Shown here: in pieces, positions 1 to 64,000 of the stretch | Position numbering within the stretch: position 1 is the first letter of the stretch | Layout: each line of letters starts with the position of its first letter | DNA from: Escherichia coli | GTDB lineage: Bacteria > Pseudomonadota > Gammaproteobacteria > Enterobacterales > Enterobacteriaceae | Reading direction: 5' to 3' (one strand) | Assembly: GCF_017348835.2 (NCBI RefSeq) | Contig: NZ_CP072315.1 | DNA length: 64,000 bases | Notes under the pieces: generated by a model | What the model was told of the DNA's origin: nothing | Seen by the model: only the letters and a program-made list of their open reading frames with translations | The model's database searches: none | Program-made: the position numbers and the translations under genes

Positions 1-60
1 TGGACTCACCGCGCATCGAGCCGGATGTGTCGATAACAAGGTAAACAGGCAGGCGGCGCA

Positions 61-702
61 TCACATGTAATTCCTCAGGTGCGAGACAAACGAATCTGAT
101 TCTGAAGGCTCACCAATTGCCCTGAGTTTCCAGCCTGTAGCCTCGCGTATCAGCTCGGCAAAAACCATGGAGCGCTGGCTGGCGAAGGCGGGTCCGCCAG
201 AAAGATCGAATCGTGCCATTTCAATATTACGGGCATCTACTGCCCGGATGAAGGCATTCTGAACTTTACCAAAGTGCTGCTGGAGCTTTTCACCATTGTA
301 GATCTGAACGATGAACACAATTTTCTCGTACTGAGCGTCAAGGGAATTCAGGCGCACAATAATTTGCTCATCGTCACCATCACCGGCTCCGGTTCGGTTA
401 TCGCCCGTCAGCCAGATATTTCCTGACTTATGGCGAAGGCTGTTGAAAAAGATGATATCGCCATTCACAAGCGTTGGTTTACCATTTTCCACATTGCCGA
501 GATCGGTCACCTTTCCGGCTGAATTACACAGGAAAGCGATCACATCAAGGTCGTATTCTTCTTCTTTTTTACCAAAGATCCCGCCGAGGAAACCTTTCTT
601 TTCCTCATTAATATCCCAACCCAGGCCGATAGTAACGGACGAGAGATCGTATTCATTTTTTTTCAGGCTTACGCCCTGGCCTTTGCTCAGACTGACAGAC
701 AT
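61..702 (-). CDS. terX: TerD-family stress protein (TerX-like)
   Basis: 213-aa ORF with TerD-domain hallmarks (MSVSLSKG N-terminus, GDNRTGxGDGDDE motif) shared with the TerZ/TerD/TerE paralogs in this window; sits beside vWA TerY and TerW. Confidence 0.75.
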   Translation of the reverse strand: MSVSLSKGQGVSLKKNEYDLSSVTIGLGWDINEEKKGFLGGIFGKKEEEYDLDVIAFLCNSAGKVTDLGNVENGKPTLVNGDIIFFNSLRHKSGNIWLTGDNRTGAGDGDDEQIIVRLNSLDAQYEKIVFIVQIYNGEKLQQHFGKVQNAFIRAVDARNIEMARFDLSGGPAFASQRSMVFAELIREATGWKLRAIGEPSESDSFVSHLRNYM

Positions 703-724
703 GACATCCCCTTAATTAATAAAA

Positions 725-1444
725 TTATAAGACCACGTTTACTTCTGGCGGCGGCGGTGGCAGGTCTTCAAGACCGATCACTTCTTTTTTGCTGGACTCC
801 ACTTTCTGACTGCCTACCGAAATGCTCGCACTGACCCATTTAAAGAAAGCTTTAATCGTCGAACTGTCAGCTGTATCGAGCTGAACCACGATTTCAGTGA
901 TTTCTTTGAGGACGCTGGTATCGGCATCATGCCCGGCTGCACATGCCACAACAACGCCGGTTCTGGCCGCTTTAAAGTCATTCAGGCCTTTACGCCAGTC
1001 ATCATTCGGACTTCCATCCGTCATCAGGAATACAAGGGGACGCCAGTCACCTTTAGTGTCAGCCGTCGTTTTCTGTACTTCTTTGGCAATGGAGCTGGCC
1101 GTCAGGGTAAGCGCTTCGCCAAGAGAGGTGGTGCCGCTGGCTGTTAGTGCTGGCATCTGGAAACTCAGGAGGTCTGTCAGGGGGACTGCCTGTCGGGCTG
1201 AAGAATCAAAGGTGATCACTGACACGTAAGCCGTTTCGAGTGCATACGGATCCTGTTTCAGCGTGGTAAGCAGCGTCTGAACGCCATTCTTAACCGCTTC
1301 GATAGGCTCTCCGTGCATAGAGCCGGACGTGTCGAGTAGCAGATATACGGGTAAGCGTCTCAAATGTAATTCCTTCTTAAGAGATCGGAAGAGGAGAGTA
1401 GTTTCAGGAAGAGGCCAGAGTTTGTAGATTTGATAAAACGGCAC
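725..1444 (-). CDS. terY: von Willebrand factor A domain protein (TerY-like)
   Basis: 239-aa ORF with a MIDAS-like motif (LLLDTSGSM ... MTDG); the true start may be a downstream alternative codon. Confidence 0.75.
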   Translation of the reverse strand: MPFYQIYKLWPLPETTLLFRSLKKELHLRRLPVYLLLDTSGSMHGEPIEAVKNGVQTLLTTLKQDPYALETAYVSVITFDSSARQAVPLTDLLSFQMPALTASGTTSLGEALTLTASSIAKEVQKTTADTKGDWRPLVFLMTDGSPNDDWRKGLNDFKAARTGVVVACAAGHDADTSVLKEITEIVVQLDTADSSTIKAFFKWVSASISVGSQKVESSKKEVIGLEDLPPPPPEVNVVL

Positions 1445-1789
1445 GACATCTGTCGGGTGGAGATTAAATACTCAGAAGCGGCATTAAAGAAATAAGTTAA
1501 CCACCATTGAATTACCGACATGTGAATGGCCTCTTATCAGAGAAAAAAATTCAGACCGTACTGGAATATAAATTTCTGAAAAAAACTCCGGCAAAAATAA
1601 ACTTTCTTATGTATGAAAATCATCATACATCACAGATCTGCATGAATGGAGTGTAAATCGCCCAAAGATTGATGTGTAGCACAAGAGGATGTCAAGACAC
1701 CAGGTTTTGTAGGCAGAAAGGCGCTGCTGACATTGCGGGAGGAGAATAGATCAAAACTCCGTCACGCAGATACAGAGGTGAAATATGAC

Positions 1790-1814
1790 AAAACCGGGGT
1801 TTTCACCCCGGTCT
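1790..1814 (-). terminator. Putative intrinsic terminator downstream of terW
   Basis: Hairpin ACCGGGG/CCCCGGT followed by a short T-tract on the minus strand, immediately 3' of the terW stop. Confidence 0.4.
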
Positions 1815-1825
1815 GAGATTTAGCG

Positions 1826-2293
1826 TCAGGACTTTTTAGCGCTGTATTCTTTTATCAGTTCATCAACGGAGTGCAGAGCCAGCTTCTCTACCGCTTCACT
1901 TCGGGTCGAGCCACTCAGCGCAGCCAGACGGTCAATTTTTCTTAAAATCCGCATGCGTAGCGATAATGACACGGCTGTTTTTTTATCCTTATCGAGTACG
2001 ACCTTCCCTGTGGACTCACCGGTTTTCAGTTCAGCATTCTGTGCGAGCGCTTCATTCATCCGGCGAAGGGTCTTTTTATCCAGCTGGCCCGGATTAACGA
2101 GATGGTAGGAATGACCTGCCTTGCTGTATTTGATCTCCGCAGAATATGACTCGCGTAGCTCTTTGAGTGCCCGGGTTAATGTCGGCTCTGAGCATTCCAG
2201 ACTGGTTATAATGTCGGCAGCGGAAACGGGCTTGCCGGTGCCCAGTAAGTTGGCAAGCTTAAAAATCCGGGCCTGTCTGGTATTTAATTGCAT
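1826..2293 (-). CDS. terW: TerW-like regulatory protein
   Basis: 155-aa ORF; size and position between terY and the Ter-linked module match terW of ter islands. Confidence 0.65.
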   Translation of the reverse strand: MQLNTRQARIFKLANLLGTGKPVSAADIITSLECSEPTLTRALKELRESYSAEIKYSKAGHSYHLVNPGQLDKKTLRRMNEALAQNAELKTGESTGKVVLDKDKKTAVSLSLRMRILRKIDRLAALSGSTRSEAVEKLALHSVDELIKEYSAKKS

Positions 2294-2310
2294 CGTAAGA
2301 TTTAGCCTGC

Positions 2311-3519
2311 TTAAAGGGTTAGTGGTTCAATAGGCTGAAAAATGAAGGTACTGCTCATCTTTCGAATAACCGGGTGATCGCCTAACGCTTCAACCGGATC
2401 AATGTGTTCTAAGCCTGCAAAATTTACTGACGACATCTGGCTGCGACTGCATTTGCAGGACAGGATATACTCATCCTCCAGATAGCCGGTCCGCTTACTG
2501 ACCCGTTGCGTAAAGCCTGACACAATCACGTTGTCGAACGGTAGCGTATGTAAAACGATACCGACCAGGCGGAACAAGCAGCCATGGACGTGGCGGGCAT
2601 AGTTTTCGCGTACGGCTTTTTGCGTCATGGCTTTTTCCGTCAGCTCCGTGCCCCGGGCATTAACGCCGTAAATCTTATCAGGGAAATCTTCAATCTCAGC
2701 TAAATCAACATCCAGCAGGACTGCTGATAGCTCCGGCTTTACTTCAAATGCAACAAGCGTTTCACGCGGCCATTCAGTTTCTGCCAGCACACCCGCCAGG
2801 TATGATTCGAAAAACGCGGCGTCTGTCCGGAACTGCTGCCGGGCATCTGCCTGAGCCGTGGCGAGCCGTTTTTCATGTTCTTCAGCCTCAAACTTCCAGT
2901 TTGCATACTGTTCGGCCCAGGCCGTCCGTTGTTGCTGGTACCGGTGCTGTCGAAGGGTATTCTCACGCTCCACATCAATCAGCTCCTGCTGCCACCGGCG
3001 AAGATTTTCGGCGTGGCGCTCAGCTTTAGCTGATTCCGATTCAAACCATTTACCCAGAAAACTAATGCCTTCGCTCTCGGCAGGCTTTTCCGGCAATGCA
3101 AGATAGTCTGGCTTTTCTGGACGCACCGGTGCCGGAACCTGAAAAGGCGACGTTCTGTTATGCAGGTATACTGCTTCCAGCTCTGCCCAGCTGATGCCTG
3201 TTTTAGGATCCGGCGTCAGCTCGTGAATATTACGGATTGCGGTCACCGCTGACATGAGATCAGCGGCTTCCTCCTCAAGCGCCTGTCTGAGCCCCGGGTC
3301 GGTAGCCGTCCGGTTCCCACCTCCGGAACGCGCGGCCCGATCAAGCCGGGTACGGTAACTCAGCCCGGTACCGGGCAAGCCCAGATTGGCATAGGTCCCC
3401 CGGCTTCCAAAAGAAACGGAAGCACCTCTCGGCCCGACACTCAGGCTCGGTGCACCGTTACTCAGGTTGAGGCGAACACCAGGAATAATGTTGATCGACT
3501 TTCTGAATCTGAACCCCAT
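2311..3519 (-). CDS. Ter-associated protein with DUF4236-like N-terminus, function unknown
   Basis: 402-aa ORF co-directional and tightly packed with the module; glycine-rich N-terminal segment (GPRGASVSFGSRGTYANLGLPGTGLSYR). Confidence 0.55.
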   Translation of the reverse strand: MGFRFRKSINIIPGVRLNLSNGAPSLSVGPRGASVSFGSRGTYANLGLPGTGLSYRTRLDRAARSGGGNRTATDPGLRQALEEEAADLMSAVTAIRNIHELTPDPKTGISWAELEAVYLHNRTSPFQVPAPVRPEKPDYLALPEKPAESEGISFLGKWFESESAKAERHAENLRRWQQELIDVERENTLRQHRYQQQRTAWAEQYANWKFEAEEHEKRLATAQADARQQFRTDAAFFESYLAGVLAETEWPRETLVAFEVKPELSAVLLDVDLAEIEDFPDKIYGVNARGTELTEKAMTQKAVRENYARHVHGCLFRLVGIVLHTLPFDNVIVSGFTQRVSKRTGYLEDEYILSCKCSRSQMSSVNFAGLEHIDPVEALGDHPVIRKMSSTFIFQPIEPLTL

Positions 3520-3529
3520 TATGATTTCC

Positions 3530-4489
3530 TTAATGATGCTGGGTCACGGTAAGTAATCTGATTCCATCAGCGCTTTGCTCGTTCTGTAACCCATAAAAAC
3601 GAGCTCTGTCCAGAATGCCAGCCGCCCAGCGGCGATGTGTGGCGGGTTCACACATTGCTCCCTGCGACTTAAACACGGCCTGGGTAGAGTTCAGGATCCG
3701 CAGAGCGTCAGAATGCTCACCCTGAGTGACCATCAGCGCGTTTTGAATGACCTCTATCTGACCCGGGTGAATGGCCGTTTTCCCAACAAGCCCATGTGCC
3801 ATATCAAGAGCCAGCTCTCTGGCCATTACGGCATGATCGTCAATATGCTCACATACGGGCGCGGTCAGGGCAAAATCACGCGGGCCGAAGACCGAAACGA
3901 GCATTTTGATGACGTAGCCCATCGGGCTGTCATACAGCGTCAGGTCCCGGGGACGGCGAAGCGACACAACGTTCATAAGATCGTTGCCGCCGATTCGAAG
4001 CGCAATAATGCGGTCGTGGCAGGGATGTTCCACCAGACGGGTGGCCAGCTCCCGCATCTGAACCACGTCAAAGACGTCTTCTGTTTCCAGCGTTGGCATC
4101 ATGCACAGGTGAGTCCCGCCCATGATATCCCACCATTCAGCTAACGAACTGAGGGTAAATTTCGGCAACACAAACCCGTCGACAGCGGAAAGATCATAAT
4201 GCGCTTTTAACCATCTGCCCATTTCGGCATGCCGGGGGCGAATGAACACCAGAGGCCAGTCATTTTTACCCAGGCTATGCATGCTGTTACTGAGCTCGTG
4301 CAGCAGGTGCTCCAGATTTTTGAGGGCGACGGGGATGTCTGCTTCACTGACAGCATCCTCCAGGCAAATCACCAGAGAGCGCAAACCCGGGATTTTCCCG
4401 TGCAGGACGGCATCAGCAATATCTTCCCGTGTTGCAGGCATGTATAGCGTGGCTCCCAGATTCCAGGGAGAAAGACGATTTTTCATCAA
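3530..4489 (-). CDS. HpcH/HpaI aldolase / citrate-lyase beta-like (TIM-barrel) enzyme
   Basis: 319-aa ORF; start overlaps the upstream gene's stop (ATGA at 4486-4489), indicating translational coupling; fold assignment is from sequence similarity by eye. Confidence 0.6.
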   Translation of the reverse strand: MMKNRLSPWNLGATLYMPATREDIADAVLHGKIPGLRSLVICLEDAVSEADIPVALKNLEHLLHELSNSMHSLGKNDWPLVFIRPRHAEMGRWLKAHYDLSAVDGFVLPKFTLSSLAEWWDIMGGTHLCMMPTLETEDVFDVVQMRELATRLVEHPCHDRIIALRIGGNDLMNVVSLRRPRDLTLYDSPMGYVIKMLVSVFGPRDFALTAPVCEHIDDHAVMARELALDMAHGLVGKTAIHPGQIEVIQNALMVTQGEHSDALRILNSTQAVFKSQGAMCEPATHRRWAAGILDRARFYGLQNEQSADGIRLLTVTQHH

Positions 4490-5565
4490 AGTACCTTCTT
4501 GATAATGGTTACAGCCCGATACTGGCCGAGGGTTCCCCCCATTTCTGTAACAACTATTCCCTTTTCACGAGCAAGCCCTACAAGCAAGGCAACGTCCGAG
4601 TCGTCAATAGAACGCACAAATACATGGTCCGGTACCCGACGTAATACAGCCCGGGTTGCTTCAGCAATACCGGGTTTTATACGATTGACGCTGTCCACTT
4701 TAAATTCATCGGCCAGGAACGCGATAACGTCGCGACTTGTCTGCCATAAGACCCGGGCTGACTCCGTATTCCAGCTCAGGGGAGCGAGGGATGACGGGGT
4801 TAACTTCTTACGGAAATGAGCGACGGTATCGACAAGCATCCGGCTGCATTCGAATTCACTGAGATGCTCGCAAACCATGCACCCGTGTAATCCTTCAGAG
4901 GACCACACTGACCGGGAGATCAGGCCTGACACCGGCGCACCCATGATGCCAAAAGGAATGAGCCAGTCATCATCACTGGCTGCAAGCCAGGAGCAGCCAC
5001 AGGGATCGGCCAGGACAACCAGTCGCGGCTGCTCAGGATAGCCCGGGCGATCTTTCAGTGCGCGTACAAGCTCTCCGGTAATTGCGCCTTTACCTGTCCA
5101 TCCGTCAACAAAGACAATACCGCTGGTACCATGCCGCTCTTCAATGACGTCGAGGGCTGCACCGTCAATTCCACGATCCCGGATAATGCTGATACCGTAA
5201 TGCCATGAGGTTTTCCCCATGTCACGCAGGGCCTGGTGCAGCATAACGCCGAGCGGCACGCCAGCCCTGACAAGACTGGCCAGTACAATGGGCTCATCAC
5301 CAAAGCGTTTGGCCAGAGCAATAGCGAGCTGTGTGACTTCTTTTGCAAGTCTCTCTGCGCCCCGATCCAGCGCCCGGTGAAACAAATCAAGATGCCATTG
5401 TGTTGGCGCTGGCTCCTGACTGAGCATGTCCGAATAATGTTTCTTCCCTGACTGAATCAGCTCTTCTTTTTGCTCAACCGGCGTCATCTCAATGACAACC
5501 GGCTTTAGCAGAAATTCCACGTCACCGGGCTGGTATGAGCCGGTAAATGTGTCATGTGGCTGCAT
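4486..5565 (-). CDS. Phosphoribosyltransferase-like protein (divergent)
   Basis: ATG at 5565 preceded by a GGAGAA ribosome-binding site and placed 1 nt after the HAD stop; degenerate PRTase-like motif IVFVDGWTGKGAITG. Confidence 0.55.
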   Translation of the reverse strand: MQPHDTFTGSYQPGDVEFLLKPVVIEMTPVEQKEELIQSGKKHYSDMLSQEPAPTQWHLDLFHRALDRGAERLAKEVTQLAIALAKRFGDEPIVLASLVRAGVPLGVMLHQALRDMGKTSWHYGISIIRDRGIDGAALDVIEERHGTSGIVFVDGWTGKGAITGELVRALKDRPGYPEQPRLVVLADPCGCSWLAASDDDWLIPFGIMGAPVSGLISRSVWSSEGLHGCMVCEHLSEFECSRMLVDTVAHFRKKLTPSSLAPLSWNTESARVLWQTSRDVIAFLADEFKVDSVNRIKPGIAEATRAVLRRVPDHVFVRSIDDSDVALLVGLAREKGIVVTEMGGTLGQYRAVTIIKKVL

Positions 5566-5566
5566 T

Positions 5567-6340
5567 TTAATTTTCTCCAAAAATTCGCTGTGAAATGGCA
5601 TCTGCAAACTGACTCTGACGCGGGATGCCAAACCAGCTGCACAGTTTCATAAAACGATGATCGCTCAGGCTGTCGCCCAGGCCAATTACGGGGAAGACTC
5701 CGCGTTCAGCCCGAAGTTTTTCAAGCAGCCATCTGACTGCCAGCCCTTTCTCAACCGGGGTGGGAAGCCAGGCCACGTTATTACTGTTGCGGTGGATGTA
5801 GAAGCCCTCGGTCGGAAACACCGTTTCTATCTCATCTGCAATGGCATTAAGCTCGTCAAGGCGGGTGCTGTCGCGGTGCTTCATCACCATATAAACCGCC
5901 GTTTCACCGTATTCGAAGTTCAGCCTTGCCCAGGCATTGATCCCTTTTGCGTCCATCATTTCAGTGATCAGACGCTGCATCGATGTCAGCTTTTCCTGGT
6001 AGGGAGCCAGCTGGCCAAGCATATGGGCCTTCCACTCCTCGTCGGGTTTGCCTTCAGGCGTGAGAATGACGGCCCCGTGCGTGGTGATTGCCCAGGAGTG
6101 GAAAGGGATCCGGACGCGGCTGATTTCTTCAGTTCCCCGGGCGGTAACAGGTATGAGTTCAGCCTGCTCCAGGAGCCAGTCCACCAACATGGACTGTTCT
6201 TCCGTCATAAAGCTTCGTGGATTCAGGGTGCGATCAACGGCACCGGTACGGAATGGCTCCAGGGCCAGCTCGTCCACCATTTTACGACGGGTCTGAAAGA
6301 GCGTGTCGTCAAGGTCGCTCAGAACAACGGGTTTATTCAT
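5567..6340 (-). CDS. HAD-superfamily hydrolase
   Basis: Starts MNKPVVLSDLDDTLF (HAD motif I DxDxT); ATG at 6340 overlaps the PRTase gene's stop by 8 nt; the longer track ORF 5567..6676 is an upstream extension. Confidence 0.7.
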   Translation of the reverse strand: MNKPVVLSDLDDTLFQTRRKMVDELALEPFRTGAVDRTLNPRSFMTEEQSMLVDWLLEQAELIPVTARGTEEISRVRIPFHSWAITTHGAVILTPEGKPDEEWKAHMLGQLAPYQEKLTSMQRLITEMMDAKGINAWARLNFEYGETAVYMVMKHRDSTRLDELNAIADEIETVFPTEGFYIHRNSNNVAWLPTPVEKGLAVRWLLEKLRAERGVFPVIGLGDSLSDHRFMKLCSWFGIPRQSQFADAISQRIFGEN

Positions 6341-7481
6341 AGGTAACAATCTCCACGACGGGCGCAACCTCAGCCAGGGCTTTAAGAAGCTGCGTGTCAA
6401 TACTTTCTGCGGGTGTCTCAGTACACACAAGAATACGGTCAAACTGCTGGTGGGCGACGTTATAGACAAAATTGGGGATGCCCAGCCCGTAGTTATCCGT
6501 AAAGGAAATGGCGGACTCAATGGCATAACCAACGGCGATAGGGGAGCGGGTGGTCGAACCATAAAGTGCCTGTGCTCCGGCAGCTTCGAGCCGTTCAGCA
6601 AGCAGGAACGGCTCCCAGACGAATTCCCCGGTCCCGAGAACCAGAATACGTTCCCCCTTGCGGACGGAGACCTCATGGCCGAGATCGGCCGCAGGTGCGA
6701 GCATCCCCAGTCGACCCCAGGACTGTTTTCCCAGGATGTCCCATTCTCCGCGTGAAGTTACGTTGACTTTCGGCATGTCCGGGACAGGTGCATCAGGTAA
6801 TGGGGTCCATCCCCACTGACCGCTTACAAGCGAAACCGAAGTGACGGGCAAGGATGTGCGCTCCGACAGGGCGTTGCTACTCCAGTCGGTAAGCGTAACG
6901 GCGATAACCTGTTCAATATGTTGAAGCTTGCCGGTATTACGCAGGGCAGAAAGCAGGTTAATAAAGGTATTACCGGTGGTTGCCTCGTCATCAATCAAAA
7001 CCAGCGTTCGTGCGTTGGTAACACGACGTCTTTTCTCTTCATCATCTGGCAGATAGATCAGATGATCGGTGGCGTGGCTGTGTTCTTCCTTGAACTCGCA
7101 AAGTAACGTGCCATCAACCGGGTGACGGGTAGAGGTCAGATAGACAGATTCACGATGCTGGTGGCGCACTTCATCAAACACACCGGCCCCTAGCCCAACG
7201 GCGGTTTCAGCCATACCGATAAAAAGTACGGGCCCTGTCAGCGTTGCGGGGAACTGGCTGGCAAGCTGTCTGTAGGCCTGCCGCATGACTGAGGGTGGCA
7301 CGGGAATGTGCCTGCCGAGTACTTTGCTGACAAACAGAAAGGCGCGTTTCGGGTTACGTCTTTCAGCGATATCAAACAGGTCATCGAGCGAAACATCACC
7401 CTGGTCGCGGGTTACCTGTATCGTACCGCATGAGAGGGTACGGCGATAAATCATATCTTCGAGGGTATCAGACATAAACAC
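6333..7481 (-). CDS. Phosphoribosyltransferase-domain protein
   Basis: 382-aa ORF with PRTase signature VLIDDEATTGNT; GTG start at 7481 or ATG at 7475. Confidence 0.7.
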   Translation of the reverse strand: MFMSDTLEDMIYRRTLSCGTIQVTRDQGDVSLDDLFDIAERRNPKRAFLFVSKVLGRHIPVPPSVMRQAYRQLASQFPATLTGPVLFIGMAETAVGLGAGVFDEVRHQHRESVYLTSTRHPVDGTLLCEFKEEHSHATDHLIYLPDDEEKRRRVTNARTLVLIDDEATTGNTFINLLSALRNTGKLQHIEQVIAVTLTDWSSNALSERTSLPVTSVSLVSGQWGWTPLPDAPVPDMPKVNVTSRGEWDILGKQSWGRLGMLAPAADLGHEVSVRKGERILVLGTGEFVWEPFLLAERLEAAGAQALYGSTTRSPIAVGYAIESAISFTDNYGLGIPNFVYNVAHQQFDRILVCTETPAESIDTQLLKALAEVAPVVEIVTYE

Positions 7482-7484
7482 GCC

Positions 7485-8543
7485 TTAATTCAGATGGTTA
7501 GAGAGTGATTCCGGGTAAACGATGACATCTGTGATGGATCTCACTGCAACCGGAGAAAAGGTATTTCTGGCGCTCTGGATCACCGCATCTTCAGACATCA
7601 GACCGAGCTTAAAGGCAGCAAACAACCCGGGAAGGTTCACCCCGCTGTGAAGGGTATAACCCACCCCGCCTGACGGACGCATGTTGGTTTCAAGCAGCAC
7701 CGGGTTGCCATTCACATCGTTTCGCGTCTGAACATTCACCAGCCCGTCGGCCTTCATAACCCGGGCGCAGTCACAAGCCAGTTCCCAGGCGCTTCCTTCG
7801 TTTACCAGATACTGGATAGCCCCTTCCTTACGGCGTCCCACGGCTGCGAGTATTTCGCCCTTATCCGCGAGGATATCGACGGAAAATTCCGGGCCTGGCA
7901 GGTACGGCATCAAAACAAGGGGTTTAAACGACTCAGAAGCCGATGCTGCTGCAATATACTGTTGCGGACTGACCAGACGATGTTCGGGATGATTAAAGAC
8001 GGCCATGGGCGAAGCACTGTCATCAAAGCGCCAGAATCCCATGCCATAGATACCCGTCACCGGCTTCACGCATACCGGGCTGTCCGAGAACGGCGGGGCC
8101 GCGAGGTGCGTCTTTAATTCTGCCAGCGTATTCACCCGCCAGGACGGTACGACCGGGAGCCCGTTTTGCTCCATAAACTGAGCAAAAGTAACTTTTTCGT
8201 CAGCCAGAGTTAACCAGTCGACGCCTGTTGCACCGGTAGTAAGGGTGGCTCCGGTCGATTCAATGGCTGAACGGTGTTCTTCAAACCACTGGCTGTTACG
8301 GCCAGTATGAATATGGTGGATGCCGTAGGTCTGAATGGTTTCCTGAATAAACTGAAGACGTTTTTGAGGATCTTCAGGTTCAGTCAAAGAATAATCGGCA
8401 ACGGAAAGAATTTCATGTCTTTCGTTACGGTGGGAGGCAAATACGGTAATAGCAAAATTATTTTTTTGTGCAAATGATTTTACCCCCTGAATAATATCTC
8501 GCTGGGAGGACAAACCTTCCATAAACCAAATTTTCTTGTTCAT
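7485..8543 (-). CDS. ATP-grasp family enzyme
   Basis: 352-aa ORF, first gene of the minus-strand module; ATP-grasp-like fold judged from sequence. Confidence 0.65.
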   Translation of the reverse strand: MNKKIWFMEGLSSQRDIIQGVKSFAQKNNFAITVFASHRNERHEILSVADYSLTEPEDPQKRLQFIQETIQTYGIHHIHTGRNSQWFEEHRSAIESTGATLTTGATGVDWLTLADEKVTFAQFMEQNGLPVVPSWRVNTLAELKTHLAAPPFSDSPVCVKPVTGIYGMGFWRFDDSASPMAVFNHPEHRLVSPQQYIAAASASESFKPLVLMPYLPGPEFSVDILADKGEILAAVGRRKEGAIQYLVNEGSAWELACDCARVMKADGLVNVQTRNDVNGNPVLLETNMRPSGGVGYTLHSGVNLPGLFAAFKLGLMSEDAVIQSARNTFSPVAVRSITDVIVYPESLSNHLN

Positions 8544-8865
8544 TTTTTTTAATTATCCGGAACGCCATGCAAATTTATGATTGAGAAGTGAGTCTATGAG
8601 TGTCTACGCTACATGTCAATCATAATATGATTAATAACTTCAGTGGTTATGGAGTGCGTCAGTGTTTTTTTAGTGCCTTATAACGTATTGATATTTAAAT
8701 TAAAAATAGAAAAATGAACACCATGAAAAGGATTTATTTTTGTGTTTTTGAAGAAAACTACCAAAATTTCCCTTGTCAGAGAACTTCATCATGATATGAT
8801 TTTCTTCGTCAGTTACTAAATATACCTTTGATTGTCTCGGTCATTACCATTTTAAGGAATAAAAC
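8544..8865. promoter_or_regulatory. AT-rich divergent intergenic region between the Ter-linked module and terZ
   Basis: 322-bp AT-rich non-coding stretch separating divergently oriented operons; GGAA ribosome-binding site upstream of terZ. Confidence 0.5.
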
Positions 8866-9447
8866 ATGGTTTCATTAAGTAAGAACCAGACGGTATCACT
8901 CAGCAAAGAATCTTCAGCATTAAGCCAGCTTCAATTCGGTCTCGGTTGGGATCCGGTTAAGAAAAAAGGTCTTCTTGGAGGATTGTTTGGAGGCAACGAC
9001 TCAATCGATCTCGATGCTGGCTGCGTATTAATGGACAGCACCGGTAAAACAATTGACACCATCTGGTTCCGCAAACTGGAATCCACCTGCGGCGCTGTTG
9101 TGCACAGTGGCGATAACCTGACCGGTGAGGGTGACGGTGACGATGAGGTGATTAAGGTCAACCTCTCCCGACTGCCTGCAAACGTTGAATACCTGGCGTT
9201 TACGGTAAACAGCTTCCGTGGTCAGTCGTTCAATGACGTCGAAAACGCGTTCTGCCGCGTTGTCGATCAAACCGGCAAAGAGCTGGCTCGCTACAAGCTG
9301 ACTGAGCAGGGCTCACATACCGGGATCGTTATTTCTTCGCTGCGCCGTAATAACGGCAACTGGGACTTTACCGCCCTTGGCCATGCCTGTCGCGGCCGCA
9401 CAATTGACGATATGCACTCCGATATCGTTTCAGCGGTTATTCGCTAA
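8866..9447 (+). CDS. terZ: Tellurium resistance protein TerZ (TerD family)
   Basis: 193-aa ORF with TerD domain; first gene of a terZABCDE-order cluster. Confidence 0.85.
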   Translation: MVSLSKNQTVSLSKESSALSQLQFGLGWDPVKKKGLLGGLFGGNDSIDLDAGCVLMDSTGKTIDTIWFRKLESTCGAVVHSGDNLTGEGDGDDEVIKVNLSRLPANVEYLAFTVNSFRGQSFNDVENAFCRVVDQTGKELARYKLTEQGSHTGIVISSLRRNNGNWDFTALGHACRGRTIDDMHSDIVSAVIR

Positions 9448-10604
9448 TGAACCTGACGCCGGGGGGCAATGCCCCCGTTCCAGCCCAGGAGTTGCGGGTC
9501 CGGATCACCTCGGGCGGCCAGGTGGATGCTTCGGCGTTTCGCCTGTATGCCGACGGGAAGGTGCAGGGTGATGCGGACATGGTGTTTTATGGTCAGCCAC
9601 GTAACGATGATGGTACCGTCAGCCTGGTCAGTGAAGGCCAGTACTCAACCTTTACTGTCGCGCTCAACCGGCTGAAACCTGATGTCCAGAAAATTGCGTT
9701 CACCGTGACCTGTGACGGTGGGCAGACGGTGTCCGGTCTTCGTAATCTTTCCATCGACGTGGAGCAAGGGGCTACCGGCCTGGTTAGCGGCAGTGTCGAA
9801 CTGAGCGGCCGTCAGGAAGCAGCCTTAATTCTGGGTGAATTTTACCGTCGTAATAATGACTGGAAATTCCGCTTCGTTGCGCAGGGGTTCAACGGTGGAC
9901 TTAAACCGCTGGCAGAGCATTTCGGCGTAAATATTGCCGACGAACCGGCTCCCGCAGCCCCGACTCCTCCGGTTGTAACCCCTCCGCCAGTTGAGACAAA
10001 AATCAGCCTGAGCAAGGTATCGCTGACAAAAGAGAAGCCTGCAATCAGCCTGACCAAACGGGATAACTTCGGTGAAATCCGGATCAACCTGAACTGGCAC
10101 CGGGGCAGCGGCAAATCAGGCTTTGCAGGCATGTTCGGCTCCAAAGGAATCGACCTGGATCTGGGGGCCTTTGTTGAGCTTCAGGACGGGTATAAATCGG
10201 TCATTCAGGCGCTCGGTAATGCATTCGGTAATTATCGCGATGAACCGTATGTTCAGCTCAAGGGCGATGACCGGACGGGTGATGTATCAGACGGCGAGTG
10301 GCTGCATATCAATGGACGTGAATGGAAGCATATCCGCGAAGTGCTGATTTACGCCTTTATTTATGAAGGTGTTCCCAGCTGGGACAAGACTGATGGTGTG
10401 GTCACCATTCATGTGCCGGATCAACCGCCCATTGAGACCCGCCTGACCGAAGGTGAAAACCGTCGCACATTGTGCGCCATTGCCAGACTCGTAAACGAAA
10501 ACGGCGCAATTAAAGTCGAGCGAATTAACCAGTACTTCAAAGGCCAGGACGAAATGGACCGGGCATTTGGCTGGGGATTTCGCTGGAGCGCCGGTTCTAA
10601 ATAA
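9447..10604 (+). CDS. terA: Tellurium resistance protein TerA
   Basis: 385-aa ORF; TAATG stop/start overlap with terZ. Confidence 0.85.
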   Translation: MNLTPGGNAPVPAQELRVRITSGGQVDASAFRLYADGKVQGDADMVFYGQPRNDDGTVSLVSEGQYSTFTVALNRLKPDVQKIAFTVTCDGGQTVSGLRNLSIDVEQGATGLVSGSVELSGRQEAALILGEFYRRNNDWKFRFVAQGFNGGLKPLAEHFGVNIADEPAPAAPTPPVVTPPPVETKISLSKVSLTKEKPAISLTKRDNFGEIRINLNWHRGSGKSGFAGMFGSKGIDLDLGAFVELQDGYKSVIQALGNAFGNYRDEPYVQLKGDDRTGDVSDGEWLHINGREWKHIREVLIYAFIYEGVPSWDKTDGVVTIHVPDQPPIETRLTEGENRRTLCAIARLVNENGAIKVERINQYFKGQDEMDRAFGWGFRWSAGSK

Positions 10605-10626
10605 CACAGCAACAAAGGAAACAGGT

Positions 10627-11082
10627 ATGAGCTTTTTCGACAAGGTAAAAGGTGCCATTAACTCTGGCCGGGACGAACTGACCCGCCAGGTTGGTCGTTT
10701 CAAAAACAAAAAATTTATGCACGGCACCGTTGCTGTATGTGCCCGTATTGCCGTATCGAGTGACGGCGTGAGTTCGGAAGAAAAGCAGAAAATGATGGGC
10801 TTTCTTCGCTCTTCAGAAGAGCTGAAGGTCTTCGATACCAATGAGGTGATCGAGTTCTTCAATAAACTGGTTTCAAGCTTCGATTTCGATGTTGAAATCG
10901 GCAAGGGCGAAACCATGAAATACATCCTGGCGCTGAAAGATCAGCCTGAGGCCGCTCAGCTGGCCTTACGTGTTGGTATTGCCGTTGCGAAAAGTGACGG
11001 TAACTTCGATCAGGACGAGAAACTGGCCTCCCGCGAGATCGCTATCGCGTTGGGCTTCGACCCGGCTGAATTTGGCCTCTGA
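10627..11082 (+). CDS. terB: Tellurium resistance protein TerB
   Basis: ATG at 10627 with AAGGAAACAGG ribosome-binding site gives 151 aa (MSFFDKVKG...); the track ORF from 10567 is an upstream extension. Confidence 0.85.
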   Translation: MSFFDKVKGAINSGRDELTRQVGRFKNKKFMHGTVAVCARIAVSSDGVSSEEKQKMMGFLRSSEELKVFDTNEVIEFFNKLVSSFDFDVEIGKGETMKYILALKDQPEAAQLALRVGIAVAKSDGNFDQDEKLASREIAIALGFDPAEFGL

Positions 11083-11104
11083 TCCACATCCCTAAGGGTA
11101 AAAT

Positions 11105-12145
11105 ATGGTTTCCACACACATCGGCTTCCCGACTGAAACGGTCATTGTTTTCATTGCGCTTTCAGTCGGTGCCATCTTTATTGACCTGTTTATGCACCGT
11201 GATGACAAGCCCATTTCCCTGAAGAGTGCGGCGCTCTGGTCCGTATTCTGGGTTGTGGTTGCGATGGCATTTGCCGGTTTCCTCTACATCCACCACGGTG
11301 CTGAGGTTGCCAGCCTGTTTGTAACGGGTTATGCGCTGGAGAAAGTGCTGTCGGTCGACAACCTGTTTGTCATGATGGCCATCTTCTCCTGGTTCGCCGT
11401 TCCTGATCGTTACCGCCACCGTGTTCTCTACTGGGGGATCATTGGTGCCATCGTCTTCAGGGGCATCTTTGTCGCCATCGGTACGAGCCTGCTGAGTCTG
11501 GGGCCGTATGTTGAAGTTGTCTTCGCTATCATCGTCGCCTGGACGGCGGTCATGATGCTTAAAAGCGGTGATGACGATGATGAAATTGAGGATTATTCCC
11601 AGCATCTGGCTTACCGCATGGTTAAACGCTTCTTCCCTATCTGGCCGAAGCTCAGAGGTCATGCTTTCCTGCTTAACCAGAAGGAAGTGGATGCCGAACT
11701 GGCGAAACCAGAAAACAGCGATGTCACCATTGGCCGTGGTAAAAAGGCGGCGCTGTATGCGACCCCTCTGTTCCTGTGTGTGGCCGTGGTTGAACTCTCG
11801 GATGTTATGTTTGCGTTTGACTCGGTACCGGCAATCATTGCCGTCAGTCGTGAACCGCTTATCGTCTATAGTGCCATGATGTTTGCTATCCTGGGCCTGC
11901 GTACTCTGTACTTTGTCCTTGAAGCACTGAAACAGTACCTGGTTCATCTGGAGAAGGCCGTTATCGTGCTGCTGTTCTTCATCGCGGCAAAACTGGGCCT
12001 GAATGCGACCGATCACATTTGGCATCATGGTTACAGCATCGCGGCGACAACCAGCCTGTATGTTGTACTGGGTGTTTTGGCGCTGGGCATTCTCGCAAGC
12101 GTCATATTCCCGGGCAAACCTGAATCTGAGGAAAAGGGGAGCTGA
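11105..12145 (+). CDS. terC: Integral membrane protein TerC
   Basis: 346-aa ORF with multiple hydrophobic helices. Confidence 0.85.
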   Translation: MVSTHIGFPTETVIVFIALSVGAIFIDLFMHRDDKPISLKSAALWSVFWVVVAMAFAGFLYIHHGAEVASLFVTGYALEKVLSVDNLFVMMAIFSWFAVPDRYRHRVLYWGIIGAIVFRGIFVAIGTSLLSLGPYVEVVFAIIVAWTAVMMLKSGDDDDEIEDYSQHLAYRMVKRFFPIWPKLRGHAFLLNQKEVDAELAKPENSDVTIGRGKKAALYATPLFLCVAVVELSDVMFAFDSVPAIIAVSREPLIVYSAMMFAILGLRTLYFVLEALKQYLVHLEKAVIVLLFFIAAKLGLNATDHIWHHGYSIAATTSLYVVLGVLALGILASVIFPGKPESEEKGS

Positions 12146-12193
12146 TCCCCTGAAGTGTTAACCTGAACAATTACTAATCGAAGAGGTTATTTT

Positions 12194-12772
12194 ATGAGTG
12201 TTTCTCTTTCCAAAGGCGGGAACGTCTCCCTGAGTAAAGCAGCTCCGTCAATGAAAAACGTCCTGGTGGGCCTTGGCTGGGATGCGCGTTCAACAGACGG
12301 TCAGGACTTTGACCTGGATGCTTCAGCATTCCTGCTGGCCGCAAATGGCAAAGTGCGCGGCGATTCAGATTTCATCTTCTATAACAACCTGACGTCATCT
12401 GACGGTTCCGTAACCCATACCGGTGATAACCGTACCGGTGAAGGTGATGGTGATGATGAATCGCTGAAAATTAAACTGGACGCCGTCCCGTCTGATGTTG
12501 ACAAGATCATCTTCGTTGTCACTATCCATGATGCTCAGGCTCGTCGCCAGAGCTTTGGTCAGGTATCCGGTGCGTTTATTCGCCTGGTCAATGACGATAA
12601 CCAGACTGAAGTCGCTCGCTACGATCTGACCGAAGATGCGTCCACTGAGACTGCCATGCTGTTCGGCGAGCTGTATCGCCACAATGGTGAGTGGAAATTC
12701 CGCGCAGTGGGCCAGGGTTATGCTGGTGGTCTGGCATCTGTATGTGCTCAGTACGGCATTAACGCGTCCTGA
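12194..12772 (+). CDS. terD: Tellurium resistance protein TerD
   Basis: 192-aa [16 protein letters not shown] motif. Confidence 0.9.
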
Positions 12773-12839
12773 TCGAAAAGTAACTTTTCACCCGGGGCTG
12801 TTAATGCAGCCCTCATTCAACTGTTTGCAGGAGCTAAAA

Positions 12840-13415
12840 ATGGCAGTTTCTCTCGTAAAAGGCGGCAACGTATCTCTGACCAAAGAAGCACCAACCATGA
12901 ATATCGCTATGGTTGGCCTCGGCTGGGATGCCCGTGTAACTGACGGTCAGGCTTTTGACCTGGACGCTTCCGTGTTCGCAGTAGGCGAAGACGGTAAAGT
13001 GCTGTCAGATGCGCATTTCATTTTCTTCAATAACAAAACCAGCCCTGATGGCGCGGTAGAGCACCAGGGCGACAACCGTACCGGTGAAGGCGACGGTGAC
13101 GATGAGCAGGTCAAAATCGATCTGACCAAAGTCTCAGCAGATATCAAAAAACTGGTGTTTGCCGTTACCATCTATGATGCAGAAGCGCGTAAACAAAACT
13201 TCGGCATGGTGAGCAACAGCTTCATGCGCGTTTACAACAACGACAACGGCACGGAAATTGCCCGTTTCGATCTGTCTGAAGATGCCTCAACCGAAACCGC
13301 TATGGTCTTCGGTGAACTGTATCGTCATGGCGCTGAGTGGAAGTTTAAAGCTGTCGGTCAGGGCTTTGCCGGTGGCCTGGCGGCTCTTGCCTCCCAGCAC
13401 GGCGTTAACATCTAA
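12840..13415 (+). CDS. terE: Tellurium resistance protein TerE
   Basis: ATG at 12840 after a GGAG ribosome-binding site gives 191 aa (MAVSLVKGG...), a close paralog of TerD. Confidence 0.85.
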
Positions 13416-13432
13416 AACAACGCTGAATCATA

Positions 13433-13457
13433 CCCCGGCAATGCCGGGGTTTTTTTT
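13433..13457 (+). terminator. Rho-independent terminator after terE
   Basis: Hairpin CCCCGGC-AAT-GCCGGGG followed by eight T residues. Confidence 0.75.
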
Positions 13458-13843
13458 GGTTGCGATCCGCTTTCAGGAGGGAGTAGTAGAAAGGGGACTG
13501 GAAATTTCAGAAAGCAGGTCATGTTAATTCAGACCTGAGCCTTTTAAAGGCAGGAAACGGATTTATCTCTGGTTGCTGGTTAAAGCCGGTATTCCGTGCC
13601 TTTTATCAACAGAATGCCCCTCTGATATATGTTACTTTTGCGGTTTATGAAGGAACGGGATCTGGAACATAAGATACCCGGTCAATCAAAATTCCAGTTC
13701 AACAGGTATAGAAACTTCAGCGTGATGAAATATGGTGTCACACCATATATACGCCTCACCAGAAATCCAGCGTCCTGAACTAAGCCTGGGGAACATATAT
13801 AAGCGCTGCGCTTTAAAAATAATCAAAAATCAGGAGAGTTAAT

Positions 13844-15085
13844 GTGAATCTACAATCCGGACAAAACATACCGCTTCAGCAATCTGCGATCAGGCTGAAT
13901 CTTCAGTACCCTGCCAAATCCGGCTTTAAAGGCGAACCCGATACCTGCCTCTTCCTGCTTAATGCTCAGGGAAAGGTAACCGGCGATTCTGACTTTATCT
14001 TTTATAATAATCTGTCTTCTCCTGAAGGGGCAGTAAAGCTCGTTACCGGTTCTCAGCAGTCCAGCATTGAGATAGCACTGGATCGTGTTCCGGCGAACGT
14101 CAGTAAGATTGCGATCACCGTTGTCATTGATGGTGAAGATACTATCAGTGGGCTCAGTTTATTGAGCATTCAGGCTCCTGGTATCGCTGATTTTCAGGCT
14201 GAGACTCAGGGCCGCAGTGAGAAAGCAATCATCCTGGGTGAAGTATATCGGCACAATGGCGCCTGGAAGCTTCGTGCGCTCGGGCAGGGTTTCAACGGTG
14301 GTCTTGAGCCTCTGGCCATTAGCTTTGGCGTTGATGTCGCACAGCCAGCTCCGCAGCCAGCAAAGCCTGCTCGTATCAGTCTGGAAAAGAAACTTGAAAC
14401 CAGATCTCCGCGCCTCGTAAGCCTCGCTAAAAAAGCCTCGGTCAGTCTCACTAAAAATAAACTGGACACCCTTGAGGCAGCGGTTGCATTTGTACTTGAC
14501 GCATCCGGCTCAATGAGTGGCCAGTTCAGTAAGGGCAACGTTCAGTCTGTGCTGGACCGCATCGCCGTTCTTGCCGCCCAGTTCGACGACGACGGTGAAA
14601 TGGATGTCTGGGGATTTGGAGAGAAGCACAAGAAGTATCCAAACGTCACACTGGACAACCTGGACACATATATTCAGTCCATTCGCGGGTCTGGAAAGCG
14701 TTCAGCCTGGGAGAACCTGCCGGGACTTGGTGGGACAAACAATGAGCCCCCTGTGATGGAAGAAATTGTCGACTACTTTAAGGACTCGAAAATCCCGGTA
14801 TATGTTGTATTTATTACCGATGGCGGGATCAGCAAGACCCGGGCGATTAAAGATGCAATCCGGCGTTCTGCCAACTACCCCATCTTCTGGAAGTTTGTCG
14901 GCCTGGGTGGTTCAAGCTACGGTATCCTCAAAAATCTGGATGACTTTACTGACCGCCGGGTTGATAACACCCACTTCTTTGCCATGGATGATTTCGGTTC
15001 GATCAGCGATGAAAAGTTATATGATAATTTACTGGAAGAATTCAGACCGTGGATCGATGAAACAAAAAGGTTAGGCATCCTGTAA
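13844..15085 (+). CDS. terF: TerF-like protein (TerD domain fused to vWA domain)
   Basis: 413-aa ORF with GTG start after a CAGGAGAG ribosome-binding site; TerD-like N-half and vWA-like C-half (VLDASGSM). Confidence 0.75.
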
Positions 15086-15647
15086 TACGCACAGTTTTCG
15101 CATGGTTAAAGGAGCTCTACAGCAGCTTAATACTGTAGAGCCTTTGTTCACTGGAAATCGTACAGGGAGGAGCATATGGACCGCATCAAGTACCTGAAAT
15201 GGATAGCTGAAGAATCACCAACTGATGATGAAATCGACAACTACGATAGTATCATTAGTCGGGGCGCAGAAAGGGCCGAGAAGGTTCAGTTGTCTTTAAG
15301 ACGTTAATATACGGGAGTTTAAATGTTCGCAGAAATCAAAGATAATTATTCGTTAGGTGGATAAAGAAAGGTTGCCATTACCAGCTTTCGACGAGTCGAA
15401 AATAAAAACCTTATTTATAGTGACAGGGAGTATGAGCTGACGCTTGCCAATGGAACAATAATTAAAAATGTACTTAGAAAAGAAGAGTGGGAACTGTTAG
15501 AAAGCAATTCAATTAAGGTTATATTATAACGAAAATATATTTACAGTTTTGGATAGGTTTCAAACGAGTCCGGACATTTGTACCTGAAGTATCTGACATT
15601 ACAGTTAAGTGACGATTATGCCAGCACGTCTGTTGCTGGCAGCTTAG

Positions 15648-15929
15648 CTATCGGTCTAAAAGCTGATCCATTAATAATTCTTCGTAAAGCCCAGAGGTAT
15701 CGGGCTTTATTACAATATCCGTTATTTCGAAGCGTTCAAGTACAAATTGCAGATATTCCGGAGTAACGTAGTAGGGATCAGGTTCAGCCAGATTAGTATA
15801 GAGTGGGTCTTCTGCTGCATTAATGTCATAATCAATGCACATATGAAACCACTGCAAAGGTGGATCCCAGCCTAACATCACCTGAACAATTCCCTGATTG
15901 CTTTTCACCTCATACCAGTGCTGGCTCAT
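15648..15929 (-). CDS. Hypothetical protein
   Basis: 93-aa ORF, no recognisable motif. Confidence 0.4.
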   Translation of the reverse strand: MSQHWYEVKSNQGIVQVMLGWDPPLQWFHMCIDYDINAAEDPLYTNLAEPDPYYVTPEYLQFVLERFEITDIVIKPDTSGLYEELLMDQLLDR

Positions 15930-15978
15930 ACTTAGTCCTTAAGAAAATTTGTCATCGGAAAATAACACGAAGCCTGCA

Positions 15979-16170
15979 TCATCGAGGCGCATAACCTTCT
16001 TCCCTTAACGCCTGTTGTAATTTATCAACTGCGCTTTTCATTACCCAGGCTTCTTCGTCACTCACAGCACAACCACGTAGATCGCTCCAGCTCAGACGTT
16101 TAACAAATTGAGCAAGGGCCATAGTTTCGTTCTCATCAAGCCGCAAACTCAGTGTCTCAATACCTTCCAC
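15979..16170 (-). CDS. Hypothetical small protein
   Basis: 63-aa ORF. Confidence 0.35.
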   Translation of the reverse strand: MEGIETLSLRLDENETMALAQFVKRLSWSDLRGCAVSDEEAWVMKSAVDKLQQALREEGYAPR

Positions 16171-16261
16171 AATCTAACCTCCCTTATAATGAAAAATGGC
16201 GCTTTACTTCTGACCAGATGCCGAAGCCTTGAATGCAGCCGGAACTGTCGTTGTTTCTACT

Positions 16262-16633
16262 TTACAGAAATGGAATTAAAAAGTGGTGATGCTGGGCACG
16301 TTTCTTTTCCAGCCGGGGTTTAAGCCAGAGCTGAAACTCATTCAACTTCTCAGCAGCCAAAACCGCTTCAACGGGGAAAACTTTATATTTACCCTGTTGC
16401 TGAGGTTCACCCAGCCATCGCCTGATGGCTCCGTCAGTCCATAAACGAGTCTCTTTTAGCCTAGTTACAGTGACCCATTTTCTGGACCATTCATCAAATT
16501 GTCGCTGGCGATCCCGATAACGTTGTTCTTCCTGCTGCCGAAGCCACTCGCGATCAACAGCAAATTTTCGGTATCCAACAAAGAGCCCTTGTACTTTGGC
16601 CATGTCATATTCCGGTTGCTTAGAGTTACTCAT
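16262..16633 (-). CDS. Hypothetical protein (Arg/Gln-rich)
   Basis: 123-aa ORF. Confidence 0.4.
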   Translation of the reverse strand: MSNSKQPEYDMAKVQGLFVGYRKFAVDREWLRQQEEQRYRDRQRQFDEWSRKWVTVTRLKETRLWTDGAIRRWLGEPQQQGKYKVFPVEAVLAAEKLNEFQLWLKPRLEKKRAQHHHFLIPFL

Positions 16634-16936
16634 TCAACCAAAACCTAAACGTCGATACAAACTCTGTTTCATAACCAGGGTTTTATCCTTACCGCGACAG
16701 TAAGTAACAGGGGCTGCATAAACCGGTCATTTAGTCCGTTATGCAAAAATTATTGAGGATCCGGGCTGTTAAACTGTTCTTCCTCTTTCGCTTCCGGTGA
16801 AAAGGGGAGGTGTCACCCTGCGAGCCCGTGTAGTGAAAGGGATTCGTCGTAATACAGGCCAAAGGCTAACATGACCGCAAAGGACGCCCGGGCGACCGGA
16901 TACCTGCCGGGTTGTGCGATGTAAAATCCGGAAGCA

Positions 16937-17368
16937 GTGATAACACAAACAGGCCCCTACAGCGTAAGGATTGTGATGGACGATAAAGAGCAGTTTACGA
17001 ATCTTGTGGCAAAGCATGCCTCCGGACTCACCGAAGAGCAGCTGGCCGGGTACGATGCCTGTTCCCTGGATGGTGAATGCGTCACGCCTTCATACGAGGT
17101 TTTCCGGGGGTATCGTACCCGCCACACACTGGATGAATTTCTGGAGATGGCCATATCGCTGAATGCCATCCACCCGGATGAATATTTAACGGATATGCTG
17201 CTGAAGCCTCATGAGGTGATCGGCGCTCTGGCCGATGAAGGCGACCAGCTGAACAACGCCACCCCGGTTTATTTCTTTCCGGATACCGGCGTCTATGCAG
17301 CGGCCGTTAGTGAAACCCGGGTGCTCGATGCCTGGCTTTGCTGGCCATGCTACCCGGCGAACTGGTAA
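16937..17368 (+). CDS. Hypothetical protein
   Basis: 143-aa ORF. Confidence 0.4.
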   Translation: MITQTGPYSVRIVMDDKEQFTNLVAKHASGLTEEQLAGYDACSLDGECVTPSYEVFRGYRTRHTLDEFLEMAISLNAIHPDEYLTDMLLKPHEVIGALADEGDQLNNATPVYFFPDTGVYAAAVSETRVLDAWLCWPCYPANW

Positions 17369-17439
17369 CGCGGCCGTTGGAATTGCACCGGCCGGATACG
17401 AATTTAACCGATCCCGTGGCGGGAAGGCTATCAGAGTTG

Positions 17440-17685
17440 CATGTCCTCATCCCTCAAGCCCCCTGCCAGGCCCCAACGTGCTGTCAGGCTTCGCCTGATT
17501 CCCGATCTGCGCCGATACTTCAGCCGATAACTTTTTGTTTTCTTTTTATTTTCTTCCCATTTCCTCAAAAATCGCGGGCGGCGTGGACAGGGCACCATTG
17601 CCGCATGTGGGGTCTTAATAAGGGCAGGGTGGTCAGTTTTGCTCGATGCCATGGGTAGGCCCTCCCCTTCATGGGATGAGGACAT
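17440..17685. repeat. Pair of perfect 15-bp inverted repeats flanking a non-coding segment
   Basis: GCATGTCCTCATCCC at 17440-17454 and its reverse complement GGGATGAGGACATGC at 17671-17685. Confidence 0.6.
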
Positions 17686-17840
17686 GCAAGTAAGCTAACT
17701 ATCTGAAATGACGAAGGTTCATTTGGTGAATGTCGCTTCATATTAATGTTGTGTCACTTATGATCGTATGTAGCTGGTTGCAAAGAGGAGCGATGAGACA
17801 ATAAAGTTGTATCGCTAACAAGATTTATGCTGCCACATAG

Positions 17841-17940
17841 TAACAGCCTAAAAGTTGTACGCCCTATTTAACAGCTTTTAGGCTGTTAATTTGATATTAC
17901 AGCTTTTAGGGTGTATGTTTAGGAAACAGCCTGCAAGGTG
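17841..17940 (+). promoter_or_regulatory. Four iterated operator-like motifs upstream of hipB
   Basis: ACAGC(C/T)TNNAAG-like motif at about 17842, 17871, 17899 and 17926, partly palindromic. Confidence 0.45.
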
Positions 17941-17968
17941 TATCAGAGGAAACTACTGAGGCCAGCTT

Positions 17969-18265
17969 ATGATCAATAATGATTACCCGTTAAACACGCT
18001 CAACCAGCTGCGTCCCTTGCTCATTGGTTTTCGCAAGGCGAATGGCCTGACGCAAAAAGACCTGTCCGAAAGGTTAGGCGTCACTCAACAGACATACTCA
18101 CGTCTGGAAGCCAACCCTGCCAGTGCGAGCATTGAACGGCTATTCAAGGTGTTTTCCATCCTGGGCGTAAAAATCAGCTTCTCCTCGGCAACCACCTCTT
18201 CAGAGAGGAAGCAGACGGAAGAAATGCTTAAATCAAACTCACCTGCACGACAGGAGGATTGGTAA
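17969..18265 (+). CDS. hipB: HipB-like HTH (XRE-family) antitoxin
   Basis: 98-aa ORF with HTH segment (LTQKDLSERLGVTQQTYSRLE) directly upstream of the hipA-like gene. Confidence 0.75.
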   Translation: MINNDYPLNTLNQLRPLLIGFRKANGLTQKDLSERLGVTQQTYSRLEANPASASIERLFKVFSILGVKISFSSATTSSERKQTEEMLKSNSPARQEDW

Positions 18266-18269
18266 CGAT

Positions 18270-19595
18270 ATGAGCCGGAAACAGCAACGTCTGGTAATTT
18301 GGATGAACGGCATCAAAGTCGGGTACTGGGAAAAAAGCAAAGGGGTAGACAGCTTAGAATACCTTCCTGAATGGGTTGCTGACGAACAGGGAAGGCCGCT
18401 GTCATTGTCCCTTCCTTTTACTCCCGGGAACCAGGTCTGGCGTGGAAATGTGGTACGTGACTATTTTGATAATTTACTGCCGGACAGCGAAGGCATACGC
18501 AGACGTCTGGCAATGCGTTACAAGGCCGATAGCCTGGAGCCTTTTGATCTGCTGACGGAGCTGGGAAAAGACTGCGTGGGCGCGATACAGCTGCTTCATG
18601 ACGGAGATGAACCCACTGATTTATATTCCGTGAAGTATCACCCGCTTACTGAATCAGAAATTGCGGCAACTTTGCGTAATACCACGGAGACATTGCTACC
18701 GGGCAGGCCAGAAGATAACGACGACTTACGTTTATCTATTGCCGGTGCTCAGGAGAAAACAGCCCTACTGTGGCATGAAGATCGGTGGTGTATGCCGGAG
18801 GGTAATACACCAACGACGCATATATTCAAGCTACCGCTCGGACTTGTGGGGAACATGAAAGCCGACATGAGCTCGTCGGTTGAAAATGAATGGCTCTGCT
18901 CGGTACTTCTCGGCCAGTACGGGCTCCCCGTGGCAAGAACGCAGATTGCTCACTTTGAAGATCAGAAAGCGCTGGTGGTAGAACGTTTTGACCGAAAATG
19001 GTCAGGAGACGGACAATGGATCATTCGTTTACCCCAGGAGGATATGTGTCAGGCCCTGGGCGTTTCGCCATTACGAAAATATCAGGCGGACGGCGGGCCA
19101 GGTATATCGGAAATTATGGAGGTTCTGAGTAATTCAGACCGTGCTGAGCGTGACAAAGCGCAGTTTTTTATGACGCAGATAATTTTCTGGATGATGGCCG
19201 CAACAGATGGCCACGCTAAAAATTTCAGTATTTCTATTGGGCCACAGGGACGTTATCACCTTACACCAAACTATGATGTGTTGTCGGCATGGCCGGTGAT
19301 CGGTCATGGGAACAATCAGATATCCTGGCAGAAGTGCAAACTGGCGATGGCCGTACGTGGCAGTAGCAACTATTACCAGATATATCGAATACAACGACGC
19401 CACTGGATCAGGCATGGTGAGATAACCGGCCTGAGTAAACAGCAGACAGAGGCGATGATAGAGGAAATCATCGCCAGAACCCCGGGTGTCATTGAACGTG
19501 TTAGCGGGCTTCTTCCGGACCAGTTCCCCCAGCAGCTTGCGGAAAGTATTTTTGATGGAATGAGGCAGCAATGCAGGCGCCTGGCTGAGAAATGA
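18270..19595 (+). CDS. hipA: HipA-like Ser/Thr kinase toxin
   Basis: 441-aa ORF, 4 nt after the hipB stop; N-terminal HipA-like coupling region and kinase-like core. Confidence 0.75.
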   Translation: MSRKQQRLVIWMNGIKVGYWEKSKGVDSLEYLPEWVADEQGRPLSLSLPFTPGNQVWRGNVVRDYFDNLLPDSEGIRRRLAMRYKADSLEPFDLLTELGKDCVGAIQLLHDGDEPTDLYSVKYHPLTESEIAATLRNTTETLLPGRPEDNDDLRLSIAGAQEKTALLWHEDRWCMPEGNTPTTHIFKLPLGLVGNMKADMSSSVENEWLCSVLLGQYGLPVARTQIAHFEDQKALVVERFDRKWSGDGQWIIRLPQEDMCQALGVSPLRKYQADGGPGISEIMEVLSNSDRAERDKAQFFMTQIIFWMMAATDGHAKNFSISIGPQGRYHLTPNYDVLSAWPVIGHGNNQISWQKCKLAMAVRGSSNYYQIYRIQRRHWIRHGEITGLSKQQTEAMIEEIIARTPGVIERVSGLLPDQFPQQLAESIFDGMRQQCRRLAEK

Positions 19596-19655
19596 CAGCC
19601 GCAATTTATAGTGTGCATGTTTTCAGAATAGCTGATGTAAGCGTGAGGATTCAGT

Positions 19656-19862
19656 ATGACTGAAGAACAAAAAAGAATAGAGCGGGCTATTGAGTTGGCT
19701 TGTCGTTACGGCGGAACCGATGAAATGCATCATCTGCAATGGGTCGTGGATCAGATGGTAAGAGAACTTGCTGGAGAACGTTATGCACAGATTGTAGCTG
19801 ATGCCACCAGCGGAGAAGATGGGCCTGATACTTACAAATGGAGTGTTGGGATCGCGCCTTAA
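19656..19862 (+). CDS. Hypothetical small protein
   Basis: 68-aa ORF. Confidence 0.35.
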   Translation: MTEEQKRIERAIELACRYGGTDEMHHLQWVVDQMVRELAGERYAQIVADATSGEDGPDTYKWSVGIAP

Positions 19863-19963
19863 CAGCTGTCGGTCTGGGGGTGAAAACGTATTCTTCATTC
19901 AGCGAATTCCCAGGCTTCACATTAAGACTAAAGCGGCGGCCGCAGTAACGTAAGAGAAAATAA

Positions 19964-20374
19964 ATGGCTATTTTAGCAATCATTGCAGTTATCGCCCTGG
20001 GTGGGTACGCCTACGGATTTATTAAAACCCGTGAGCTGAGCGCTTTGCGTAAAGAAATGAAACTATACGTGGATCGCATGGAAGCGGCGGAGCTGGACTT
20101 ACACGCAATCAGAAGTGTAGCGGAGCACCGGTTGCACGGTGCAGGTAAACAGTTTGCCGACCTTTACAGCCGTATCGACGGTGCAACTGTGACGCTGACA
20201 CCCGAAGATCAGCTGTTACTGGCAACGATGCCATTTAATATTCAGGATGTAGAAGACATCGTAAACGAGCGCGGTCCAAAGACAATTAGCGGCCGTCCAT
20301 TCTGGGAAGTTGAGCCAGGCCCGCATGATTATGAATATGGCCCGCAATATCCGTATTTCCCAGACCAGCGCTAG
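19964..20374 (+). CDS. Hypothetical membrane-anchored protein
   Basis: 136-aa ORF with N-terminal hydrophobic helix; ends 12 nt before the HNH gene. Confidence 0.45.
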   Translation: MAILAIIAVIALGGYAYGFIKTRELSALRKEMKLYVDRMEAAELDLHAIRSVAEHRLHGAGKQFADLYSRIDGATVTLTPEDQLLLATMPFNIQDVEDIVNERGPKTISGRPFWEVEPGPHDYEYGPQYPYFPDQR

Positions 20375-20386
20375 GAAGAGATCAAG

Positions 20387-21202
20387 ATGAGAGAGCCAAG
20401 ACCACGCCATACCTTGCAGGTCATTCGTGTACCTTCTCTGGAGGTTCAGGACCTGGGGCTGACCAGCTTTGATAGCTGGCTTGACGAGCACGGGTATGAC
20501 AAAACGAATGCCAGAAATAACCGTACCATCTGGGCGAGAGAAGGCGGATGGCATCTGAAACGTTGCAGAAATCTTGAAACTGGCACGGACGATTTCTGGT
20601 TTATCGCTTTCGATGGTAAAGGCGGGAAGATTTACCCGCTGAAAACCCAAAGAGACTACCGGGCTGCATATCGTAAGCTGGAAGCAGAAGGTTATGCGCC
20701 TGCGGTCATCGAGCAAATGACCACAGGCGCAGCATATAACCTGGCCTATCCACGTTCCATCCTAAAACAAGCTGAGACGGCCACCAGCGAGCCAATTCGG
20801 AAACCTGACGTAGATATCCAGGGTGAGCACTGCGAGCGCGTAGTGACGCAACGTAGTGGCGTGGCACAGGGTAAATTCAAAGCTCTGCTCATCGAGAATT
20901 TCGCAGGCCGTTGTGCGGTAACCGGTTGGGTTAATGGAGGTGTCCTGGATGCGGCACACATTGAACATGGAACCCGGTACAATCCGTCTAATGGCATCCT
21001 GATGACTCCAACAATGCATGCGCTGTTTGATGCCGATCTTATGGGCATAGATCCGGCCACCCTGACCGTTCATTTTAAGCCAGGCATTGAGGTGGGCGAG
21101 CTGTTTGAAGGCCGTAAAATCACACCGCTGGTGTACGATCTGGACTTAGAGCGGCTGGCCGTACGCTGGGCAGAATACCAGGGCCTTGCTCAGGACCAAT
21201 GA
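20387..21202 (+). CDS. HNH-family endonuclease
   Basis: 271-aa ORF with HNH-like C-terminal motif (CAVTGW ... LDAAHI ... NGILMTPTMHALFD). Confidence 0.65.
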   Translation: MREPRPRHTLQVIRVPSLEVQDLGLTSFDSWLDEHGYDKTNARNNRTIWAREGGWHLKRCRNLETGTDDFWFIAFDGKGGKIYPLKTQRDYRAAYRKLEAEGYAPAVIEQMTTGAAYNLAYPRSILKQAETATSEPIRKPDVDIQGEHCERVVTQRSGVAQGKFKALLIENFAGRCAVTGWVNGGVLDAAHIEHGTRYNPSNGILMTPTMHALFDADLMGIDPATLTVHFKPGIEVGELFEGRKITPLVYDLDLERLAVRWAEYQGLAQDQ

Positions 21203-21485
21203 AGGGTGACAGCCAGGTTGTGCCTAAACCTGGCAGTAAAACCTGCATGCCACAAACCTTTAAATTCTGACTCAAGAGCCTGGCACAAGATAAAAGCGAA
21301 ATGAAAAGGTTAAAACCGGTGCACCAGACCTCTTAGGTTTAATACCTGAGCCAGTATACTGGCAGTCTCAGGTAAGTGGGTATCATACACTTCAGAAATA
21401 TCCACACCGAGATAACCGCAACAGTTAAAGGGTGATGCTGCCAACTTACTGATTTAGTGTATGATGGTGTTTTTGAGGTGCTCCA

Positions 21486-21761
21486 GTGGCTTCTGTTTCT
21501 ATCAGCTGTCCCTCCTGTTCAGCTACTGACGGGGTGGTGCGTAACGGCAAAAGCACCGCCGGACATCAGCGCTATCTCTGCTCTCACTGCCGTAAAACAT
21601 GGCAACTGCAGTTCACTTACACCGCTTCTCAACCCGGTACGCACCAGAAAATCATTGATATGGCCATGAATGGCGTTGGATGCCGGGCAACCGCCCGCAT
21701 TATGGGCGTTGGCCTCAACACGATTTTCCGCCATTTAAAAAACTCAGGCCGCAGTCGGTAA
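21486..21761 (+). CDS. insA: IS1 InsA
   Basis: 91-aa [40 protein letters not shown]... Confidence 0.9.
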
Positions 21762-22183
21762 CCTCGCGCATACAGCCGGGCAGTGACGTCATCGTCTGCG
21801 CGGAAATGGACGAACAGTGGGGATACGTCGGGGCTAAATCGCGCCAGCGCTGGCTGTTTTACGCGTATGACAGGCTCCGGAAGACGGTTGTTGCGCACGT
21901 ATTCGGTGAACGCACTATGGCGACGCTGGGGCGTCTTATGAGCCTGCTGTCACCCTTTGACGTGGTGATATGGATGACGGATGGCTGGCCGCTGTATGAA
22001 TCCCGCCTGAAGGGAAAGCTGCACGTAATCAGCAAGCGATATACGCAGCGAATTGAGCGGCATAACCTGAATCTGAGGCAGCACCTGGCACGGCTGGGAC
22101 GGAAGTCGCTGTCGTTCTCAAAATCGGTGGAGCTGCATGACAAAGTCATCGGGCATTATCTGAACATAAAACACTATCAATAA
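21680..22183 (+). CDS. insB: IS1 InsB (expressed as an InsAB' frameshift fusion)
   Basis: 167-aa ORF overlapping insA in the -1 frame. Confidence 0.85.
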
Positions 22184-22226
22184 GTTGGAGTCATTACCGG
22201 AGAATTGTATCATTAACAGTCTAGTT

Positions 22227-22892
22227 CTAACGACTACCACTTTTAAGTATGTATTGAGCCAGTTTTATATTCAGGCACACCATATTGCACTCTAGCTCTT
22301 TCATCATTCTTGAAGAACTCTTAATTAAGTATTCTTCAAGTGGGCCAGCATATGCCCCTGATGTCACGATCGTTAGTTGCGTAAGAGGATGAGTCAAACT
22401 CTCAATGCCCTTCAGGATGTCATTCTGGACAGCAGCAATATAAACAGGCGAAGCCGCAATCAAATATTCATCATTCGGGCTGGACTGCATTAACTGGCTT
22501 ATAGTTGCGCAACGGTTATGCTTACCTAGTGATTTTGTGATGGCTTTCCACCAGAGATCATGCCTGAATGGTACTTGATGAAATGTCGCCTCGTAAGAGG
22601 GCACCCGATCTCGACTATTTAAAAACCCCATCCCGGCAGAGATTATCCACAACTCCAGATTTCTGGTTGAGTTTAAAATTTCCTTTGCCGTAGACCAGTG
22701 ATTACCTGAATACAAGGACAATGCCGGTACCGCCTGATTACTTCTGGCGTCGTCTACAATGTTACTCCAGGCATATGCTGCGTCGTCCGGGGTTTGTTTT
22801 GGATCTATGTCCAATGTCGGCCAGACGTGGCCCTGATGATTCTTGCCCTTTGTACAGGAAGTGATTAAGTGTACTGAGCGTTCAGAGAACAT
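22227..22892 (-). CDS. Hypothetical protein
   Basis: 221-aa ORF, second gene of a two-gene minus-strand unit. Confidence 0.45.
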   Translation of the reverse strand: MFSERSVHLITSCTKGKNHQGHVWPTLDIDPKQTPDDAAYAWSNIVDDARSNQAVPALSLYSGNHWSTAKEILNSTRNLELWIISAGMGFLNSRDRVPSYEATFHQVPFRHDLWWKAITKSLGKHNRCATISQLMQSSPNDEYLIAASPVYIAAVQNDILKGIESLTHPLTQLTIVTSGAYAGPLEEYLIKSSSRMMKELECNMVCLNIKLAQYILKSGSR

Positions 22893-22949
22893 TATCTTCC
22901 TTACATACCCATAGAACAGCTTTCTAAGAACGGTGGGCTCGCCTGAAAA

Positions 22950-23330
22950 TTACAAATCAGCCCCTTTCACGGCATCATTTTGATTCTTCGCGTCTGCCCC
23001 CAGTAAGATGACCGGTTTTCTGCATGACAGTGTTATTCCTAACAAACGCAACACAAAACCACGCCAGCCAGAGCAAATTTTTTCATTTGCTGCGTAAAGC
23101 CTATTGTTTTCTCTTTTAAGCTTCGCCCACTCGTTACAGAGGGTAACATCATCAAGCGCTGTTATATGCTTCGCCTCACCTTCGACGATAACGGTATGGA
23201 TACCGTATGCTGTAAATCTCATACTATTTTCCAGAACCCAGTTGCGGTATTCGTCGAGTCCACCTTCGGAACCGGTAGCTCTGCGCCACATTTCAATTTG
23301 CTTGTGTGATGGGTCAAGTGTACTTGTCAT
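22950..23330 (-). CDS. Hypothetical protein
   Basis: 126-aa ORF, first gene of the unit, downstream of a palindrome-rich leader. Confidence 0.45.
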   Translation of the reverse strand: MTSTLDPSHKQIEMWRRATGSEGGLDEYRNWVLENSMRFTAYGIHTVIVEGEAKHITALDDVTLCNEWAKLKRENNRLYAANEKICSGWRGFVLRLLGITLSCRKPVILLGADAKNQNDAVKGADL

Positions 23331-23972
23331 TGAAGCCTCGTCTCAGCGATAACGCTTGAAATAGCCCGCTTTGGTCATCATGAAATTAGCCATCTGACTG
23401 GCGATTTGATTGTATCTTACTCATAGTGCCCTACCTATAGGTTAAAAAGGGGCATTTTCGCTTTATAGCGTGTTCAGCAGCATCAATCCTCCCAAGAAAG
23501 GCTGGCTTATTAAGCCGGTCCATCATTTTCTGTATATCTCTCATCAATTTTTATATCCGCCCTGGAGTGCACCGTTCAAGCACACCGATTAGGCAGATAG
23601 TCACTAGTTAACTCTTTACTAGTGACTAAATTCCATTGATATACGTGACAACGTCACGTCATGAAAGCTTATAAATGCCTATTTTTCATACAATGGGATT
23701 TAATTAGGAGTAAATCCCATAGGCTTACATAAGGATGACAATTAAAAGCGTTAAATATCAACCAGATAGAATGATTACCCCCAATTAATGGGCTCATCAC
23801 ATTATTTCACTGGCTGGGGTTATTGCTGGCATATCTGAAAGTGCTAATATGTTAGTCATTAGTAATTAGTAAAGCCTTTACTAAACGCGTTTCTACGTAA
23901 ATTCTATAGGTTTTATAGTGTCCTACCTTTGCTCAAATCAAAATGTTCTGACATACCAAAATGGAGTGTAAA

Positions 23973-24791
23973 ATGACTCAAAACCAGGGTTCTGAGCCAG
24001 TACCGGCGAGCCGGACAGGGCAGCTCATCAGCGCCCGGGATATGGCCATGCAGAAATTCGAAGAAGGGATGCGGTTAATCTCGGAAGCGTCGGAACTGTG
24101 CGGTCTCTCTCTCTTCACCAGCAGAATTATGCAGCCCAACGCATTTGGTCTTCCGTCGTCACTGGATCGCACCATCGAGGAGGGGCGTAAGGAAATTGAC
24201 CGTAAAACGTGGAAAAGGCTCTTTGAAGAAACAGGTATGGACCGGTACTGGAACCATAAGCAAAAAGAAGCCTTTAACGAATCCCTTCGTACGGATCCGC
24301 CCGTCGCTTCCCTGGAGATTGTTAAGGGAACATTACAGCATGCACTGGCTAACAGACGAGACACCCTTGCAGAAGGTTTCGTTGATGTTCTCAACAAGCT
24401 TGACCGAAGTTTCAAAAGCAATGCCAGGCAATATACAATGCCAAAAAAGCTTGTTCTTCGGGGGATTTTTCCTGGTGTGAACGTGCTGAGGTACAACGGT
24501 TTCTCGCAGGACAATCACTTTTGTTTACGCGACTTTGAGAATATTGTATGCATCTGTTCTGATACTCCAACACCTGCAACCGGCGGTGGGCTGAGTATGG
24601 TCGACAGGCTGACGGCCATGAGAAATACAGAATTCACAGGCGAGGTCAGTGATGAGAATGGCTGGCGGTGTCGCCTGTTTGAGAATGGAAACGTTCATAT
24701 TTGCATCGACAGTATCTCGCTTCTGAATGCTCTGAACGATCTTATCAGCATATATTTTGCAAACCAGCTTCCGGCCGCAGGAAAAAAATGA
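23973..24791 (+). CDS. Hypothetical protein
   Basis: ATG at 23973 has a GGAGTG ribosome-binding site (track ORF starts at 23961); stop overlaps the next gene's start (ATGA at 24788-24791). Confidence 0.5.
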   Translation: MTQNQGSEPVPASRTGQLISARDMAMQKFEEGMRLISEASELCGLSLFTSRIMQPNAFGLPSSLDRTIEEGRKEIDRKTWKRLFEETGMDRYWNHKQKEAFNESLRTDPPVASLEIVKGTLQHALANRRDTLAEGFVDVLNKLDRSFKSNARQYTMPKKLVLRGIFPGVNVLRYNGFSQDNHFCLRDFENIVCICSDTPTPATGGGLSMVDRLTAMRNTEFTGEVSDENGWRCRLFENGNVHICIDSISLLNALNDLISIYFANQLPAAGKK

Positions 24792-25993
24792 TGATTGAAA
24801 ATGATAAAGAAAAAAGCCTGAACGATGCTACCCCGCCAGAGGTGCAGAATGACATCCGCAGCGAATCCACTGAAAAATCAAAGGAAATGGGTCGTTCAAG
24901 GTACTCATCTATCGCGATGATCGATTACTTCAATGCAATCGAACGTCTGTGCAAAGAGAAAGAAATTAACCCGGAAAATATCGATCTGAGCTTCAAAGTT
25001 CACTGGCTCAGAAACGCTGTTGGCGGCTCGTTTGCAAGGTCACAGGAGATGTTCGCGGAGTACCAGAAGTATGTTAAAGAGGTTCCTGAAGAGGCCCGTT
25101 ACCTGGATATACCCGATGAGGTAAAGGTTGCACTCGGCGATATTATCTCGTACATCACCTGGCACTACCGTAGAAGCTATACCGCAATACAGAATGATAG
25201 TGTTAAAAAAGCTGAAGCACGTAGCATGCAGCTGGAGGAGGAGGTAACGCAGCTGTTACAGCGGCTTGAGCAAAGCGCTACCGATATGGATGAGCTGAAA
25301 CTTGAGAATCAGGCACTACAGGGTCGATTAGAGATCCGGGACAGTACCGTCAAGGAGTTAGAAACAAGGCTGAATGTTGCCGAAGCAGAACTCGAAACCT
25401 GCCATCACCAGTTAGATAGCACACGGCATGAATTGAGCCTCGCACAGCAGTCAAATGACTCACTCTCCCAGCAACTGGCTGAACGTAAAACAGAGATCGC
25501 TGGTCACCTTGAATATCAAAAAAAGCTGAACGAAGAGATCAACACGCAGCGTTCTGATAACGCCGGTCTTTCCAGACAATGCGACCAGTTAAGTCAGACT
25601 GTGTCAGATACAAAGGCAGAGAGGGACAGGTTTGAACAGGAATTGATTGCTGCACAGAACCTTTGTACTGAGCTGAAAAGTGCACTGTCCGGGAAAGAGG
25701 GTGACCTGGTGGCGGTGAATGCCGAGCTTACTGAACTCCATAAACTAAACGAGTCGCTGAGCGCCGACCTGAATAAAGTAACTTTGGTCAGCCAGGGCTA
25801 TGAAGCGGAAGTGGCTGAACAAAGCAATGAACTCAAAACGCTCCAGGCCAAAGTAATGAAGCTGGAAGCTACCCTGGAGGCGGAGAAAACAATCTCAGAA
25901 TCCCTAAAAGGCACCATTGATACATTAACTGGTGCAATGGCAGGGGGAGGTACTGGAAAGTCAAAACAGCCGCGTAGCAGAAAAACATCATGA
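24788..25993 (+). CDS. Coiled-coil protein (KfrA-like architecture suspected)
   Basis: About 401 aa from ATG 24788; about 150-aa N-terminal domain then a long heptad-rich Glu/Leu/Gln/Lys helical region. Confidence 0.5.
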   Translation: MMIENDKEKSLNDATPPEVQNDIRSESTEKSKEMGRSRYSSIAMIDYFNAIERLCKEKEINPENIDLSFKVHWLRNAVGGSFARSQEMFAEYQKYVKEVPEEARYLDIPDEVKVALGDIISYITWHYRRSYTAIQNDSVKKAEARSMQLEEEVTQLLQRLEQSATDMDELKLENQALQGRLEIRDSTVKELETRLNVAEAELETCHHQLDSTRHELSLAQQSNDSLSQQLAERKTEIAGHLEYQKKLNEEINTQRSDNAGLSRQCDQLSQTVSDTKAERDRFEQELIAAQNLCTELKSALSGKEGDLVAVNAELTELHKLNESLSADLNKVTLVSQGYEAEVAEQSNELKTLQAKVMKLEATLEAEKTISESLKGTIDTLTGAMAGGGTGKSKQPRSRKTS

Positions 25994-26056
25994 TAAATGA
26001 AGCCAGGTTGATACACTTCTCTGCATCCCCTGGCACATAAGAACTTCTGCGGACAT

Positions 26057-26260
26057 TCAGCCCGTCCGCAGGAGTTTTCGTCCTTCAGTCAACAAATGCA
26101 CTACCTTTTTTGAGTCTCCACTTTCCAGAGCAGAAAACACGTTACCGATTCTACCAACAGCTTGTATCTGAGTGATAACCCCAGTCTTGTAATCATCTAG
26201 GATCCCTGACAGGAAAGCGTTCAGTTTTGTCTGTTCGCTTAGCGAAAGCATGTAGGACAT
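26057..26260 (-). CDS. Hypothetical small protein
   Basis: 67-aa ORF immediately downstream of the 439-aa gene. Confidence 0.35.
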   Translation of the reverse strand: MSYMLSLSEQTKLNAFLSGILDDYKTGVITQIQAVGRIGNVFSALESGDSKKVVHLLTEGRKLLRTG

Positions 26261-26272
26261 TTTTTCTCCATT

Positions 26273-27592
26273 TTAAGCAGGTGTGTCAGTTGAAAGAGGT
26301 TTGCGTGATTCTGGAAAATGAGGCAGCACCATAGTTTCAGATGCTGTGGTCGCATCCCAGTGCCACCATCCATAAGGCCCATATTCACGGTTGTAATAAT
26401 CTTTTTTGAGTTGCTTTCGGGCCAGATAAGCAGGAGTGGCCATACCAAATACTTCCATCGGGAACGGCTTATCGCTTTTTGTGTCGAGCAGGTAGAAGTC
26501 AGGGAACACCTCACTAATACTCGCATCATAACGCATGGGCTTAACGTACTGCCGGTGCTCTGCATCCAGCTTTTCTGCAACAACCGCCTCATAGGAGGAG
26601 TCCAGAGGTATCCAGTTCTCGCTAACGTGCATCAGCACAATTTGATGAGCTCTTACAGAAGGGCCTCTGCCGGTTACCACAGCTGGTGACGTCAACGCAA
26701 AGACAACTATTTTCGCCCCGGATTTCCATGCTGCGTACTCCGATGAAAATCGTTTCTTTACGCTATCCCAATGGACTTCTGAATTGAAAAAAATCAGCGG
26801 TAGCCCCCCAAAATTCCGCAGGGGTAAAAATTTAAGTGGCTTCTCATGCTTTTCAGCATCGTAGCGAGGTAAAACTGACAGGAGCATGAGACGTTTATCA
26901 CTCATCGCCTGTGATGAAAGACGCTGAATTTGCGACTGAGCGACAGGTTGTTTCGGGTCAGGTACACCAATGAATAAATGGTCACCTATGCAGGCTCTGC
27001 CGGTACGAATTTGTTTAGCGGTTTCAAGCAGACGATACCGTACCAGTGAATCGTTACGTTTCCCTGCCATTTTCGGGTACCAGACATTCAGACCAGACTC
27101 TGTCCACAAAAGACTAAGCAAGCCCAGGAGGGTCATTGAGGCCTGACCTCCTTCTGGTCGCTGAACATGGGGCAGGGGAGGCACTTCTGATTTTTCAGGA
27201 GGATCTTTCTCTGTCATACCGATACCGAGCCTTACAGCCATATCACCTTCGGTTGTAATCCGGACCACACCACTCGCATATCCTTTCAGGCCGGTATGCC
27301 GGGCATCAAGGGAGAAGAATACACAGGAAGGATCATGCTCAATGCCCGTGTTAGCGGCTTTGACGAGAATAAAGGCATCACCGTTCGGTAAAGCACGAAC
27401 ATAAAGTCGCTTTTCTCCTTTTCCACGACATCCGCAGGTGATGACTGATTTTTGACCTGAGGTGTGGTGTGCCTTTTTAAGAGCCGACTGCCACCCTTTA
27501 GCAAACTCATCCTGCGTTTGAAAGTCAGGTGAATACCTTTTGACGTTTGGATCGTCGTCGTAAGCAATCATCACTGCGAATTTTTGGCTCAT
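26273..27592 (-). CDS. Hypothetical 439-aa protein with Cys/His-rich N-terminal region
   Basis: Long ORF co-oriented with and downstream of the C5-methyltransferase gene; CGCRGKG and HDPSC motifs; no recognised catalytic signature. Confidence 0.55.
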   Translation of the reverse strand: MSQKFAVMIAYDDDPNVKRYSPDFQTQDEFAKGWQSALKKAHHTSGQKSVITCGCRGKGEKRLYVRALPNGDAFILVKAANTGIEHDPSCVFFSLDARHTGLKGYASGVVRITTEGDMAVRLGIGMTEKDPPEKSEVPPLPHVQRPEGGQASMTLLGLLSLLWTESGLNVWYPKMAGKRNDSLVRYRLLETAKQIRTGRACIGDHLFIGVPDPKQPVAQSQIQRLSSQAMSDKRLMLLSVLPRYDAEKHEKPLKFLPLRNFGGLPLIFFNSEVHWDSVKKRFSSEYAAWKSGAKIVVFALTSPAVVTGRGPSVRAHQIVLMHVSENWIPLDSSYEAVVAEKLDAEHRQYVKPMRYDASISEVFPDFYLLDTKSDKPFPMEVFGMATPAYLARKQLKKDYYNREYGPYGWWHWDATTASETMVLPHFPESRKPLSTDTPA

Positions 27593-27616
27593 AGTAGTCT
27601 CCTAAACAGGAAGTTT

Positions 27617-27784
27617 AATATCCCAACCAGAGCAACACTTCCTGAGCGTCATACTGTTCCTTTACGCCCATGTCGCTAAAGAATTCTTCGAAATCTGTTT
27701 CGGGAACGCAATGCCTGGACAGTTCTTGTAATGCTCGTTCTTTAGATACCGTCTCACCTTCAGCTGATTCGAAATACGTCATGG
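27617..27784 (-). CDS. Hypothetical 55-aa acidic protein
   Basis: ATG at 27784; MTYFESAEGETVSKERALQELSRHCVPETDFEEFFSDMGVKEQYDAQEVLLWLGY; lies between the methyltransferase and the 439-aa gene; not in the ORF track (below 60 aa). Confidence 0.3.
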
Positions 27785-27842
27785 TTGACCTCTGACATTA
27801 TTACAACAATCTTAAGCATTTAAATTGATGAAGGAGCTCAGG

Positions 27843-29270
27843 TCAGCTGACTTCGTCGTAAAACTGCCGCAAGCGCTGGGAGGCTGCAAATTCAATTCGT
27901 GACTTCAGCAGTTTGGCGACGGCCGCAAAGACATCAACGACCACGGAGTTCCCAAACTGTCTGTAAGCCTGTGTATTGGACACAGGGATACGGAAAACAC
28001 TTTCCCCGGGTTTATCGAAGCCCATTAGCCTGCTGCATTCACGTGGCGTTAGCATGCGTGGCCGACGGTCCATGTTGTATGTGTTATGGAAATCAGTTTC
28101 TCCCAGTTCATGAGACCAGCCCCGATCAATAAGAATTTCAGATCCGTCTTTCATATAGCGGCTTGAGAGGGTTCTGGTGACACTATTAACATTGGAAGGA
28201 TCTACTAGTCCAAAACCAAAACCATTGCCTTTTGCCGCATGTTTCTTTGCATAGTTGTATAAGTACTCCCAGAGTTTAGGGGAGAGGATGTATTTACTAT
28301 CTACGCTCGGATCCAGTAAATCTGAGAGAGAAGGGCGCTTGTCCGGATAAAAGTCTTTAATGTCTCTCAGAGTAAAACCGTCTTTCAGACGTAGGTCGCG
28401 GCGAAAACCAATAAGGACGATACGTTCACGGTGCTGGGGTCGGAAATGACGGCCATCGATGACTTTAGGATCATCCGCGCCCGTGCTTTCGCTGTTTGCG
28501 ACGTCGTAGCCAAGCTCATCGAGCGTTTTCATGATGATGTTAAAGGTATTACCCTTATCGTGACTCTTCAGATTTTTTACGTTTTCCAGAACAAAAATTG
28601 CAGGTTGTTTTGCCCGGATGATCCTGGCCACATCAAAGAAGAGCGTACCCTGAGTGTCGCACTCGAAACCGTGTTTGCGACCCATAGAGTTCTTTTTACT
28701 GACACCGGCGATGCTGAATGGCTGGCATGGAAATCCCGCAAGAAGAACATCATGATCCGGGATAGAGGCATCGATAAATTTGTATGCCTCGTCATCAGTA
28801 ACCTCGGGCCGGTTGCTAAGAGTGATGTCACGGATGTCTGAATTGAAGCGGTGCTCGTTCTCATCGCAATACCAGTTCGCCCGGTAAGTACGGCTGGAAT
28901 AAGTATTCCATTCGCTCGTGAAAAGACATTTACCACCGATGGCATCAAATCCGCTTCGCAGTCCACCTATCCCTGCAAACAGATCGATAAAGCTAAAGTG
29001 CCTGTCCTCATAATCAGCAGGTCGTGAAGGTATTAAAGTCTGTAGATAGCGTCCATCTGCGATACTCAGCTCACAATGCTCAGGTATGCATGTAACCTGA
29101 CGTTTAAGGGATGCACGGGACCAATTACTGCCATTTTCATCATTTAATACCTGAGCCAGATATTTCAGGTCATAAATGGTCGAAGCTGTTAACAAAGTTT
29201 TGTGGATCAGAGATGGTGTTTTATCCACATCATTCAGGTCTGTCTCAAGATCATGAGTGTAACGTTTCAT
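27843..29270 (-). CDS. DNA (cytosine-5)-methyltransferase, Dcm-like
   Basis: C5-MTase motifs I ([10 protein letters not shown]), IV (GFPCQPFS), VI (ENV) and X (QFGNSV); likely ATG at 29270 (about 475 aa), alternative GTG at 29312. Confidence 0.85.
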
Positions 29271-29481
29271 CCAAACTCTCTCAGGAATAATATCTTTGAG
29301 ATAGATTAACACGCTTAATTTGGATTATTTTTTGGTTCAGGTTCTAAATTTATTGTGATTATTCTGCCTTTAAGTTGCAAAAAGATTGGTTTTAAGCCCG
29401 CCCATGAAATAATGACTTGTTAAAATACTGCCTGTAAATAGGCTTGTGGATACATGTCTGTACTCAACAAATCAAGGTGAA

Positions 29482-30000
29482 ATGATGTTTTTTTTAACAA
29501 AGTTACTTTTGCCCATCATGATTGTTGTATTCCCAGTGGCGTCCTGGGGGAACTCAACAACTTTTGAGGCAAAGGTGGTTAAGATTGTTGACGGTGACAC
29601 CATAACTGCGTTGGATGCTCAAAACACAACCATCAAAATACGGATGTATGGTATAGACGCTCCTGAATCTAAACAGGCTTTTGGCCAAAAAGCAAAACAG
29701 GCCTTAACCACAGCTATAGCAACTAAAATCGTTACCGTGATAGACCATGGTACGGATATCTATGGCCGTATGTTAGGTACCATCTGGTTAGATGGATATG
29801 ATATCAATGCCTCTATGGTGGACAGTGGATATGCGTGGGTTTATCGGTTCGAAGATAACGCCATTGTCCCTGGCTATATCAAATATGAATCCGCAGCACA
29901 AAAGGAGGCAAAAGGGTTATGGGCAGACACCAACCCTGTCCCACCATGGCAGTGGAGACAGGCAAACGAAAAGCCCAGAAAGGTGAAAGAGAAGAAATAA
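29482..30000 (+). CDS. Secreted thermonuclease (staphylococcal nuclease-like) protein
   Basis: ATG at 29482 after an AAGGTGA ribosome-binding site; N-terminal signal-like helix; SNase-like motifs (GDTIT, IRMYGIDAPE, DxYGR, GLW). Confidence 0.7.
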   Translation: MMFFLTKLLLPIMIVVFPVASWGNSTTFEAKVVKIVDGDTITALDAQNTTIKIRMYGIDAPESKQAFGQKAKQALTTAIATKIVTVIDHGTDIYGRMLGTIWLDGYDINASMVDSGYAWVYRFEDNAIVPGYIKYESAAQKEAKGLWADTNPVPPWQWRQANEKPRKVKEKK

Positions 30001-30002
30001 CC

Positions 30003-30899
30003 ATGATGAAAGAGCCTCATCCGTTACTTCAGTTGGTACTAAACGATTCCGGTCGTCTAACCATGCCTGTTTATTATAGAGATCAACAGTATTGCCCGAC
30101 TTGCCTTACAAAGGTGTTGAAGAGTGAGGATGGAAGTTTGGCGCACCTCGGGGAAATAAATCAAAATACATGTAGACCTTCTATTTCAGTAGTTGTGACA
30201 AAAGCAATTATTGAAATGTTATGTGACGGGGAAAAAATATATGTAAATCCAATACGACACCGAGGCCGGGTGCTGGCACCCTCAGTAATTTTTTCTCCCG
30301 ACACTCACACTTTCAAACCGTTTATAAATACAGACTATCAGCCTGTGGGAGCAAACTGGAAAAGTGAAAAGGGATATAAACTCGGTCTGTTTTATCTCAA
30401 AGATCGAGCCAACTCTATCAATAAAGAGGAATTTGATTTCATTGCCGTTATAGACCCTGAGGCAATGCAGAAAGAATTTATTTCGGCCTGGTCTGAGGTT
30501 GATGAAAAAAATCCATTGGAAACGCTGAAGCAGATCTTACGATCTAAAAACAACTCTTCTTTATGGGTAAAATGGCCTGGCAAAATTGAGCATGCGCAAA
30601 AAGGAAATTACAACGAAAATTACTGGTTCGATTATCAATCTGATAATCAGGAAGTGAACTGTACGGTCTCTGTTGTAGGTATCGAAGGTAACAGTTCCGG
30701 TGAGACAATTTATAGATTGCAAACTTTGCTAAAGCGTAAGCTCAATGAATATCAACTGGTTCGGTCTTTAGGGACTATTATGCTTCTTGATAATACCGGG
30801 AATATGATTCCATCAAACCATCCTTATTTTGAAGTCATCTCAAAAGCATGTATAAATGGAGTGCGTGACTTTGTTCGTCAAAACCCGTGGGTAGTCTGA
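30003..30899 (+). CDS. Hypothetical protein
   Basis: ATG 3 nt after the nuclease stop gives 298 aa; the track ORF from 29919 is an upstream extension overlapping the nuclease. Confidence 0.5.
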   Translation: MMKEPHPLLQLVLNDSGRLTMPVYYRDQQYCPTCLTKVLKSEDGSLAHLGEINQNTCRPSISVVVTKAIIEMLCDGEKIYVNPIRHRGRVLAPSVIFSPDTHTFKPFINTDYQPVGANWKSEKGYKLGLFYLKDRANSINKEEFDFIAVIDPEAMQKEFISAWSEVDEKNPLETLKQILRSKNNSSLWVKWPGKIEHAQKGNYNENYWFDYQSDNQEVNCTVSVVGIEGNSSGETIYRLQTLLKRKLNEYQLVRSLGTIMLLDNTGNMIPSNHPYFEVISKACINGVRDFVRQNPWVV

Positions 30900-30946
30900 C
30901 GGTCAACTATAAAGCATAATATAATTAGTAATAACAAGGAACAGAC

Positions 30947-31354
30947 ATGAATGAAAACTCAGTAATCTTAATAAGTTTATTTTGGTTTTTTTTGGGATCG
31001 AGTGTTGTAGCTGGTTTTATGGATGCATCATTATATTGCTGGATTTTTGCAGCCATAAGCGCATTGTTTCTTCTTTCGGTGATACAAACACCAAAGGAGT
31101 TAACGGTATCTATTAGTCATATGACAAGCAAAACGCTGATCTCAAAGACAGATGATGGATACACATTTAGCATTTCACCTTACGGAGACGGGTACCGCTT
31201 ATCAGTCTCGCCTGAAAATCGTCACAATGGTACCCAAAGCTTTGACGGCTGGTTCCCACGTTTTTTTTCCGAACCACAGTATGCCAAATCATCTTTAACT
31301 AAATTTCTCGGTGAGTCCTTAGTATGGGAAGAAGATTCAAGTAATGCTCTATGA
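30947..31354 (+). CDS. Hypothetical small membrane protein
   Basis: 135-aa ORF with two N-terminal hydrophobic helices; AT-rich context. Confidence 0.45.
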   Translation: MNENSVILISLFWFFLGSSVVAGFMDASLYCWIFAAISALFLLSVIQTPKELTVSISHMTSKTLISKTDDGYTFSISPYGDGYRLSVSPENRHNGTQSFDGWFPRFFSEPQYAKSSLTKFLGESLVWEEDSSNAL

Positions 31355-31399
31355 GATTACTTATTATAAATTTTTCTATTAATCTCCATGGAGTGATAT

Positions 31400-31654
31400 A
31401 TGAATTTGGCCTATTTTTTATTTTTGTCTATAACTGTTATGCTTACGAGCTTTATTATTAAATCACTTGTCGTATTGGTAAAGTTCAAATTACTTCGTGA
31501 TGAACGTCTCGAATATACCAGCAATAAAAATATTGATGAGATGTACGATTTAATGAATGCGAAGGAAGAAATCCTCATAAGGCATCATAAGCAGATGTTG
31601 GCATTGCATCTTTCACTATTAATATTCGTTCTATTTATTGCTTACATTTACTAA
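31400..31654 (+). CDS. Hypothetical small membrane protein
   Basis: 84-aa ORF with hydrophobic N- and C-terminal helices. Confidence 0.4.
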   Translation: MNLAYFLFLSITVMLTSFIIKSLVVLVKFKLLRDERLEYTSNKNIDEMYDLMNAKEEILIRHHKQMLALHLSLLIFVLFIAYIY

Positions 31655-31691
31655 AAATAATTTTATTCAACATTTCAACAAAGGGTTTTCA

Positions 31692-31979
31692 ATGGAAAGC
31701 TTCGAAACTGAACAAATGATTCAATATGCTTTCTACATAAATATCGTAATAACGACTGGTTTGGCATGGTTTTGCTTGCGGTCAGGATTGCATTACAATT
31801 TTTTCAGAAAAGCAGAGAGTGCCAGAACAAAAGGGCTGAGTAGTACCTCTACTGAACACGGTCCAGCAATAGTGAGACTAAAGAAGCTACAAGCATTAGT
31901 AGATTTTATTAGTAACTGTGCTTTTCTAATCCTTTCAATTGGCACAGCTTATATTTTGTATGTTTGGAGCCACAGTTAA
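31692..31979 (+). CDS. Hypothetical small membrane protein
   Basis: ATG at 31692 gives 95 aa (MESFETEQ...); the track start at 31638 overlaps the previous gene. Confidence 0.4.
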   Translation: MESFETEQMIQYAFYINIVITTGLAWFCLRSGLHYNFFRKAESARTKGLSSTSTEHGPAIVRLKKLQALVDFISNCAFLILSIGTAYILYVWSHS

Positions 31980-32015
31980 CTCATACGAGGTAACTTCGGC
32001 AGGTAACAACTTCTA

Positions 32016-32246
32016 ATGCAGGACTTTAATAACTCTAAGGGATTCTACATGAAAAAAGACGATCTAATTACGCGTTGTAAATTACTTAAAGGCGAACGCG
32101 ATGAGTCTATCTTTACCATATTAATTGGGATAGTAGTAAAGCTGGGGCTGGTAGGCCTGGCATTCTATCTGTTGCTTGGTTCCACGATTGATTGGTCAAG
32201 CTGGAAAACTTATGCCGCCATGTTGATCTTGGGAGCATTTCTCTAA
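32016..32246 (+). CDS. Hypothetical small membrane protein
   Basis: 76-aa ORF (alternative start at 32049) with a hydrophobic helix. Confidence 0.4.
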   Translation: MQDFNNSKGFYMKKDDLITRCKLLKGERDESIFTILIGIVVKLGLVGLAFYLLLGSTIDWSSWKTYAAMLILGAFL

Positions 32247-32582
32247 AATCTTGAACCTTTTTTCACTCATTACAAGCCATGACCTAGTGCGTAGATCATA
32301 CGATCTTTAAACCTTATGTCATTGATTTATAAGTACATATAACAAAGATTATGTTAAATACTGTATGTATGTACAGCATCAACAGTTGCCCCCCTCATAT
32401 TGAGGTAATTGCTACATTCATACCACTATTCTTCTTATAGTATCGACATCCTGAATTATTGCACCCTACTGCTTTGTCTTTAGCTGTTCCGAATTAAAAT
32501 TCATTGCTCAATTTGGATCACATGACGATCAGCGTATTCCTTTGCTTTATCAAAGTTAAGTTTTTAAAACATAAGATATGTA

Positions 32583-33044
32583 ATGACAAATTCTCAATCT
32601 GATTTTCCTTTGAACGATCAAAATTTTCAGGCAGATTTGCTGAAAATCAAAAAGGTTTTCGCCGACCTTATAACGCAGGCATCAGATGGTAAGATACCCA
32701 TAAGGTCTTCTCATGTACACGGCTTACACCATTTCGAGGAGCTCTACATCCGGGCAAGAGCAGGCATGTGTTCGGTCCTGGGATATCCGGTCATGGTTGT
32801 TTCAACTATCTCAGTTAAAGAGCCCGGCACAGGCATTTTTAGAGCGCTTCTTGCAGAATTGAAATGTATTGCAGATGAACAAAATTACATTTTGAAAATT
32901 GAAAATGTACTGCCTCCCCTATTCCGCAAATACCTTATTCAAGAAGGTTTTGTTTTCCCAGGTGAACCTTGGATGTGTGGTTCCGGCTATTGGTTTAAGA
33001 ACCCACAAGTACTTCATGAAAATATTGAGTTATTATCTGTTTAA
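32583..33044 (+). CDS. Hypothetical protein, possibly GNAT-like
   Basis: 153-aa ORF; core resembling acetyl-CoA-binding motif A (KEPGTGIFRALLAEL) — weak inference. Confidence 0.4.
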   Translation: MTNSQSDFPLNDQNFQADLLKIKKVFADLITQASDGKIPIRSSHVHGLHHFEELYIRARAGMCSVLGYPVMVVSTISVKEPGTGIFRALLAELKCIADEQNYILKIENVLPPLFRKYLIQEGFVFPGEPWMCGSGYWFKNPQVLHENIELLSV

Positions 33045-33073
33045 GTCGATCTAACAATTTCACTGGAGCTAAC

Positions 33074-33481
33074 ATGTCCCCGGAATTGGTATCAGACATT
33101 GCAAGAGTGGCGCATGAAAAGCTACTTTCAATTTTAACGGAGTGCGGCATAGAGAAGACGGCAGGCACTTGCCTTTTTGCAAGCTATCTTGTGTGTTATT
33201 TAGCAAAAACTAAAGGTCTAGATGCTGTTGTCCGTGGGGGTAACGGTGCAGATGATGGCGGTATATTTATAGAGTGTGGTGGCTTTGGCCATTATTGGTG
33301 TGAGTTGAATTTCGAAGAAGTGCAATATTATATTGACATCACTTCCGAACAGTTTGGGTTTCATCCATACATAGTGAAACTCGCCAACGATATAACAGGA
33401 TGGCCTCGATATATTCCTGGTGATCAGGAAACGGTCGATAGTCATTTAGAACAATTATTACGCGACGGCTATACAGAATAG
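33074..33481 (+). CDS. Hypothetical protein with Cys-His-Asp triad-like spacing (possible papain/transglutaminase-like fold)
   Basis: 135-aa ORF with ordered conserved-looking C (GTCLF), H (GHYWC) and D (YYIDIT); 29 nt after the previous gene. Confidence 0.4.
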   Translation: MSPELVSDIARVAHEKLLSILTECGIEKTAGTCLFASYLVCYLAKTKGLDAVVRGGNGADDGGIFIECGGFGHYWCELNFEEVQYYIDITSEQFGFHPYIVKLANDITGWPRYIPGDQETVDSHLEQLLRDGYTE

Positions 33482-33531
33482 GCTGCGTATACCCTATCGC
33501 AGCCTTTCAGGCTCTTAACCCTTGTGACCTG

Positions 33532-34059
33532 TTAACGGAACCACTCAGGATGACGCTGCCGATCAACTTTGATAACCTGCGAATTAAATTCAACGACATC
33601 CGCTGGAGTAAGCATTAATTCATCAGGATTTACAATAAATGGTCTTAAAACCACTTCGCCACCGTCTTCTTTTGCACCGTAGATATTAATAAGAAAGTGC
33701 AGTCGTTGATTTCCTTCAGCATTGCGTTGCCATTCTCTAAAAGTCAAAGTTTGTTTAATATAGTTTGTTAAAAGAAATGCGAATTCAGATTCTTCCGTTT
33801 GTGAGATACCGATTTTGTTAGACATTTTTTTTAGTATCTTTCCGAGCATGGACACACAGGCATCTAGACTTAACGATGTTGAAATTTTGGTCGTATTAAA
33901 ATCCTCCTGCGAAAGTGAAATCATCCATGTATTATCTTTATGATAGTCGGTAATATAAATAAAATGAGATGTAAAAGGCGTTGAGTGATTGAACTCTCCT
34001 AAGTTCCATCCATACTGACTCACTGTATTTGAGCTAAGTTCTTTGTCGGTAATGTTCAT
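33532..34059 (-). CDS. Hypothetical protein
   Basis: 175-aa ORF. Confidence 0.4.
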   Translation of the reverse strand: MNITDKELSSNTVSQYGWNLGEFNHSTPFTSHFIYITDYHKDNTWMISLSQEDFNTTKISTSLSLDACVSMLGKILKKMSNKIGISQTEESEFAFLLTNYIKQTLTFREWQRNAEGNQRLHFLINIYGAKEDGGEVVLRPFIVNPDELMLTPADVVEFNSQVIKVDRQRHPEWFR

Positions 34060-34225
34060 AATTCATACCTTTCGATAAAGTCTGTAATGATAATTAGCTA
34101 TCTCAAAGGACCAGAACAACTCTTGAAATAACCACACTCGAAGAATTTATCATATTGAACACCCCTACCTAATAACCTTGCCGACTTAATAAATCACAAT
34201 AGCCCTCCCCTGACATTTTAAAATG

Positions 34226-34612
34226 CTACTTGAATTTTTGATAGCTTATGGTTGTTTTATGTTCTTTGTGATACGCATATGTCATCTTCTCTTTCCAGTA
34301 CCAATCTTGTAGATCCTGCAAGTCTAGCCCATTTTTCTCACGTATGCTTTCGTGTAATTCGCTAAGCGCGAGTTTATCATTAGGTTTATAAATGGCTAAT
34401 TTTTCTTCAAATAAATCCAGCCAACGTTTCCCCATCTTACGACGCAAAACAAACACCATCGTGATAAATGTAATGAAATGCACAGCAATTAGTTCCAACT
34501 TATGCGATTGCTGACCAGATAAAATTACTATTGTAACAACAGGGATGGCCGTATATAAAGCAATCAAAGCGACCATAAGTTGGTATGGTTTTTCCCGTAT
34601 TACCATGTTCAT
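34226..34612 (-). CDS. Hypothetical membrane protein
   Basis: 128-aa ORF with two hydrophobic helices; ends 41 bp from the Tn1721 inverted repeat. Confidence 0.45.
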   Translation of the reverse strand: MNMVIREKPYQLMVALIALYTAIPVVTIVILSGQQSHKLELIAVHFITFITMVFVLRRKMGKRWLDLFEEKLAIYKPNDKLALSELHESIREKNGLDLQDLQDWYWKEKMTYAYHKEHKTTISYQKFK

Positions 34613-34652
34613 GGGTAAACCAGAGGACGCTACTGCTTGCCAAAATCTTAAA

Positions 34653-34690
34653 GGGGAGCCCGCAGAATTCGGAAAAAATCGTACGCTAAG
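34653..34690 (+). repeat. Tn1721-type 38-bp terminal inverted repeat (IRR-like)
   Basis: GGGGAGCCCGCAGAATTCGGAAAAAATCGTACGCTAAG. Confidence 0.85.
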
Positions 34691-35360
34691 GTTTTCCGGG
34701 CATCCGTAAGGGCCGAAACTTCCCGTCTTCCAGTCTGCGGCTCTGCCGCCAGACGTAATCGCCGGTTAGGTTGATGTGCTCCCAGCCCAGCGGCGACAGG
34801 AATTGCAGCAGCTCGCCGTCCACCGGCTTGCCGGCCTCGACCAACCCCTGGGTGGCGCGTTCCAGGTACACCGTGTTCCACAGCACGATAGCCGCCGTCA
34901 CCAGGTTGAGGCCGCTGGCCCGGTAGCGCTGCTGCTCGAAGCTCCGATCCCTGATTTCCCCAAGGCGGTTGAAGAACACCGCCCTGGCCAGCGAGTTGCG
35001 CGCCTCACCTTTGTTCAGGCCGGCATGCACGCGGCGGCGCAGTTCAACACTTTGCAGCCAGTCCAGGATGAACAGCGTGCGCTCGATCCGGCCCAGCTCG
35101 CGCAGGGCCACGGCCAGTCCGTTCTGGCGCGGGTAGCTGCCGAGCTTGCGCAGCATCAGCGAGGCGGTGACGGTGCCCTGCTTGATCGAGCTGGCCAGGC
35201 GCAGGATGTCGTCCCAGTGGGCACGCACGTGCTTGATGTTCAGGGTGCCGCCGATCAGCGGGCGCAACGTCGGGTAGGCTTGCACGCCCTGCGGCACGTA
35301 CAGCTTGGTTTCGCCGAGGTCGCGGATGCGCGGCGCGAAGCGGAAGCCTAGCAGGTGCAT
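34686..35360 (-). pseudogene. tnpA: 3' fragment of a Tn21-subgroup (Tn1721-type) transposase gene
   Basis: 224-aa ORF ending inside the 38-bp inverted repeat with Tn3-family transposase C-terminal character; fragment continues to the Tn3 repeat junction near 35400. Confidence 0.7.
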
Positions 35361-35402
35361 CAGGGCAAAGACGTGATCGGTGAAGCCGGCCGTGTCGGTG
35401 TA

Positions 35403-35440
35403 GGGGTCTGACGCTCAGTGGAACGAAAACTCACGTTAAG
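35403..35440 (+). repeat. Tn3 38-bp terminal inverted repeat
   Basis: GGGGTCTGACGCTCAGTGGAACGAAAACTCACGTTAAG. Confidence 0.9.
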
Positions 35441-36738
35441 CAACGTTTTCTGCCTCTGACGCCTCTTTTAATGGTCTCAGATGTCCTTTGGTCACCAGTT
35501 CTGCCAGCGTGAAGGAATAATGGCCGAGCATATTGATATGTCCGTGGCAAAGCGGGGAGAGGCGTGCGATATCTTCATCATTCAGTGTTTCACCCTGCGC
35601 CCGGAGATGATCCAGGGCTGCCTGCATATAAATAGTGTTCCATAACACGACGGCGTTAGTGACCAGCCCCAGTGTGCCCAGTTGATCTTCCTGACCGTCG
35701 GTATATCGTTTTCTTATCTCACCTTTTTGACCGTGACAGATGGCTCTGGCAACGGCATGGCGACTTTCTCCCCGATTAAGCTGGGTCAGAATGCGCCGGC
35801 GGTAATCTTCATCATCAATATAATTAAGCAGATACAGCGTTTTGTTGATGCGCCCCACTTCAATGATTGCCTGAGTCAGTCCGGAAGGACGTTCACTTTT
35901 CAGCAATGAACGGACCAGCACTGAAACCTGTACTTTGCCCAGCTTCAGGGAGCCAGCGGTCCGGATCATTTCGTCCCACTGAAGGACTATTTTTCGGGGA
36001 TCTGATTGCCCTCTGGCAATATCATTCAGCACGCCATAGTCGGCATCATGGTCCATTCGCCAGAAAACCGAAGCACCGGCATCAGCCAGGCGTGGAGAAA
36101 ACTGGTATCCCAGCAGCCAGAAAAGGCCAAAGACAAGTTCGCTGGCACCTGCTGTATCGGTCATAATTTCGGTTGGATTCAGCCCGGTCTCCTGTTCCAG
36201 AAGACCTTCCAGCACAAAGATAGAGTCCCTCAGCGTCCCCGGTATAACGATGCCATGAAAGCCGGAATACTGATCGGACACAAAGTTGTACCAGGTGATC
36301 CCTCTGTTATTACCAAAGTATTTGCGGTTCGGTCCGGCATTGATTGTTCTGACTGGCGTAACAAAGCGCATTCCATCTGCAGATGCCACTTCTCCTCCAC
36401 CCCATATCTGTGCCAGTGGCAGCGTTGCCTGAAAATCAACCAGTCTGGCATTAGCGCTGGTGATAGTTTCAGCCCGCAGATAGTTCGCTTTTGTCCAGTT
36501 CAGCCGGTGTCGGGTCAGTGCAGGAACATTTGATCTGATCAGTGGTTCCAGACCGATATTGCAGGCTTCAGCCATCAGCACGGCGCTGATGCTGACGGGC
36601 AGATCATCAACTCTGGCACTGGCTTCACTAGCATGGAAAAACTCATCAGCAAATCCGGTATGGGCGTTAATTTCGAGCAGCAACTCCGTTAAATCCACCG
36701 GAGGGAGTAGATCACTGATCATTTTGCTCAGTCGTTTC
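35436..36738 (-). pseudogene. tnpA: Tn3 transposase gene, 3' portion, truncated by IS26
   Basis: About 430 C-terminal residues of Tn3-type TnpA (…RLSKMISDLLPPVDLTELLLEINAHTGF… to …HLRPLKEASEAENVA); the track ORF's start codon lies inside IS26. Confidence 0.85.
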
Positions 36739-37557
36739 GGCACTGTTGCAAATAGTCGGTGGTGATAAACTTATCATCCCCTTTTGCTGATGGAGCTGCA
36801 CATGAACCCATTCAAAGGCCGGCATTTTCAGCGTGACATCATTCTGTGGGCCGTACGCTGGTACTGCAAATACGGCATCAGTTACCGTGAGCTGCAGGAG
36901 ATGCTGGCTGAACGCGGAGTGAATGTCGATCACTCCACGATTTACCGCTGGGTTCAGCGTTATGCGCCTGAAATGGAAAAACGGCTGCGCTGGTACTGGC
37001 GTAACCCTTCCGATCTTTGCCCGTGGCACATGGATGAAACCTACGTGAAGGTCAATGGCCGCTGGGCGTATCTGTACCGGGCCGTCGACAGCCGGGGCCG
37101 CACTGTCGATTTTTATCTCTCCTCCCGTCGTAACAGCAAAGCTGCATACCGGTTTCTGGGTAAAATCCTCAACAACGTGAAGAAGTGGCAGATCCCACGA
37201 TCCTCAACACGGATAAAGCGCCCGCCTATGGTCGCGCGCTTGCTCTGCTCAAACGCGAAGGCCGGTGCCCGTCTGACGTTGAACACCGACAGATTAAGTA
37301 CCGGAACAACGTGATTGAATGCGATCATGGCAAACTGAAACGGATAATCAACGCCACGCTGGGATTTAAATCCATGAAGACGGCTTACGCCACCATCAAA
37401 GGTATTGAGGTGATGCGTGCACTACGCAAAGGCCAGGCCTCAGCATTTTATTATGGTGATCCCCTGGGCGAAATGCGCCTGGTAAGCAGAGTTTTTGAAA
37501 TGTAAGGCCTTTGAATAAGACAAAAGGCTGCCTCATCGCTAACTTTGCAACAGTGCC
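36739..37557 (+). mobile_element. IS26 copy 1 (819 bp, transposase frameshifted)
   Basis: 14-bp ends GGCACTGTTGCAAA / TTTGCAACAGTGCC; 1 bp shorter than the other copies from a change near 37198 (CCCACGATCCTCAACACGG versus CCCACGATTCATCAACACGG in other copies); no 8-bp target duplication. Confidence 0.9.
36802..37505 (+). pseudogene. tnp26: IS26 transposase gene, frameshifted
   Basis: Reading frame splits into track ORFs 36784..37314 and 37185..37505; protein diverges after KKWQIPR. Confidence 0.85.
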
Positions 37558-37680
37558 GCCCCAGCAGCATCTCCAGCTGTGAACGCTGTTCGGCTGACGG
37601 TATCAGTGCCAGTTTGTTCCACAGGCGCAACGTCGCCTTTTCCCTTACCTCTGAAATCAACCGGGTCAGCGTAGTGGCTC
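37558..37680 (-). pseudogene. tnpA: Internal fragment of Tn3 transposase gene
   Basis: Encodes …ISEVREKATLRLWNKLALIPSAEQRSQLEMLLG, an internal TnpA segment not contiguous with the 3' fragment on the other side of IS26; right boundary approximate. Confidence 0.6.
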
Positions 37681-37707
37681 CGGGGAGAATAATAGTCTAT
37701 CCCGGCA

Positions 37708-38085
37708 TTGCCAGTCGGGGATATTAAAAAGAGTATAGGTTTTTATTGCGATAAACTAGGTTTCACTTTGGTTCACCATGAAGATGGATTCGCAGTTCTA
37801 ATGTGTAATGAGGTTCGGATTCATCTATGGGAGGCAAGTGATGAAGGCTGGCGCTCTCGTAGTAATGATTCACCGGTTTGTACAGGTGCGGAGTCGTTTA
37901 TTGCTGGTACTGCTAGTTGCCGCATTGAAGTAGAGGGAATTGATGAATTATATCAACATATTAAGCCTTTGGGCATTTTGCACCCCAATACATCATTAAA
38001 AGATCAGTGGTGGGATGAACGAGACTTTGCAGTAATTGATCCCGACAACAATTTGATTAGCTTTTTTCAACAAATAAAAAGCTAA
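37708..38085 (+). CDS. bleO: Bleomycin-binding protein, Gram-positive (pUB110-type) BleO-like
   Basis: 125 aa from TTG at 37708; sequence PVGDIKKSIGFYCDKLGFTLVHHEDGFAVLMCNEVRIHLWEASDEGW… matches the pUB110 bleomycin-resistance protein as I recall it; an in-frame stop upstream suggests the native N-terminus is missing. Confidence 0.7.
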   Translation: MPVGDIKKSIGFYCDKLGFTLVHHEDGFAVLMCNEVRIHLWEASDEGWRSRSNDSPVCTGAESFIAGTASCRIEVEGIDELYQHIKPLGILHPNTSLKDQWWDERDFAVIDPDNNLISFFQQIKS

Positions 38086-38404
38086 AATCTATTATTAATC
38101 TGTTCAGCAATCGGGCGCGATTGCTGAATAAAAGATACGAGAGACCTCTCTTGTATCTTTTTTATTTTGAGTGGTTTTGTCCGTTACACTAGAAAACCGA
38201 AAGACAATAAAAATTTTATTCTTGCTGAGTCTGGCTTTCGGTAAGCTAGACAAAACGGACAAAATAAAAATCTAAATATGCTTGAACAACTTGTAACTTA
38301 AATTCATAACTGTATTTTGCCATAAAAAATGACCTCCCATAAGTTAGATTTTTGGTCTAACTTATGGGGGTCAGTTCATTCTACACTTGGGCTGCATGTT
38401 TTGA

Positions 38405-38797
38405 TTAATTATCTAATATCTCCGGATCTCCTGTAAAGGAATATAAAACTGCCTGCATGTTTTTCAAATAAAATACGGTGAATTTCCCATCATCAGCGCT
38501 ATACCAATCTCTCAAATGCGGATTTGCTTCAAGCATTGCTTCCCTTGCTTCCACGGTATCATCAATTACGGCTTCGCCGGTGAGCCGAATCCATTTTCCT
38601 TTTGCCATACCTGAGACTTCCACCTTTGAATTTGCCAATAACTGCTGATAAACTTTTTTCTGATTGGTTGTACCAAGATAGACCTTGCCATTCCTCTCCA
38701 TGGCTGCATTAAACGGTCTGACCCTTGGCTGGTCTCCTTCAACGGTTGCAAAATAAAAAGTTTTTGCTTCATTTAAAAAATCAACAACTTGACTCAT
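38405..38797 (-). CDS. Pyridoxamine 5'-phosphate oxidase-like (flavin-binding split-barrel) protein
   Basis: 130-aa ORF in an AT-rich, Gram-positive-like segment; fold assignment tentative. Confidence 0.5.
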   Translation of the reverse strand: MSQVVDFLNEAKTFYFATVEGDQPRVRPFNAAMERNGKVYLGTTNQKKVYQQLLANSKVEVSGMAKGKWIRLTGEAVIDDTVEAREAMLEANPHLRDWYSADDGKFTVFYLKNMQAVLYSFTGDPEILDN

Positions 38798-39079
38798 CCT
38801 TTTTTACCTCCATAAATAAATTTTTCTTTACTTTTCTTTGACCTAAATTCCACGTGCATTTTTTATTAGCTTAAAAGAACACTATTTCACGAAGAATTTA
38901 AACTGATACTCCCACATTGTAACATTATTTACCACCACCTTTCAATCTTTTTCAATAAATTATTGATTGCAACTTTTGAGTAAAGATACTTATTAAACCC
39001 TGCAAGTTATCCACAGAGCAACACTCGATTTTCAAGATGATATCTTTATTACACCAGACATTTTTCATACACTTCCTTG

Positions 39080-39899
39080 GGCACTGTTGCAAAGTTAGCG
39101 ATGAGGCAGCCTTTTGTCTTATTCAAAGGCCTTACATTTCAAAAACTCTGCTTACCAGGCGCATTTCGCCCAGGGGATCACCATAATAAAATGCTGAGGC
39201 CTGGCCTTTGCGTAGTGCACGCATCACCTCAATACCTTTGATGGTGGCGTAAGCCGTCTTCATGGATTTAAATCCCAGCGTGGCGTTGATTATCCGTTTC
39301 AGTTTGCCATGATCGCATTCAATCACGTTGTTCCGGTACTTAATCTGTCGGTGTTCAACGTCAGACGGGCACCGGCCTTCGCGTTTGAGCAGAGCAAGCG
39401 CGCGACCATAGGCGGGCGCTTTATCCGTGTTGATGAATCGTGGGATCTGCCACTTCTTCACGTTGTTGAGGATTTTACCCAGAAACCGGTATGCAGCTTT
39501 GCTGTTACGACGGGAGGAGAGATAAAAATCGACAGTGCGGCCCCGGCTGTCGACGGCCCGGTACAGATACGCCCAGCGGCCATTGACCTTCACGTAGGTT
39601 TCATCCATGTGCCACGGGCAAAGATCGGAAGGGTTACGCCAGTACCAGCGCAGCCGTTTTTCCATTTCAGGCGCATAACGCTGAACCCAGCGGTAAATCG
39701 TGGAGTGATCGACATTCACTCCGCGTTCAGCCAGCATCTCCTGCAGCTCACGGTAACTGATGCCGTATTTGCAGTACCAGCGTACGGCCCACAGAATGAT
39801 GTCACGCTGAAAATGCCGGCCTTTGAATGGGTTCATGTGCAGCTCCATCAGCAAAAGGGGATGATAAGTTTATCACCACCGACTATTTGCAACAGTGCC
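39080..39899 (-). mobile_element. IS26 copy 2 (820 bp)
   Basis: Both 14-bp ends present; abuts a 5'-truncated IS26 in the opposite orientation at 39900. Confidence 0.9.
39132..39836 (-). CDS. tnp26: IS26 transposase Tnp26 (Asn at position 184)
   Basis: 234 aa from [12 protein letters not shown]; contains KRIINATLG. Confidence 0.9.
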   Translation of the reverse strand: MNPFKGRHFQRDIILWAVRWYCKYGISYRELQEMLAERGVNVDHSTIYRWVQRYAPEMEKRLRWYWRNPSDLCPWHMDETYVKVNGRWAYLYRAVDSRGRTVDFYLSSRRNSKAAYRFLGKILNNVKKWQIPRFINTDKAPAYGRALALLKREGRCPSDVEHRQIKYRNNVIECDHGKLKRIINATLGFKSMKTAYATIKGIEVMRALRKGQASAFYYGDPLGEMRLVSRVFEM

Positions 39900-40207
39900 C
39901 AAACGCGAAGGCCGGTGCCCGTCTGACGTTGAACACCGACAGATTAAGTACCGGAACAACGTGATTGAATGCGATCATGGCAAACTGAAACGGATAATCG
40001 GCGCCACGCTGGGATTTAAATCCATGAAGACGGCTTACGCCACCATCAAAGGTATTGAGGTGATGCGTGCACTACGCAAAGGCCAGGCCTCAGCATTTTA
40101 TTATGGTGATCCCCTGGGCGAAATGCGCCTGGTAAGCAGAGTTTTTGAAATGTAAGGCCTTTGAATAAGACAAAAGGCTGCCTCATCGCTAACTTTGCAA
40201 CAGTGCC
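39900..40207 (+). mobile_element. Partial IS26 (3' terminal 308 bp)
   Basis: Encodes the C-terminal about 80 aa of Tnp26 with Gly at position 184 (KRIIGATLG); ends with TTTGCAACAGTGCC. Confidence 0.85.
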
Positions 40208-40416
40208 GGCTGAAGGCCGAGCAAGCCTGACAGGCCCGAAAAGCCCGGCACGGGCGTCGGCGGCGATGACGGCGGCGGCATTATCCAGGGTTGATGATGG
40301 AAGTGGAGGATATCGACAACCTCTCGCGCAACCAAGACATCGCGGTCGGACTGCAAGTGATCTTGAAGCCACGGGCCCGTCCCACCCCGACATGGACCTC
40401 GATGCCCGAACGGACG

Positions 40417-40917
40417 TTAGATTTCGAGTTCTAGGCGTTCTGCGATGAAGGTTGGATCCCAGCCGGGATTGAAAGTGTCGACGTGGGTGAATCCGAGCCG
40501 CTCGTATAGGCCACGCAGGTTCGGGTGGCAGTCGAGCCGCAGCTTGGCGCACCCCTGCGTTCGCGCGGCATGGCGGCAAGCCTCGATCAGCGCGGAGCTG
40601 ACACCCCGGCCCGCATGTGTCCGTCGCACCGCGAGCTTGTGCAGATATGCGGCCTCCCCCTTGAGGGCGTCGGGCCAGAACTCGGGATCCTCGGCCGACA
40701 AGGTGCAACAGCCGACGATGCCGTCGCTGCAACTCGCGACTAGGAGCTCGGATCTCAGGACGAAGGTCTCCGCGAATGTCCGGTCGATCCGCGCGACGTC
40801 CCAGGCGGGCGTTCCCTTGGCGGACATCCACGCCGCAGCGTCGTGCATCAGCCGCACAACCTCGTCGATATCACCCGAGCAGGCGACCCGAACGTTCGGA
40901 GGCTCCTCGCTGTCCAT
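40417..40917 (-). CDS. orf5: GNAT acetyltransferase (orf5 of the 3'-conserved segment)
   Basis: 166-aa ORF MDSEEPPNVRVACSGDIDEVVRLMHDAAAWM…. Confidence 0.85.
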   Translation of the reverse strand: MDSEEPPNVRVACSGDIDEVVRLMHDAAAWMSAKGTPAWDVARIDRTFAETFVLRSELLVASCSDGIVGCCTLSAEDPEFWPDALKGEAAYLHKLAVRRTHAGRGVSSALIEACRHAARTQGCAKLRLDCHPNLRGLYERLGFTHVDTFNPGWDPTFIAERLELEI

Positions 40918-41044
40918 TCGCTCCCCTGGCGCGGTATGAACCGCCGCCTCATAGTGCAGTTTGATCCTGACGAGCCCAGCATGTCTGCGCCCACCTTCGC
41001 GGAACCTGACCAGGGTCCGCTAGCGGGCGGCCGGAAGGTGAATG

Positions 41045-41884
41045 CTAGGCATGATCTAACCCTCGGTCTCTGGCGTCGCGACTGCGAAATTTCGCGAGGG
41101 TTTCCGAGAAGGTGATTGCGCTTCGCAGATCTCCAGGCGCGTGGGTGCGGACGTAGTCAGCGCCATTGCCGATCGCGTGAAGTTCCGCCGCAAGGCTCGC
41201 TGGACCCAGATCCTTTACAGGAAGGCCAACGGTGGCGCCCAAGAAGGATTTCCGCGACACCGAGACCAATAGCGGAAGCCCCAACGCCGACTTCAGCTTT
41301 TGAAGGTTCGACAGCACGTGCAGCGATGTTTCCGGTGCGGGGCTCAAGAAAAATCCCATCCCCGGATCGAGGATGAGCCGGTCGGCAGCGACCCCGCTCC
41401 GTCGCAAGGCGGAAACCCGCGCCTCGAAGAACCGCACAATCTCGTCGAGCGCGTCTTCGGGTCGAAGGTGACCGGTGCGGGTGGCGATGCCATCCCGCTG
41501 CGCTGAGTGCATAACCACCAGCCTGCAGTCCGCCTCAGCAATATCGGGATAGAGCGCAGGGTCAGGAAATCCTTGGATATCGTTCAGGTAGCCCACGCCG
41601 CGCTTGAGCGCATAGCGCTGGGTTTCCGGTTGGAAGCTGTCGATTGAAACACGGTGCATCTGATCGGACAGGGCGTCTAAGAGCGGCGCAATACGTCTGA
41701 TCTCATCGGCCGGCGATACAGGCCTCGCGTCCGGATGGCTGGCGGCCGGTCCGACATCCACGACGTCTGATCCGACTCGCAGCATTTCGATCGCCGCGGT
41801 GACAGCGCCGGCGGGGTCTAGCCGCCGGCTCTCATCGAAGAAGGAGTCCTCGGTGAGATTCAGAATGCCGAACACCGTCACCAT
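41045..41884 (-). CDS. sul1: Sulfonamide-resistant dihydropteroate synthase Sul1
   Basis: 279 aa from [23 protein letters not shown]. Confidence 0.95.
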
Positions 41885-42225
41885 GGCGTCGGCCTCCGCA
41901 GCGACTTCCACGATGGGGATCGGGCGAGCAAAAAGGCAGCAATTATGAGCCCCATACCTACAAAGCCCCACGCATCAAGCTTTTGCCCATGAAGCAACCA
42001 GGCAATGGCTGTAATTATGACGACGCCGAGTCCCGACCAGACTGCATAAGCAACACCGACAGGGATGGATTTCAGAACCAGAGAAAGAAAATAAAATGCG
42101 ATGCCATAACCGATTATGACAACGGCGGAAGGGGCAAGCTTAGTAAAGCCCTCGCTAGATTTTAATGCGGATGTTGCGATTACTTCGCCAACTATTGCGA
42201 TAACAAGAAAAAGCCAGCCTTTCAT
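41878..42225 (-). CDS. qacEdelta1: Truncated SMR efflux protein QacEdelta1
   Basis: 115 aa [27 protein letters not shown]…. Confidence 0.95.
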
Positions 42226-42335
42226 GATATATCTCCCAATTTGTGTAGGGCTTATTATGCACGCTTAAAAATAATAAAAGCAGACTTGACCTGATAGTTT
42301 GGCTGTGAGCAATTATGTGCTTAGTGCATCTAACG
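42223..42335 (-). repeat. About 110-bp direct repeat, copy A (start of 3'-conserved segment upstream of qacEdelta1)
   Basis: CCCAATTTGTGTAGGGCTTATTATGCACGCTTAAAAATAATAAAAGCAGACTTGACCTGATAGTTTGGCTGTGAGCAATTATGTGCTTAGTGCATCTAACG. Confidence 0.9.
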
Positions 42336-42341
42336 CCTGAA

Positions 42342-43187
42342 TTAAGCTGCGCCGCGAAGCGGCGTCGGCTTGAATGAACTGTTAGACATCATTGGCGTGG
42401 AGCCGAGCAGACTGGCGGCTTCGTGCTTCACAAAGTAAATGAACGCAGTCAACTGATCAGCGCGTGAGGCCAAGCAATCCATCCCTTGTCCAAGGTAAGC
42501 CTGCTGGGCTTCAAGCAGCACGGGCTGATGTTGGACGGGCAGGCGTTCCATTACCCAGTTGGCAGCTACATCCTTCGGCGCGATCTTGCCGGTTGCTGCG
42601 CTGTACCAAATGCGAGACAAAGTAAGCACTACATTCCGCTCGTCGCCTGCCCAATCCGGTTGTGAGTTCCATAGTTTCAAGGTGTCGGCCAGTGCTTTGA
42701 ATAGATCGCTTTCCGGGACTGAGTTGAAGAAATCTTCCGCGGCCGAACCTGCCAAGGCAAGGCTGTGTTGCCTTGCTTTAGTTAGCAGAATAGCCAGATC
42801 AACATCGGTTGTCGCGGGCTCGAAGATGCCCGCAAGAATGTCCTTGCGCTGCCACTCCCCGAATTGCAGTTCCCGTCTGGCTGGATAACGCCAAGGAACA
42901 ACATCGCCGTACACGACGATGGTAACTTCCAAGGCACGGAGAGCTTCACTTTGGCCGGGAGAAGCGGAAACTTCCAGGAAATCTACGAACAGAGCCTGCC
43001 GCACAGTCTCATCGAGCTGTGCAGTCACAGTAACCAGCAAATCAATATCACTGCATGGCTTCAGGCCACCGTCGAGTGCAGAGCCGTACAAATGCACGGC
43101 CAGCAACGTCGATCCCAGATGATGCTCGATGACGTTGAGTGCCTGTGATAGCTGTACCGAAATCTCGGCGGGCACTGCGTTGCTCAT
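42342..43187 (-). CDS. aadA16: Aminoglycoside (3'')(9) adenylyltransferase, aadA16-type
   Basis: 281 aa from MSNAVPAEISVQ; C-terminus …MSNSSFKPTPLRGAA reads into the attC region; allele assignment is from the array context and my recollection of the gene length. Confidence 0.8.
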   Translation of the reverse strand: MSNAVPAEISVQLSQALNVIEHHLGSTLLAVHLYGSALDGGLKPCSDIDLLVTVTAQLDETVRQALFVDFLEVSASPGQSEALRALEVTIVVYGDVVPWRYPARRELQFGEWQRKDILAGIFEPATTDVDLAILLTKARQHSLALAGSAAEDFFNSVPESDLFKALADTLKLWNSQPDWAGDERNVVLTLSRIWYSAATGKIAPKDVAANWVMERLPVQHQPVLLEAQQAYLGQGMDCLASRADQLTAFIYFVKHEAASLLGSTPMMSNSSFKPTPLRGAA

Positions 43188-43299
43188 GATGTCTAACTCC
43201 CAATTTGTGTAGGGCTTATTATGCACGCTTAAAAATAATAAAAGCAGACTTGACCTGATAGTTTGGCTGTGAGCAATTATGTGCTTAGTGCATCTAACG
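43186..43299 (-). repeat. About 110-bp direct repeat, copy B (5' region of the aadA16 cassette)
   Basis: Near-identical to copy A; supplies the MSNA start of aadA16. Confidence 0.9.
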
Positions 43300-43367
43300 C
43301 CGCTAAGCAGCGGCACATTTTGCGTTTTGAGCGCAGCGAAGCAAAATGTGTCCGATGGCTTGGATGG

Positions 43368-43841
43368 TTAACCCCTTTGCCAGATTTGATAGCGATAATT
43401 TATATTTGAATGAAATTCCTGCTCGAACACCACATTGAACTCTTTGGGGATTTCCGGAAAGAAAACATTGCCCTCTGGCTCGGAATCTATTGTCGAGATA
43501 TGTAGCGTGTCGGCATGGGCGATCAGACTCTTGTAGATCTCTCCACCACCAGAAACAACAACATGGTTCGTAAGAGTCTTTAGCTCCCTCATTGCTGCTT
43601 CTATAGATGGAAACACAACCACATCATCGTTAGTAGCTACCGATCCTGAGCGGCTGACAACTGCATACTTTCTATTTGGGAGAGCCCCCATTGCCTCAAA
43701 TGTTTTACGGCCGACTAAGAGCCATTGATTGTAAGTTATTGCTTTAAAAAGCAGCTGCTCACCTTTAGCGTTCCACGGGATATCCGAGCCGCAGCCAATA
43801 ACCCCATTTCTTGCTTTTGCAGCCATTAGTGATATTTTCAC
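43368..43841 (-). CDS. dfrA27: Trimethoprim-resistant dihydrofolate reductase, dfrA27-type
   Basis: 157 aa from a GTG start (V)[22 protein letters not shown]…; 474 bp. Confidence 0.8.
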
Positions 43842-43973
43842 GATACTCCTTTGGGTTAACGCCGCCATAAACGGCGACAGGGTGGCGCGCCTATTGCGCA
43901 TAAAATGGCGAAGCCATGCGCAACAGGCGCGGAATCTCTGGCGTCCGGTTTGATGGCTTTGTTATGCAAAGGA

Positions 43974-44426
43974 CTAGTCTTCAATGACGTGTAAACCACG
44001 GCGCTTTAAGTCCTCCAACGAATCCAACATTCCCCTTATTAATTCAACAGGATGCCCCTCCCAGTCTTCAACAACGCCAACAATTCTCAAGGGTTCGCAG
44101 GTTCTATAGGACTGTGTTGGATTACCGGGAAATCTTTTGTTCGTAAGATTCGGATCGTCTTCGAACGGTCCTGTTGGCTCAACTATGTATATGTAGCCGC
44201 GACCCTCGAGGCCAGACAGTGACATAGCAAGTTCAGCTCCCCAAACTGCTGGCTCCATCAAGGCTGAAAAGTAGATGTGCTTAAGAATACGACCGTCCTC
44301 GAAATGAGAGATGAACCCTGTGGTTAGCAAGTCACCAATCGCCAAATTGGCTTTGGTTCCATGATAGAACGGTCCTTGCACCTGCTTGTAATTATCATGA
44401 GAGATGGGAATCCAATCTTTTACCAT
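43974..44426 (-). CDS. arr-3: Rifampin ADP-ribosyltransferase Arr-3
   Basis: 150 aa MVKDWIPISHDNYKQVQGPFYHGTKANL…. Confidence 0.9.
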   Translation of the reverse strand: MVKDWIPISHDNYKQVQGPFYHGTKANLAIGDLLTTGFISHFEDGRILKHIYFSALMEPAVWGAELAMSLSGLEGRGYIYIVEPTGPFEDDPNLTNKRFPGNPTQSYRTCEPLRIVGVVEDWEGHPVELIRGMLDSLEDLKRRGLHVIED

Positions 44427-44522
44427 TTTAAGACCCTTAATTGTTGGGATTTGGCTGCATAACGTTTGACATGAGGGGCGGCCAAGGGCGCCAGCCCTTG
44501 GACGTCCCCCTCGATGGAAGGG

Positions 44523-45122
44523 TTAGGCATCACTGCGTGTTCGCTCGAATGCCTGGCGTGTTTGAACCATGTACACGGCTGGACCATATGGGGTGGTTAC
44601 GGTACCTTGCCTCTCAAACCCCGCTTTCTCGTAGCATCGGATCGCTCGCAAGTTGCTCGGCGACGGGTCCGTTTGGATCTTGGTGACCTCGGGATCATTG
44701 AACAGCAACTCAACCAGAGCTCGAACCAGCTTGGTTCCCAAGCCTTTGCCCAGTTGTGATGCATTCGCCAGTAACTGGTCTATTCCGCGTACTCCTGGAT
44801 CGGTTTCTTCTTCCCACCGTCCGTCCCCGCTTCCAAGAGCAACGTACGACTGGGCATACCCAATCGGCTCTCCATTCAGCATTGCAATGTATGGAGTGAC
44901 GGACTCTTGCGCTAAAACGCTTGGCAAGTACTGTTCCTGTACGTCAGCAAGTGTCGGGCGTGCTTCTTCTCCGCCCCACCACTCGACGATATGAGATCGA
45001 TTTAGCCACTCATAGAGCATCGCAAGGTCATGCTCAGTCATGAGGCGCAGTGTGACGGAATCGTTGCTGTTGGTCACGATGCTGTACTTTGTGATGCCTA
45101 ACTTTGTTTTTGCGTTGCTCAT
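44523..45122 (-). CDS. aac(6')-Ib-cr: Aminoglycoside/fluoroquinolone acetyltransferase AAC(6')-Ib-cr
   Basis: 199 aa from MSNAKTKLG; carries both -cr signature substitutions (Trp102Arg in GDGRWEEE and Asp179Tyr in TTPYGPAVY, numbering per the usual convention). Confidence 0.9.
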
Positions 45123-45233
45123 GATGTCTAACTCCCAATTTGTGTAGGGCTTATTATGCACGCTTAAAAATAATAAAAGCAGACTTGACCTGATAGTTTG
45201 GCTGTGAGCAATTATGTGCTTAGTGCATCTAAC
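45119..45233 (-). repeat. About 110-bp direct repeat, copy C (5' region of the aac(6')-Ib-cr cassette, next to attI1)
   Basis: Near-identical to copies A and B. Confidence 0.9.
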
Positions 45234-45295
45234 TTTGTTTTAGGGCGACTGCCCTGCTGCGTAACATCGTTGCTGCTCCATAACATCAAACATCG
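45230..45295 (-). other. attI1 recombination site
   Basis: 5'-conserved-segment end sequence …GATGTTATGGAGCAGCAACGATGTTACGCAGCAGGGCAGTCGCCCTAAAACAAAGTT read on the minus strand. Confidence 0.8.
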
Positions 45296-45368
45296 ACCCA
45301 CGGCGTAACGCGCTTGCTGCTTGGATGCCCGAGGCATAGACTGTACAAAAAAACAGTCATAACAAGCC

Positions 45369-46382
45369 ATGAAAACCGCCACTGCGCCGTTACCACCGCT
45401 GCGTTCGGTCAAGGTTCTGGACCAGTTGCGTGAGCGCATACGCTACTTGCATTACAGCTTACGAACCGAACAGGCTTATGTCCACTGGGTTCGTGCCTTC
45501 ATCCGTTTCCACGGTGTGCGTCACCCGGCAACCTTGGGCAGCAGCGAAGTCGAGGCATTTCTGTCCTGGCTGGCGAACGAGCGCAAGGTTTCGGTCTCCA
45601 CGCATCGTCAGGCATTGGCGGCCTTGCTGTTCTTCTACGGCAAGGTGCTGTGCACGGATCTGCCCTGGCTTCAGGAGATCGGAAGACCTCGGCCGTCGCG
45701 GCGCTTGCCGGTGGTGCTGACCCCGGATGAAGTGGTTCGCATCCTCGGTTTTCTGGAAGGCGAGCATCGTTTGTTCGCCCAGCTTCTGTATGGAACGGGC
45801 ATGCGGATCAGTGAGGGTTTGCAACTGCGGGTCAAGGATCTGGATTTCGATCACGGCACGATCATCGTGCGGGAGGGCAAGGGCTCCAAGGATCGGGCCT
45901 TGATGTTACCCGAGAGCTTGGCACCCAGCCTGCGCGAGCAGCTGTCGCGTGCACGGGCATGGTGGCTGAAGGACCAGGCCGAGGGCCGCAGCGGCGTTGC
46001 GCTTCCCGACGCCCTTGAGCGGAAGTATCCGCGCGCCGGGCATTCCTGGCCGTGGTTCTGGGTTTTTGCGCAGCACACGCATTCGACCGATCCACGGAGC
46101 GGTGTCGTGCGTCGCCATCACATGTATGACCAGACCTTTCAGCGCGCCTTCAAACGTGCCGTAGAACAAGCAGGCATCACGAAGCCCGCCACACCGCACA
46201 CCCTCCGCCACTCGTTTGCGACGGCCTTGCTCCGCAGCGGTTACGACATTCGAACCGTGCAGGATCTGCTCGGCCATTCCGACGTCTCTACGACGATGAT
46301 TTACACGCATGTGCTGAAAGTTGGCGGTGCCGGAGTGCGCTCACCGCTTGATGCGCTGCCGCCCCTCACTAGTGAGAGGTAG
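45369..46382 (+). CDS. intI1: Class 1 integron integrase IntI1
   Basis: 337 aa [40 protein letters not shown]…. Confidence 0.95.
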
Positions 46383-46559
46383 GGCAGCGCAAGTCAATCC
46401 TGGCGGATTCACTACCCCTGCGCGAAGGCCATCGGTGCCGCATCGAACGGCCGGTTGCGGAAAGTCCTCCCTGCGTCCGCTGATGGCCGGCAGCAGCCCG
46501 TCGTTGCCTGATGGATCCAACCCCTCCGCTGCTATAGTGCAGTCGGCTTCTGACGTTCA

Positions 46560-46584
46560 GTGCAGCCGTCTTCTGAAAACGACA
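46560..46584 (+). repeat. Class 1 integron 25-bp inverted repeat IRi
   Basis: GTGCAGCCGTCTTCTGAAAACGACA (reverse complement of TGTCGTTTTCAGAAGACGGCTGCAC). Confidence 0.9.
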
Positions 46585-46800
46585 AACAGCCAGAAAGGCT
46601 GTTACAGGCGATTTGATCTGCAACCTATTGGTTAAATTAATGTATCAAAAACGATGGTTTTTGTGACAGTCTTGAAAAGTCCTGACTTCTCCCGAAAAAT
46701 GACTCCCCTCATGTAACAAAACTCGTTACTGTATCAACATAACAATAACCCCATAACTAATTAGCGAGAAAAGAATGAAAATCGGCTATGCACGTAAATC

Positions 46801-47620
46801 GGCACTGTTGCAAATAGTCGGTGGTGATAAACTTATCATCCCCTTTTGCTGATGGAGCTGCACATGAACCCATTCAAAGGCCGGCATTTTCAGCGTGACA
46901 TCATTCTGTGGGCCGTACGCTGGTACTGCAAATACGGCATCAGTTACCGTGAGCTGCAGGAGATGCTGGCTGAACGCGGAGTGAATGTCGATCACTCCAC
47001 GATTTACCGCTGGGTTCAGCGTTATGCGCCTGAAATGGAAAAACGGCTGCGCTGGTACTGGCGTAACCCTTCCGATCTTTGCCCGTGGCACATGGATGAA
47101 ACCTACGTGAAGGTCAATGGCCGCTGGGCGTATCTGTACCGGGCCGTCGACAGCCGGGGCCGCACTGTCGATTTTTATCTCTCCTCCCGTCGTAACAGCA
47201 AAGCTGCATACCGGTTTCTGGGTAAAATCCTCAACAACGTGAAGAAGTGGCAGATCCCACGATTCATCAACACGGATAAAGCGCCCGCCTATGGTCGCGC
47301 GCTTGCTCTGCTCAAACGCGAAGGCCGGTGCCCGTCTGACGTTGAACACCGACAGATTAAGTACCGGAACAACGTGATTGAATGCGATCATGGCAAACTG
47401 AAACGGATAATCAACGCCACGCTGGGATTTAAATCCATGAAGACGGCTTACGCCACCATCAAAGGTATTGAGGTGATGCGTGCACTACGCAAAGGCCAGG
47501 CCTCAGCATTTTATTATGGTGATCCCCTGGGCGAAATGCGCCTGGTAAGCAGAGTTTTTGAAATGTAAGGCCTTTGAATAAGACAAAAGGCTGCCTCATC
47601 GCTAACTTTGCAACAGTGCC
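46801..47620 (+). mobile_element. IS26 copy 3 (820 bp)
   Basis: Both 14-bp ends; no target duplication. Confidence 0.95.
46864..47568 (+). CDS. tnp26: IS26 transposase Tnp26 (Asn at position 184)
   Basis: 234 aa; KRIINATLG. Confidence 0.9.
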   Translation: MNPFKGRHFQRDIILWAVRWYCKYGISYRELQEMLAERGVNVDHSTIYRWVQRYAPEMEKRLRWYWRNPSDLCPWHMDETYVKVNGRWAYLYRAVDSRGRTVDFYLSSRRNSKAAYRFLGKILNNVKKWQIPRFINTDKAPAYGRALALLKREGRCPSDVEHRQIKYRNNVIECDHGKLKRIINATLGFKSMKTAYATIKGIEVMRALRKGQASAFYYGDPLGEMRLVSRVFEM

Positions 47621-48213
47621 TTTGCACACATATGGAATCTGTAAATCATTTTGGACAAACCCGAAAAGAAATCCGTGAGTATGTAGATCTTAATAAGATT
47701 ACTGACCAGGTTAGTATCCCTGAAGATGGTGAAGTCGTTAATCTTTAATTATACATCCCCACAACTTTAATCAGGCAGTTACTCATTATGGTTTTACTGG
47801 TGACTGCCGGCCCTCTTAGCATTCGAAATTTTTTATGTCACCCGATTTAGTTCCGCGCACTTTTTGAGATTTCCGGGGTTTCAGCCATCAGCCGGAAATT
47901 ACAGAGGGCAATGGCTGAAGAAGGTTTTTCCCCGCGATAGCGCAAGTTTCCACAAAAGGGCATCGAATTTTTTGAATGCCCTTTTCTTACCCCATCCCCT
48001 CATAACTTTATGTTTTTATTAACTTCGCGTTTTCGACGCCAGCGTTGGCCAGCTGCTGCCGGCGACGTGGCCACACAACCGATTATTCAAGTTCGCTGAA
48101 TGAGTTTTTACGGGCTGTATGCAACACAAATGCTACGATAATGCCCCCGGACAATACCGGCTCCCAATAATCCGGGGTGGGTTTGTTCTGCCGGTTTAGT
48201 CCGGGGAGCAAGG

Positions 48214-48501
48214 TCACTTTGAGGGGAGATCTTCAGCAAGTAATTTTCCATGCGCGATAAGCCACCTGCGGCGTTTTGCCATCCACTGCTGAAATTCAGA
48301 GGTGCTCTCAACCTTCAGCACATCCTTCCGCTTCCAGGCCATTATGGGGCCAGCTTTTTGTGGTTGGTCGAGAAAGTCAGATATGGCTTTATCAGTCCAG
48401 TACCGCGCTTTCAATCCACTTTTACTTATCCAGTTATCGTGCCATTCAGCGCTTGCTTTAGCGCGTGAATCGGCGGCGTTGTAATAAAGCCTTACCGTCA
48501 T
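48214..48501 (-). CDS. Hypothetical protein
   Basis: 95-aa ORF downstream of the helicase fragment. Confidence 0.35.
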   Translation of the reverse strand: MTVRLYYNAADSRAKASAEWHDNWISKSGLKARYWTDKAISDFLDQPQKAGPIMAWKRKDVLKVESTSEFQQWMAKRRRWLIAHGKLLAEDLPSK

Positions 48502-48510
48502 TACTCGCTC

Positions 48511-48965
48511 CTATAATCTCAAGGCTCTGTCATCGTTATTTTTTTCATGGCCTTTATCTTTAGGCCGGGCATTACCTTTATCCTGCGTCGGCTCGGCTTT
48601 GTCTCGGCCTTTTTCGCGGGTATCATGCTGCTGCTCTTTGGCATAGCGTTTGAGTTGTTCCAGCTCAAGCGCGGCGGTTTTGAACCCTTCCCGGCTGGCC
48701 GCTTTATCCAGCTTCTTCTCATCGTCGGTGTAAATGACGGCTTCGTGTTTAGCGCGGGTGACAGCCACGTAATAAACATCTTTGGCCGTTGTGAGTGATC
48801 GGGTATCCATATTGATAAAAACCTTGTCGCAGGTCAGCCCCTGAGCACTATGAACGGTCGAAGCGTAAGCCAGCCCTAAGTACATAGGTTTGTTGGCATC
48901 AATTTTTACCAGCCGCCCTTTCTCGTTCTCCAGCAGTACCTCACCACTCTGGACGCTTTTTACCT
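48511..48965 (-). pseudogene. 3' fragment of a RecD/TraI-type helicase (relaxase-like) gene, interrupted by Tn1721
   Basis: C-terminal helicase motifs (YASTVHSAQGLTCDKVFI, YVAVTRAKHEAVIYTDD); the reading frame continues up to the inverted repeat at 48972 with no start. Confidence 0.6.
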
Positions 48966-48971
48966 TAAAAC

Positions 48972-49009
48972 GGGGGAACCGCAGAATTCGGAAAAAATCG
49001 TACGCTAAG
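48972..49009 (+). repeat. Tn1721-type 38-bp terminal inverted repeat (IRL-like)
   Basis: GGGGGAACCGCAGAATTCGGAAAAAATCGTACGCTAAG. Confidence 0.85.
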
Positions 49010-49160
49010 CTAACGGTGTTCTCGTGACAGCTCTTTGACTAGGCTTTCTAAGGCCATTCTGATAGCCCTGACTTCCTGAAAAGCCATGGCTAAAATTTGT
49101 GCGGCTAAAAGGGATAACCGATGGTAAAGTAAGTTATCCCTGTCGAGATACTGAAAAGCG

Positions 49161-50738
49161 TTATCCTCGTTTTTCCCAAAACTGTTTTGCCAGTTCGCTC
49201 AGAGCGCTAGTTAACTGAGCGACAGATTTCGCACTTTGCAAATTATTCTGCCCGGTCTGTACATTGGTATCAGCAGCATCGCGTATATTGATAATACTGC
49301 GGTTTATGTCTTCACTTACTGCTCCCTGCTGCTCGACCGCAGTCGCTATTTGCGCGTTCATGTCGGTAATTTCGTTAACGCGTTGGCCAATTCCATCAAG
49401 AGCTGTAGCTGCTTCCTCTGCGTGAGCTACACTCGTGTGCGCTTGCCGACTACTTTGCTCCATGACTGTAACAGCGGATTGCGCTCGCTCTTGTAGAGCG
49501 CTGATCATGCTTTGAATATCCGTTGTCGATTGCTGTGTGCGAGCAGCAAGACTGCGAACCTCATCGGCGACAACAGCAAAACCACGCCCCTGCTCACCAG
49601 CACGCGCGGCCTCAATTGCTGCGTTGAGTGCCAACAAATTCGTTTGCTCGGCGATCCCTCGTATAACGTCAAGAACTTTTGATATCTCGTTACTTTGACC
49701 TTCAAGCTCATGAATAACCTGAGTGGCTTGCCTAATTTCACCTTCAAGGGCAGTGATTGACTGGCTTGTGTGGGCTACCAGACGCTGGCCAGATGCCGTC
49801 TCAGTGTCTGCTCTTCCGGCCGCATCTGCAGCATGCTGTGCATTGCTCGCAACCTCTTGAATGCTTGCCACCATTTGGTTTACTGCCGTTGCTATTTGAT
49901 CTGTCTCTGCCTGCTGCTCAACTGTAAGTACATTGCTTGACTCAATATCCTTTAGTAGGCCTCGGGTGTGTTCGCTAAGCCGATTTGATGCATCACCTAT
50001 GCGACCTACTATGGCGCCTGTTTCAGCTTGCATCATTCGTAAAGCAAACTCTATTTGGCCAAACTCATCGGTGCGCCCAGTGTAGAGGGATTGACTTAAT
50101 GGGTTATTGGAAATATTCCTGGCTCTTTCAACCAGTCTTCCAAGAGGAGAGAGAATAGCCAAAACACTAACAGAGCTTAAGCTTCCTGACATTAAAGTGG
50201 CTAACAATAAGCTGCTTATTGATGTATCAGTAAGCATGCCGGCAGCCATTGCGCTTGATATAATACTACCCCATATGAGCAAGAGTATTTTCACGGAAAA
50301 GCTAGCAGCCAATTTCGGCCTCGCGGCCTTCCCGCTTCTCAATTGAGCATATAATTTTTCCGCAGCCAAAACCTGCTCAGGTTCAGGCTTGGTCCTTACA
50401 GACTGGTATTCAACAATCGAACCATTCTTAGCTATTGGCGTTACATAAGCACTTACCCAATAGTGGTCGCCATTTTTACAGCGATTTTTTACTAGCCCCA
50501 TCCATGAGCGGCCAGATTTTAATGTACTCCACATATGCTCAAATGCAGCAGGCGGCATATCTGGGTGTCTTACGATGTTGTGAGGCTGGCCTAATAGTTC
50601 TTCCTCAGTGAAACCACTGATTTTAATGAAGTCAGGATTAACGTACGTGATATGGCTTTGAGGGGAGGTAGTCGAAAGAATATTGGCATCTTTTGGGAGT
50701 TCTAAGTTTCGACCCGTCACTGGTAAATTCTGGCGCAT
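49161..50738 (-). CDS. Methyl-accepting chemotaxis-like protein (Tn1721 orfI-type) with N-terminal PAS-like region
   Basis: 525 aa from [20 protein letters not shown] signalling-domain character; the 730-aa track ORF is a fusion with antisense IS26 sequence. Confidence 0.8.
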
Positions 50739-50762
50739 AAGAACCTCAAGGGTTGGCTGTTT

Positions 50763-51582
50763 GGCACTGTTGCAAATAGTCGGTGGTGATAAACTTATCA
50801 TCCCCTTTTGCTGATGGAGCTGCACATGAACCCATTCAAAGGCCGGCATTTTCAGCGTGACATCATTCTGTGGGCCGTACGCTGGTACTGCAAATACGGC
50901 ATCAGTTACCGTGAGCTGCAGGAGATGCTGGCTGAACGCGGAGTGAATGTCGATCACTCCACGATTTACCGCTGGGTTCAGCGTTATGCGCCTGAAATGG
51001 AAAAACGGCTGCGCTGGTACTGGCGTAACCCTTCCGATCTTTGCCCGTGGCACATGGATGAAACCTACGTGAAGGTCAATGGCCGCTGGGCGTATCTGTA
51101 CCGGGCCGTCGACAGCCGGGGCCGCACTGTCGATTTTTATCTCTCCTCCCGTCGTAACAGCAAAGCTGCATACCGGTTTCTGGGTAAAATCCTCAACAAC
51201 GTGAAGAAGTGGCAGATCCCGCGATTCATCAACACGGATAAAGCGCCCGCCTATGGTCGCGCGCTTGCTCTGCTCAAACGCGAAGGCCGGTGCCCGTCTG
51301 ACGTTGAACACCGACAGATTAAGTACCGGAACAACGTGATTGAATGCGATCATGGCAAACTGAAACGGATAATCGGCGCCACGCTGGGATTTAAATCCAT
51401 GAAGACGGCTTACGCCACCATCAAAGGTATTGAGGTGATGCGTGCACTACGCAAAGGCCAGGCCTCAGCATTTTATTATGGTGATCCCCTGGGCGAAATG
51501 CGCCTGGTAAGCAGAGTTTTTGAAATGTAAGGCCTTTGAATAAGACAAAAGGCTGCCTCATCGCTAACTTTGCAACAGTGCC
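50763..51582 (+). mobile_element. IS26 copy 4 (820 bp)
   Basis: Both 14-bp ends; lies 24 bp upstream of the mcp start codon. Confidence 0.95.
50826..51530 (+). CDS. tnp26: IS26 transposase Tnp26 (Gly at position 184)
   Basis: 234 aa; KRIIGATLG. Confidence 0.9.
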
Positions 51583-51778
51583 GCGCGACGAGCAGCAGCA
51601 CCAGGAGCAGAAGCACGTCGAGAAAAAGCAACAGCAGATCGAGCAGCGCCCACGGCGGGCCGCTCGCATCGGATAAGTCGAAAAATCCGGCTAAAGTGGC
51701 CGAGCTGCACATCAGGCCGCGCGGTTTTCCTCCCTGATCGCCGGCGCGGTTTCTTCCTCCCTGAACCGCATGCAGACT

Positions 51779-51812
51779 TGCCGCCTCGGACACCCCGAGG
51801 CGGTTTTTTTTC
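51779..51812 (+). terminator. Rho-independent terminator
   Basis: Hairpin CCGCCTCGG-ACACC-CCGAGGCGG followed by eight T residues. Confidence 0.7.
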
Positions 51813-51823
51813 GCCTCGCTCGA

Positions 51824-52037
51824 GCATCGCCGCATCCGACGATGCCGAGACGACCAGGCCGCGCACGTCGAGCTGCAGCATCGCCATTGCCGACGATGGC
51901 ACCAGGTCGCCGGCGGTGGCCACCGACCTCGAGCTCGCATCGCCACATCCGACGATGCGCGCCGGCGTCGACCATCGCCAGGTCTGACGATGGCGGCCGC
52001 CCTGCCCTGGATCTCGCATCGCCATTTCTGGCGATGA
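51824..52037 (+). repeat. Five iterated about 22-bp partly palindromic sites (GCATCG-N10-CGATGC type)
   Basis: Copies at 51824, 51877, 51937, 51972 and 52016, upstream of the serine recombinase gene. Confidence 0.7.
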
Positions 52038-52161
52038 GATCCACGGAGCGGCCATTTAGACCCGCCAATAACGACCCGGCCAAGATAAATCGCATGACGG
52101 CCTTTTTGGCCGGGGGTAGCATGACCGGACACTTTGCGTATGCCCAAAGGAGCCCGCAAGT

Positions 52162-52899
52162 ATGCGCAGGACGAAGCCAGTAGCCGCGCCGATGGTGGCG
52201 CGGGTCTATCTGCGCGTCAGCACCGACGCGCAGGACTTGGAACGCCAAGAGGCGATCACTACGGCCGCGAAGGCCGCCGGCTACTACGTCGCCGGCATCT
52301 ACCGTGAGAAGGCATCCGGCGCACGCGCCGACCGGCCTGAGCTGCTGCGCATGATCGGCGACCTACAGCCCGGCGAGGTGGTCATTGCCGAGAAGATCGA
52401 CCGCATCAGCCGCCTACCTTTGCCCGAGGCCGAGCGCCTGGTGGCCTCGATACAGGCCAAAGGCGCAAGCCTGGCCGTCCCTGGCGTGGTCGATCTATCC
52501 GACCTGGCGGCCGAGGCCCAGGGCGTCGCCAAGATCGTGCTGGAAGCCGTGCAGATCATGCTTTTTCGCCTGGCCTTGCAGATGGCCCGCGACGACTACG
52601 AGGACAGGCGCGAACGCCAGCGCCAAGGCATTGAGTTGGCCCGCCAGGCCGGGCGGTACAAGGGCCGCCGTGCTGATCCGAAGCGCCGCGCCCAAGTTGT
52701 CGCGCTGCGCAAGTCCGGCTACAGCATCAACAAGACCGCCGAGCTGGCCGGGTACAGTGCGGCCCAGGTGAAACGGATATGGGCCGAGGTCAGCCAGGCC
52801 GAAGCGAAGCAGCACGGCGCGTTCGTGGAGGACGCATTGACGGAAGCCGATGCCCTGGCCGCTGTCGGCCAGGATGAGCGCCAGGAGGAAAGGGCATGA
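52162..52899 (+). CDS. Serine recombinase (resolvase/invertase family)
   Basis: 245-aa ORF with N-terminal catalytic-domain character (YLRVSTDAQDLERQ) and a C-terminal HTH; alternative start near 52192. Confidence 0.7.
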   Translation: MRRTKPVAAPMVARVYLRVSTDAQDLERQEAITTAAKAAGYYVAGIYREKASGARADRPELLRMIGDLQPGEVVIAEKIDRISRLPLPEAERLVASIQAKGASLAVPGVVDLSDLAAEAQGVAKIVLEAVQIMLFRLALQMARDDYEDRRERQRQGIELARQAGRYKGRRADPKRRAQVVALRKSGYSINKTAELAGYSAAQVKRIWAEVSQAEAKQHGAFVEDALTEADALAAVGQDERQEERA

Positions 52900-53120
52900 A
52901 GAAGCCGAACCAAGACGACGAGCCGTTTTTCATCACCGAGGAGATTGCGGCCGAAATGATCGCCGGCGGCTATGAGTTCGAGCTGCCGCCCATTCCTTGC
53001 ACCATCCGCCTACGCGACGTGCTGGAGCGCATGACCGATGCTGAGCTAGCATTGCAGCCGGGCGAGATCGCCGACCAGGAGCGTGAACGCTGCCGGCGCA
53101 AGCCGTGTTCAACCTCATGA
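52896..53120 (+). CDS. Hypothetical small protein
   Basis: 74-aa ORF overlapping the recombinase stop (ATGA). Confidence 0.3.
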   Translation: MKKPNQDDEPFFITEEIAAEMIAGGYEFELPPIPCTIRLRDVLERMTDAELALQPGEIADQERERCRRKPCSTS

Positions 53121-53213
53121 TCTGGTCATGGTATTTTTCATGGCACTGAGCCTGATAGTTCTTGCAAATTGTTGTCACTAAAGGGTTTTGTGTGCTTGTT
53201 TACAATCGAGTGG

Positions 53214-54850
53214 GAGTGACGGGCACTGGCTGGCAATGTCTAGCAACGGCAGGCATTTCGGCTGAGGGTAAAAGAACTTTCCGCTAAGCGATAGACTGTA
53301 TGTAAACACAGTATTGCAAGGACGCGGAACATGCCTCATGTGGCGGCCAGGACGGCCAGCCGGGATCGGGATACTGGTCGTTACCAGAGCCACCGACCCG
53401 AGCAAACCCTTCTCTATCAGATCGTTGACGAGTATTACCCGGCATTCGCTGCGCTTATGGCAGAGCAGGGAAAGGAATTGCCGGGCTATGTGCAACGGGA
53501 ATTTGAAGAATTTCTCCAATGCGGGCGGCTGGAGCATGGCTTTCTACGGGTTCGCTGCGAGTCTTGCCACGCCGAGCACCTGGTCGCTTTCAGCTGTAAG
53601 CGTCGCGGTTTCTGCCCGAGCTGTGGGGCGCGGCGGATGGCCGAAAGTGCCGCCTTGCTGGTTGATGAAGTACTGCCTGAACAACCCATGCGTCAGTGGG
53701 TGTTGAGCTTCCCGTTTCAGCTGCGTTTCCTGTTTGCCAGCCGGCCCGAGATCATGGGGTGGGTGCTGGGCATCGTTTACCGCGTCATTGCCACGCACCT
53801 GGTCAAGAAAGCGGGCCATACCCACCAAGTGGCCAAGACGGGCGCGGTCACCCTGATCCAGCGTTTTGGATCGGCGCTCAATCTGAATGTTCACTTCCAC
53901 ATGCTGTTTCTCGACGGTGTGTATGTCGAGCAATCCCACGGCTCAGCGCGTTTCCGCTGGGTCAAGGCGCCGACCAGCCCAGAGCTCACCCAGCTGACGC
54001 ACACCATCGCCCACCGGGTGGGTCGCTATCTGGAACGGCAAGGCCTGCTGGAACGGGATGTCGAAAACAGCTATCTGGCCTCGGATGCGGTGGATGACGA
54101 CCCGATGACACCCCTGCTGGGGCACTCGATCACTTACCGTATCGCTGTCGGTTCACAGGCGGGGCGAAAGGTGTTCACTTTGCAAACTCTGCCGACCAGT
54201 GGTGATCCGTTCGGTGACGGGATTGGCAAGGTAGCCGGGTCCAGCCTGCACGCCGGCGTGGCGGCCAGGGCCGATGAACGCAAGAAGCTCGAACGGCTGT
54301 GCCGGTACATCAGCCGCCCGGCGGTATCCGAGAAGCGGCTGTCGTTAACACGAGGCGGCAACGTGCGCTACCAGCTCAAGACGCCGTACCGGGACGGCAC
54401 CACGCACGTCATTTTCGAACCATTGGATTTCATTGCAAGGCTGGCCGCCCTGGTACCGAAGCCCAGAGTCAACCTAACCCGCTTCCACGGGGTGTTCGCA
54501 CCCAACAGTCGGCACCGGGCGTTGGTCACGCCGGCAAAACGGGGCAGGGGCAACAAGGTCAGGGTGGCTGATGAACCGGCAACACCAGCACAACGGCGAG
54601 CGTCGATGACATGGGCGCAACGGCTCAAGCGTGTTTTCAATATCGACATCGAGACCTGCAGCGGCTGCGGCGGCGCCATGAAAGTCATCGCCTGCATTGA
54701 AGACCCTATAGTGATCAAGCAGATCCTTGATCACCTGAAGCACAAAGCCGAAACCAGCGGGACCAGGGCGTTACCCGAAAGCCGGGCGCCACCGGCTGAG
54801 CTGCTCCTGGGTCTGTTTGACTGACGAGCCTGAAGGCCAACGATACCAAT
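53214..54850 (+). mobile_element. ISCR2 (IS91-like rolling-circle element); 3' boundary approximate
   Basis: Contains the ISCR2-type transposase gene; its first 305 bp are duplicated at 57498-57802. Confidence 0.75.
53331..54824 (+). CDS. ISCR2 transposase (IS91 family)
   Basis: 497-aa ORF MPHVAARTASRDRDTGRYQSHRPEQTLLYQ…. Confidence 0.85.
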   Translation: MPHVAARTASRDRDTGRYQSHRPEQTLLYQIVDEYYPAFAALMAEQGKELPGYVQREFEEFLQCGRLEHGFLRVRCESCHAEHLVAFSCKRRGFCPSCGARRMAESAALLVDEVLPEQPMRQWVLSFPFQLRFLFASRPEIMGWVLGIVYRVIATHLVKKAGHTHQVAKTGAVTLIQRFGSALNLNVHFHMLFLDGVYVEQSHGSARFRWVKAPTSPELTQLTHTIAHRVGRYLERQGLLERDVENSYLASDAVDDDPMTPLLGHSITYRIAVGSQAGRKVFTLQTLPTSGDPFGDGIGKVAGSSLHAGVAARADERKKLERLCRYISRPAVSEKRLSLTRGGNVRYQLKTPYRDGTTHVIFEPLDFIARLAALVPKPRVNLTRFHGVFAPNSRHRALVTPAKRGRGNKVRVADEPATPAQRRASMTWAQRLKRVFNIDIETCSGCGGAMKVIACIEDPIVIKQILDHLKHKAETSGTRALPESRAPPAELLLGLFD

Positions 54851-54854
54851 CAAA

Positions 54855-55739
54855 ATGCTGCGTTCACAGCGCCGCGGCAGGGATCCGCCGTGCTGGTTGT
54901 CGGAAAAGGAGCCGCTAGTGGGAAAGAGGAGGGTAAATTTTCAGCGTTGCTGGCTCCCCGTCAGCCGGATTGGGTTGCATCGCAGGGGTGTCGAAAGAGT
55001 CAACTGCGGTCCAAAGCTGTTGGACTTGGGTGAAAAGGGCGTTTATTCTTCCTATACGTGCCGCGTTCCAGGCGGCGACTATGAGGGCTATGTCGATGCC
55101 CATGTGCGCCGGCTGGAGGCGCTACGCCGGGCCGGTATCGTCGAGCGGATCGACGCCGACCAATGGCGCATCCCCAATGATCTGGTCAGCCGTGCCGCCG
55201 CCCATGACGCCGGCCGAGACAGTCAGGCCAGCGTTCGCGTCCTTTCCCCGGTCGATCTGAACAAACAGATCGGATCGGACGGCGCGACCTGGCTGGACCG
55301 GCGGCTGATCCACGGCGAGACGGCCGACCTTGCGCCAACCGGCTTCGGGCAACAAGTCCGCGAAGCCATGGACCAGCGCCGCGAGCACCATATCGAACAG
55401 GGCGACGCCACCCGCAGCCGGGACAGCCGCGTCTTCTACCGGCGCAACCTTCTCGCCATCCTGCGGGAGCGCGAGGTAGCCGGCGTCGGATCGGATATGG
55501 CTTTGAGTAAGGGCCTGCCGTTCCGCGCCGCCACGGACGGCGAGAGCGTCAGCGGCAAGTTTACCGGAACCGTGCATCTATCGAGCGGCAAGTTCGCCGT
55601 GGTCGAGAAATCCCATGAGTTCACCCTTGTCCCGTGGCGGCCGATCATCGACCGCCAACTCGGCCGCGAGGTTATGGGCATCGTGCAGGGCGGGTCGGTG
55701 TCGTGGCAGTTAGGGCGGCAGAGGGGGCTGGAACGCTGA
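54855..55739 (+). pseudogene. Truncated VirD2-like relaxase fragment of the floR module
   Basis: 294-aa ORF between ISCR2 and floR; assignment from the familiar ISCR2-virD2-fragment-floR-lysR context. Confidence 0.55.
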
Positions 55740-55955
55740 GTGCGCCCATGCCGCATTGCGAAGCAAAAGATAATCGGATAAAATGTAGCAATTCATATTC
55801 GTAAGCGTGGAGTAATCAGATGGGAAATTCCAAGTCAGCAGACAAGTAAGCCGCAACAACCAGTATTGTTGTTGCGGCGCTCTGTAAGGCTAGTCTCATC
55901 TGATTGCTGACGAGCAGACGTCGCCCGGTATTCCTTAATCGAGGGTTGATTCGTC

Positions 55956-57170
55956 ATGACCACCACACGCCCCGCGTGGGCCTATACGCTGCCGGCAGCA
56001 CTGCTGCTGATGGCTCCTTTCGACATCCTCGCTTCACTGGCGATGGATATTTATCTCCCTGTCGTTCCAGCGATGCCCGGCATCCTGAACACGACGCCCG
56101 CTATGATCCAACTCACGTTGAGCCTCTATATGGTGATGCTCGGCGTGGGCCAGGTGATTTTTGGTCCGCTCTCAGACAGAATCGGGCGACGGCCAATTCT
56201 ACTTGCGGGCGCAACGGCTTTCGTCATTGCGTCTCTGGGAGCAGCTTGGTCTTCAACTGCACCGGCCTTTGTCGCTTTCCGTCTACTTCAAGCAGTGGGC
56301 GCGTCGGCCATGCTGGTGGCGACGTTCGCGACGGTTCGCGACGTTTATGCCAACCGTCCTGAGGGTGTCGTCATCTACGGCCTTTTCAGTTCGATGCTGG
56401 CGTTCGTGCCTGCGCTCGGCCCTATCGCCGGAACATTGATCGGCGAGTTCTTGGGATGGCAGGCGATATTCATTACTTTGGCTATACTGGCGATGCTCGC
56501 ACTCCTAAATGCGGGTTTCAGGTGGCACGAAACCCGCCCTCTGGATCAAGTCAAGACGCGCCGATCTGTCTTGCCGATCTTCGCGAGTCCGGCTTTTTGG
56601 GTTTACACTGTCGGCTTTAGCGCCGGTATGGGCACCTACTTCGTCTTCTTCTCGACGGCTCCCCGTGTGCTCATAGGCCAAGCGGAATATTCCGAGATCG
56701 GATTCAGCTTTGCCTTCGCCACTGTCGCGCTTGTAATGATCGTGACAACCCGTTTCGCGAAGTCCTTTGTCGCCAGATGGGGCATCGCAGGATGCGTGGC
56801 GCGTGGGATGGCGTTGCTTGTTTGCGGAGCGGTCCTGTTGGGGATCGGCGAACTTTACGGCTCGCCGTCATTCCTCACCTTCATCCTACCGATGTGGGTT
56901 GTCGCGGTCGGTATTGTCTTCACGGTGTCCGTTACCGCGAACGGCGCTTTGGCAGAGTTCGACGACATCGCGGGATCAGCGGTCGCGTTCTACTTCTGCG
57001 TTCAAAGCCTGATAGTCAGCATTGTCGGGACATTGGCGGTGGCACTTTTAAACGGTGACACAGCGTGGCCCGTGATCTGTTACGCCACGGCGATGGCGGT
57101 ACTGGTTTCGTTGGGGCTGGTGCTCCTTCGGCTCCGTGGGGCTGCCACCGAGAAGTCGCCAGTCGTCTAA
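55956..57170 (+). CDS. floR: Florfenicol/chloramphenicol MFS exporter FloR
   Basis: 404 aa MTTTRPAWAYTLPAALLLMAPFDILASLAMDIYLPVV…. Confidence 0.95.
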   Translation: MTTTRPAWAYTLPAALLLMAPFDILASLAMDIYLPVVPAMPGILNTTPAMIQLTLSLYMVMLGVGQVIFGPLSDRIGRRPILLAGATAFVIASLGAAWSSTAPAFVAFRLLQAVGASAMLVATFATVRDVYANRPEGVVIYGLFSSMLAFVPALGPIAGTLIGEFLGWQAIFITLAILAMLALLNAGFRWHETRPLDQVKTRRSVLPIFASPAFWVYTVGFSAGMGTYFVFFSTAPRVLIGQAEYSEIGFSFAFATVALVMIVTTRFAKSFVARWGIAGCVARGMALLVCGAVLLGIGELYGSPSFLTFILPMWVVAVGIVFTVSVTANGALAEFDDIAGSAVAFYFCVQSLIVSIVGTLAVALLNGDTAWPVICYATAMAVLVSLGLVLLRLRGAATEKSPVV

Positions 57171-57197
57171 CCGACGACTGGTAGCAGGCCCGCTCCG

Positions 57198-57503
57198 ATG
57201 CGGCGCACTAACCATCGAAACCTCGTGAATGTCGGTATCCTGTCTGGCAGGATACCGCTCATTTCCCTTGTTCAGTTCATCGCCGTCGCCGAGCATCTGA
57301 ATTTTCGGCATGCGGCCAAGGCACTTGGTATCAGCCAGTCGAGCGTCAGCGCGCGTGTGAAAGCGCTGGAGGATAACCTTGGTGTCCTGCTATTTGAGCG
57401 CCATGCGCGGGGCGTTCGGCTAACAGACGCAGGCAGGCACTTCATGGAGCGTGTCACGGCGGGTGTCGATCAACTCGATCACGCAGTGAAGACCGCGGAG
57501 TGA
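57198..57503 (+). pseudogene. lysR: Truncated LysR-family regulator
   Basis: 101 aa with LysR HTH only; cut off by the ISCR2 5' fragment. Confidence 0.75.
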
Positions 57504-57802
57504 CGGGCACTGGCTGGCAATGTCTAGCAACGGCAGGCATTTCGGCTGAGGGTAAAAGAACTTTCCGCTAAGCGATAGACTGTATGTAAACACAGTATTG
57601 CAAGGACGCGGAACATGCCTCATGTGGCGGCCAGGACGGCCAGCCGGGATCGGGATACTGGTCGTTACCAGAGCCACCGACCCGAGCAAACCCTTCTCTA
57701 TCAGATCGTTGACGAGTATTACCCGGCATTCGCTGCGCTTATGGCAGAGCAGGGAAAGGAATTGCCGGGCTATGTGCAACGGGAATTTGAAGAATTTCTC
57801 CA
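57498..57802 (+). mobile_element. ISCR2 5' fragment (305-bp direct repeat of 53214-53518)
   Basis: Identical by eye to the start of the complete ISCR2, including the first 63 codons of its transposase. Confidence 0.85.
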
Positions 57803-58969
57803 AAGCCCGCGACGCAGCGCCGGCAGGCAGAGCAAGTAGAGGGCAGCGCCTGCAATCCATGCCCACCCGTTCCACGTTGTTATAGAAGCCGCATAGATCG
57901 CCGTGAAGAGGAGGGGTCCGACGATCGAGGTCAGGCTGGTGAGCGCCGCCAGTGAGCCTTGCAGCTGCCCCTGACGTTCCTCATCCACCTGCCTGGACAA
58001 CATTGCTTGCAGCGCCGGCATTCCGATGCCACCCGAAGCAAGCAGGACCATGATCGGGAACGCCATCCATCCCCGTGTCGCGAAGGCAAGCAGGATGTAG
58101 CCTGTGCCGTCGGCAATCATTCCGAGCATGAGTGCCCGCCTTTCGCCGAGCCGGGCGGCTACAGGGCCGGTGATCATTGCCTGGGCGAGTGAATGCAGAA
58201 TGCCAAATGCGGCAAGCGAAATGCCGATCGTGGTCGCGTCCCAGTGAAAGCGATCCTCGCCGAAAATGACCCAAAGCGCGGCCGGCACCTGTCCGACAAG
58301 TTGCATGATGAAGAAGACCGCCATCAGGGCGGCGACGACGGTCATGCCCCGGGCCCACCGGAACGAAGCGAGCGGGTTGAGAGCCTCCCGGCGTAACGGC
58401 CGGCGTTCGCCTTTGTGCGACTCCGGCAAAAGGAAACAGCCCGTCAGGAAATTGAGGCCGTTCAAGGCTGCCGCGGCGAAGAACGGAGCGTGGGGGGAGA
58501 AACCGCCCATCAGCCCACCGAGCACAGGTCCCGCGACCATCCCGAACCCGAAACAGGCGCTCATGAAGCCGAAGTGCCGCGCGCGCTCATCGCCATCAGT
58601 GATATCGGCAATATAAGCGCCGGCTACCGCCCCAGTCGCCCCGGTGATGCCGGCCACGATCCGCCCGATATAGAGAACCCAAAGGAAAGGCGTCGTCGCC
58701 ATGATGGCGTAGTCGACAGCAGCGCCGGCCAGCGAGACGAGCAAGACCGGCCGCCGCCCGAAACGATCCGACAGCGCGCCCAGCACAGGTGCGCAGGCAA
58801 ATTGCATCAACGCATACAGCGCCAGCAGAATGCCATAGTGGGCGGTGACGTCGTTCGAGTGAACCAGATCGCGCAGGAGGCCCGGCAGCACCGGCATAAT
58901 CAGGCCGATGCCGACAGCGTCGAGCGCGACAGTGCTCAGAATTACGATCAGGGGTCTGTTGGGTTTCAC
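57770..58969 (-). CDS. tetA(A): Tetracycline efflux protein TetA(A), 3' end replaced by ISCR2-derived sequence
   Basis: 399 aa from a GTG start (V)KPNRPLIVILSTVALDAVG…; the last 33 nt lie inside the ISCR2 fragment, giving a …RRGLWRNSSNSRCT C-terminus. Confidence 0.9.
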   Translation of the reverse strand: MKPNRPLIVILSTVALDAVGIGLIMPVLPGLLRDLVHSNDVTAHYGILLALYALMQFACAPVLGALSDRFGRRPVLLVSLAGAAVDYAIMATTPFLWVLYIGRIVAGITGATGAVAGAYIADITDGDERARHFGFMSACFGFGMVAGPVLGGLMGGFSPHAPFFAAAALNGLNFLTGCFLLPESHKGERRPLRREALNPLASFRWARGMTVVAALMAVFFIMQLVGQVPAALWVIFGEDRFHWDATTIGISLAAFGILHSLAQAMITGPVAARLGERRALMLGMIADGTGYILLAFATRGWMAFPIMVLLASGGIGMPALQAMLSRQVDEERQGQLQGSLAALTSLTSIVGPLLFTAIYAASITTWNGWAWIAGAALYLLCLPALRRGLWRNSSNSRCT

Positions 58970-59017
58970 GTCTGGCCTCCGGACCAGCCTCCGCTGGTCC
59001 GATTGAACGCGCGGATT

Positions 59018-59066
59018 CTTTATCACTGATAAGTTGGTGGACATATTATGTTTATCAGTGATAAAG
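59018..59066. promoter_or_regulatory. tet operator region (two palindromic operators) between tetA and tetR
   Basis: TTTATCACTGATAA and TTTATCAGTGATAAA palindromes in the divergent intergenic region. Confidence 0.8.
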
Positions 59067-59074
59067 TGTCAAGC

Positions 59075-59725
59075 ATGACAAAGTTGCAGCCGAATACAGT
59101 GATCCGTGCCGCCCTGGACCTGTTGAACGAGGTCGGCGTAGACGGTCTGACGACACGCAAACTGGCGGAACGGTTGGGGGTTCAGCAGCCGGCGCTTTAC
59201 TGGCACTTCAGGAACAAGCGGGCGCTGCTCGACGCACTGGCCGAAGCCATGCTGGCGGAGAATCATACGCATTCGGTGCCGAGAGCCGACGACGACTGGC
59301 GCTCATTTCTGATCGGGAATGCCCGCAGCTTCAGGCAGGCGCTGCTCGCCTACCGCGATGGCGCGCGCATCCATGCCGGCACGCGACCGGGCGCACCGCA
59401 GATGGAAACGGCCGACGCGCAGCTTCGCTTCCTCTGCGAGGCGGGTTTTTCGGCCGGGGACGCCGTCAATGCGCTGATGACAATCAGCTACTTCACTGTT
59501 GGGGCCGTGCTTGAGGAGCAGGCCGGCGACAGCGATGCCGGCGAGCGCGGCGGCACCGTTGAACAGGCTCCGCTCTCGCCGCTGTTGCGGGCCGCGATAG
59601 ACGCCTTCGACGAAGCCGATCCGGACGCAGCGTTCGAGCAGGGACTCGCGGTGATTGTCGATGGATTGGCGAAAAGGAGGCTCGTTGTCAGGAACGTTGA
59701 AGGACCGAGAAAGGGTGACGATTGA
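59075..59725 (+). CDS. tetR(A): Tetracycline repressor TetR(A)
   Basis: 216 aa from MTKLQPNTVIRAALDLLNEVGVDGLTTRKLAERLGVQQPALYWHF. Confidence 0.95.
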   Translation: MTKLQPNTVIRAALDLLNEVGVDGLTTRKLAERLGVQQPALYWHFRNKRALLDALAEAMLAENHTHSVPRADDDWRSFLIGNARSFRQALLAYRDGARIHAGTRPGAPQMETADAQLRFLCEAGFSAGDAVNALMTISYFTVGAVLEEQAGDSDAGERGGTVEQAPLSPLLRAAIDAFDEADPDAAFEQGLAVIVDGLAKRRLVVRNVEGPRKGDD

Positions 59726-60198
59726 TCAGGACCGCTGCCGGAGCGCAACCCACTCACTACAGCAGAGCCATGTAGACAACATCCCCTCCCCCTTTCCACC
59801 GCGTCAGACGCCCGTAGCAGCCCGCTACGGGCTTTTTCATGCCCTGCCCTAGCGTCCAAGCCTCACGGCCGCGCTCGGCCTCTCTGGCGGCCTTCTGGCG
59901 CTCCTGCTGCGGCGTCCGCTCGTGGGCCGTGGCGCGGGTCCGCGCGCCGGCCTCGTGCGCCTGGCGCTCGCGGGCGAGGTCCAGGGCGGCCGTCTTCACG
60001 TTCTGCCTTGCGCAGATGAGATAGATCTAGCGTGGACTCAAGGCTCTCGCGAATGGCTCGCGTTGGAAACTTTCATTGACACTTGAGGGGCACCGCAGGG
60101 AAATTCTCGTCCTTGCGAGAACCGGCTATGTCGTGCTGCGCATCGAGCCTGCGCCCTTGGCTTGTCTCGCCCCTCTCCGCGTCGCTACGGGGCTTCCA

Positions 60199-60236
60199 GG
60201 GGTCGTTTGCGGGAAGGGGCGGAATCCTACGCTAAG
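60199..60236 (+). repeat. Tn3-family 38-bp inverted repeat, Tn5393-like, downstream of strB
   Basis: GGGGTCGTTTGCGGGAAGGGGCGGAATCCTACGCTAAG, 68 bp from the strB stop. Confidence 0.7.
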
Positions 60237-60304
60237 GCTTTGGCCAGCGATATTCTCCGGTGAGATTGATGTGTTCCCAGGGGATAGGAGAAGTCGCTTG
60301 ATAT

Positions 60305-61141
60305 CTAGTATGACGTCTGTCGCACCTGCTTGATCGCGGCCGCGATAGCTAGATCGCGTTGCTCCTCTTCTCCATCCGCGTTCCAAGCTGCGGAAAGGCA
60401 CCCATAAGCGTACGCCTGGTCGAGCAGGCGACGCGGATCGACGTCCAGCGCACGAGAGAATGCGTCCGCCATCTGTGCAATGCGTCTAGGATCGAGACAA
60501 AGGTCGTCTCTGTCAGCCGGATCGTAGAACATATTGGCGGCGCCAAAGCCCACTTCACCGACCAGACCGACGGGATCTATCACCAGCCAGCCGCGACTGG
60601 AGAACATGATGTTTTCATGATGCAGATCGCCATGTAGCCCACGCAGTTCCGAGGCATTGCTCATCATTTGATCGGCTATAATCGCCGCGTGGACGTAGTC
60701 AGTTTGACAACCTGCGTTTTGATCATCGCGCGCCCGCTGAAACAAAGCTGCAAAGCGATCCCGGATCGGGAGAAGGGCAGAAGGCAGGGGTTCCTCAGAT
60801 GCGGCATACAGCTTCGCCATTAGTTCCGCTGCAATTTCGGTCGCCTGGTAGTCGCCGTGCTCGGCAACGATGTGAGAGAGCATTCGCTCCCCGGCATATT
60901 CGAGCAACATCAGATTGTTCTCACGACCGAGCAACCGGACTGCTCCCCTCCCATTGCGCCATACCAGATAGTCGGCCCCGCGCAGTTCATCAGCAATGTC
61001 TTCTATAGGTTTCAATCCCTTGACGATTGCAGGAGTCCCGTCTGGCAATGAAACTTTCCAAACGAGGCTGGAAAAGGTGTCCGCAATGAGAACAGGTTGC
61101 GAAACGTGCCAATGAGCAGGAAAAACAGGCGGCATGAACAT
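60305..61141 (-). CDS. strB: Aminoglycoside 6-phosphotransferase APH(6)-Id (StrB)
   Basis: 278 aa from MFMPPVFPAHWHVSQPVLIADTFSSLVWKV. Confidence 0.95.
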   Translation of the reverse strand: MFMPPVFPAHWHVSQPVLIADTFSSLVWKVSLPDGTPAIVKGLKPIEDIADELRGADYLVWRNGRGAVRLLGRENNLMLLEYAGERMLSHIVAEHGDYQATEIAAELMAKLYAASEEPLPSALLPIRDRFAALFQRARDDQNAGCQTDYVHAAIIADQMMSNASELRGLHGDLHHENIMFSSRGWLVIDPVGLVGEVGFGAANMFYDPADRDDLCLDPRRIAQMADAFSRALDVDPRRLLDQAYAYGCLSAAWNADGEEEQRDLAIAAAIKQVRQTSY

Positions 61142-61944
61142 CAACCCCAAGTCAGAGGGTCCAATCGCAGATAGAAGGCAAGGCGTTCGCGGTCGGGGGC
61201 TTCGATCCCCAATACATTGAATAGGACAGCGAAGGCGCGCTCTGCTTCATCTGGCGCTGCCCAGTTCTCTTCGGCGTTAGCAATCATGAGTGCCAAATCG
61301 GCATAGCGATCTGCTGTTCCGAGCCGCCCAAGGTCGATCAGACCCGTGCATTGAAGAGTTTTAGGGTCCACCATGAAGTTCGGCATGCAGGGATCACCAT
61401 GGCAAACAACCATATCGGTGCGCTCTTGGTCGAGCCGCACCGGTAGCTCTCGTTCGACACGAGCCAAAAGATCGAGCTGCGGCGTACTCTTGTCCTCGTC
61501 CGGTAAGAAGTCGGGATTGACGGCATTGCGGGACACCACATCAACGGCGCGTCCGAACATTCGCGACAGCCTGCGCTCAAACGGACATTGATCAACCGAT
61601 AGGCTGTGAACAGCGCCAAGTTGCTGCCCCATTGACGGCCACGCTTTGAGCAAATCCGCTCCAGACAGATCAGCCGCCGGTACTCCCGGAATTGCCGTTA
61701 TCACCAAGCATGCACCCTCCTGTTCCTCCTGCCAGTTGATGACCTCGGGGCAAGCCACACCTCGACCTTTGAGCCAAATGAGGCGGTCACGCTCTCCAGC
61801 GAGCTCACCGCGGCGGGAAGCAGGTGCGATTTTCGCGAAGGCATGCCCGTCACCACGTCGAAAAACAAAATCACCAGATTCTCCGCCTCTGACAGGCAAC
61901 CAGTCAGAATGCGATTCACCAAAAAAAATATTAGTTCGATTCAA
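61141..61944 (-). CDS. strA: Aminoglycoside 3''-phosphotransferase APH(3'')-Ib (StrA)
   Basis: 267 aa MNRTNIFFGESHSDWLPVRGGESGDFVFRRGDGHAFAKIAPASRRGELAGERDRL. Confidence 0.95.
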   Translation of the reverse strand: MNRTNIFFGESHSDWLPVRGGESGDFVFRRGDGHAFAKIAPASRRGELAGERDRLIWLKGRGVACPEVINWQEEQEGACLVITAIPGVPAADLSGADLLKAWPSMGQQLGAVHSLSVDQCPFERRLSRMFGRAVDVVSRNAVNPDFLPDEDKSTPQLDLLARVERELPVRLDQERTDMVVCHGDPCMPNFMVDPKTLQCTGLIDLGRLGTADRYADLALMIANAEENWAAPDEAERAFAVLFNVLGIEAPDRERLAFYLRLDPLTWG

Positions 61945-62004
61945 TGGAGGTTCCTTCAGTTTTCTGATGAAGCGCGAATATAGAGAAATATCCCGAATGT
62001 GCAG

Positions 62005-62820
62005 TTAACGAATTCTTGCGGTTTCTTTTAGCGCCGCCAATACCGCCAGCCCGTCGCGCAAGGGGCGCGGCTCGTGTGTGCGGATGAAGTCAGCTCCACC
62101 TGCGGCGGCGGCAAGCTCTGCAGCGAGTGTCGCGGCCCCGACATCCCCCGGACCACGGCCTGTGAGCGCGCGCAGAAAGGATTTGCGCGAAACAGACAGA
62201 AGCACCGGCAAATCGAAGCGCAGCCGCAATTCATCGAACCGCGCCAGCACCGAGAGCGAGGTTTCGGGAGCAGCCCCCAGAAAAAACCCCATGCCGGGAT
62301 CAAGGACAAGGCGGTTGCGTTTGATACCGGCACCCGTCAGCGCCGCGATGCGCGCGTCAAAGAACGCCGCAATGTGATCCATGATGTCGCCAGCGGGTGC
62401 CTCGCGCCGATCTGCCTGCCCGTCTTGCACCGAATGCATAACGACGAGTTTGGCAGATGATTTCGCCAATTGCGGATAGAACGCAGCGTCTGGAAAACCG
62501 CGAATATCATTGAGATAGGCCACACCACGCGACAAGGCATAGGCTTGCGTCGCGGGTTGATAACTGTCGAGCGAGACGGGAATGCCATCTGCCTTGAGCG
62601 CGTCCAGCACCGGCGCGATACGCTCGATTTCTGTGTCGGACGAAACAGGCGCGGCGTCGGGGTTGCTGGATGCCGGACCGAGGTCGATCACATCTGCCCC
62701 CTCGGCCATCAACTTACGCGCCTGCGCAATGGCTGCGTCTGGCGCCAGATACCGGCCTCCATCGGAGAAACTGTCCGAGGTTATGTTGACGATGCCGAAA
62801 ATGATGAGCGATTTATTCAT
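62005..62820 (-). CDS. sul2: Sulfonamide-resistant dihydropteroate synthase Sul2
   Basis: 271 aa MNKSLIIFGIVNITSDSFSDGGRYLAPDAAIAQARKLMAEGADVIDLGPASSNPDA. Confidence 0.95.
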   Translation of the reverse strand: MNKSLIIFGIVNITSDSFSDGGRYLAPDAAIAQARKLMAEGADVIDLGPASSNPDAAPVSSDTEIERIAPVLDALKADGIPVSLDSYQPATQAYALSRGVAYLNDIRGFPDAAFYPQLAKSSAKLVVMHSVQDGQADRREAPAGDIMDHIAAFFDARIAALTGAGIKRNRLVLDPGMGFFLGAAPETSLSVLARFDELRLRFDLPVLLSVSRKSFLRALTGRGPGDVGAATLAAELAAAAGGADFIRTHEPRPLRDGLAVLAALKETARIR

Positions 62821-63127
62821 GGGGGCTTCTATAATAATAATAATCGAGCATGAGTCTCATACGGATGCTCGGGTCGAAAGGGAATCCCCAGGCGAGTAAC
62901 CTGTTTGCGGTGATCCATTAGCTGCAGGAGCAGAATAGCATACATCTGGAAGCAAAGCCAGGAAAGCGGCCTATGGAGCTGTGCGGCAGCGCTCAGTAGG
63001 CAATTTTTCAAAATATTGTTAAGCCTTTTCTGAGCATGGTATTTTTCATGGTATTACCAATTAGCAGGAAAATAAGCCATTGAATATAAAAGATAAAAAT
63101 GTCTTGTTTACAATAGAGTGGGGGGGG

Positions 63128-63979
63128 TCAGCCTGCCGCCTTGGGCCGGGTGATGTCGTACTTGCCCGCCGCGAACTCGGTTACCGTCCAGCCCAGCGCG
63201 ACCAGCTCCGGCAACGCCTCGCGCACCCGCTGGCGGCGCTTGCGCATGGTCGAACCACTGGCCTCTGACGGCCAGACATAGCCGCACAAGGTATCTATGG
63301 AAGCCTTGCCGGTTTTGCCGGGGTCGATCCAGCCACACAGCCGCTGGTGCAGCAGGCGGGCGGTTTCGCTGTCCAGCGCCCGCACCTCGTCCATGCTGAT
63401 GCGCACATGCTGGCCGCCACCCATGACGGCCTGCGCGATCAAGGGGTTCAGGGCCACGTACAGGCGCCCGTCCGCCTCGTCGCTGGCGTACTCCGACAGC
63501 AGCCGAAACCCCTGCCGCTTGCGGCCATTCTGGGCGATGATGGATACCTTCCAAAGGCGCTCGATGCAGTCCTGTATGTGCTTGAGCGCCCCACCACTAT
63601 CGACCTCTGCCCCGATTTCCTTTGCCAGCGCCCGATAGCTACCTTTGACCACCATGGCATCAGCGGTGACGGCCTCCCACTTGGGTTCCAGGAACAGCCG
63701 GAGCTGCCGTCCGCCTTCGGTCTTGGGTTCCGGGCCAAGCACTAGGCCATTAGGCCCAGCCATGGCCACCAGCCCTTGCAGGATGCGCAGATCATCAGCG
63801 CCCAGCGGCTCCGGGCCGCTGAACTCGATCCGCTTGCCGTCGCCGTAGTCATACGTCACGTCCAGCTTGCTGCGCTTGCGCTCGCCCCGCTTGAGGGCAC
63901 GGAACAGGCCGGGGGCCAGACAGTGCGCCGGGTCGTGCCGGACGTGGCTGAGGCTGTGCTTGTTCTTAGGCTTCACCAC
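63128..63979 (-). CDS. repC: RSF1010-type (IncQ) replication protein RepC
   Basis: 283 aa MVKPKNKHSLSHVRHDPAHCLAPGLFRALKRGERKRSKLDVTYDYGDGKRIEF…. Confidence 0.9.
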   Translation of the reverse strand: MVKPKNKHSLSHVRHDPAHCLAPGLFRALKRGERKRSKLDVTYDYGDGKRIEFSGPEPLGADDLRILQGLVAMAGPNGLVLGPEPKTEGGRQLRLFLEPKWEAVTADAMVVKGSYRALAKEIGAEVDSGGALKHIQDCIERLWKVSIIAQNGRKRQGFRLLSEYASDEADGRLYVALNPLIAQAVMGGGQHVRISMDEVRALDSETARLLHQRLCGWIDPGKTGKASIDTLCGYVWPSEASGSTMRKRRQRVREALPELVALGWTVTEFAAGKYDITRPKAAG

Positions 63980-64000
63980 GGGGCACCCCCTTGCTCTTGC
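63976..64000 (-). pseudogene. repA: 3' end of RSF1010-type repA (runs off the window edge)
   Basis: Reading frame overlapping the repC start, as in the RSF1010 repA-repC arrangement; only about 8 codons visible. Confidence 0.5.

What the first reader, a model, noticed from the sequence alone, without database searches (positions are those of the whole stretch)
23973..25993. Translationally coupled pair: 272-aa protein plus 401-aa coiled-coil protein
The stop and start overlap (ATGA at 24788-24791), implying stoichiometric co-expression. The second protein has a globular N-terminus and about 250 residues of heptad-rich coiled coil, reminiscent of KfrA-type plasmid proteins or SMC-like scaffolds. 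The first protein has no recognisable fold.
Basis: inference. Interest (0 to 1): 0.5.

Follow-up and report, generated by a model that had tools for sequence, protein, structure and literature searches.

The report
IncHI plasmid DUF4942 plus KfrA-like operon
This is a real, conserved two-gene operon of the IncHI plasmid backbone: a protein of the plasmid- and phage-borne DUF4942 family followed by a KfrA-like protein with a helical head and a long coiled coil, preceded by a conserved repeat-built control region; its function has not been tested and it is probably an accessory plasmid-survival module.

Summary
ORF A runs 23973-24791 (272 aa), ORF B runs 24788-25993 (401 aa), and they share an ATGA overlap. 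B has a conserved helical head, about 250 proline-free heptad residues and a lysine-rich tail. The window is IncHI2 backbone, and the pair occurs in about 1,400 sequenced plasmids.

- **A** is not unrecognisable. It is Pfam DUF4942 (92.9 bits), but a confident model has no solved structural relative. DUF4942 also forms the N-terminal module of phage N6-adenine-type methyltransferases. Standalone copies sit in the leading regions of IncL/M and IncK/Z plasmids.
- **B** is KfrA-type in architecture. Pfam KfrA_N does not hit it. A profile-profile alignment to KfrA heads is only suggestive (P=0.008; 0 of 240 shuffles reach its score). It has no ATPase, so it is not SMC.
- **A** is not KfrB or KfrC, and no partition genes lie nearby.

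Two things are new here. First, two clusters of 7-bp TAGTHAN repeats upstream of A are conserved although synonymous sites are saturated, and they are found only in loci that carry B. They are a likely operator. Second, R27 and pHCM1 carry a nonsense codon in A while B is intact, so the pair is not an obligate complex.

Verdict: a new variant of a known kind, of moderate interest.

The parts
23598..23629 (.). Distal heptamer cluster: TAGTCAC-TAGTTAA-ctc-TTTACTA-GTGACTA, two direct and two inverted 7-bp TAGTHAN units. Candidate operator.
   Evidence: Conserved in the alignment of 5 divergent loci. The tandem-heptamer pattern occurs only upstream of the DUF4942 gene in IncHI-type loci.
23645..23657 (.). 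Palindrome GTGAC-N3-GTCAC, invariant in all 5 aligned loci.
   Evidence: It is a single occurrence in the 64-kb window.
23693..23730 (.). Palindrome ATGGGATTTA-N8-TAAATCCCAT followed by a third GATTTAC-like copy. It could be a protein-binding site or a hairpin.
   Evidence: It is unique in the window. The arms are conserved and the loop varies between loci.
23853..23884 (.). Proximal heptamer cluster: TAGTCAT-TAGTAAT-TAGTAAA-gcc-TTTACTA, three direct 7-bp units and one inverted unit. It includes the perfect palindrome TAGTAAAG-C-CTTTACTA, 90-120 nt upstream of the A start. Candidate autoregulatory operator.
   Evidence: It is conserved together with the adjacent block CTACGTrAATTCTAT.
23973..24791 (+). 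ORF A, 272 aa, a standalone DUF4942 protein. The ribosome-binding site GGAG is at 23963-23966.
   Evidence: Pfam PF13708, 2.7e-26, 92.9 bits against a cut-off of 25. phrog_38825, 3.8e-100. AlphaFold2 model with pLDDT 88 and pTM 0.83. No PDB relative.
24788..24791 (+). ATGA stop/start overlap between A and B. The AGGA ribosome-binding site for B is at 24779-24782, inside A.
24788..25993 (+). ORF B, 401 aa, a KfrA-type head-plus-coiled-coil protein found only in IncHI-like backbones.
24899..25192 (+). B head domain (residues about 38-135). It is all-helical and the most conserved part of B, with the motif VHWLRNAVGGSFARSQEMF. Putative helix-turn-helix DNA-binding domain.
   Evidence: Alignments A1 and A3. 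AlphaFold2 predicts helices only, with pLDDT 70. hhalign against KfrA_N heads gives P=0.0083.
25193..25939 (+). B coiled-coil rod (residues about 136-384). It is proline-free, follows a heptad pattern with a weaker central stretch, and diverges quickly with indels between homologues.
25940..25990 (+). B C-terminal Gly-rich linker plus Lys/Arg-rich tail (AGGGTGKSKQPRSRKTS). It contains a chance P-loop pattern that is not conserved in homologues.
26047..26071 (.). G+C-rich hairpin (9 bp, 6 GC pairs) 54 nt after the B stop, at the convergent junction with ORF 26057-26260 on the - strand. Possible bidirectional terminator.
   Evidence: where the scan scored it on the - strand. On the + strand it is followed by GAGTTTTC.

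Best explanation
The locus is an accessory, non-essential operon of the IncHI plasmid backbone. It sits among typical establishment and stealth genes: H-NS, a Dcm methylase, DUF1173, a staphylococcal-type nuclease (SNase) and HNH proteins.

B most likely works like KfrA. A dimeric protein would use its N-terminal helical head to bind the iterated 7-bp TAGTHAN units upstream of the operon, repress its own promoter, and use its long parallel coiled coil to oligomerise on DNA. This would act as an auxiliary plasmid-maintenance or positioning factor. None of this is tested; it is inferred from architecture and from the co-occurrence of the repeats with B.

A is a standalone copy of DUF4942. The same domain is fused in phages to a gamma-type N6-adenine methyltransferase core that has no other target-recognition domain. 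As a single gene it sits next to oriT in the leading regions of IncL/M and IncK/Z plasmids. A therefore most likely acts as a DNA-targeting or DNA-associated module during plasmid establishment in a new host. It cannot methylate DNA itself, because it has no SAM-binding domain.

In IncHI plasmids A is co-expressed with B, and the two may cooperate on DNA, but they are separable. R27 and pHCM1 keep B while A is truncated.
For: - **Identity and spread.** The region is 100% identical to IncHI2 plasmids; 1,175 records match by megablast and 1,429 by the B head.
- **Conservation of the pair.** It persists down to 29-45% identity of B in IncHI1-like, Photorhabdus and Enterobacter plasmids.
- **B architecture.** B has a conserved helical head, a coil with a non-canonical stretch and a basic tail, and the same kind of tail is seen in 11 KfrA homologues. 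KfrA-type proteins are defined by this architecture, autoregulate through iterated operators that overlap their promoter, and play an accessory role in maintenance (PMC7783346, PMC7821693).
- **Remote similarity to KfrA.** hhalign aligns the whole KfrA helix-turn-helix core over 67 columns, P=0.0083, and 0 of 240 shuffles reach that score.
- **Candidate operator.** 8 of the 37 TAGTHA sites in the 64-kb window lie in two phased clusters upstream of A. They are conserved although synonymous sites are saturated. They are present in every B-carrying locus checked and absent from DUF4942 loci that lack B.
- **A is DUF4942.** 583 cluster representatives match, in two architectures. The fusions carry motifs FxTP, ExxAGxG and NPPF, and one sits in a phage-like contig.
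- **Leading-region placement of standalone DUF4942.** It lies beside ardA, psiAB, ssb, klcA and the mobC-oriT-relaxase region.
- **Dispensability of A.** R27 and pHCM1 carry an in-frame nonsense codon in A with B intact.
Against: - No experiment bears on either protein.
- Pfam KfrA_N does not detect B. The hhalign probability is only 4.8%, and unrelated helical controls reach scores of 14.5-15.8.
- No consensus sigma-70 promoter was found between the repeats and the A start, so the claim that the operator overlaps a promoter is inference.
- Which protein binds the repeats is unknown. It could be A, B, H-NS/Hha or another regulator.
- The target-recognition role of DUF4942 is inferred only from domain arithmetic. 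Its invariant W80/D187/H242/N255 and the NGNxH motif could instead mark a catalytic or ligand-binding site.
- Whether this region is the leading region of IncHI plasmids was not determined.
Confidence: 0.45

Rival explanations
1. A and B are functionally independent neighbours that merely share a transcript. A would be a leading-region-type establishment or anti-defence factor. B would be a separate KfrA-like autoregulator and nucleoid-associated protein. No A-B complex would exist.
For: - DUF4942 occurs alone in thousands of plasmids and in plasmids related to IncHI that lack B.
- B persists with A truncated in R27 and pHCM1.
- The exact overlap is not conserved; spacing ranges from -4 to +20 nt.
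Against: - In every locus examined, B lies immediately downstream of a DUF4942 gene or its remnant. B was never found elsewhere.
- Spacing stays at 20 nt or less although synonymous sites are saturated.
Confidence: 0.3
2. The pair is a defence or anti-defence effector. One option is an SMC-like, Lamassu- or Wadjet-type module. Another is an anti-restriction device in which A, a catalytically empty target-recognition module, shields or decoys restriction targets while B spreads it along the DNA.
For: - PADLOC LmuB and JetC models and the SMC models touch B.
- The neighbourhood is rich in nucleic-acid-conflict genes: a DpdC-like protein, a Dcm methylase, DUF1173, SNase and HNH proteins.
- DUF4942 is fused to orphan methyltransferases in phages and sits among ardA, klcA and psiB in leading regions.
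Against: - The LmuB, JetC and SMC matches cover only coiled-coil segments and lie far below cut-offs, for example 43.9 bits against 567.
- B has no ATPase head.
- A has no PADLOC hit.
- The occlusion or decoy mechanism is speculation.
Confidence: 0.15
3. The pair is a non-canonical partition or positioning system in which B is the centromere-binding adaptor and A an accessory factor.
For: [quoted passage not shown]
- There are two clusters of iterated repeats about 255 bp apart that could act as a centromere-like site.
Against: - No ParA, ParM or TubZ-type NTPase gene lies within about 20 kb on either side.
- Two R27 genes are annotated parA and parB at R0020/R0019, elsewhere on that plasmid (PMC7366339).
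- A is truncated in the stably inherited plasmids R27 and pHCM1.
Confidence: 0.1

Closest known systems
KfrA-type plasmid proteins (RK2, R751, RA3; Pfam KfrA_N PF11740 head plus coiled coil)
   Same: - Both are plasmid-encoded and of similar size, about 300-400 aa.
- Both have an N-terminal helical head followed by a long coiled coil with non-canonical stretches, and no ATPase.
- Both end in a short flexible basic tail.
- B has iterated short repeats upstream of its operon, comparable to the RA3 operator made of five 9-nt repeats.
- A weak profile-profile alignment spans the whole helix-turn-helix core (PMC7783346, PMC7821693).
   Different: - Pfam KfrA_N does not detect B.
- B has a variable N-terminal extension of about 35 aa and about 50 extra conserved helical residues between the putative helix-turn-helix and the rod.
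- B is the second gene, behind a DUF4942 gene, rather than the first gene of a kfrA-kfrB-kfrC operon.
- Neither KfrB or KfrC homologues nor an adjacent IncC/KorB partition operon are present.
- The B coil is rich in Glu, Gln and Leu rather than Ala.
DUF4942 (Pfam PF13708) proteins, standalone or fused to a class I SAM-dependent methyltransferase
   Same: A matches the family model at 92.9 bits and keeps the family's invariant residues W80, D187, H242 and N255. Like many members, it is a standalone protein of about 270 aa on a conjugative plasmid.
   Different: - A lacks the C-terminal methyltransferase core (FxTP, ExxAGxG, NPPF) of the 450-520-aa members.
- In the loci examined, only the IncHI members are followed by the coiled-coil partner.
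- The IncL/M and IncK/Z members lie next to oriT in the leading region. The position of the IncHI copy relative to oriT was not determined.
SMC, MukB, JetC and LmuB coiled-coil ATPases
   Same: They share a long alpha-helical coiled coil, which produces compositional matches.
   Different: B has no Walker A/B head, no hinge and no antiparallel fold-back architecture. Scores are 10- to 20-fold below cut-offs. The P-loop-like string AGGGTGKS lies in the non-conserved tail.

Membership tests
KfrA-type proteins | The N-terminal KfrA_N helix-turn-helix domain (Pfam PF11740) is detectable by the family HMM. | tested here: not met
   hmmscan of B residues 1-151, and of two full-length homologues, at E<=10 gave no KfrA_N hit. 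R751 KfrA, run as a positive control, scored 3.9e-27.
KfrA-type proteins | Remote homology of the head to KfrA_N in a profile-profile comparison. | tested here: inconclusive
   hhalign of A3 against A4 gave a score of 21.3, P=0.0083, probability 4.8%, over 67 columns. None of 240 column shuffles reached that score; the maximum was 19.6. Unrelated helical controls scored 14.5 and 15.8. The AFDB fold library was unavailable, and the PDB holds no informative match.
KfrA-type proteins | A globular alpha-helical head followed by a long alpha-helical coiled-coil tail, without an ATPase domain. The literature classifies KfrA proteins by secondary structure (PMC7783346). | tested here: met
   The head at residues 38-135 is conserved and predicted helical. 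Residues 136-384 are a proline-free heptad region. No NTPase family matches.
KfrA-type proteins | Sequence-specific binding to an iterated operator at its own promoter, with autorepression. | not testable with these tools
   Only a candidate site was found: two clusters of four 7-bp TAGTHAN units at 23598-23629 and 23853-23884, conserved and specific to B-carrying loci.
KfrA-type proteins | An operon partnership with KfrB and/or KfrC, and a functional link to the IncC/KorB partition system. | tested here: not met
   The DUF4942 profile A2 against R751 KfrC gave probability 0.13%, and against KfrB 0.12%. No ParA or ParB genes are annotated within about 20 kb on either side.
DUF4942 (PF13708) | A score above the Pfam gathering threshold across the whole domain. 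| tested here: met
   92.9 bits against a cut-off of 25; residues 73-261 cover profile positions 2-187 of 190.
DUF4942 (PF13708) | The family's invariant residues are present. | tested here: met
   W80, D187, H242 and N255 are invariant, and R22, D76, P110, L143 and G239 are at least 90% conserved, across 84 members including A.
DUF4942-methyltransferase fusions (orphan N6-adenine-type methyltransferases) | A C-terminal SAM-dependent methyltransferase core with motifs X, I and IV. | tested here: not met
   A ends at residue 272 directly after the DUF4942 domain. The fusions carry FxTP, ExxAGxG and NPPF in an additional 200 aa or so.
SMC, JetC and LmuB | An ABC-type ATPase head and a score above the curated cut-off. 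| tested here: not met
   TIGR02168 scored 43.9 bits against a cut-off of 567. The matches cover only B residues about 135-380.
Plasmid partition systems (ParABS, ParMRC, TubZRC) | An adjacent NTPase motor gene plus a centromere-binding protein. | tested here: not met
   There is no NTPase in the operon or its flanks.

The most novel reading that the evidence does not exclude
DUF4942 is a DNA-targeting module with a fold not yet seen in the PDB, which mobile elements couple to interchangeable effectors. In phages the effector is a fused N6-adenine methyltransferase core. In IncHI plasmids it has been replaced by a separately encoded, translationally linked KfrA-like filament former. A would then direct B to coat or position incoming plasmid DNA at TAGTHAN arrays, or the reverse. 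This would be a new two-component establishment or anti-restriction-by-occlusion system.
Probability: 0.12. Interest if true: 0.7.

Novelty: new variant of a known kind. Interest (0 to 1): 0.4.

Why it matters
IncHI plasmids are major carriers of resistance genes such as mcr-1 in Salmonella, E. coli and Enterobacter, and about half of their backbone is uncharacterised.

- **A KfrA-type protein in IncHI.** I did not find one described for IncHI plasmids in the literature searched here. The published accounts place the class in broad-host-range IncP, IncU, IncW and PromA plasmids (PMC7783346). This locus suggests one, and the TAGTHAN arrays give a concrete binding site to test.
- **Reach of DUF4942.** The family occurs in at least 5,000 sequenced enterobacterial plasmids. 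In the two non-IncHI plasmids inspected (IncL/M and IncK/Z) it lies close to oriT in the leading region. It also forms the N-terminal half of phage orphan methyltransferases. It has no structural relative, and a full-text search found only 4 papers that mention it. Working out its role could explain a common step of plasmid establishment.
- **A natural experiment.** The nonsense allele of A in R27 and pHCM1 can be used to separate the functions of the two genes.

Tried and rejected
- **PDB sequence searches.** Searches with A, with the DUF4942 profile and with the B-head profile found nothing below E=0.1.
- **AFDB Foldseek.** The library was unavailable, so B could not be compared with KfrA models.
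- **Genome-wide locus scan.** Contexts were sampled protein by protein instead.
- **Single-sequence comparisons with R751 KfrA.** BLASTP matched only coiled-coil segments and hhalign gave no significant alignment.
- **PADLOC and NCBIfam.** Hits to LmuB, JetC, SMC and Rad50 were rejected as coiled-coil composition.
- **Rfam.** The only match was a sub-threshold hammerhead HH9 on the antisense strand inside A (22 bits against a gathering score of 52), judged to be chance.
- **Promoter scan.** No site was found upstream of A on the + strand at the scan's threshold.
- **Literature.** Searches for DUF4942, DUF1173, and IncHI2/R478 with coiled coil found no functional study of either gene. In R27, 'R0153 partition protein' lies next to the cytosine methylase R0154 in the published table. 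From gene order I take it to be the SNase homologue and not B, but the R-number mapping was not verified.
- **First shuffle script.** It timed out and was rerun successfully.
Full report
**1. Observation**

The two ORFs exist exactly as described. A runs 23973-24791 on the + strand and is 272 aa. B runs 24788-25993 on the + strand and is 401 aa. They overlap in ATGA at 24788-24791.

A GGAG lies 6 nt before the ATG at 23973, and an AGGA lies 5 nt before the B start. RefSeq calls the same CDS on identical plasmids.

Against homologues whose synonymous sites are saturated (pS 0.75-0.86), non-synonymous divergence is much lower: 0.20-0.28 for A, 0.23-0.32 for the B head and 0.38-0.51 for the B rod. 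Both are therefore real genes under selection.

The rod, residues about 136-384, has no proline. Its heptad scores are high, with a weaker stretch at 239-290. Database hits to B are coiled-coil composition only.

A 4-nt overlap is common in operons. It does not by itself show 1:1 stoichiometry.

**2. Where the locus is**

The region is 100% identical to IncHI2 plasmids of E. coli, Salmonella and Enterobacter; 1,175 plasmid records match. It lies in backbone between a hipA module and the ter operon.

Its neighbours in the window are:
- an HNH_2 protein at 20387-21202;
- a DpdC-like DUF6884 protein at 22227-22892;
- DUF1173 at 26273-27592;
- a Dcm methylase at 27843-29312;
- an SNase at 29446-30000.

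In the window an IS1 has replaced about 9 kb that other IncHI2 plasmids carry there, including a helicase and H-NS.

**3. Protein B**

B has few relatives, all in IncHI-like backbones. These include IncHI1 R27 and pHCM1 (58% identity in the head), a Photorhabdus plasmid-like contig and an Enterobacter plasmid.

Residues 38-135 are strongly conserved. The rod drifts and takes indels but keeps its length. The C-terminus is a Gly/Pro linker plus a Lys-rich tail.

R751 KfrA and ten further KfrA homologues that I retrieved end in the same kind of tail.

On homology to KfrA:
- Pfam KfrA_N does not hit B.
- A profile of ten B heads against a profile of eleven KfrA heads aligns the whole helix-turn-helix core. 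For example, LRNAVG-GSFARSQEMF pairs with VRKQLGSGSFTTISEAM. The score is 21.3, P=0.0083, probability 4.8%.
- None of 240 column shuffles reached that score; the maximum was 19.6.
- Unrelated helical profiles score 14.5-15.8.

I read this as suggestive, not proven.

By the criterion the KfrA literature itself uses, namely predicted structure, a DNA-binding head, a coiled-coil rod and no ATPase (PMC7783346, PMC7821693), B is KfrA-type.

The names 'ATP/GTP-binding protein' and 'Smc' in some records most likely come from the string AGGGTGKS in the tail and from coiled-coil composition. That string fits the P-loop pattern but is not conserved in homologues.

**4. Protein A**

A is Pfam DUF4942 (92.9 bits). 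An exhaustive HMMER search found 583 cluster representatives in two architectures:
- standalone proteins of about 250-290 aa;
- proteins of about 450-520 aa with DUF4942 at the N-terminus and a class I methyltransferase core at the C-terminus.

The fusions carry FxTP, ExxAGxG and NPPF in the gamma order and have no other domain that could recognise DNA. One lies in a phage-like contig. This is the basis for inferring that DUF4942 is the DNA-targeting module.

W80, D187, H242 and N255 are invariant in the family. They could mark an active or ligand-binding site, so an enzymatic role is not excluded.

tblastn finds the family in at least 5,000 plasmid records.
- In an IncL/M pOXA-48-like plasmid it lies among hha, an antirestriction gene and ssb, upstream of the relaxase.
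- In an IncK2/Z plasmid it lies between ardA/psiAB and mobC/relaxase.
- Both positions are in the leading region, and neither plasmid has a coiled-coil partner gene.

More distant large plasmids keep DUF4942 near DUF1173 and SNase, but without B.

A is not related to KfrB or KfrC.

**5. Are A and B a unit?**

Wherever B occurs, it lies within 20 nt downstream of a DUF4942 gene.

However, R27 and pHCM1, which are functional and stably inherited IncHI1 plasmids, carry an in-frame stop in A (…KTNA*QFVMPKK…) while B is intact. A related IncHI1-like element has the intact allele.

In an evenly spaced sample of 40 of the 282 IncHI1-type records, about 28 list no DUF4942 CDS. This is consistent with the pseudogene allele being widespread.

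A is therefore dispensable for basic plasmid life, and B does not strictly need A.

**6. A conserved control region**

The 642-bp region upstream of A has 38% GC, against 51% for the window. It contains islands that are conserved across five loci even though synonymous sites are saturated. They are:
- (a) 23598-23629, TAGTCAC-TAGTTAA-ctc-TTTACTA-GTGACTA;
- (b) 23645-23657, GTGAC-N3-GTCAC;
- (c) 23693-23730, GGGATTTA-N8-TAAATCCC plus a third copy;
- (e) 23853-23884, TAGTCAT-TAGTAAT-TAGTAAA-gcc-TTTACTA, followed by a conserved block CTACGTrAATTCTAT.

Eight of the 37 TAGTHA sites in the 64-kb window fall in clusters (a) and (e) with 7-bp phasing. This is the only such cluster in the window.

Tandem heptamers occur in all seven IncHI-type loci I hold, always at these two positions. 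They do not occur in DUF4942 loci that lack B.

By analogy with the RA3 KfrA operator, which is built of five 9-nt repeats over its own promoter (PMC7783346), I propose that B binds these arrays. This is inference. No consensus promoter was detected.

**7. Mechanism and rivals**

*Best reading (confidence 0.45).* This is an accessory IncHI operon. B would be a KfrA-like autoregulating protein that binds DNA and oligomerises on it. A would be a methyltransferase-less DUF4942 DNA-associated module of the kind plasmids deploy at establishment.

*Rivals.*
- Independent neighbours sharing a transcript (0.30).
- A defence or anti-defence device (0.15).
- A non-canonical partition system (0.10).

The evidence for and against each rival is given in its own section.

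**8. Novelty**

Both genes are annotated on many sequenced plasmids, but neither has been characterised.
- B extends the KfrA-type class to IncHI plasmids with a head that the family model cannot see and with a different operon partner.
- A is an ordinary member of a large family of unknown function.

I rate the finding a new variant of a known kind, with interest 0.4.

The wider lead, that DUF4942 is a common leading-region and phage-methyltransferase module with no known fold, is more interesting than the pair itself.

Noticed in passing
window 23645-23657 and 23693-23730: Two further noncoding palindromes lie between the heptamer clusters: GTGAC-N3-GTCAC, and GGGATTTA-N8-TAAATCCC with a third GATTTAC copy. 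Both are conserved in five divergent IncHI-like loci and unique in the window. What binds them, or whether they form an RNA structure, is unknown.
   Followed up: partly
L026 (R27) about 25706-26620 on the - strand; L024 (pHCM1) 5036-5892: The DUF4942 gene of the IncHI1 prototypes R27 and pHCM1 carries an in-frame nonsense codon (…KTNA*QFVMPKK…), while the downstream coiled-coil gene is intact. Other IncHI1-like elements have the intact allele.
   Followed up: yes
window 22227-22892 (-) and 22950-23330 (-): The genes divergent from A are a DpdC-like DUF6884 protein (PADLOC DpdC, 4e-59) and a 126-aa protein. A same-sized gene at the same position on another plasmid is named 'tgtA5 cluster protein 2' by NCBI. 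No other named dpd gene was seen in the flanks examined. These could be a remnant of a 7-deazaguanine DNA-modification system, or a counter-measure against one.
   Followed up: no
window 26273-30000: DUF1173, a tiny ORF, a Dcm-type C5 methyltransferase and a divergent SNase travel together with DUF4942 across IncHI1, IncHI2 and Photorhabdus plasmids. More distant megaplasmids that lack B keep DUF1173 and SNase near DUF4942, but no Dcm was listed there. DUF1173 is reported as PD-(D/E)XK-related but lacking the catalytic signature, with a Cys/His motif at its N-terminus (PMC3045609). The block could be an unusual restriction-modification-like or methyl-directed module.
   Followed up: partly
window about 21486-22183: An IS1 (insA/insB) sits where other IncHI2 plasmids carry about 9 kb of backbone, including an ATP-dependent helicase, a second HNH protein and the plasmid H-NS gene. 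This copy of the plasmid therefore appears to lack H-NS at this position.
   Followed up: partly
L020 285-2808 (Pseudomonas plasmid) and L019 1283-2867: Some genuine KfrA genes are themselves flanked by a DNA cytosine methyltransferase upstream, or overlap a downstream exonuclease or hypothetical gene by 4 nt. KfrA-type genes therefore also occur in operons with DNA-modification or nuclease genes, outside the classical kfrABC arrangement.
   Followed up: no
window 25940-25963 (B residues 385-392): The string AGGGTGKS fits the PROSITE P-loop pattern but lies in the non-conserved C-terminal tail. It probably explains the misleading name 'ATP/GTP-binding protein' in several database records.
   Followed up: yes
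L027 82-1053 (IncL/M plasmid): In the pOXA-48-like plasmid a DGQHR-domain (DndB/DptG-like) protein lies just upstream of the leading-region DUF4942 gene. This is another DNA-modification-related neighbour.
   Followed up: no

Follow-up and report, generated by a model that had tools for sequence, protein, structure and literature searches.

The IncHI plasmid backbone carries, in the reading that we favour at a probability of roughly 55%, two functionally separable modules that abut one another: an orphan C5 DNA methyltransferase (MTase) and a methylation-independent nuclease unit that includes a protein of the DUF1173 family. The initial annotation of the window, the whole stretch of 64,000 nucleotides of Escherichia coli DNA analysed here, had singled out this locus as the best candidate there for an uncharacterised methylation-linked system. 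That proposal is not supported, as natural plasmids have a truncated or split MTase beside an intact DUF1173, expression of the two orthologs on plasmid R27 is uncoupled and the DUF1173 protein resembles neither EcoRII (hhalign probability 0.3%) nor Vsr (0.1%). The MTase and DUF1173 form no dedicated methylation-linked system, DUF1173 being distributed independently, and the locus belongs to the well-known backbone of IncHI resistance plasmids, its genes being already catalogued. As an exact copy of the IncHI2 backbone it is ordinary, and the remaining interest lies in DUF1173.

Organisation and expression of the four-gene block

The block consists of four open reading frames (ORFs) on the minus strand, encoding the MTase, a 55-aa protein, the 439-aa DUF1173 protein and a 67-aa protein. 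Their positions and shared orientation, as first annotated, were all confirmed. The features of the region are as follows.

27843..29312, minus strand: orphan C5 DNA methyltransferase of the Dcm/M.EcoRII subfamily (NF007772, PADLOC, alignment with Dcm)
27615..27782, minus strand: 55-aa acidic protein, R0155 ortholog, phrog_25588 (conservation, pN/pS, PHROG match)
26273..27592, minus strand: DUF1173 (PF06666) protein, 439 aa, R0156 ortholog (Pfam match)
27323..27436, minus strand: putative zinc-binding motif of DUF1173, C53-x-C55 ... H86-x3-C90 (invariant residues)
26348..26617, minus strand: C-terminal restriction-endonuclease-fold domain of DUF1173, residues 326-415 (E335, K351, D365, D370, E380, K396)
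26057..26260, minus strand: 67-aa basic protein, R0157 ortholog (conservation, pN/pS)
29409..29438, minus strand: promoter-like site 5' of the MTase gene (consensus scan)
27797..27824, minus strand: promoter-like site with extended -10 (TG), in the gap separating the 55-aa ORF from the MTase stop codon (consensus scan)
26047..26071, minus strand: candidate terminator, a GC-rich hairpin with a 9 bp stem (terminator scan)
29485..30000, plus strand: divergent thermonuclease (SNase) family gene, ortholog of R27 R0153 'parB' (RefSeq annotation)

The four-gene stretch is 100% identical to the IncHI2 plasmid backbone (>1,100 PLSDB records) and orthologous to R0154-R0157 of plasmid R27, which have been on record since 2000. 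Each of the four ORFs is a real gene under purifying selection: measured against a diverged set of the four orthologs on a 303-kb E. coli plasmid (L041), pN is 0.12-0.24 and pS 0.71-0.92, with values of 0.21 and 0.92 for the 55-aa ORF and 0.24 and 0.71 for the 67-aa ORF.

The term 'operon', as first applied to the block, is apt only in part. The genes are co-oriented and separated by 60, 22 and 12 nt, each ORF downstream of the MTase gene being preceded by a Shine-Dalgarno-like sequence, and the hairpin at 26047..26071, in the 63-nt gap to a convergent coiled-coil gene, overlaps the stop of the 67-aa ORF. In a microarray comparison of R27 at 25 and 37 °C, however, the MTase gene R0154 changed 4.73-fold, being induced at 25 °C, whereas the next two genes, R0155 (1.00-fold) and R0156 (1.05-fold), were constitutive. 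These two share matching profiles, and R0156 expression appears fairly high, although microarray intensities allow no strict comparison from one gene to another. The DUF1173 ortholog of R27 is transcriptionally uncoupled from the MTase. The divergent SNase gene R0153 was induced 2.9-fold at 25 °C, and derepression associated with htdA is generic in R27 (139/181 genes).

The promoter-like site at 29409..29438, which lies in the intergenic region common to the MTase and the divergent thermonuclease gene, matches 9/12 consensus positions, no better than chance for the region. The site at 27797..27824 is a candidate independent promoter of the 55-aa/DUF1173 pair, with indirect support from the flat R0155 and R0156 levels in R27 against the 4.7-fold change of R0154; the spacer that contains it shows no conservation among lineages. 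Deletion of R0153-R0157 from R27 gave no plasmid stability phenotype.

An orphan methyltransferase of the Dcm/M.EcoRII type

Judged by its sequence, the MTase is an intact Dcm/M.EcoRII ortholog in which every catalytic motif is kept. It comprises 489 aa from a GTG start, or 475 aa from the ATG at 29270 used by RefSeq, and scores 845.7 bits against NCBIfam NF007772 (curated subfamily cut-off 710) and E 1.8e-100 against TIGR00675, its best PADLOC model being 'orphan MTase'. Alignment with E. coli Dcm extends over 438 aa at 65% identity with zero gaps, the target-recognition region being collinear, and the R27 ortholog R0154 aligns with M.EcoRII over 442 aa at 66.7% identity, again with zero gaps. 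The four motifs named in the initial annotation were all located, namely FAGIGG at 112-117 (motif I), FPCQPFS with the catalytic Cys at 194-200 (motif IV), LENVKN at 242-247 (motif VI) and QFGNSV at 452-457 (motif X). The predicted target is CCWGG. This sequence is not avoided in the window, where 189 sites stand against 124 +/- 11 expected.

Neither of the expected partners accompanies the gene. The absence of a Vsr-like gene, as first noted, was borne out by a tblastn search of the whole window with E. coli Vsr (best E 0.35), and no gene for the EcoRII endonuclease was found in the window or adjoining the MTase. Genuine EcoRII pairs with an MTase of the same family occur in an E. coli prophage, on an IncN plasmid and on a Klebsiella IncHI1B plasmid, each with a restriction enzyme (REase) of ~400 aa encoded convergently to the MTase. 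EcoRII restriction-modification pairs circulate on plasmids of hosts that are shared with IncHI plasmids.

The MTase family is found on 3,946 plasmids. In conjugation, a plasmid-borne orphan dcm, that of pKAZ3, protected ~2,700-fold against EcoRII (PMC11602122). The MTase described here most likely shields its plasmid from EcoRII-type restriction, and protection of this kind is an established role for orphan methylases on plasmids. The suggestion that the block could be an anti-restriction module is to this extent upheld, for the MTase only.

DUF1173 combines a putative zinc module with a nuclease-like domain

The 439-aa protein belongs to Pfam DUF1173 (PF06666; E 7.1e-39, protein residues 26-393, model positions 7-367 of 386). 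The CxC and HDPSC motifs first noted in it correspond to C53-G-C55 and H86-D-P-S-C90, and the four residues C53, C55, H86 and C90 are invariant in both of our alignments (A1 and A2) and present in 161/162 family members, consistent with putative zinc binding. Both this N-terminal CxC...Hx3C zinc motif and a PD-(D/E)XK-like C-terminal domain were described by Laganeckas et al. in 2010 (PMC3045609), a fold-recognition study in which the family was said to have no conserved active-site signature.

The structure model of the protein is confident and points to a zinc module, a putative OB-like region and, at the C terminus, a restriction-endonuclease fold. In a fold search with the model, every top PDB match of the C-terminal domain is a restriction-endonuclease-fold structure. 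It had been noted at the outset that the protein shows no obvious PD-(D/E)xK signature; the canonical motif is indeed missing, but the C-terminal 90 residues have the PD-(D/E)xK fold with an atypical acidic triad. In the alignment with the nuclease AfBax1, its catalytic residues D305 and E318 fall opposite D365 and E380, and its E275 lies one residue away from E335. The triad E335/D365/E380, placed on helix 1, strand 2 and strand 3, is conserved in 146/162 members, and the set E335, K351, D365, D370, E380 and K396 is conserved at 146-159/162 for each residue. At the position of the (D/E)xK lysine the protein reads E380-V-F and Bax1 likewise E-I-A, both without lysine; K351 (159/162) and K396 (151/162) could act as substitutes. 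Because the conserved triad aligns with the catalytic triad of Bax1, DUF1173 is probably an active nuclease, contrary to the 2010 prediction, and the earlier view of the family as devoid of catalytic residues would be corrected by this pattern of conservation. Single-stranded or junction DNA would be its preferred substrate.

A minority branch of the family, including a relaxase-linked Xanthomonas protein, is without D365 and E380 yet retains the zinc ligands and K351. Since this branch lost the two acidic residues, DNA binding rather than cleavage may be the core function of DUF1173. The 439-aa protein looks directed at DNA and similar to nucleases, and the MTase shows no sign of being dead; the initial finding is accordingly deflated rather than refuted.

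In searches of PADLOC-DB v2 and PHROG, DUF1173 has no full-length match, and beyond generic MTase models no protein of the block has a full-length match to a defence protein in PADLOC-DB v2. The nuclease domain shows a weak match over 86 residues to the C-terminus of the PADLOC candidate PDC-S68 (E 9e-5).

DUF1173 is widespread on conjugative elements and occurs without the methyltransferase

DUF1173 is encoded on 2,727 plasmids (~3.8% of all sequenced plasmids), 1,955 of them predicted to be conjugative, as well as on many integrative and conjugative elements (ICEs), and is essentially not found in phages. Among its carriers are large Klebsiella IncHI1B plasmids as well as the IncHI2 and IncHI1 plasmids that bear mcr-1 or typhoid multidrug resistance. 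Its neighbours include ParA/ParB, H-NS, PsiA, TraR, VirB11 and integrases, and one distant member, in Xanthomonas, lies directly 3' of a relaxase gene. The most persistent neighbour in enterobacterial megaplasmids is the SNase gene, which adjoins DUF1173 in IncHI1/IncHI2 relatives and also in Klebsiella IncHI1B plasmids without the MTase. Other nuclease- or defence-like genes nearby comprise HNH, HipA and a solo DpdC in addition to the SNase here, PLD in R27 and AbiE in pNK546b. Placement of the four-gene block in a leading region could not be demonstrated.

The link between DUF1173 and methylation is weak. No MTase lies within 8 kb of DUF1173 in any of 22 species-representative genome loci (0/22), nor is there an adjacent one outside the IncHI clade in ~12 further plasmid, ICE and metagenome contexts (~34 in total). 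Plasmids of Klebsiella, Pseudomonas, Erwinia, Lelliottia and Xanthomonas carry DUF1173 without a nearby MTase, and the MTase family and DUF1173 plasmids have different identity distributions. Natural plasmids exist in which DUF1173 is intact beside an MTase that is truncated (145 aa) or split by an insertion sequence, as does the converse, an intact MTase where DUF1173 is damaged. The suggestion that the 439-aa protein could be a restriction or modification-dependent effector is hence not supported, the protein being a member of a known family with no adjoining MTase in 22/22 loci. On the other hand, the order MTase/55-aa/DUF1173 is kept past synonymous-site saturation in IncHI1, IncHI2 and metagenomic relatives (52% DUF1173 identity), and the MTase and small ORF overlap by 4 nt in one lineage; given this conserved order and overlap, some functional coupling within the IncHI clade is possible.

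The small proteins have distributions of their own. The 55-aa protein is acidic, as first noted (pI 4.17; 13 D+E versus 4 K+R), and matches phrog_25588 (E 1.8e-24); in Pectobacterium podophages, the early region opens on the forward strand with a gene of this family. Its gene is kept in every MTase-bearing relative and missing from DUF1173 loci without the MTase, and solitary homologs occur on pQBR57 and among the early-region genes of Pectobacterium phage Nobby, where the homolog is gp02. The 67-aa protein is basic (pI 9.2), has no match in Pfam, PHROG or PADLOC, and is confined to the IncHI1/IncHI2/Photorhabdus lineage, being conserved in Photorhabdus and in L041, R27 and pHCM1. Neither small ORF has a match in PADLOC-DB v2.

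Discussion

Under the two-module reading, the MTase would methylate the inner cytosine of CCWGG on plasmid DNA in the donor, so that the plasmid would resist EcoRII-type restriction after transfer, systems of this kind being frequent in its hosts, on plasmids and on prophages; the MTase may also dampen their post-segregational killing. Its promoter region, common to the divergent SNase-type gene, would be up-regulated at the temperature permissive for conjugation, and the 55-aa, DUF1173 and 67-aa genes would form a second, constitutively expressed unit. DUF1173 itself would be a metal-dependent endonuclease, binding single-stranded or branched DNA through its zinc module and OB-like region and cutting it with its Bax1/VRR-Nuc-like C-terminus (E335, D365 and E380 with K351/K396). 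Its substrates would be DNA intermediates of conjugative elements, with no dependence on cytosine methylation.

Alternatively, DUF1173 could be a weapon of conflict, either a stand-alone nuclease for defence, exclusion or fertility inhibition that degrades the incoming single-stranded DNA of rival plasmids or phages, or an anti-defence factor. The 55-aa protein would then inhibit DUF1173 or serve as an Ocr-like anti-restriction protein, and the cluster, MTase included, would be an 'establishment and counter-defence' island. We regard these possibilities, taken jointly, as unlikely. The podophage early region that houses phrog_25588 is the usual place of anti-defence genes, the expression profiles of R0155 and R0156 match, nuclease- and defence-like genes abound around DUF1173, and the weak similarity to PDC-S68 points the same way; but full-length PADLOC or PHROG matches are lacking for DUF1173, most of its lineages are without the 55-aa protein, which also occurs without DUF1173, and DUF1173 is found in regions for maintenance and transfer, not in typical defence islands. 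That DUF1173 is an inert DNA-binding protein with a nuclease-like fold only (nucleoid-associated, partition or regulatory), as proposed in 2010, seems to us quite unlikely. The missing ExK lysine, the branch devoid of D365/E380, the active-site signature found wanting in 2010 (PMC3045609), the frequent proximity to H-NS, Hha and ParB and the constitutive, fairly high expression in R27 would all suit such a protein. Yet the branch that contains the protein described here keeps the six conserved residues in 146-159/162 members, these align with positions whose mutation inactivates Bax1, and Bax1 is active although it too has no ExK lysine.

Two further alternatives would tie DUF1173 to the MTase. 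As an analogue of Vsr, it would nick T:G mismatches arising by deamination of the 5-methylcytosine that the MTase makes and would curb C-to-T mutagenesis of plasmid and host, which we consider very unlikely: DUF1173 genes mostly lie away from any MTase (those of Pseudomonas, Achromobacter and Acetobacteraceae among them), profile similarity to Vsr is lacking, the triad is of the Bax1/VRR-Nuc type with other nuclease folds scoring equally, the OB-like features suggest single-stranded DNA rather than duplex mismatches, and DUF1173 is retained beside a truncated MTase and expressed independently of it. A Type II restriction-modification pair, classical or novel, in which the methylase would hold DUF1173 in check, is largely refuted already and highly improbable. 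The genes adjoin and are co-oriented, and the restriction-endonuclease fold has a seemingly intact metal-binding site, but a restriction enzyme standing alone, as DUF1173 does in 22/22 genome loci and on many plasmids, would be lethal. DUF1173 also stays intact beside the 145-aa or split MTase (in E. coli the host Dcm could compensate), MTases of this family are truly partnered by the convergent EcoRII enzyme, to which DUF1173 is unrelated, and removal of the block leaves plasmid stability unaltered. A broader proposal, that DUF1173 represents a new endonuclease class of conjugative elements which in IncHI plasmids has been joined with a phage-type acidic protein and an orphan Dcm methylase into one functional unit, appears to us rather unlikely. 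In this proposal a zinc-bearing OB-like module would read single-stranded or branched DNA for a Bax1-like domain to cut, and the unit would either mend damage from 5mC deamination, as a non-homologous substitute for Vsr, or act on incoming DNA in establishment and counter-defence.

The model of DUF1173, with its zinc module, OB-like region and apparently live Bax1-type site, is concrete and testable. Should DUF1173 prove to process conjugative DNA or to take part in conflicts among plasmids, plasmid biology would gain a widespread factor that has so far gone unrecognised.

Comparison with known systems

The MTase is like Dcm and M.EcoRII (NF007772; PF00145 plus PF18284) in its length, N-terminal extension and 65-67% full-length identity. 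Its locus is unlike that of chromosomal dcm in being without the Vsr partner, and unlike EcoRII pairs in that the MTase gene is followed by the 55-aa and DUF1173 genes instead of the EcoRII endonuclease. Compared with Vsr, DUF1173 is three times larger, has other catalytic residues and is distributed independently of C5 methyltransferases. The OB folds of RPA, the MCM N-terminal domain, SSB and PriB (embedded zinc) compare with DUF1173 at low scores and with no sequence similarity. The nuclease domain of archaeal Bax1 (DUF790), or VRR-Nuc, gives a weak match (E 0.17) with the first glutamate offset by one residue; Bax1, unlike DUF1173, has XPB-binding and Cas2-like N-terminal domains and works with the XPB helicase, whereas no helicase partner is conserved beside DUF1173. 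In contrast to the 2010 account of the family (PMC3045609), the model suggests an additional OB-like element, and the major branch conserves the E-K-D-D-E-K set, which only the minority branch has lost.

Organization and distribution of the locus

Four co-oriented ORFs had been reported at 26057-29312 in the initial annotation, and the ORFs read from the window sequence, all on the minus strand, bear this observation out. Within this interval the block comprises the following features, in the order in which they are read:

27843-29312, minus strand: C5 methyltransferase (MTase), 489 aa (475 aa from the RefSeq start at 29270)
within 26057-29312, minus strand: acidic 55-aa protein, pI 4.17
26273-27592, minus strand: 439-aa protein of the DUF1173 family
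within 26057-29312, minus strand: basic 67-aa protein
overlapping the stop codon of the last (67-aa) ORF, minus strand: GC-rich hairpin from a terminator scan

The intergenic gaps are 60, 22 and 12 nt, and a Shine-Dalgarno-like sequence precedes every downstream ORF. The stretch belongs at 100% identity to the backbone of IncHI2 (IncHI2A, MOBH, MPF_F) conjugative plasmids, with 1,132 PLSDB records matching at an identity of at least 99%, and all four genes are also present, at approximately 71% nucleotide identity, in R27, in pHCM1 and in an E. coli plasmid of 303 kb. Compared with the diverged orthologue set of the 303-kb plasmid, the four genes have pN of 0.12-0.24 and pS of 0.71-0.92 (saturated); because pN lies far below pS, all four ORFs are real genes, DUF1173 being the best conserved among them. 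The genes of the block are already catalogued.

On the left side, the conserved block is flanked by IS1-family transposase ORFs (21680-22183, plus strand), and the annotation of the matching plasmid places an HNH endonuclease and a HipA-type toxin-antitoxin pair further left. A 221-aa protein (22227-22892, minus strand; DUF6884 in its orthologues) strongly matches the PADLOC DpdC model (E 4e-59); no other dpd genes were seen near it, and R27, pHCM1 and one metagenomic relative likewise have this solo gene close to the block. A DUF4942 protein (phrog_38825, E 2e-100) followed by a coiled-coil protein of ~400 aa ('tlpA', R0158, in R27; weak LmuB/JetC coiled-coil matches) is encoded at 23973-25993 (plus strand), convergent to the MTase cluster; the pair is conserved together with that cluster across the whole IncHI-like clade. 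Divergent from the MTase, at 29485-30899 (plus strand), are a thermonuclease (SNase) gene and a ~298-aa gene. No other neighbour accompanies DUF1173 as persistently as SNase, which is retained in Klebsiella IncHI1B plasmids without the MTase; in R27 and the Klebsiella plasmids, a PLD-family protein adjoins SNase. A leading-region position in IncHI2 finds no support, the block lying ~55 kb from Tra2; PsiA is found ~2.5 kb downstream in Klebsiella IncHI1B plasmids only.

DUF1173 is predicted to contain a Bax1-type nuclease domain

The 439-aa protein is assigned to Pfam DUF1173 as a full-length member (E 7e-39). The search for functional literature on the family yielded one item, a 2010 fold-recognition paper that describes a CxC...Hx3-5C motif near the N-terminus and, at the C-terminus, a PD-(D/E)XK-like domain 'lacking the active-site signature' (PMC3045609). 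Against the PDB, the family profile gave a single sequence-level match, the nuclease domain of Archaeoglobus Bax1 (E 0.17), with the blocks DS..E / PDF / E..G / EYL.rKa.K aligned. Bax1 has the catalytic triad E275/D305/E318, and mutation of D305 (D301 in SsBax1) abolishes activity (PMC7293015). D305 and E318 land exactly on D365 and E380 of the 439-aa protein, and E335 is one residue off E275. The catalytic-type triad E335/D365/E380 is present in 146 of the 162 full-length members and the ligands of a putative zinc site in 161, along with K351 (159/162), D370 (157/162) and K396 (151/162). D365 and E380 are missing from a minority branch, one member of which is a Xanthomonas protein encoded right downstream of a MobF relaxase gene; the zinc ligands and K351 are kept in this branch. 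This reconciles the 2010 statement with the conservation of the triad. As a model, DUF1173 would combine a zinc module, an OB-like region and a Bax1-type nuclease, the fold scores all being modest. The N-terminal profile returned only chance L22 matches in a sequence search of the PDB, and Foldseek against AFDB50 gave no annotated relative, every match being another DUF1173 protein. No relationship to EcoRII (0.3%) or Vsr (0.1%) was found by hhalign.

In Xanthomonas citri pXAG48 (873-5230), the gene order is T4 coupling protein, relaxase, DUF1173; this distant copy (26% identity) begins 15 nt past the MobF relaxase gene, and D365 and E380 are gone with the zinc ligands and K351 retained. In metagenome contigs of a single lineage, the gene for a DUF1173 with a degenerate triad comes directly after that for a tyrosine integrase, and genes for XPB-like (ResIII/ERCC3_RAD25_C) and XPD-like (DEAD_2/Helicase_C_2) helicases lie ~2.3 kb downstream; the arrangement is curious given the Bax1-XPB partnership, and was seen in this one lineage only. 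Many K. pneumoniae plasmids of 190-360 kb have DUF1173 annotated as two pieces covering ~69% of the protein, which looks like a widespread allele that is split or has an internal deletion.

Linkage of DUF1173 to an MTase gene was seen in one clade only

Members of the IncHI-like clade retain the arrangement SNase <- / -> MTase, small ORF, DUF1173 / <- coiled-coil <- DUF4942 even where DUF1173 identity has fallen to 52%, and in one lineage the MTase and the small ORF overlap by 4 nt. In Klebsiella IncFIB/IncHI1B plasmids (42% identity), the arrangement is SNase <- / -> DUF1173, with neither MTase nor small ORF between. No C5 methyltransferase lies within 8 kb of DUF1173 at any of 22 species-representative genome loci (0/22), drawn from Pseudomonas, Achromobacter, Acetobacteraceae, Pantoea, Hydrogenophaga and Paracoccus by a profile scan of genome contigs with the narrower of two family alignments, whose single-motif pattern biases the set to the main clade. 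Neighbours beyond the IncHI-like clade include ParA/ParB, H-NS-like, Fic, resolvase, TraR, VirB11, integrases, Hha and PRTRC ParB; clustering of neighbours at the 22 loci revealed no universal partner gene; ParA/ParB, H-NS-like, Fic and resolvase were limited to some of the loci. DUF1173 occurs on 2,727 PLSDB plasmids, 1,955 of them predicted to be conjugative, and the MTase family on 3,946, with an identity distribution unlike that of DUF1173. A MOBH-specific association is rejected, as MOBF plasmids have DUF1173 too, and so is a phage origin, DUF1173 being all but absent from phages (1 weak match in 50,697 phage records).

Natural variants have an intact DUF1173 next to a truncated or IS1203-split MTase and, conversely, an intact MTase with a truncated or unannotated DUF1173. 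Since E. coli hosts have a chromosomal Dcm, the MTase-null variants are weak evidence by themselves. In Photorhabdus tasmaniensis (contig positions 10282-12647), a group II intron reverse transcriptase/maturase adjoins the syntenic block, and the MTase is cut to 145 aa with the 55-aa, DUF1173 and 67-aa genes whole.

Expression and deletion of the R27 orthologues

Expression of the R27 orthologues at 25 and 37 °C (microarray values from Table S3 of PMC7366339)
R0153 (SNase, 'parB' in the R27 record): 692 and 242, fold change 2.86
R0154 (MTase): 1714 and 362, fold change 4.73
R0155 (55 aa): 2598 and 2588, fold change 1.00
R0156 (DUF1173): 2652 and 2527, fold change 1.05
R0157 (67 aa): 194 and 289, fold change -1.49

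The MTase and the divergent SNase track the conjugation-permissive temperature and the 55-aa and DUF1173 genes are constitutive; a separate promoter for the latter pair is suggested because R0155 and R0156 stay flat while R0154 and R0153 shift with temperature. A consensus scan gave a candidate between the MTase and the 55-aa ORF:

27824-27797, minus strand: promoter-like site with an extended -10

No consensus promoter was found by promoter scan in the R27 MTase/55-aa spacer, and a conserved internal promoter between the MTase and the 55-aa ORF is rejected, as the spacer runs from an overlap to several hundred nucleotides. A TAAC-N2-AATG-like element just past the MTase stop codon (27783-27842, minus strand) is loosely conserved in four lineages, in spacers that do not align elsewhere and range from 60 to several hundred nucleotides.

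Derepression in an htdA mutant raises the whole R27 block 4.3- to 16-fold at 25 °C, but 139 of 181 expressed genes rise as well (PMC7366339). Systematic deletion of R27 removed R0153-R0157, with at least R0151-R0152 upstream, in the table row just before Del14; all deletions were obtained except number 18, and number 16 alone altered stability (PMC4853401).

The small proteins

The 55-aa protein is found in all MTase-bearing relatives and is missing from DUF1173 loci without the MTase. It belongs to phrog_25588 (E 1.8e-24); a homologue search returned the same clade only, and no Pfam family. In Pectobacterium phage Nobby (796-954), its homologue gp02 stands alone as the first forward-strand gene of the early region, with homologues in 31 related phage records, and in Pseudomonas megaplasmid pQBR57 (5995-6162) another stands alone among unrelated small hypothetical genes. 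In T7-like phages, the first early-region position is typical of host-takeover or anti-restriction genes. This suggests, as a lead rather than a result, an autonomous host-takeover or anti-defence function. The basic 67-aa protein is restricted to the IncHI1, IncHI2 and Photorhabdus lineages.

A proposed pair of neighbouring modules

The most economical account is that of two neighbouring modules, the MTase on the one hand and the 55-aa and DUF1173 genes with the 67-aa gene on the other. The second would encode a nuclease of conjugative elements that acts independently of methylation and that, in IncHI plasmids, comes with a small acidic protein of phage type. The methylation-linked system of the initial annotation survives only for the MTase, as an anti-restriction orphan, and is lost for DUF1173, whose link vanishes beyond the IncHI-like clade.

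Gene order long retained in the IncHI clade, together with the 4-nt overlap in one lineage, leaves room for a clade-specific coupling. The same two observations are why we retain two minority possibilities, a counter-defence role for the DUF1173/55-aa cluster and, at low probability, DUF1173 as an analogue of Vsr. The absence of sequence or profile similarity to Vsr and of family-wide linkage to the MTase speaks against a Vsr analogue and against a Vsr homologue. A classical restriction-modification partner is rejected on the distribution of DUF1173, the MTase-null natural variants and the lack of similarity to EcoRII; a known defence system is rejected as well, PADLOC giving generic MTase models and one weak domain match only.

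The two-module account leaves the methylase in a conventional role. It scores 845.7 bits against the curated Dcm subfamily model (cut-off 710), carries motifs I, IV, VI and X, and has 'orphan methyltransferase' as its best PADLOC model. It shares 65% identity with E. coli Dcm over 438 gapless residues, target-recognition region included, and R0154 shares 66.7% with M.EcoRII, also gapless; from these similarities we strongly infer CCWGG specificity. The window shows no avoidance of CCWGG but an excess, with 189 sites against 123.7 ± 10.9 expected from dinucleotide-preserving shuffles (0/100 reached 189). The window contains neither a Vsr gene nor an EcoRII-type endonuclease gene. In true restriction-modification pairs with the same MTase family (E. 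coli prophage, IncN plasmid, Klebsiella IncHI1B plasmid), the endonuclease is of ~400 aa and convergent. The MTase is probably a donor-side protective CCWGG methylase. The orphan dcm of plasmid pKAZ3 experimentally conferred ~2,700-fold protection from EcoRII in conjugation, and host Dcm protected every plasmid tested (PMC11602122).

What the first reader, a model, noticed from the sequence alone, without database searches (positions are those of the whole stretch)
29482..30899. Secreted thermonuclease-like enzyme with a coupled downstream partner
A signal-peptide-bearing SNase-fold nuclease (IRMYGIDAPE, DxYGR, GLW motifs) ends 3 nt before a 298-aa gene of unknown function. An exported nuclease with an adjacent partner could be a nuclease-inhibitor, toxin-immunity or biofilm or entry-exclusion pair. 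It lies immediately next to the methyltransferase operon on the opposite strand.
Basis: inference. Interest (0 to 1): 0.5.

Follow-up and report, generated by a model that had tools for sequence, protein, structure and literature searches.

The report
Plasmid exported nuclease with orphan partner
A two-gene operon in the backbone of IncHI resistance plasmids encodes an ordinary exported staphylococcal-type nuclease and, tightly coupled to it, a cytoplasmic protein from a tiny plasmid-only family of unknown fold; the pairing is real and conserved, but the partner does not behave like an essential inhibitor or immunity protein.

Summary
Window 29482-30000 encodes a 172-aa SNase-family nuclease with a Sec-type signal peptide and all catalytic and Ca2+-binding residues. 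A 298-aa gene (30003-30899) starts 2 nt after its stop codon. The window is IncHI2 plasmid backbone, and the pair is almost identical in about 1,100 PLSDB plasmids.

The linkage is real. In every lineage examined that carries a full-length partner (down to 20% partner identity, IncHI1 included), an SNase gene lies immediately upstream. The junction ranges from an 8-nt overlap to a 17-nt gap. One contig has the pair without the neighbouring methyltransferase block.

The partner family is tiny: 25 representatives among 1.84 billion proteins. It has no Pfam, PDB or fold match. It is cytoplasmic, neutral in charge, and has an N-terminal CxxC...H...C motif.

The inhibitor or immunity reading is not supported:
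- Four IncHI2 plasmids carry IS1203 inside the partner with the nuclease intact.
- SNase relatives at about 50% identity (IncHI1B), and thousands of other plasmid SNases, stand alone.
- Distant partner relatives stand alone.
- A fused AlphaFold model shows no complex.

My best reading is a periplasmic non-specific nuclease with a dispensable cytoplasmic accessory or modulator. The nuclease is ordinary. The partner is an uncharacterised orphan. Interest is modest.

The parts
29418..29426 (+). Extended -10-like promoter element TGtTAAAAT, about 55 nt upstream of the nuclease start
   Evidence: It is the only recognisably conserved block in the otherwise divergent intergenic region of 8 lineages (TGnTAnAAT-type). 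Function is inferred, not shown.
29474..29479 (+). Shine-Dalgarno AAGGTG for the nuclease gene
   Evidence: Read directly from the sequence.
29482..30000 (+). SNase-family (thermonuclease) gene, 172 aa (171 aa from the PGAP start at 29485)
   Evidence: Pfam PF00565 E=3.9e-24. Aligned to S. aureus nuclease at E=1.3e-10. Annotated 'thermonuclease family protein' WP_001572389.1. dN/dS 0.10-0.23.
29482..29550 (+). Sec-type signal peptide (residues 1 to about 23; cleavage near VAS/SWG)
   Evidence: The n-h-c architecture is visible and conserved in all 11 orthologues. Kyte-Doolittle maximum 2.27. There is no lipobox Cys. No SignalP tool was available.
29563..29934 (+). Catalytic OB-fold SNase domain (residues 28-151) with D39, R54, D59, E62, Y94 and R96
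   Evidence: Residue-by-residue alignment to SNase D21, R35, D40, E43, Y85 and R87. These residues are invariant in alignment A4.
30003..30899 (+). Partner gene, 298 aa, orphan plasmid-restricted family (WP_000975182.1), translationally coupled to the nuclease gene
   Evidence: 2-nt spacer. No Pfam, NCBIfam, PHROG, PADLOC or PDB match. Only 25 representatives in 1.84e9 proteins. dN/dS 0.18-0.24.
30093..30173 (+). N-terminal Cys/His module C31-P-T-C34 ... H48 ... C57 (putative zinc ribbon)
   Evidence: Alignment A1. Modelled as short beta-hairpins at pLDDT 72-87. Only sub-threshold Pfam hits, and in some relatives only: DUF7828 1.6e-4, CoiA_N 0.08-0.2. The cysteines are lost in two SNase-linked subclades.
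30177..30896 (+). Core alpha/beta domain of the partner (residues 59-298), with family-wide invariant P93, W119, S121, G124, G128, W188, E234, L261 and C283
30215..30219 (.). Site where IS1203 interrupts the partner gene in related IncHI2 plasmids (natural knock-out)
27843..29270 (-). Context: divergently transcribed C5-cytosine DNA methyltransferase (475 aa by the PGAP start)
   Evidence: Pfam DNA_methylase 3.8e-75. The best PADLOC model is 'orphan methyltransferase'. Syntenic in most lineages but absent in L017 and broken in L007.
26273..27782 (-). Context: 55-aa ORF (27615-27782) and DUF1173 protein (26273-27592) downstream of the methyltransferase
   Evidence: Pfam DUF1173 5.7e-39. DUF1173 is a PD-(D/E)XK-like fold without the active-site signature plus an N-terminal Zn motif (PMC3045609). 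DUF1173 also faces the SNase gene in IncHI1B plasmids that lack the methyltransferase and the partner.

Best explanation
This is a bicistronic backbone operon of IncHI-type (MOBH / MPF-F) plasmids.

Gene 1 makes a small SNase-family nuclease. It is exported by the Sec pathway and, once the signal peptide is removed, acts in the periplasm (possibly beyond) as a Ca2+-dependent, sequence-non-specific DNase/RNase. It is the same kind of solitary 'thermonuclease' gene carried by thousands of other conjugative plasmids. Its likely job is to destroy free nucleic acid that reaches the cell envelope: foreign or competitor DNA, or extracellular matrix DNA.

Gene 2 is translated from the same mRNA by coupling. 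It yields a cytoplasmic 298-aa protein with an N-terminal Cys2-His-Cys zinc-ribbon-like module and a novel alpha/beta core that carries no catalytic signature. I take it to be a dispensable accessory of the nuclease. Most likely it is a cytoplasmic modulator or safeguard that acts on the nuclease precursor or its expression. It is not an obligate antidote.

Shown: gene structure, family membership of the nuclease, intact active site, conserved adjacency, the narrow distribution of the partner, and the tolerated loss of the partner.

Inferred: export, Ca2+ dependence, periplasmic action, and any physical or regulatory link between the two proteins.
For: Nuclease identity and active site. Signal peptides in all orthologues.

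An SNase gene lies immediately upstream of the partner in every lineage examined that carries a full-length partner. Junctions run from an 8-nt overlap to a 17-nt gap. This includes L015 (partner 20% identical) and L017 (27%), and L017 lacks the methyltransferase/DUF1173 block.

PLSDB counts are near one to one, 1105 against 1103. Both genes are under purifying selection.

The partner has no signal peptide or transmembrane segment.

Precedent: an SNase-type domain can need a restraining module that works in trans. The YokF TNase is toxic without its TNM domain (bioRxiv 10.1101/2025.10.26.684598).

Plasmid establishment regions in Gram-positives also combine C5-methyltransferases with SNase-like genes (PMC8708921).
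Against: No direct sign of interaction. The fused AF2 model with a paired 11-sequence alignment gave pTM 0.43 and unchanged per-domain confidence. This is weak evidence: the alignment is shallow and no PAE is available.

The partner is interrupted by IS1203 while the nuclease is intact in four plasmids.

Related SNases work without it. Distant partner relatives exist without an SNase.

The partner is neutral, not acidic.

S. aureus nuclease is routinely overproduced in the E. coli cytoplasm without an inhibitor (own knowledge), so a safeguard may be unnecessary.

Adjacency across IncH-like plasmids could partly reflect shared ancestry rather than selection.
Confidence: 0.4

Rival explanations
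1. The partner has its own cytoplasmic function and is merely co-transcribed with the nuclease. Candidates are a plasmid establishment, anti-defence or DNA-associated factor. The adjacency would then be inherited operon structure at the edge of a variable region.
For: Distant relatives stand alone: after parA/parB in 131 IncHI5-like Klebsiella/Raoultella plasmids, and next to H-NS elsewhere.

The partner evolves much faster than the nuclease: 52% against 77%, and 20% against 52% identity.

Between L002 and L021 its synonymous divergence is ten times higher (dS 0.53 against 0.054; nucleotide identity 80% against 98%). That indicates allele exchange by recombination exactly at the gene junction.

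The sequence downstream of the partner is a hotspot carrying Thoeris, a type VI secretion cluster, a CBASS-like pair or a PLD gene in different lineages.

No complex was predicted.
Against: Strict adjacency with tight or overlapping junctions is kept in all full-length members, despite saturated divergence and rearranged flanks, including L017. No anti-defence, DNA-binding or other family match was found.
Confidence: 0.3
2. The pair belongs to one larger system with the divergent methyltransferase, 55-aa and DUF1173 genes. This would be a methylation-linked self/non-self DNA-handling module.
For: A shared intergenic region of about 210 bp and conserved synteny in most lineages. DUF1173 still faces the SNase gene in IncHI1B plasmids, close to psiA. 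DUF1173 is PD-(D/E)XK-like.
Against: The components are separable:
- L017 has the pair without the block.
- L007 has a broken methyltransferase with an intact pair.
- pSGH10 has a broken DUF1173 with an intact SNase.

The nuclease is exported and non-specific, so it cannot read cytoplasmic methylation. The methyltransferase scores best as an orphan methyltransferase. hhalign finds no relation between the partner and DUF1173.
Confidence: 0.1
3. Obligate nuclease toxin plus immunity (bacteriocin-like or toxin-antitoxin) pair.
For: An exported nuclease followed by a coupled cytoplasmic gene is the classic layout: barnase-barstar, colicin DNase-Im, B. subtilis NucA-Nin (own knowledge).
Against: Natural IS knock-outs of the partner with an intact nuclease in four conjugative plasmids. 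Partner-less SNase relatives. The mature nuclease is only 149 aa, with no receptor-binding or translocation domain. No PADLOC or toxin-antitoxin match. The partner is large and neutral in charge.
Confidence: 0.03
4. Entry-exclusion or surface-exclusion pair.
For: One envelope-located product, encoded on a conjugative plasmid.
Against: The partner has no signal peptide, lipobox or transmembrane segment. The locus lies between the ter/HipA region and the resistance region, not in a transfer region. IncHI exclusion is attributed to EexA/EexB in Tra2 (own knowledge).
Confidence: 0.03
5. An RP4 ParB-like role: a nuclease serving plasmid maintenance or multimer resolution inside the cell.
For: RP4 ParB is an SNase homologue in the parCBA stability operon (own knowledge).
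Against: No resolvase or ParC-like gene is adjacent. A signal peptide is conserved in all orthologues.
Confidence: 0.04

Closest known systems
Staphylococcus aureus nuclease (SNase / thermonuclease Nuc; Pfam PF00565)
   Same: OB-fold domain, all Ca2+-binding and catalytic residues (D21, R35, D40, E43, R87 equivalents), N-terminal secretion signal, small size.
   Different: Only a distant local match to the S. aureus enzyme (phmmer E=1.3e-10 over residues 30-151; I did not calculate percent identity). It is plasmid-borne in Gram-negatives, so Sec export ends in the periplasm. It has a basic C-terminal tail and a PWxWR motif. It scores below the NCBIfam equivalog cut-offs for EcnA and NucI.
Solitary SNase-type 'thermonuclease family' genes of other conjugative plasmids (IncC, IncHI1B, IncP ParB, others)
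   Same: Same enzyme family, at 37-52% identity. They sit in backbone regions beside nucleoid proteins, antirestriction genes and toxin-antitoxin genes.
   Different: They have no partner gene. In IncHI1B a PLD-family gene or nothing follows the SNase gene.
YokF of B. subtilis prophage SPbeta (SNase domain plus self-inhibiting TNM domain)
   Same: An SNase-type nuclease on a mobile element whose activity is restrained by a separate module that also works in trans.
   Different: YokF is a membrane lipoprotein, and the modulator is a 40-aa C-terminal domain of the same chain. Here there is a separate 298-aa cytoplasmic protein, no sequence relation was shown, and its loss is tolerated.
Nuclease-inhibitor operons (barnase-barstar, Anabaena NucA-NuiA, B. 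subtilis NucA-Nin)
   Same: Gene order and tight coupling of an exported nuclease with a cytoplasmic product (own knowledge).
   Different: The nuclease families differ. Those inhibitors are small and usually acidic, and barstar is indispensable. This partner is large, neutral and dispensable.
CoiA N-terminal zinc module / DUF7828 / DUF7830; DUF1173
   Same: A CxxC...H...C motif at the N-terminus, followed by an alpha/beta domain. Weak Pfam hits occur in a few family members. DUF1173 next door has a comparable layout, a Zn motif plus an inactive PD-(D/E)XK-like domain.

Membership tests
SNase / thermonuclease family (PF00565) | Domain match above the curated threshold | tested here: met
   85.6 bits against a cut-off of 21, E=3.9e-24.
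SNase / thermonuclease family (PF00565) | Ca2+ ligands and catalytic residues (SNase D21, D40, R35, E43, R87) | tested here: met
   D39, D59, R54, E62 and R96 align. They are invariant in 11 orthologues.
SNase / thermonuclease family (PF00565) | Ca2+-dependent hydrolysis of DNA and RNA | not testable with these tools
   Needs an enzyme assay.
Secreted / periplasmic nucleases | Cleavable N-terminal signal peptide | tested here: met
   The n-h-c pattern with small -3/-1 residues is present in all 11 orthologues and supported by hydropathy. No SignalP run and no localisation data.
Nuclease-inhibitor / toxin-immunity pair | The inhibitor is indispensable whenever the nuclease gene is intact | tested here: not met
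   IS1203 lies inside the partner with an intact nuclease in 4 plasmids. Partner-less SNase relatives exist.
Nuclease-inhibitor / toxin-immunity pair | The two genes co-occur as neighbours across relatives | tested here: met
   All full-length partner lineages examined. Distant truncated relatives are unlinked.
Nuclease-inhibitor / toxin-immunity pair | Physical complex of the two proteins | tested here: inconclusive
   The linker-fused AF2 model gave pTM 0.43, which is no support. The alignment is shallow and no PAE or multimer tool was available.
IncHI entry exclusion (EexA/EexB-like) | Membrane or outer-membrane location of the products; location in a transfer region | tested here: not met
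   The partner is soluble and cytoplasmic. The locus is outside Tra2.
RP4 parCBA-type stability operon | SNase homologue in an operon with a site-specific resolvase (ParA) and ParC | tested here: not met
   The neighbours are the methyltransferase operon and the orphan partner. No resolvase is present.
CoiA-like / PD-(D/E)XK proteins (for the partner) | CoiA_N or nuclease domain match above threshold; conserved D...(D/E)xK motif | tested here: not met
   Only sub-threshold N-terminal hits in 2-3 relatives. No conserved acidic motif. No PD-(D/E)XK fold hit.
Known anti-phage defence systems (PADLOC) | Match of either protein to a defence-system model in its expected context | tested here: not met
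   The SNase gives only a weak domain hit to an 'SNc+LTD' model. The partner gives none.

The most novel reading that the evidence does not exclude
The partner may found a new fold family that acts in trans on SNase-type nucleases. One possibility is a cytoplasmic zinc-ribbon protein that gates export or activity of the plasmid's periplasmic nuclease. Another is that it handles, in the cytoplasm, the nucleic acid products the nuclease generates in the envelope. That layout would resemble competence pairs such as an entry nuclease plus a CoiA-like factor. If so, IncHI plasmids would carry a two-compartment DNA-processing or DNA-barrier module that has not been described.
Probability: 0.12. Interest if true: 0.6.

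Novelty: new variant of a known kind. Interest (0 to 1): 0.33.

Why it matters
IncHI1 and IncHI2 plasmids are major carriers of multidrug, colistin and heavy-metal resistance in Salmonella, E. coli and Enterobacter. This operon is part of their conserved backbone: more than 1,400 PLSDB plasmids carry it, and it also occurs in chromosome-sized records. SNase-type genes occur on more than 5,000 plasmids, yet I know of no established physiological role for them and found none in the papers searched. If the nuclease limits uptake of foreign DNA or shapes extracellular DNA, it bears on plasmid competition and biofilm behaviour. If the orphan partner modulates it, that would be a new type of nuclease regulator. 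As it stands, the nuclease is an ordinary, already-annotated family member, and the only new element is an uncharacterised accessory gene.

Tried and rejected
- **Family searches for the partner.** Pfam, NCBIfam, PHROGs and PADLOC gave nothing. PDB sequence searches with the single protein and with a profile gave nothing.
- **Partner versus DUF1173.** hhalign gave 0.2% probability, so this was rejected.
- **CoiA-like or PD-(D/E)XK reading of the partner.** There were only sub-threshold N-terminal hits and no catalytic motif. I keep it as a hint only.
- **Complex prediction.** A linker-fused model with a paired alignment gave pTM 0.43, which is no support.
- **Genome-wide scan.** A scan of 100,044 species genomes found a single IncHI1-like contig. 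That shows how narrow the family is, but it adds no new contexts.
- **Literature.** Searches by plasmid type, family name and protein accession found no functional study of this pair.
- **Leading-region idea for IncHI2.** The block is far from Tra2, and I did not locate oriT. Proximity to psiA was seen only in IncHI1B.
- **Acidic DNA-mimic inhibitor idea.** Rejected on charge.
Full report
**What is there.** The window between 29.4 and 30.9 kb holds two same-strand ORFs.

The first runs from ATG 29482 to TAA 29998-30000. PGAP starts it at the adjacent ATG 29485. An AAGGTG ribosome-binding site precedes it. The second starts at ATG 30003, two bases after that stop codon, and ends at 30899 (298 aa).

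The region is IncHI2 plasmid backbone. The 1.7-kb stretch is at least 99% identical in 1121 of 1139 matching PLSDB plasmids from Escherichia, Salmonella, Enterobacter, Klebsiella and others. One example is pSTM6-275, typed IncHI2A, MOBH, MPF-F. There the genes are annotated 'thermonuclease family protein' and 'hypothetical protein'. The operon lies between the ter/HipA/HNH region and the resistance region, not in a transfer region.

**The nuclease.** The 172-aa product matches Pfam SNase at E=3.9e-24 and aligns with S. aureus nuclease over residues 30-151. Reading that alignment residue by residue, the Ca2+ ligands and catalytic residues D21, R35, D40, E43 and R87 correspond to D39, R54, D59, E62 and R96. 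Y85 and Y113 correspond to Y94 and Y121. All are invariant in eleven orthologues.

The N-terminus is a typical Sec signal: Lys in the n-region, a 12-15 residue hydrophobic core, and small residues before the cut. Every orthologue has one, mostly with clear AxA sites and without a lipobox. Export and Ca2+ dependence are inferred, not shown.

SNase-type genes are very common on plasmids. The tblastn search hit its 5000-record limit. In IncC, IncHI1B and small mobilisable plasmids they are solitary genes, sitting beside HU or H-NS, antirestriction genes and toxin-antitoxin genes. The nuclease itself is therefore ordinary.

**The partner.** The 298-aa protein matches nothing in Pfam, NCBIfam, PHROGs, PADLOC or PDB sequences.

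- A word-indexed search of 5.8 billion proteins found 34 relatives, all enterobacterial.
- An exhaustive profile search of 1.84 billion cluster representatives found only 25.
- A scan of one genome from each of 100,044 species found one contig.

The family is thus confined to IncH-like plasmids and their integrated copies.

The protein has no signal peptide or transmembrane segment and is neutral, pI 7.0. It has an N-terminal C-P-T-C...H...C motif that models as small beta-hairpins. This is followed by an alpha/beta core with a few family-wide invariant residues (P93, W119, S121, G124, G128, W188, E234, L261, C283) and no recognisable catalytic motif.

A few relatives give sub-threshold hits of the N-terminal module to DUF7828, DUF7830 and CoiA_N. 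This is a hint of a CoiA-type zinc module, not a membership. There is no profile relation to the neighbouring DUF1173. DUF1173 has itself been described as a zinc motif plus an inactive PD-(D/E)XK-like domain (PMC3045609).

**Is the pair linked?** Yes. I read the context of every divergent full-length partner lineage I could reach. These covered IncHI2-like, IncHI1 and several metagenomic lineages, down to 20-27% partner identity and 49-52% nuclease identity.

In all of them an SNase gene with a signal peptide lies immediately upstream. The junctions are an 8-nt overlap, 4-nt ATGA overlaps, or spacers of 2, 5, 11 or 17 nt. In L017 the pair sits in a different neighbourhood, without the methyltransferase and DUF1173 genes. 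The two-gene unit, rather than the larger block, is therefore what is conserved.

PLSDB counts agree: SNase at >=95% identity in 1105 plasmids, partner at >=95% in 1103. Both genes are under purifying selection, dN/dS 0.10-0.24.

The intergenic region is poorly conserved apart from an extended -10-like TGnTAnAAT element, at window 29418-29426. A separate promoter-like site follows the partner's stop codon, and the downstream genes differ between lineages. The operon therefore looks bicistronic.

**Does the partner behave like an inhibitor, immunity or exclusion protein?** The evidence is mostly against an obligate role.

1. Four IncHI2 plasmids (Shigella flexneri, E. coli, two Salmonella) carry IS1203 inside the partner at window 30215-30219, about codon 72. 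Their nuclease gene is 100% identical and intact.
2. IncHI1B plasmids have an SNase at about 50% identity facing DUF1173. It is followed by a PLD-family gene or by nothing, with no partner.
3. The most distant partner relatives stand alone, and most of them lack the N-terminal 60 residues. In 131 IncHI5-like Klebsiella/Raoultella plasmids the gene follows parA/parB. Elsewhere it sits near H-NS.
4. The mature nuclease and the partner are predicted to be in different compartments.
5. I fused the mature nuclease and the partner with a 30-residue linker, using a paired alignment of 11 lineages. The model gave pTM 0.43. I had calculated that value beforehand for two well-folded but mutually unplaced domains. 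This test is weak, because the alignment is shallow and no PAE is available.

In favour of some functional tie are the strict, tight adjacency and one precedent. The SNase domain of prophage protein YokF is toxic unless restrained by a separate module that also works in trans (bioRxiv 10.1101/2025.10.26.684598).

**How the partner evolves.** It diverges much faster than the nuclease: 52% against 77%, 38% against 64%, and 20% against 52% identity to the window proteins.

Between an Enterobacter-type copy (L002) and an IncHI1 plasmid (L021), the nuclease gene is 98% identical at the DNA level (dS 0.054). The adjacent partner gene is about 80% identical (dS 0.53), and homology ends just after it. 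A recombination boundary therefore coincides with the gene junction.

The partner is the last gene of the conserved block, at the edge of a variable region. Different lineages carry Thoeris, a type VI secretion cluster, a CBASS-like pair or a PLD gene there.

**Conclusion.** The finding is real, but only half of it is remarkable. The nuclease is a standard, already-annotated plasmid SNase. The coupled partner is an uncharacterised orphan family with no detectable fold relatives.

My best reading (confidence 0.4) is a periplasmic non-specific nuclease plus a dispensable cytoplasmic accessory or modulator. The main rival (0.3) is that the partner has an independent function and is simply co-transcribed. 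Obligate toxin-immunity, entry exclusion and an RP4 ParB-like role are each unlikely.

I could not assign a biochemical function to the partner. The experiments listed under next steps would settle it.

Noticed in passing
window 26057-29270 (minus strand): The 'methyltransferase operon' is a C5-cytosine methyltransferase, a 55-aa ORF and DUF1173, with a conserved 67-aa ORF at 26057-26260. The methyltransferase scores best against PADLOC's 'orphan methyltransferase' model. DUF1173 has been described as an inactive PD-(D/E)XK-like domain with an N-terminal Zn motif. It is unresolved whether this is a degenerate restriction-modification system or an anti-restriction module.
   Followed up: partly
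window 23973-25993 (plus strand): A DUF4942 gene overlaps a 401-aa coiled-coil protein, which gives weak LmuB/JetC SMC-like hits in PADLOC. The pair is conserved upstream of the block in IncHI2, IncHI1 and metagenomic relatives. Function unknown.
   Followed up: partly
L002/L005 8.2-9.7 kb; L006 8.6-12.9 kb; L010/L012 downstream of the partner; L021 7980-8759: The sequence just downstream of the partner is a variable hotspot. It holds Thoeris (ThsB TIR plus ThsA Macro), a type VI secretion cluster, an SMODS plus S_4TM (CBASS-like) pair with a large Ig-like protein, or a PLD-family protein without a signal peptide (IncHI1).
   Followed up: partly
L002 vs L021, junction of the SNase and partner genes (window equivalent about 30000): There is a ten-fold jump in synonymous divergence (dS 0.054 to 0.53) exactly at the gene junction. 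This indicates recombinational exchange of partner alleles.
   Followed up: partly
window 29480-29483 (site in relatives H5/H6, locus L032): In two Klebsiella IncHI2 plasmids an IS3-family element is inserted with a 4-bp duplication between the Shine-Dalgarno sequence and the ATG of the nuclease gene. Both coding sequences remain intact. The effect on expression is unknown.
   Followed up: partly
proteins P0033, P0034: Rare chimeric predicted proteins (191-193 aa) join the SNase N-terminal part to the last 50 or so residues of the partner. This suggests internal deletions that fuse the two genes in a few contigs.
   Followed up: no
window 30947-32246 (plus strand): Four small ORFs (135, 84, 113 and 76 aa) with predicted hydrophobic segments follow the operon. 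They have no family match, and the genes called downstream of the partner in the other lineages differ. A promoter-like site (CTGACG-18-TATAAT) sits at 30896-30925.
   Followed up: partly
L002, L003 (records CP010512.1, 4.83 Mb; CALPAM010000002.1, 4.80 Mb): The IncHI1-type version of the whole block also occurs in chromosome-sized records. A paper on Salmonella 4,[5],12:i:- lists cytosine methyltransferase, thermonuclease and phospholipase D genes in an IS26-flanked chromosomal insert (PMC10151351). The block can therefore be integrated into chromosomes.
   Followed up: no
L025 (IncHI1B plasmid pC2-MCR-tmexCD): In IncHI1B plasmids the DUF1173/SNase/PLD/H-NS cluster lies about 3 kb from psiA. 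This suggests a leading or establishment-region location in that lineage. I did not establish the equivalent for IncHI2.
   Followed up: no
window 1-22200: The upstream part of the window carries the ter tellurite-resistance/TerY-VWA cluster, a HipA-family toxin with an HTH partner (17972-19595), an HNH endonuclease-motif gene (20387-21202) and an IS1. From about 36.7 kb onward the window is a mosaic resistance region.
   Followed up: no

Follow-up and report, generated by a model that had tools for sequence, protein, structure and literature searches.

The window, i.e. the whole 64,000-nucleotide stretch of Escherichia coli DNA analysed here, contains at positions 30947-34612 an AT-rich segment of small genes that lies between a thermonuclease gene with its neighbour p298 and the end of a Tn1721-type transposon (Table 1). 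Every open reading frame (ORF) listed in an earlier, sequence-only reading is present where it had been placed. The GC profile gives 37.4% for the segment, compared to 49.4% on average for the backbone at 1-29312 and a mean of 49.7% (s.d. 2.5, minimum 45.3) for 3666-bp windows of that backbone, bearing out the marked AT-richness noted by eye. The lowest-GC stretch of 3666 bp in the whole window starts at 30901, and the low-GC zone proper runs from about 29300 to 34652, taking in the thermonuclease and the 298-aa gene.

Table 1 Features of the AT-rich stretch and its borders, in window positions.
Feature	Position	Strand	Description
SNase	29485..30000	+	thermonuclease; Pfam SNase, E=4.6e-24; left context gene, start of low-GC zone
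p298	30003..30899	+	298-aa protein; directly adjoins SNase gene; context
p135a	30947..31354	+	chimeric 135-aa ORF; fusion at deletion junction 31114/31115
p77	31121-31354	+	conserved 77-aa soluble protein; part of the chimera from Met59
p84	31400..31654	+	predicted two-helix membrane protein; hydrophobic segments 1-29 and 63-84
p95	31692..31979	+	small membrane protein; clear C-terminal hydrophobic segment 66-91, weaker N-terminal one by eye
p76	32016..32246	+	small membrane protein; one long hydrophobic segment 29-58
Conserved non-coding element	32320..32358		right end of exchangeable block
Predicted LexA (SOS) box	32359..32378		TACTGTATGTATGTACAGCA; perfect CTGT-N8-ACAG, 3 mismatches to 20-mer consensus
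p153	32583..33044	+	GNAT-like (acyl-CoA N-acyltransferase) fold; fold-level likeness
p135b	33074..33481	+	small stand-alone enzyme, transglutaminase-like/papain-like; predicted Cys33-His73-Asp88 triad
Hairpin	33480..33505		8-bp stem AGGCTGCG/CGCAGCCT, 10-nt loop; between convergent p135b and p175; read from sequence
p175	33532..34059	-	soluble protein; family common to IncHI2 and IncA/C plasmids
p128	34226..34612	-	two-helix membrane protein; hydrophobic segments 10-34 and 37-57, C-terminal domain of ~70 aa
Terminal inverted repeat	34653..34690		38 bp, Tn1721/TnAs1-type transposon; GGGGAGCCCGCAGAATTCGGAAAAAATCGTACGCTAAG

Both context genes have counterparts in two divergent loci of IncHI-type plasmids, L004 and L005. 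The thermonuclease, which carries an N-terminal signal-like hydrophobic segment (1-22), is 46% and 74% identical to its counterparts there, respectively. Orthologues of p298 occupy the same position with 23% identity in L004 and 52% in L005 (pN 0.32 against saturated pS), and searches of Pfam, NCBIfam, PADLOC and PHROG returned no family match for this protein.

Four consecutive small membrane proteins had been proposed at the left end of the segment. In a hydrophobicity scan the helices of p84, p95 and p76 stand, whereas the "135-aa membrane protein" is, as the comparison of lineages indicates, a chimera generated by a 530-bp deletion. Its codons 1-56 (30947-31114), with two hydrophobic helices, derive from another gene, for a 104-aa membrane protein, which lineages L003 and L010 still have in full; both carry ~530 bp more at the junction, including an 85-aa membrane gene, which the window lineage lacks. 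The remainder corresponds to p77. Orthologues from other lineages have 77 and 76 residues and begin at Met59 (31121), with 62% identity in L005 and a pN of 0.26 against saturated pS. The 84-aa and 95-aa ORFs are both missing from the RefSeq annotation. The p84 ORF has a GGAG 8 nt upstream of its ATG and is intact in 1,097 plasmids; it is represented by near-identical copies only, with four synonymous and five non-synonymous changes relative to L003, and its coding status is plausible. L005 has, at the corresponding position, a 99-aa orthologue of p95 with 34% identity (E=2e-14). RefSeq starts p76 at 32049, where the ribosome-binding site is better, and this start, giving 65 aa, is more likely. 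Between p76 and its counterpart in the ST1 lineage there are 18 nucleotide differences, distributed 5/6/7 over the codon positions; 12 codons differ non-synonymously and 5 synonymously, and the even spread and the non-synonymous excess thus reveal no purifying signal.

The suggestion that p153 is GNAT-like is supported at the level of the fold. Its model, of moderate confidence, displays the GNAT core of beta2-beta3-beta4, alpha3, beta5, alpha4 and beta6, and p153 is likely an acetyltransferase. Relative to the GNAT superfamily, including minimal members such as the anti-CRISPR AcrVA5 and the tRNA-acetylating toxins AtaT and TacT, strand beta-1 is missing. At the position of motif A (Q/R-x-x-G-x-G/A, in the beta4-alpha3 loop) p153 has K79-E-P-G82-T-G84, of which only the second glycine, G84, is invariant among six homologues, the Klebsiella homologue reading T-N-Q-G. 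No acetyltransferase model, Pfam Acetyltransf included, matches at E<=1 in Pfam or NCBIfam, and neither the single sequence nor a profile finds a PDB sequence. The family has an invariant C-G-S-G-Y-W motif, for which we know of no GNAT counterpart. Aminoglycoside and other drug acetyltransferases occur among the p153 matches. Assignment to a TacT/AtaT-type module was rejected because a neighbouring RHH/DUF1778 antitoxin is absent.

The Cys-His-Asp spacing previously ascribed to p135b, of the papain or transglutaminase kind, agrees with both the AF2 model (pLDDT 90) and the family alignment. Cys33 is the first residue of helix 33-46 and His73 that of strand 73-80, with Asp88 at the end of strand 83-88, an order that fits the superfamily, with the cysteine at the N-terminus of an alpha-helix followed by histidine and aspartate on adjacent beta-strands. 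The family comprises 267 clusters at E<=1e-3; among 52 diverse relatives H73 and D88 never vary, and at least 90% have C33. The superfamily compared is the Pfam clan Peptidase_CA, i.e. Transglut_core (PF01841), LapG-type BTLCP proteases, arylamine N-acetyltransferases, protein glutaminase, SseI-type deamidases and the structural-genomics protein 2HLY/PF09641. The model is structurally similar to solved members, while the family profile finds no PDB sequence and p135b itself matches no Pfam model at E<=1, neither Transglut_core nor another of the clan; one of the 52 relatives matches Transglut_core (E=0.0018). Hence p135b is, as modelled, a member of the fold superfamily and not of the Pfam Transglut_core family. 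It differs from other members in being a bare 135-aa core, without accessory domains or signal peptide, and in the family's own invariant motifs R-G-G-(D/N)-G, D-G-G and D-Q-F-G. From the modelled triad we infer a thiol-dependent, catalytically active enzyme. The hairpin that follows the gene is probably a bidirectional terminator.

On the opposite strand, p175 has homologues graded from 81% down to 38% identity; 31 alignment columns, His, Asp, Arg and Tyr residues among them, do not vary, and about 1,200 IncA/C-type records hold a copy of ~39% identity in an operon adjoining repA. No family or PDB sequence reached threshold. Identification with Tad5, a type I Thoeris inhibitor (PF25190), was rejected: the window protein gives no match, and three close homologues, aligned over profile positions 24-92 of 123, reach 15-20 bits against a gathering score of 27 bits. 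Its neighbour p128 is confined to IncHI2 plasmids (950 records, 96-100% identity), and the transposon end, 40 nt upstream of its ATG, separates it from its native upstream DNA. The claim that the segment abuts a Tn1721-type end was correct, as witnessed by the 38-bp inverted repeat. A TnAs1-family transposase is annotated at this site in matching plasmids, and in lineage L002 the backbone runs on past the insertion point, homology ending at 34652. The repeat is where the backbone ends on the right and the resistance region begins.

Between p76 and p153 lies a non-coding gap of 336 bp that harbours the predicted LexA box, a strong one preceding the p153 start codon by 205 nt. The LexA operator consensus is the 20-bp sequence TACTGTATATATATACAGTA. 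Four LexA-type sites are observed in the window against 0.66 expected, one of the others being the intI1 box, and the site described here is the only one within 29000-34700. An independent, comparable box is located in a Klebsiella IncHI1B plasmid (L013), 55 nt upstream of an operon whose p153 homologue shares 40-44% identity, and umuDC with LexA boxes is found nearby in relatives; no LexA box was found upstream of the p153 homologues of L004 and L005. The box suggests that p153 and p135b, separated by 29 nt, would be SOS-inducible. Immediately upstream, the conserved element is common to the window, L004 and L005 amid diverging sequence and occurs once per locus. It may represent a promoter of the form TTGATT ... 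GATTAT, seen by eye as a weak TTGATT-19-GATTAT directly upstream of the box; the promoter scan scored no plus-strand site there, and promoter-like sites in the region are no commoner than in shuffled sequence.

Compared across plasmids, the AT-rich stretch belongs to the IncHI2 resistance-plasmid backbone, of which it forms a variable part, and is not a separate acquired island. Positions 29400-34700 are 100% identical to IncHI2A/MOBH/MPF_F plasmids, with 617-635 records covering at least 80%, and the stretch is carried by 284 of 5,426 complete E. coli genomes, on plasmids at 305 of 314 places. An orphan dcm (Dcm methylase) and the thermonuclease are the left neighbours, and umuDC/Tra1 the right neighbours in relatives. 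The divergent loci L004 and L005 are syntenic, running from SNase and p298 through small genes and a p153 homologue to umuDC. The earlier proposal of a discrete acquired island or transposon cargo is thus contradicted by more than 600 plasmids at ~100% identity and by synteny in divergent IncHI-type plasmids. Beyond chance, no flanking direct or inverted repeats of the segment were detected, nor were mobility genes inside it; its deviant composition is the sole island-like feature. A genomic island was likewise rejected on the distribution, as lineages differ block by block and never by the whole segment. The block 31115-32359 is 99% identical in L004, although the SNase, p298 and p153 homologues of that locus are only 46%, 23% and 50% identical, and some lineages have in common only 33031-34652, others only the sequence up to 32055/32248. 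By this comparison the stretch is built from blocks swapped between IncHI-type plasmids. The first would be an array of tiny genes, p77 and the small membrane proteins p84, p95 and p76, damaged here by the 530-bp deletion; the second a pair of small cytoplasmic enzymes, p153 with its GNAT-like acyltransferase fold and p135b as the transglutaminase-like Cys-His-Asp thiol enzyme; and the third the convergent p175 with p128. IS5, IS903B, IS1 and ISKox3 insertions are present within the segment in many plasmids.

Based on these observations we tentatively propose, with rather less than even confidence, that the stretch is an AT-rich, recombination-prone accessory part of the backbone in which an H-NS-silenced, LexA-controlled p153-p135b pair aids plasmid establishment or persistence. 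The stretch follows the orphan Dcm methylase and a secreted thermonuclease and, in relatives that lack the insertion, is succeeded by umuDC and transfer region 1; the present lineage has it truncated at 34652 by the Tn1721-type insertion that opens the resistance region. Chromosomal and plasmid H-NS would keep the AT-rich DNA largely silent in an established host, with LexA additionally holding off the p153-p135b pair. Cleavage of LexA, through DNA damage or single-stranded plasmid DNA entering a new recipient, would then switch the pair on. Acylation by p153, and thiol-dependent cleavage, deamidation or acyl transfer by p135b, would covalently modify host or plasmid proteins and thereby help the plasmid to establish or persist. 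Only in the window lineage and L005 are the two genes neighbours; in Klebsiella IncHI1B plasmids they lie at different places, and therefore joint action is not required. Overall, these are probably H-NS-silenced, SOS-inducible host-interaction genes, a function that we infer.

The original interpretation, acquired cargo for immunity, entry or phage exclusion or abortive infection, in which the small membrane proteins would be exclusion or killing effectors and the two enzymes sensor or effector components, appears unlikely. Arrays of small membrane proteins and small enzymes are found in exclusion and abortive-infection systems, genes for DUF3800, PLD-family and DUF2726 proteins, often seen in defence islands, occupy the equivalent position in other IncHI-type plasmids, and block 31115-32359 is exchanged between plasmids. 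Nevertheless, PADLOC, PHROG, Pfam and NCBIfam gave no match in its favour: seven of the eight ORFs had no PADLOC hit and p175 reached a chance-level 13.8 bits (E=0.0094) to a candidate model, no PHROG match was better than E=0.0028, blastn found none of the DNA among 50,697 phage records, and the RNA libraries gave no match in the stretch. Moreover, hundreds of plasmids carry the segment as fixed backbone and not as sporadic cargo, one of its membrane ORFs is the deletion chimera and p76 evolves unconstrained. The known IncHI entry-exclusion genes belong to the transfer regions and lie outside this segment.

We find it just as doubtful that the stretch is mostly neutral, partly decaying passenger DNA, i.e. 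ORF remnants without current function hitch-hiking on a successful H-NS-silenced plasmid. In part, decay may be under way, as suggested by the unconstrained p76, the lack of distant homologues of p84, the chimera and the upstream DNA lost from p128 to Tn1721. The insertion sequences, of which IS5 splits p175 throughout the ST1 lineage, point in the same direction, as does the loss of hypothetical-gene regions from an IncHI2 plasmid under experimental evolution (PMC9599605). However, the protein sequences of p77, p95, p153, p135b, p175 and p298 are maintained, with identities down to 34-62% and pN well below pS, purifying selection being evident for p77, p95, p153, p135b and p298 (pN ~0.3 against saturated pS), the catalytic residues persist throughout the p135b family, and ORFs remain intact across lineages 3-6% apart at the DNA level. 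Of the findings that the sequence-only reading had named as refuting it, neither non-conserved ORFs nor a prophage fragment was observed: most ORFs are conserved, and no phage match was obtained.

An addiction or toxin-immunity module, with p135b as a thiol toxin neutralised by p153 or another neighbour and the small membrane proteins as Hok-like killers, is less probable still. SOS-controlled toxin genes exist, p135b resembles SseI, PMT or Tse-type deamidases or proteases in fold, and the arrangement of the pair is tight; against this, the pair is not kept in the Klebsiella IncHI1B plasmids, L008 or L009, p135b has no secretion signal or toxin-delivery domain, neither a DNA-binding protein of antitoxin type nor a signal of antisense RNA was found, and the plasmid already has hipBA and hok systems elsewhere. 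Very improbable is inactivation of a xenobiotic or antibiotic by p153 as acetyl-CoA-dependent acetyltransferase together with an arylamine-N-acetyltransferase-like p135b: drug acetyltransferases among the p153 matches and a resistance plasmid as carrier favour it, but p135b is a ~135-aa core domain against the ~280 aa and three domains of arylamine acetyltransferases, no resistance-gene predictor flags either protein in hundreds of annotated plasmids, and SOS control with very low GC is unusual for resistance genes.

The proposed H-NS-silenced, LexA-controlled backbone part can be compared to two known systems. With the H-NS-silenced AT-rich DNA of IncHI plasmids (R27/R478, which have their own H-NS/Hha paralogues) it shares 37% GC in a ~50% GC plasmid and enterobacterial hosts; it differs in showing no significant enrichment of the high-affinity H-NS motif. 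IncHI2 plasmids have an hns gene of their own that ranks with those they express most highly (PMC13183382), and the syntenic region of L004 contains an hns-like gene. The leading regions of conjugative plasmids are rich in anti-defence genes and typically include orphan methylases and umuDC (Samuel and Burstein 2024, PMC11541004). Unlike the anti-defence and establishment islands of such regions, the segment contains none of the known genes ardA, klcA, psiB, ssb or acr and is located ~20-30 kb from the presumed oriT beside mobI. Like them, it adjoins a transfer region, its neighbourhood combines an orphan DNA methylase, a nuclease, umuDC and many small uncharacterised genes, and SOS-linked control would give expression upon entry into a new host.

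The segment 30947-34612 is a recombination-prone accessory zone of the plasmid backbone and not a single acquired unit, because highly divergent IncHI-type plasmids keep its synteny, it lacks boundaries of its own and its content varies block by block. The window derives from a resistance plasmid of type IncHI2 (IncHI2A, MOBH, MPF_F), a group that is a major carrier of mcr-1, mcr-9, ESBL and metal-resistance genes and in which about half of the genes are unnamed. The segment's sequence itself is already known and common: over 29400-34700 it matches hundreds of plasmids from E. coli, Salmonella and Klebsiella (e.g. pSTM6-275) at 100% identity, at least 80% of this interval is covered in 617-635 PLSDB records, and the segment is found in 284 of 5,426 complete E. 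coli genomes, nearly always plasmid-borne. The sequence-only reading had proposed an AT-rich, horizontally acquired island abutting a Tn1721 end. Its compositional part is confirmed by a GC profile, with 37.4% GC in the segment and the window-wide minimum for a 3.7-kb stretch beginning at 30901; the left backbone averages 49.4% GC (same-size windows there: mean 49.7, sd 2.5, minimum 45.3), and the low-GC zone truly begins near 29300. The transposon end is likewise present, while the notion of an acquired island fails on the synteny. The resistance region contains a second low-GC patch (37700-39250, 34-39% GC), with a 125-aa bleomycin-resistance-like ORF and one of 130 aa adjoining IS26.

In the divergent IncHI-type loci L004 and L005, the shared order is thermonuclease, ~300-aa protein, small genes, a homologue of the GNAT-like protein p153, and then umuDC. 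Between the window and L004, the block 31115-32359 shows 99% identity, against only 46%, 23% and 50% for the thermonuclease, 298-aa and p153 homologues, respectively. Two stretches, 29001-32248 and 33031-34652, recur in the Enterobacter (R478-like) lineage, which has an arsenic operon and further genes between them, a plasmid from Salmonella Worthington is shared only up to 32055 and continues with DUF2726 and other genes, and other IncHI-type plasmids carry DUF3800 and PLD-family genes downstream of the thermonuclease. No repeats, as a signature of site-specific recombination, were found at the block junctions. Insertion sequences often target the segment (L002, a related plasmid locus, 9502-11229; hits H31 and H2-H8): IS5 splits the 175-aa gene throughout the Enterobacter lineage, and within the window lineage individual plasmids carry insertions of IS903B, ISKox3, IS3, IS1 and ISVsa5. 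The L004 region syntenic to the segment also holds an 86-aa gene for a short H-NS N-terminal domain (10267-10527). The thermonuclease, of secreted type with a signal-like N-terminus, and the ~300-aa protein may form a functional couple, since their adjacency persists across plasmids as divergent as 46% and 23% identity for the two proteins.

Coordinates of genes, sites and flanking features, with the observations attached to each
Feature	Position (strand)	Observation
Left neighbours		ter operons, hipBA, HNH gene, DUF4942, DUF1173, orphan Dcm methylase, thermonuclease, 298-aa gene
Thermonuclease and ~300-aa gene	29485-30899; L004 1027-2465; L005 2088-3547	adjacent (stop 30000, start 30003)
p298	30003-30899 (+)	as p77
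p77, soluble, inside 135-aa ORF 30947-31354	31121-31354	orthologues 34-62% identity (range for p77, p95, p153, p135b, p298); non-synonymous divergence ~0.3, synonymous saturated
p84		near-identical copies only; versus L003, 4 synonymous and 5 non-synonymous changes
p95		as p77
p76		18 differences versus ST1 lineage (comparison lineage), even over codon positions; codons 12 non-synonymous, 5 synonymous
Conserved 40-bp non-coding element	32320-32358; L004 6473-6511; L005 4700-4737	CATTGATTTATAAGTRCRTATAA..GATTATGTTAAAT
Strong predicted LexA box	32359-32378	TACTGTATGTATGTACAGCA; in 336-bp gap upstream of p153; only one in segment
p153	32583-33044 (+)	as p77
p135b	33074-33481 (+)	as p77
Hairpin	33480-33505	between p135b and convergent p175
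p175	33532-34059 (-)	homologue series graded from 81% to 38%; 31 invariant columns
p128	34226-34612 (-)	found only in IncHI2
Tn1721/TnAs1-type transposon, 38-bp inverted repeat	34653-34690	backbone ends at 34652
Transfer region 1 in relatives		DsbA, lytic transglycosylase, traG, trhH, then mobI-mobH-traD

To the right of the transposon repeat follow transposase remnants, IS26 and then the resistance region. In relatives without this insertion, the backbone runs via a few more genes to umuDC and transfer region 1. Identification of a 1111-aa neighbour in these relatives as the Ig-like conjugation protein RSP was not established, with no Pfam match on record and RSP being described as 155 kDa. 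As the transposon end sits 40 nt upstream of the ATG of p128, a two-helix membrane protein, the native promoter of this gene is missing from the window lineage.

All ORFs listed in the sequence-only reading are present at their stated positions, and hydrophobic segments occur as described in the 84-, 95-, 76- and 128-aa products; the 135-aa ORF, in contrast, is a chimera. Its orthologues in L004 and L005, both soluble, have 77 and 76 aa and begin at its Met59, and the related loci L003 and L010 keep an extra ~530 bp exactly at 31114|31115 (L003 7215-7744, L010 6216-6745), which supplies the remainder of a 104-aa membrane gene plus a second membrane gene of 85 aa. The window lineage thus has a deletion by which 56 codons from the 104-aa gene are joined in frame with the 77-aa gene. 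The deletion is carried by the dominant E. coli/Salmonella IncHI2 lineage, from which the 85-aa gene is gone. RefSeq lists the chimera as an ordinary 135-aa hypothetical protein and leaves the 84-aa and 95-aa ORFs unannotated, and the annotation is corrected here in both respects. The 76-aa gene probably starts at 32049, where the ribosome-binding site is better. Coding status is solid for p77, p95, p153, p135b, p298 and p175 and plausible for p84 and p128; for p76 it is doubtful or relaxed.

The protein p135b had been read as papain- or transglutaminase-like from its Cys, His and Asp spacing. This holds for the fold and the catalytic machinery, as indicated by the triad geometry of the AlphaFold model, by conservation and by the superfamily comparators, but does not extend to membership of a known family: p135b has no Pfam match, and Transglut_core is touched weakly by one of 52 relatives. 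A word-indexed sequence search returned few relatives only; when 1.84 billion cluster representatives were searched with a profile, 267 matched at E<=1e-3 and 175 at E<=1e-10, most of them stand-alone proteins 130-165 aa long. An alignment of 52 members shows no variation at His73, Asp88, G55, G56, G72, W75, Q93 or F94, and at least 90% of these members have Cys33. In the confident model (pLDDT 90, pTM 0.85), Cys33 starts helix 33-46, His73 starts strand 73-80 and Asp88 ends strand 83-88. The superfamily comparators are 2hly, classed as papain-like with Ser replacing Cys (PMC10318531), S. pyogenes TglA, arylamine N-acyltransferases, LapG and SseI, and further factor XIII and other transglutaminases, protein glutaminase, SpvD and the Pasteurella toxin. 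Foldseek against viral structures gave weak matches only, consistent with the fold, and the family profile found none among PDB sequences. We therefore recognise a distinct, undescribed family of minimal transglutaminase-like enzymes beyond Pfam coverage but within a known superfamily. It comprises no fewer than 267 sequence clusters in mobile elements, where other members sit among small unnamed genes. p135b is a candidate thiol enzyme, and could be a protease, deamidase, transglutaminase or acyltransferase, between which sequence cannot tell.

For p153, suggested earlier to be GNAT-like, the element order in a model of moderate quality (pLDDT 73) equals the GNAT core without strand 1, whereas no match exists in Pfam, NCBIfam or PDB sequences. 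L004, L005 and ~1,000 plasmids, mostly Klebsiella IncHI1B/IncFIB, carry homologues with 40-50% identity. We put p153 forward as a putative GNAT-like partner of p135b. An obligatory two-gene system is not supported, since p153 homologues beside distant p135b relatives were not found in the loci L008 and L009 or in Klebsiella IncHI1B plasmids. A 136-aa protein following the p153 homologue in L004, suspected from its C/H/D pattern to be a divergent p135b, was rejected (hhalign probability 0.3%).

SOS control of p153-p135b is a reasonable inference from the LexA boxes, a candidate promoter element, and the good ribosome-binding site of p135b with the downstream hairpin. In one Klebsiella IncHI1B plasmid the four-gene operon with the p153 homologue carries GGCTGTATATGTATACAGTG 55 nt before its first ATG; predicted boxes upstream of p153 and of this operon are new here and provide a concrete regulatory handle on these genes. 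L004 and L005 have no LexA box at the equivalent place. The window's further perfect CTGT-N8-ACAG sites include the known intI1 box (CTGTACAAAAAAACAG at 45341). The LexA-box-like GACTGTATGTAAACACAGTA occurs twice in the resistance region (53294-53313 and 57578-57597), the former 37 nt upstream of a 497-aa ORF (53331-54824). The 40-bp element, with one occurrence per locus, lies directly left of the window LexA box and closes the exchangeable block of small genes on the right; to the right of the element, the sequence is wholly different among the window, L004 and L005. It may be a promoter; no Rfam family matched it. Rfam and RNA folding gave nothing in the 336-bp gap, and promoter and terminator scans returned sites no more frequently than in shuffles. 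The segment is probably H-NS-silenced, as suggested by its GC content of 37% and by the plasmid-borne hns, which is highly expressed in IncHI2 (PMC13183382); the high-affinity H-NS motif is not significantly enriched.

Some ~1,200 IncA/C-type records hold a p175 homologue at ~39% identity, placed second in an operon of unnamed genes adjoining repA and mobI. The family is a new link between IncHI2 and IncA/C plasmids. In L006 (IncC, 3973-7364) and L007 (IncA, 4373-7764), this operon beside repA has six genes and is followed by genes for an S49 peptidase and DsbA; none of the six IncC genes matched Pfam. Tad5 is a phage inhibitor of the Thoeris protein ThsB. Three close p175 homologues (P0175-P0177) score 15-20 bits against Pfam Tad5, below the cut-off of 27, and p175 of the window has no Tad5 match, so that the relation is a lead and not a result.

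Pfam, NCBIfam, PADLOC and PHROGs searches of all ORFs gave nothing at threshold, nor did PDB sequence searches with p153, p135b and p175 as single sequences and profiles. A literature search by protein accession found no paper, and papers on IncHI2 evolution and transcriptome do not mention these genes. Function is not among the points established here, namely segment identity, mosaic nature, the chimera, two predicted folds and the LexA boxes as sequence. Overall, we tentatively favour the following reading. The genes would be plasmid accessory genes silent by default; the SOS signal, set off by conjugative entry itself, would release the p153-p135b pair, and both proteins would act on host or plasmid proteins, aiding establishment or persistence. 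The structural description within this proposal is very probably correct; its functional part is doubtful. If the genes do aid establishment in new hosts, they become targets for limiting plasmid spread, and in any case three IncHI2 genes gain a testable identity, as a thiol-enzyme candidate, a GNAT-like protein and a family common to IncA/C.

AcrVA5 is an acetyltransferase anti-CRISPR, and p153, p135b and p175 could be entry-SOS-induced enzymes or binders that disable host immunity or stress responses in large MOBH-type plasmids (IncHI2, IncHI1B, IncA/C and Pseudomonas megaplasmids), with p153 AcrVA5-like, p135b a minimal thiol enzyme cleaving or deamidating a host defence protein and p175 a distant Tad5 relative. 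We consider this unlikely; if true, it would establish anti-defence families not described before, together with a LexA-based 'arrival switch'. Each of four rival explanations faces specific counter-evidence. The immunity, exclusion or abortive-infection cluster suggested from the small membrane proteins and AT-rich composition is similarly improbable, with no defence match in PADLOC and no phage match. Neutral, decaying passenger DNA, with which the relaxed p76 would be compatible, has an equally small probability beside six solidly coding genes; should the genes do nothing, they measure the silent AT-rich ballast that a successful plasmid can carry. A toxin-immunity module is very unlikely, and a detoxification pair highly improbable.

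Anti-defence-rich leading regions have been described for other plasmids (PMC11541004). Unlike these, the present neighbourhood has no known anti-defence gene; in its orphan methylase, nuclease, umuDC and transfer region, however, it resembles them.
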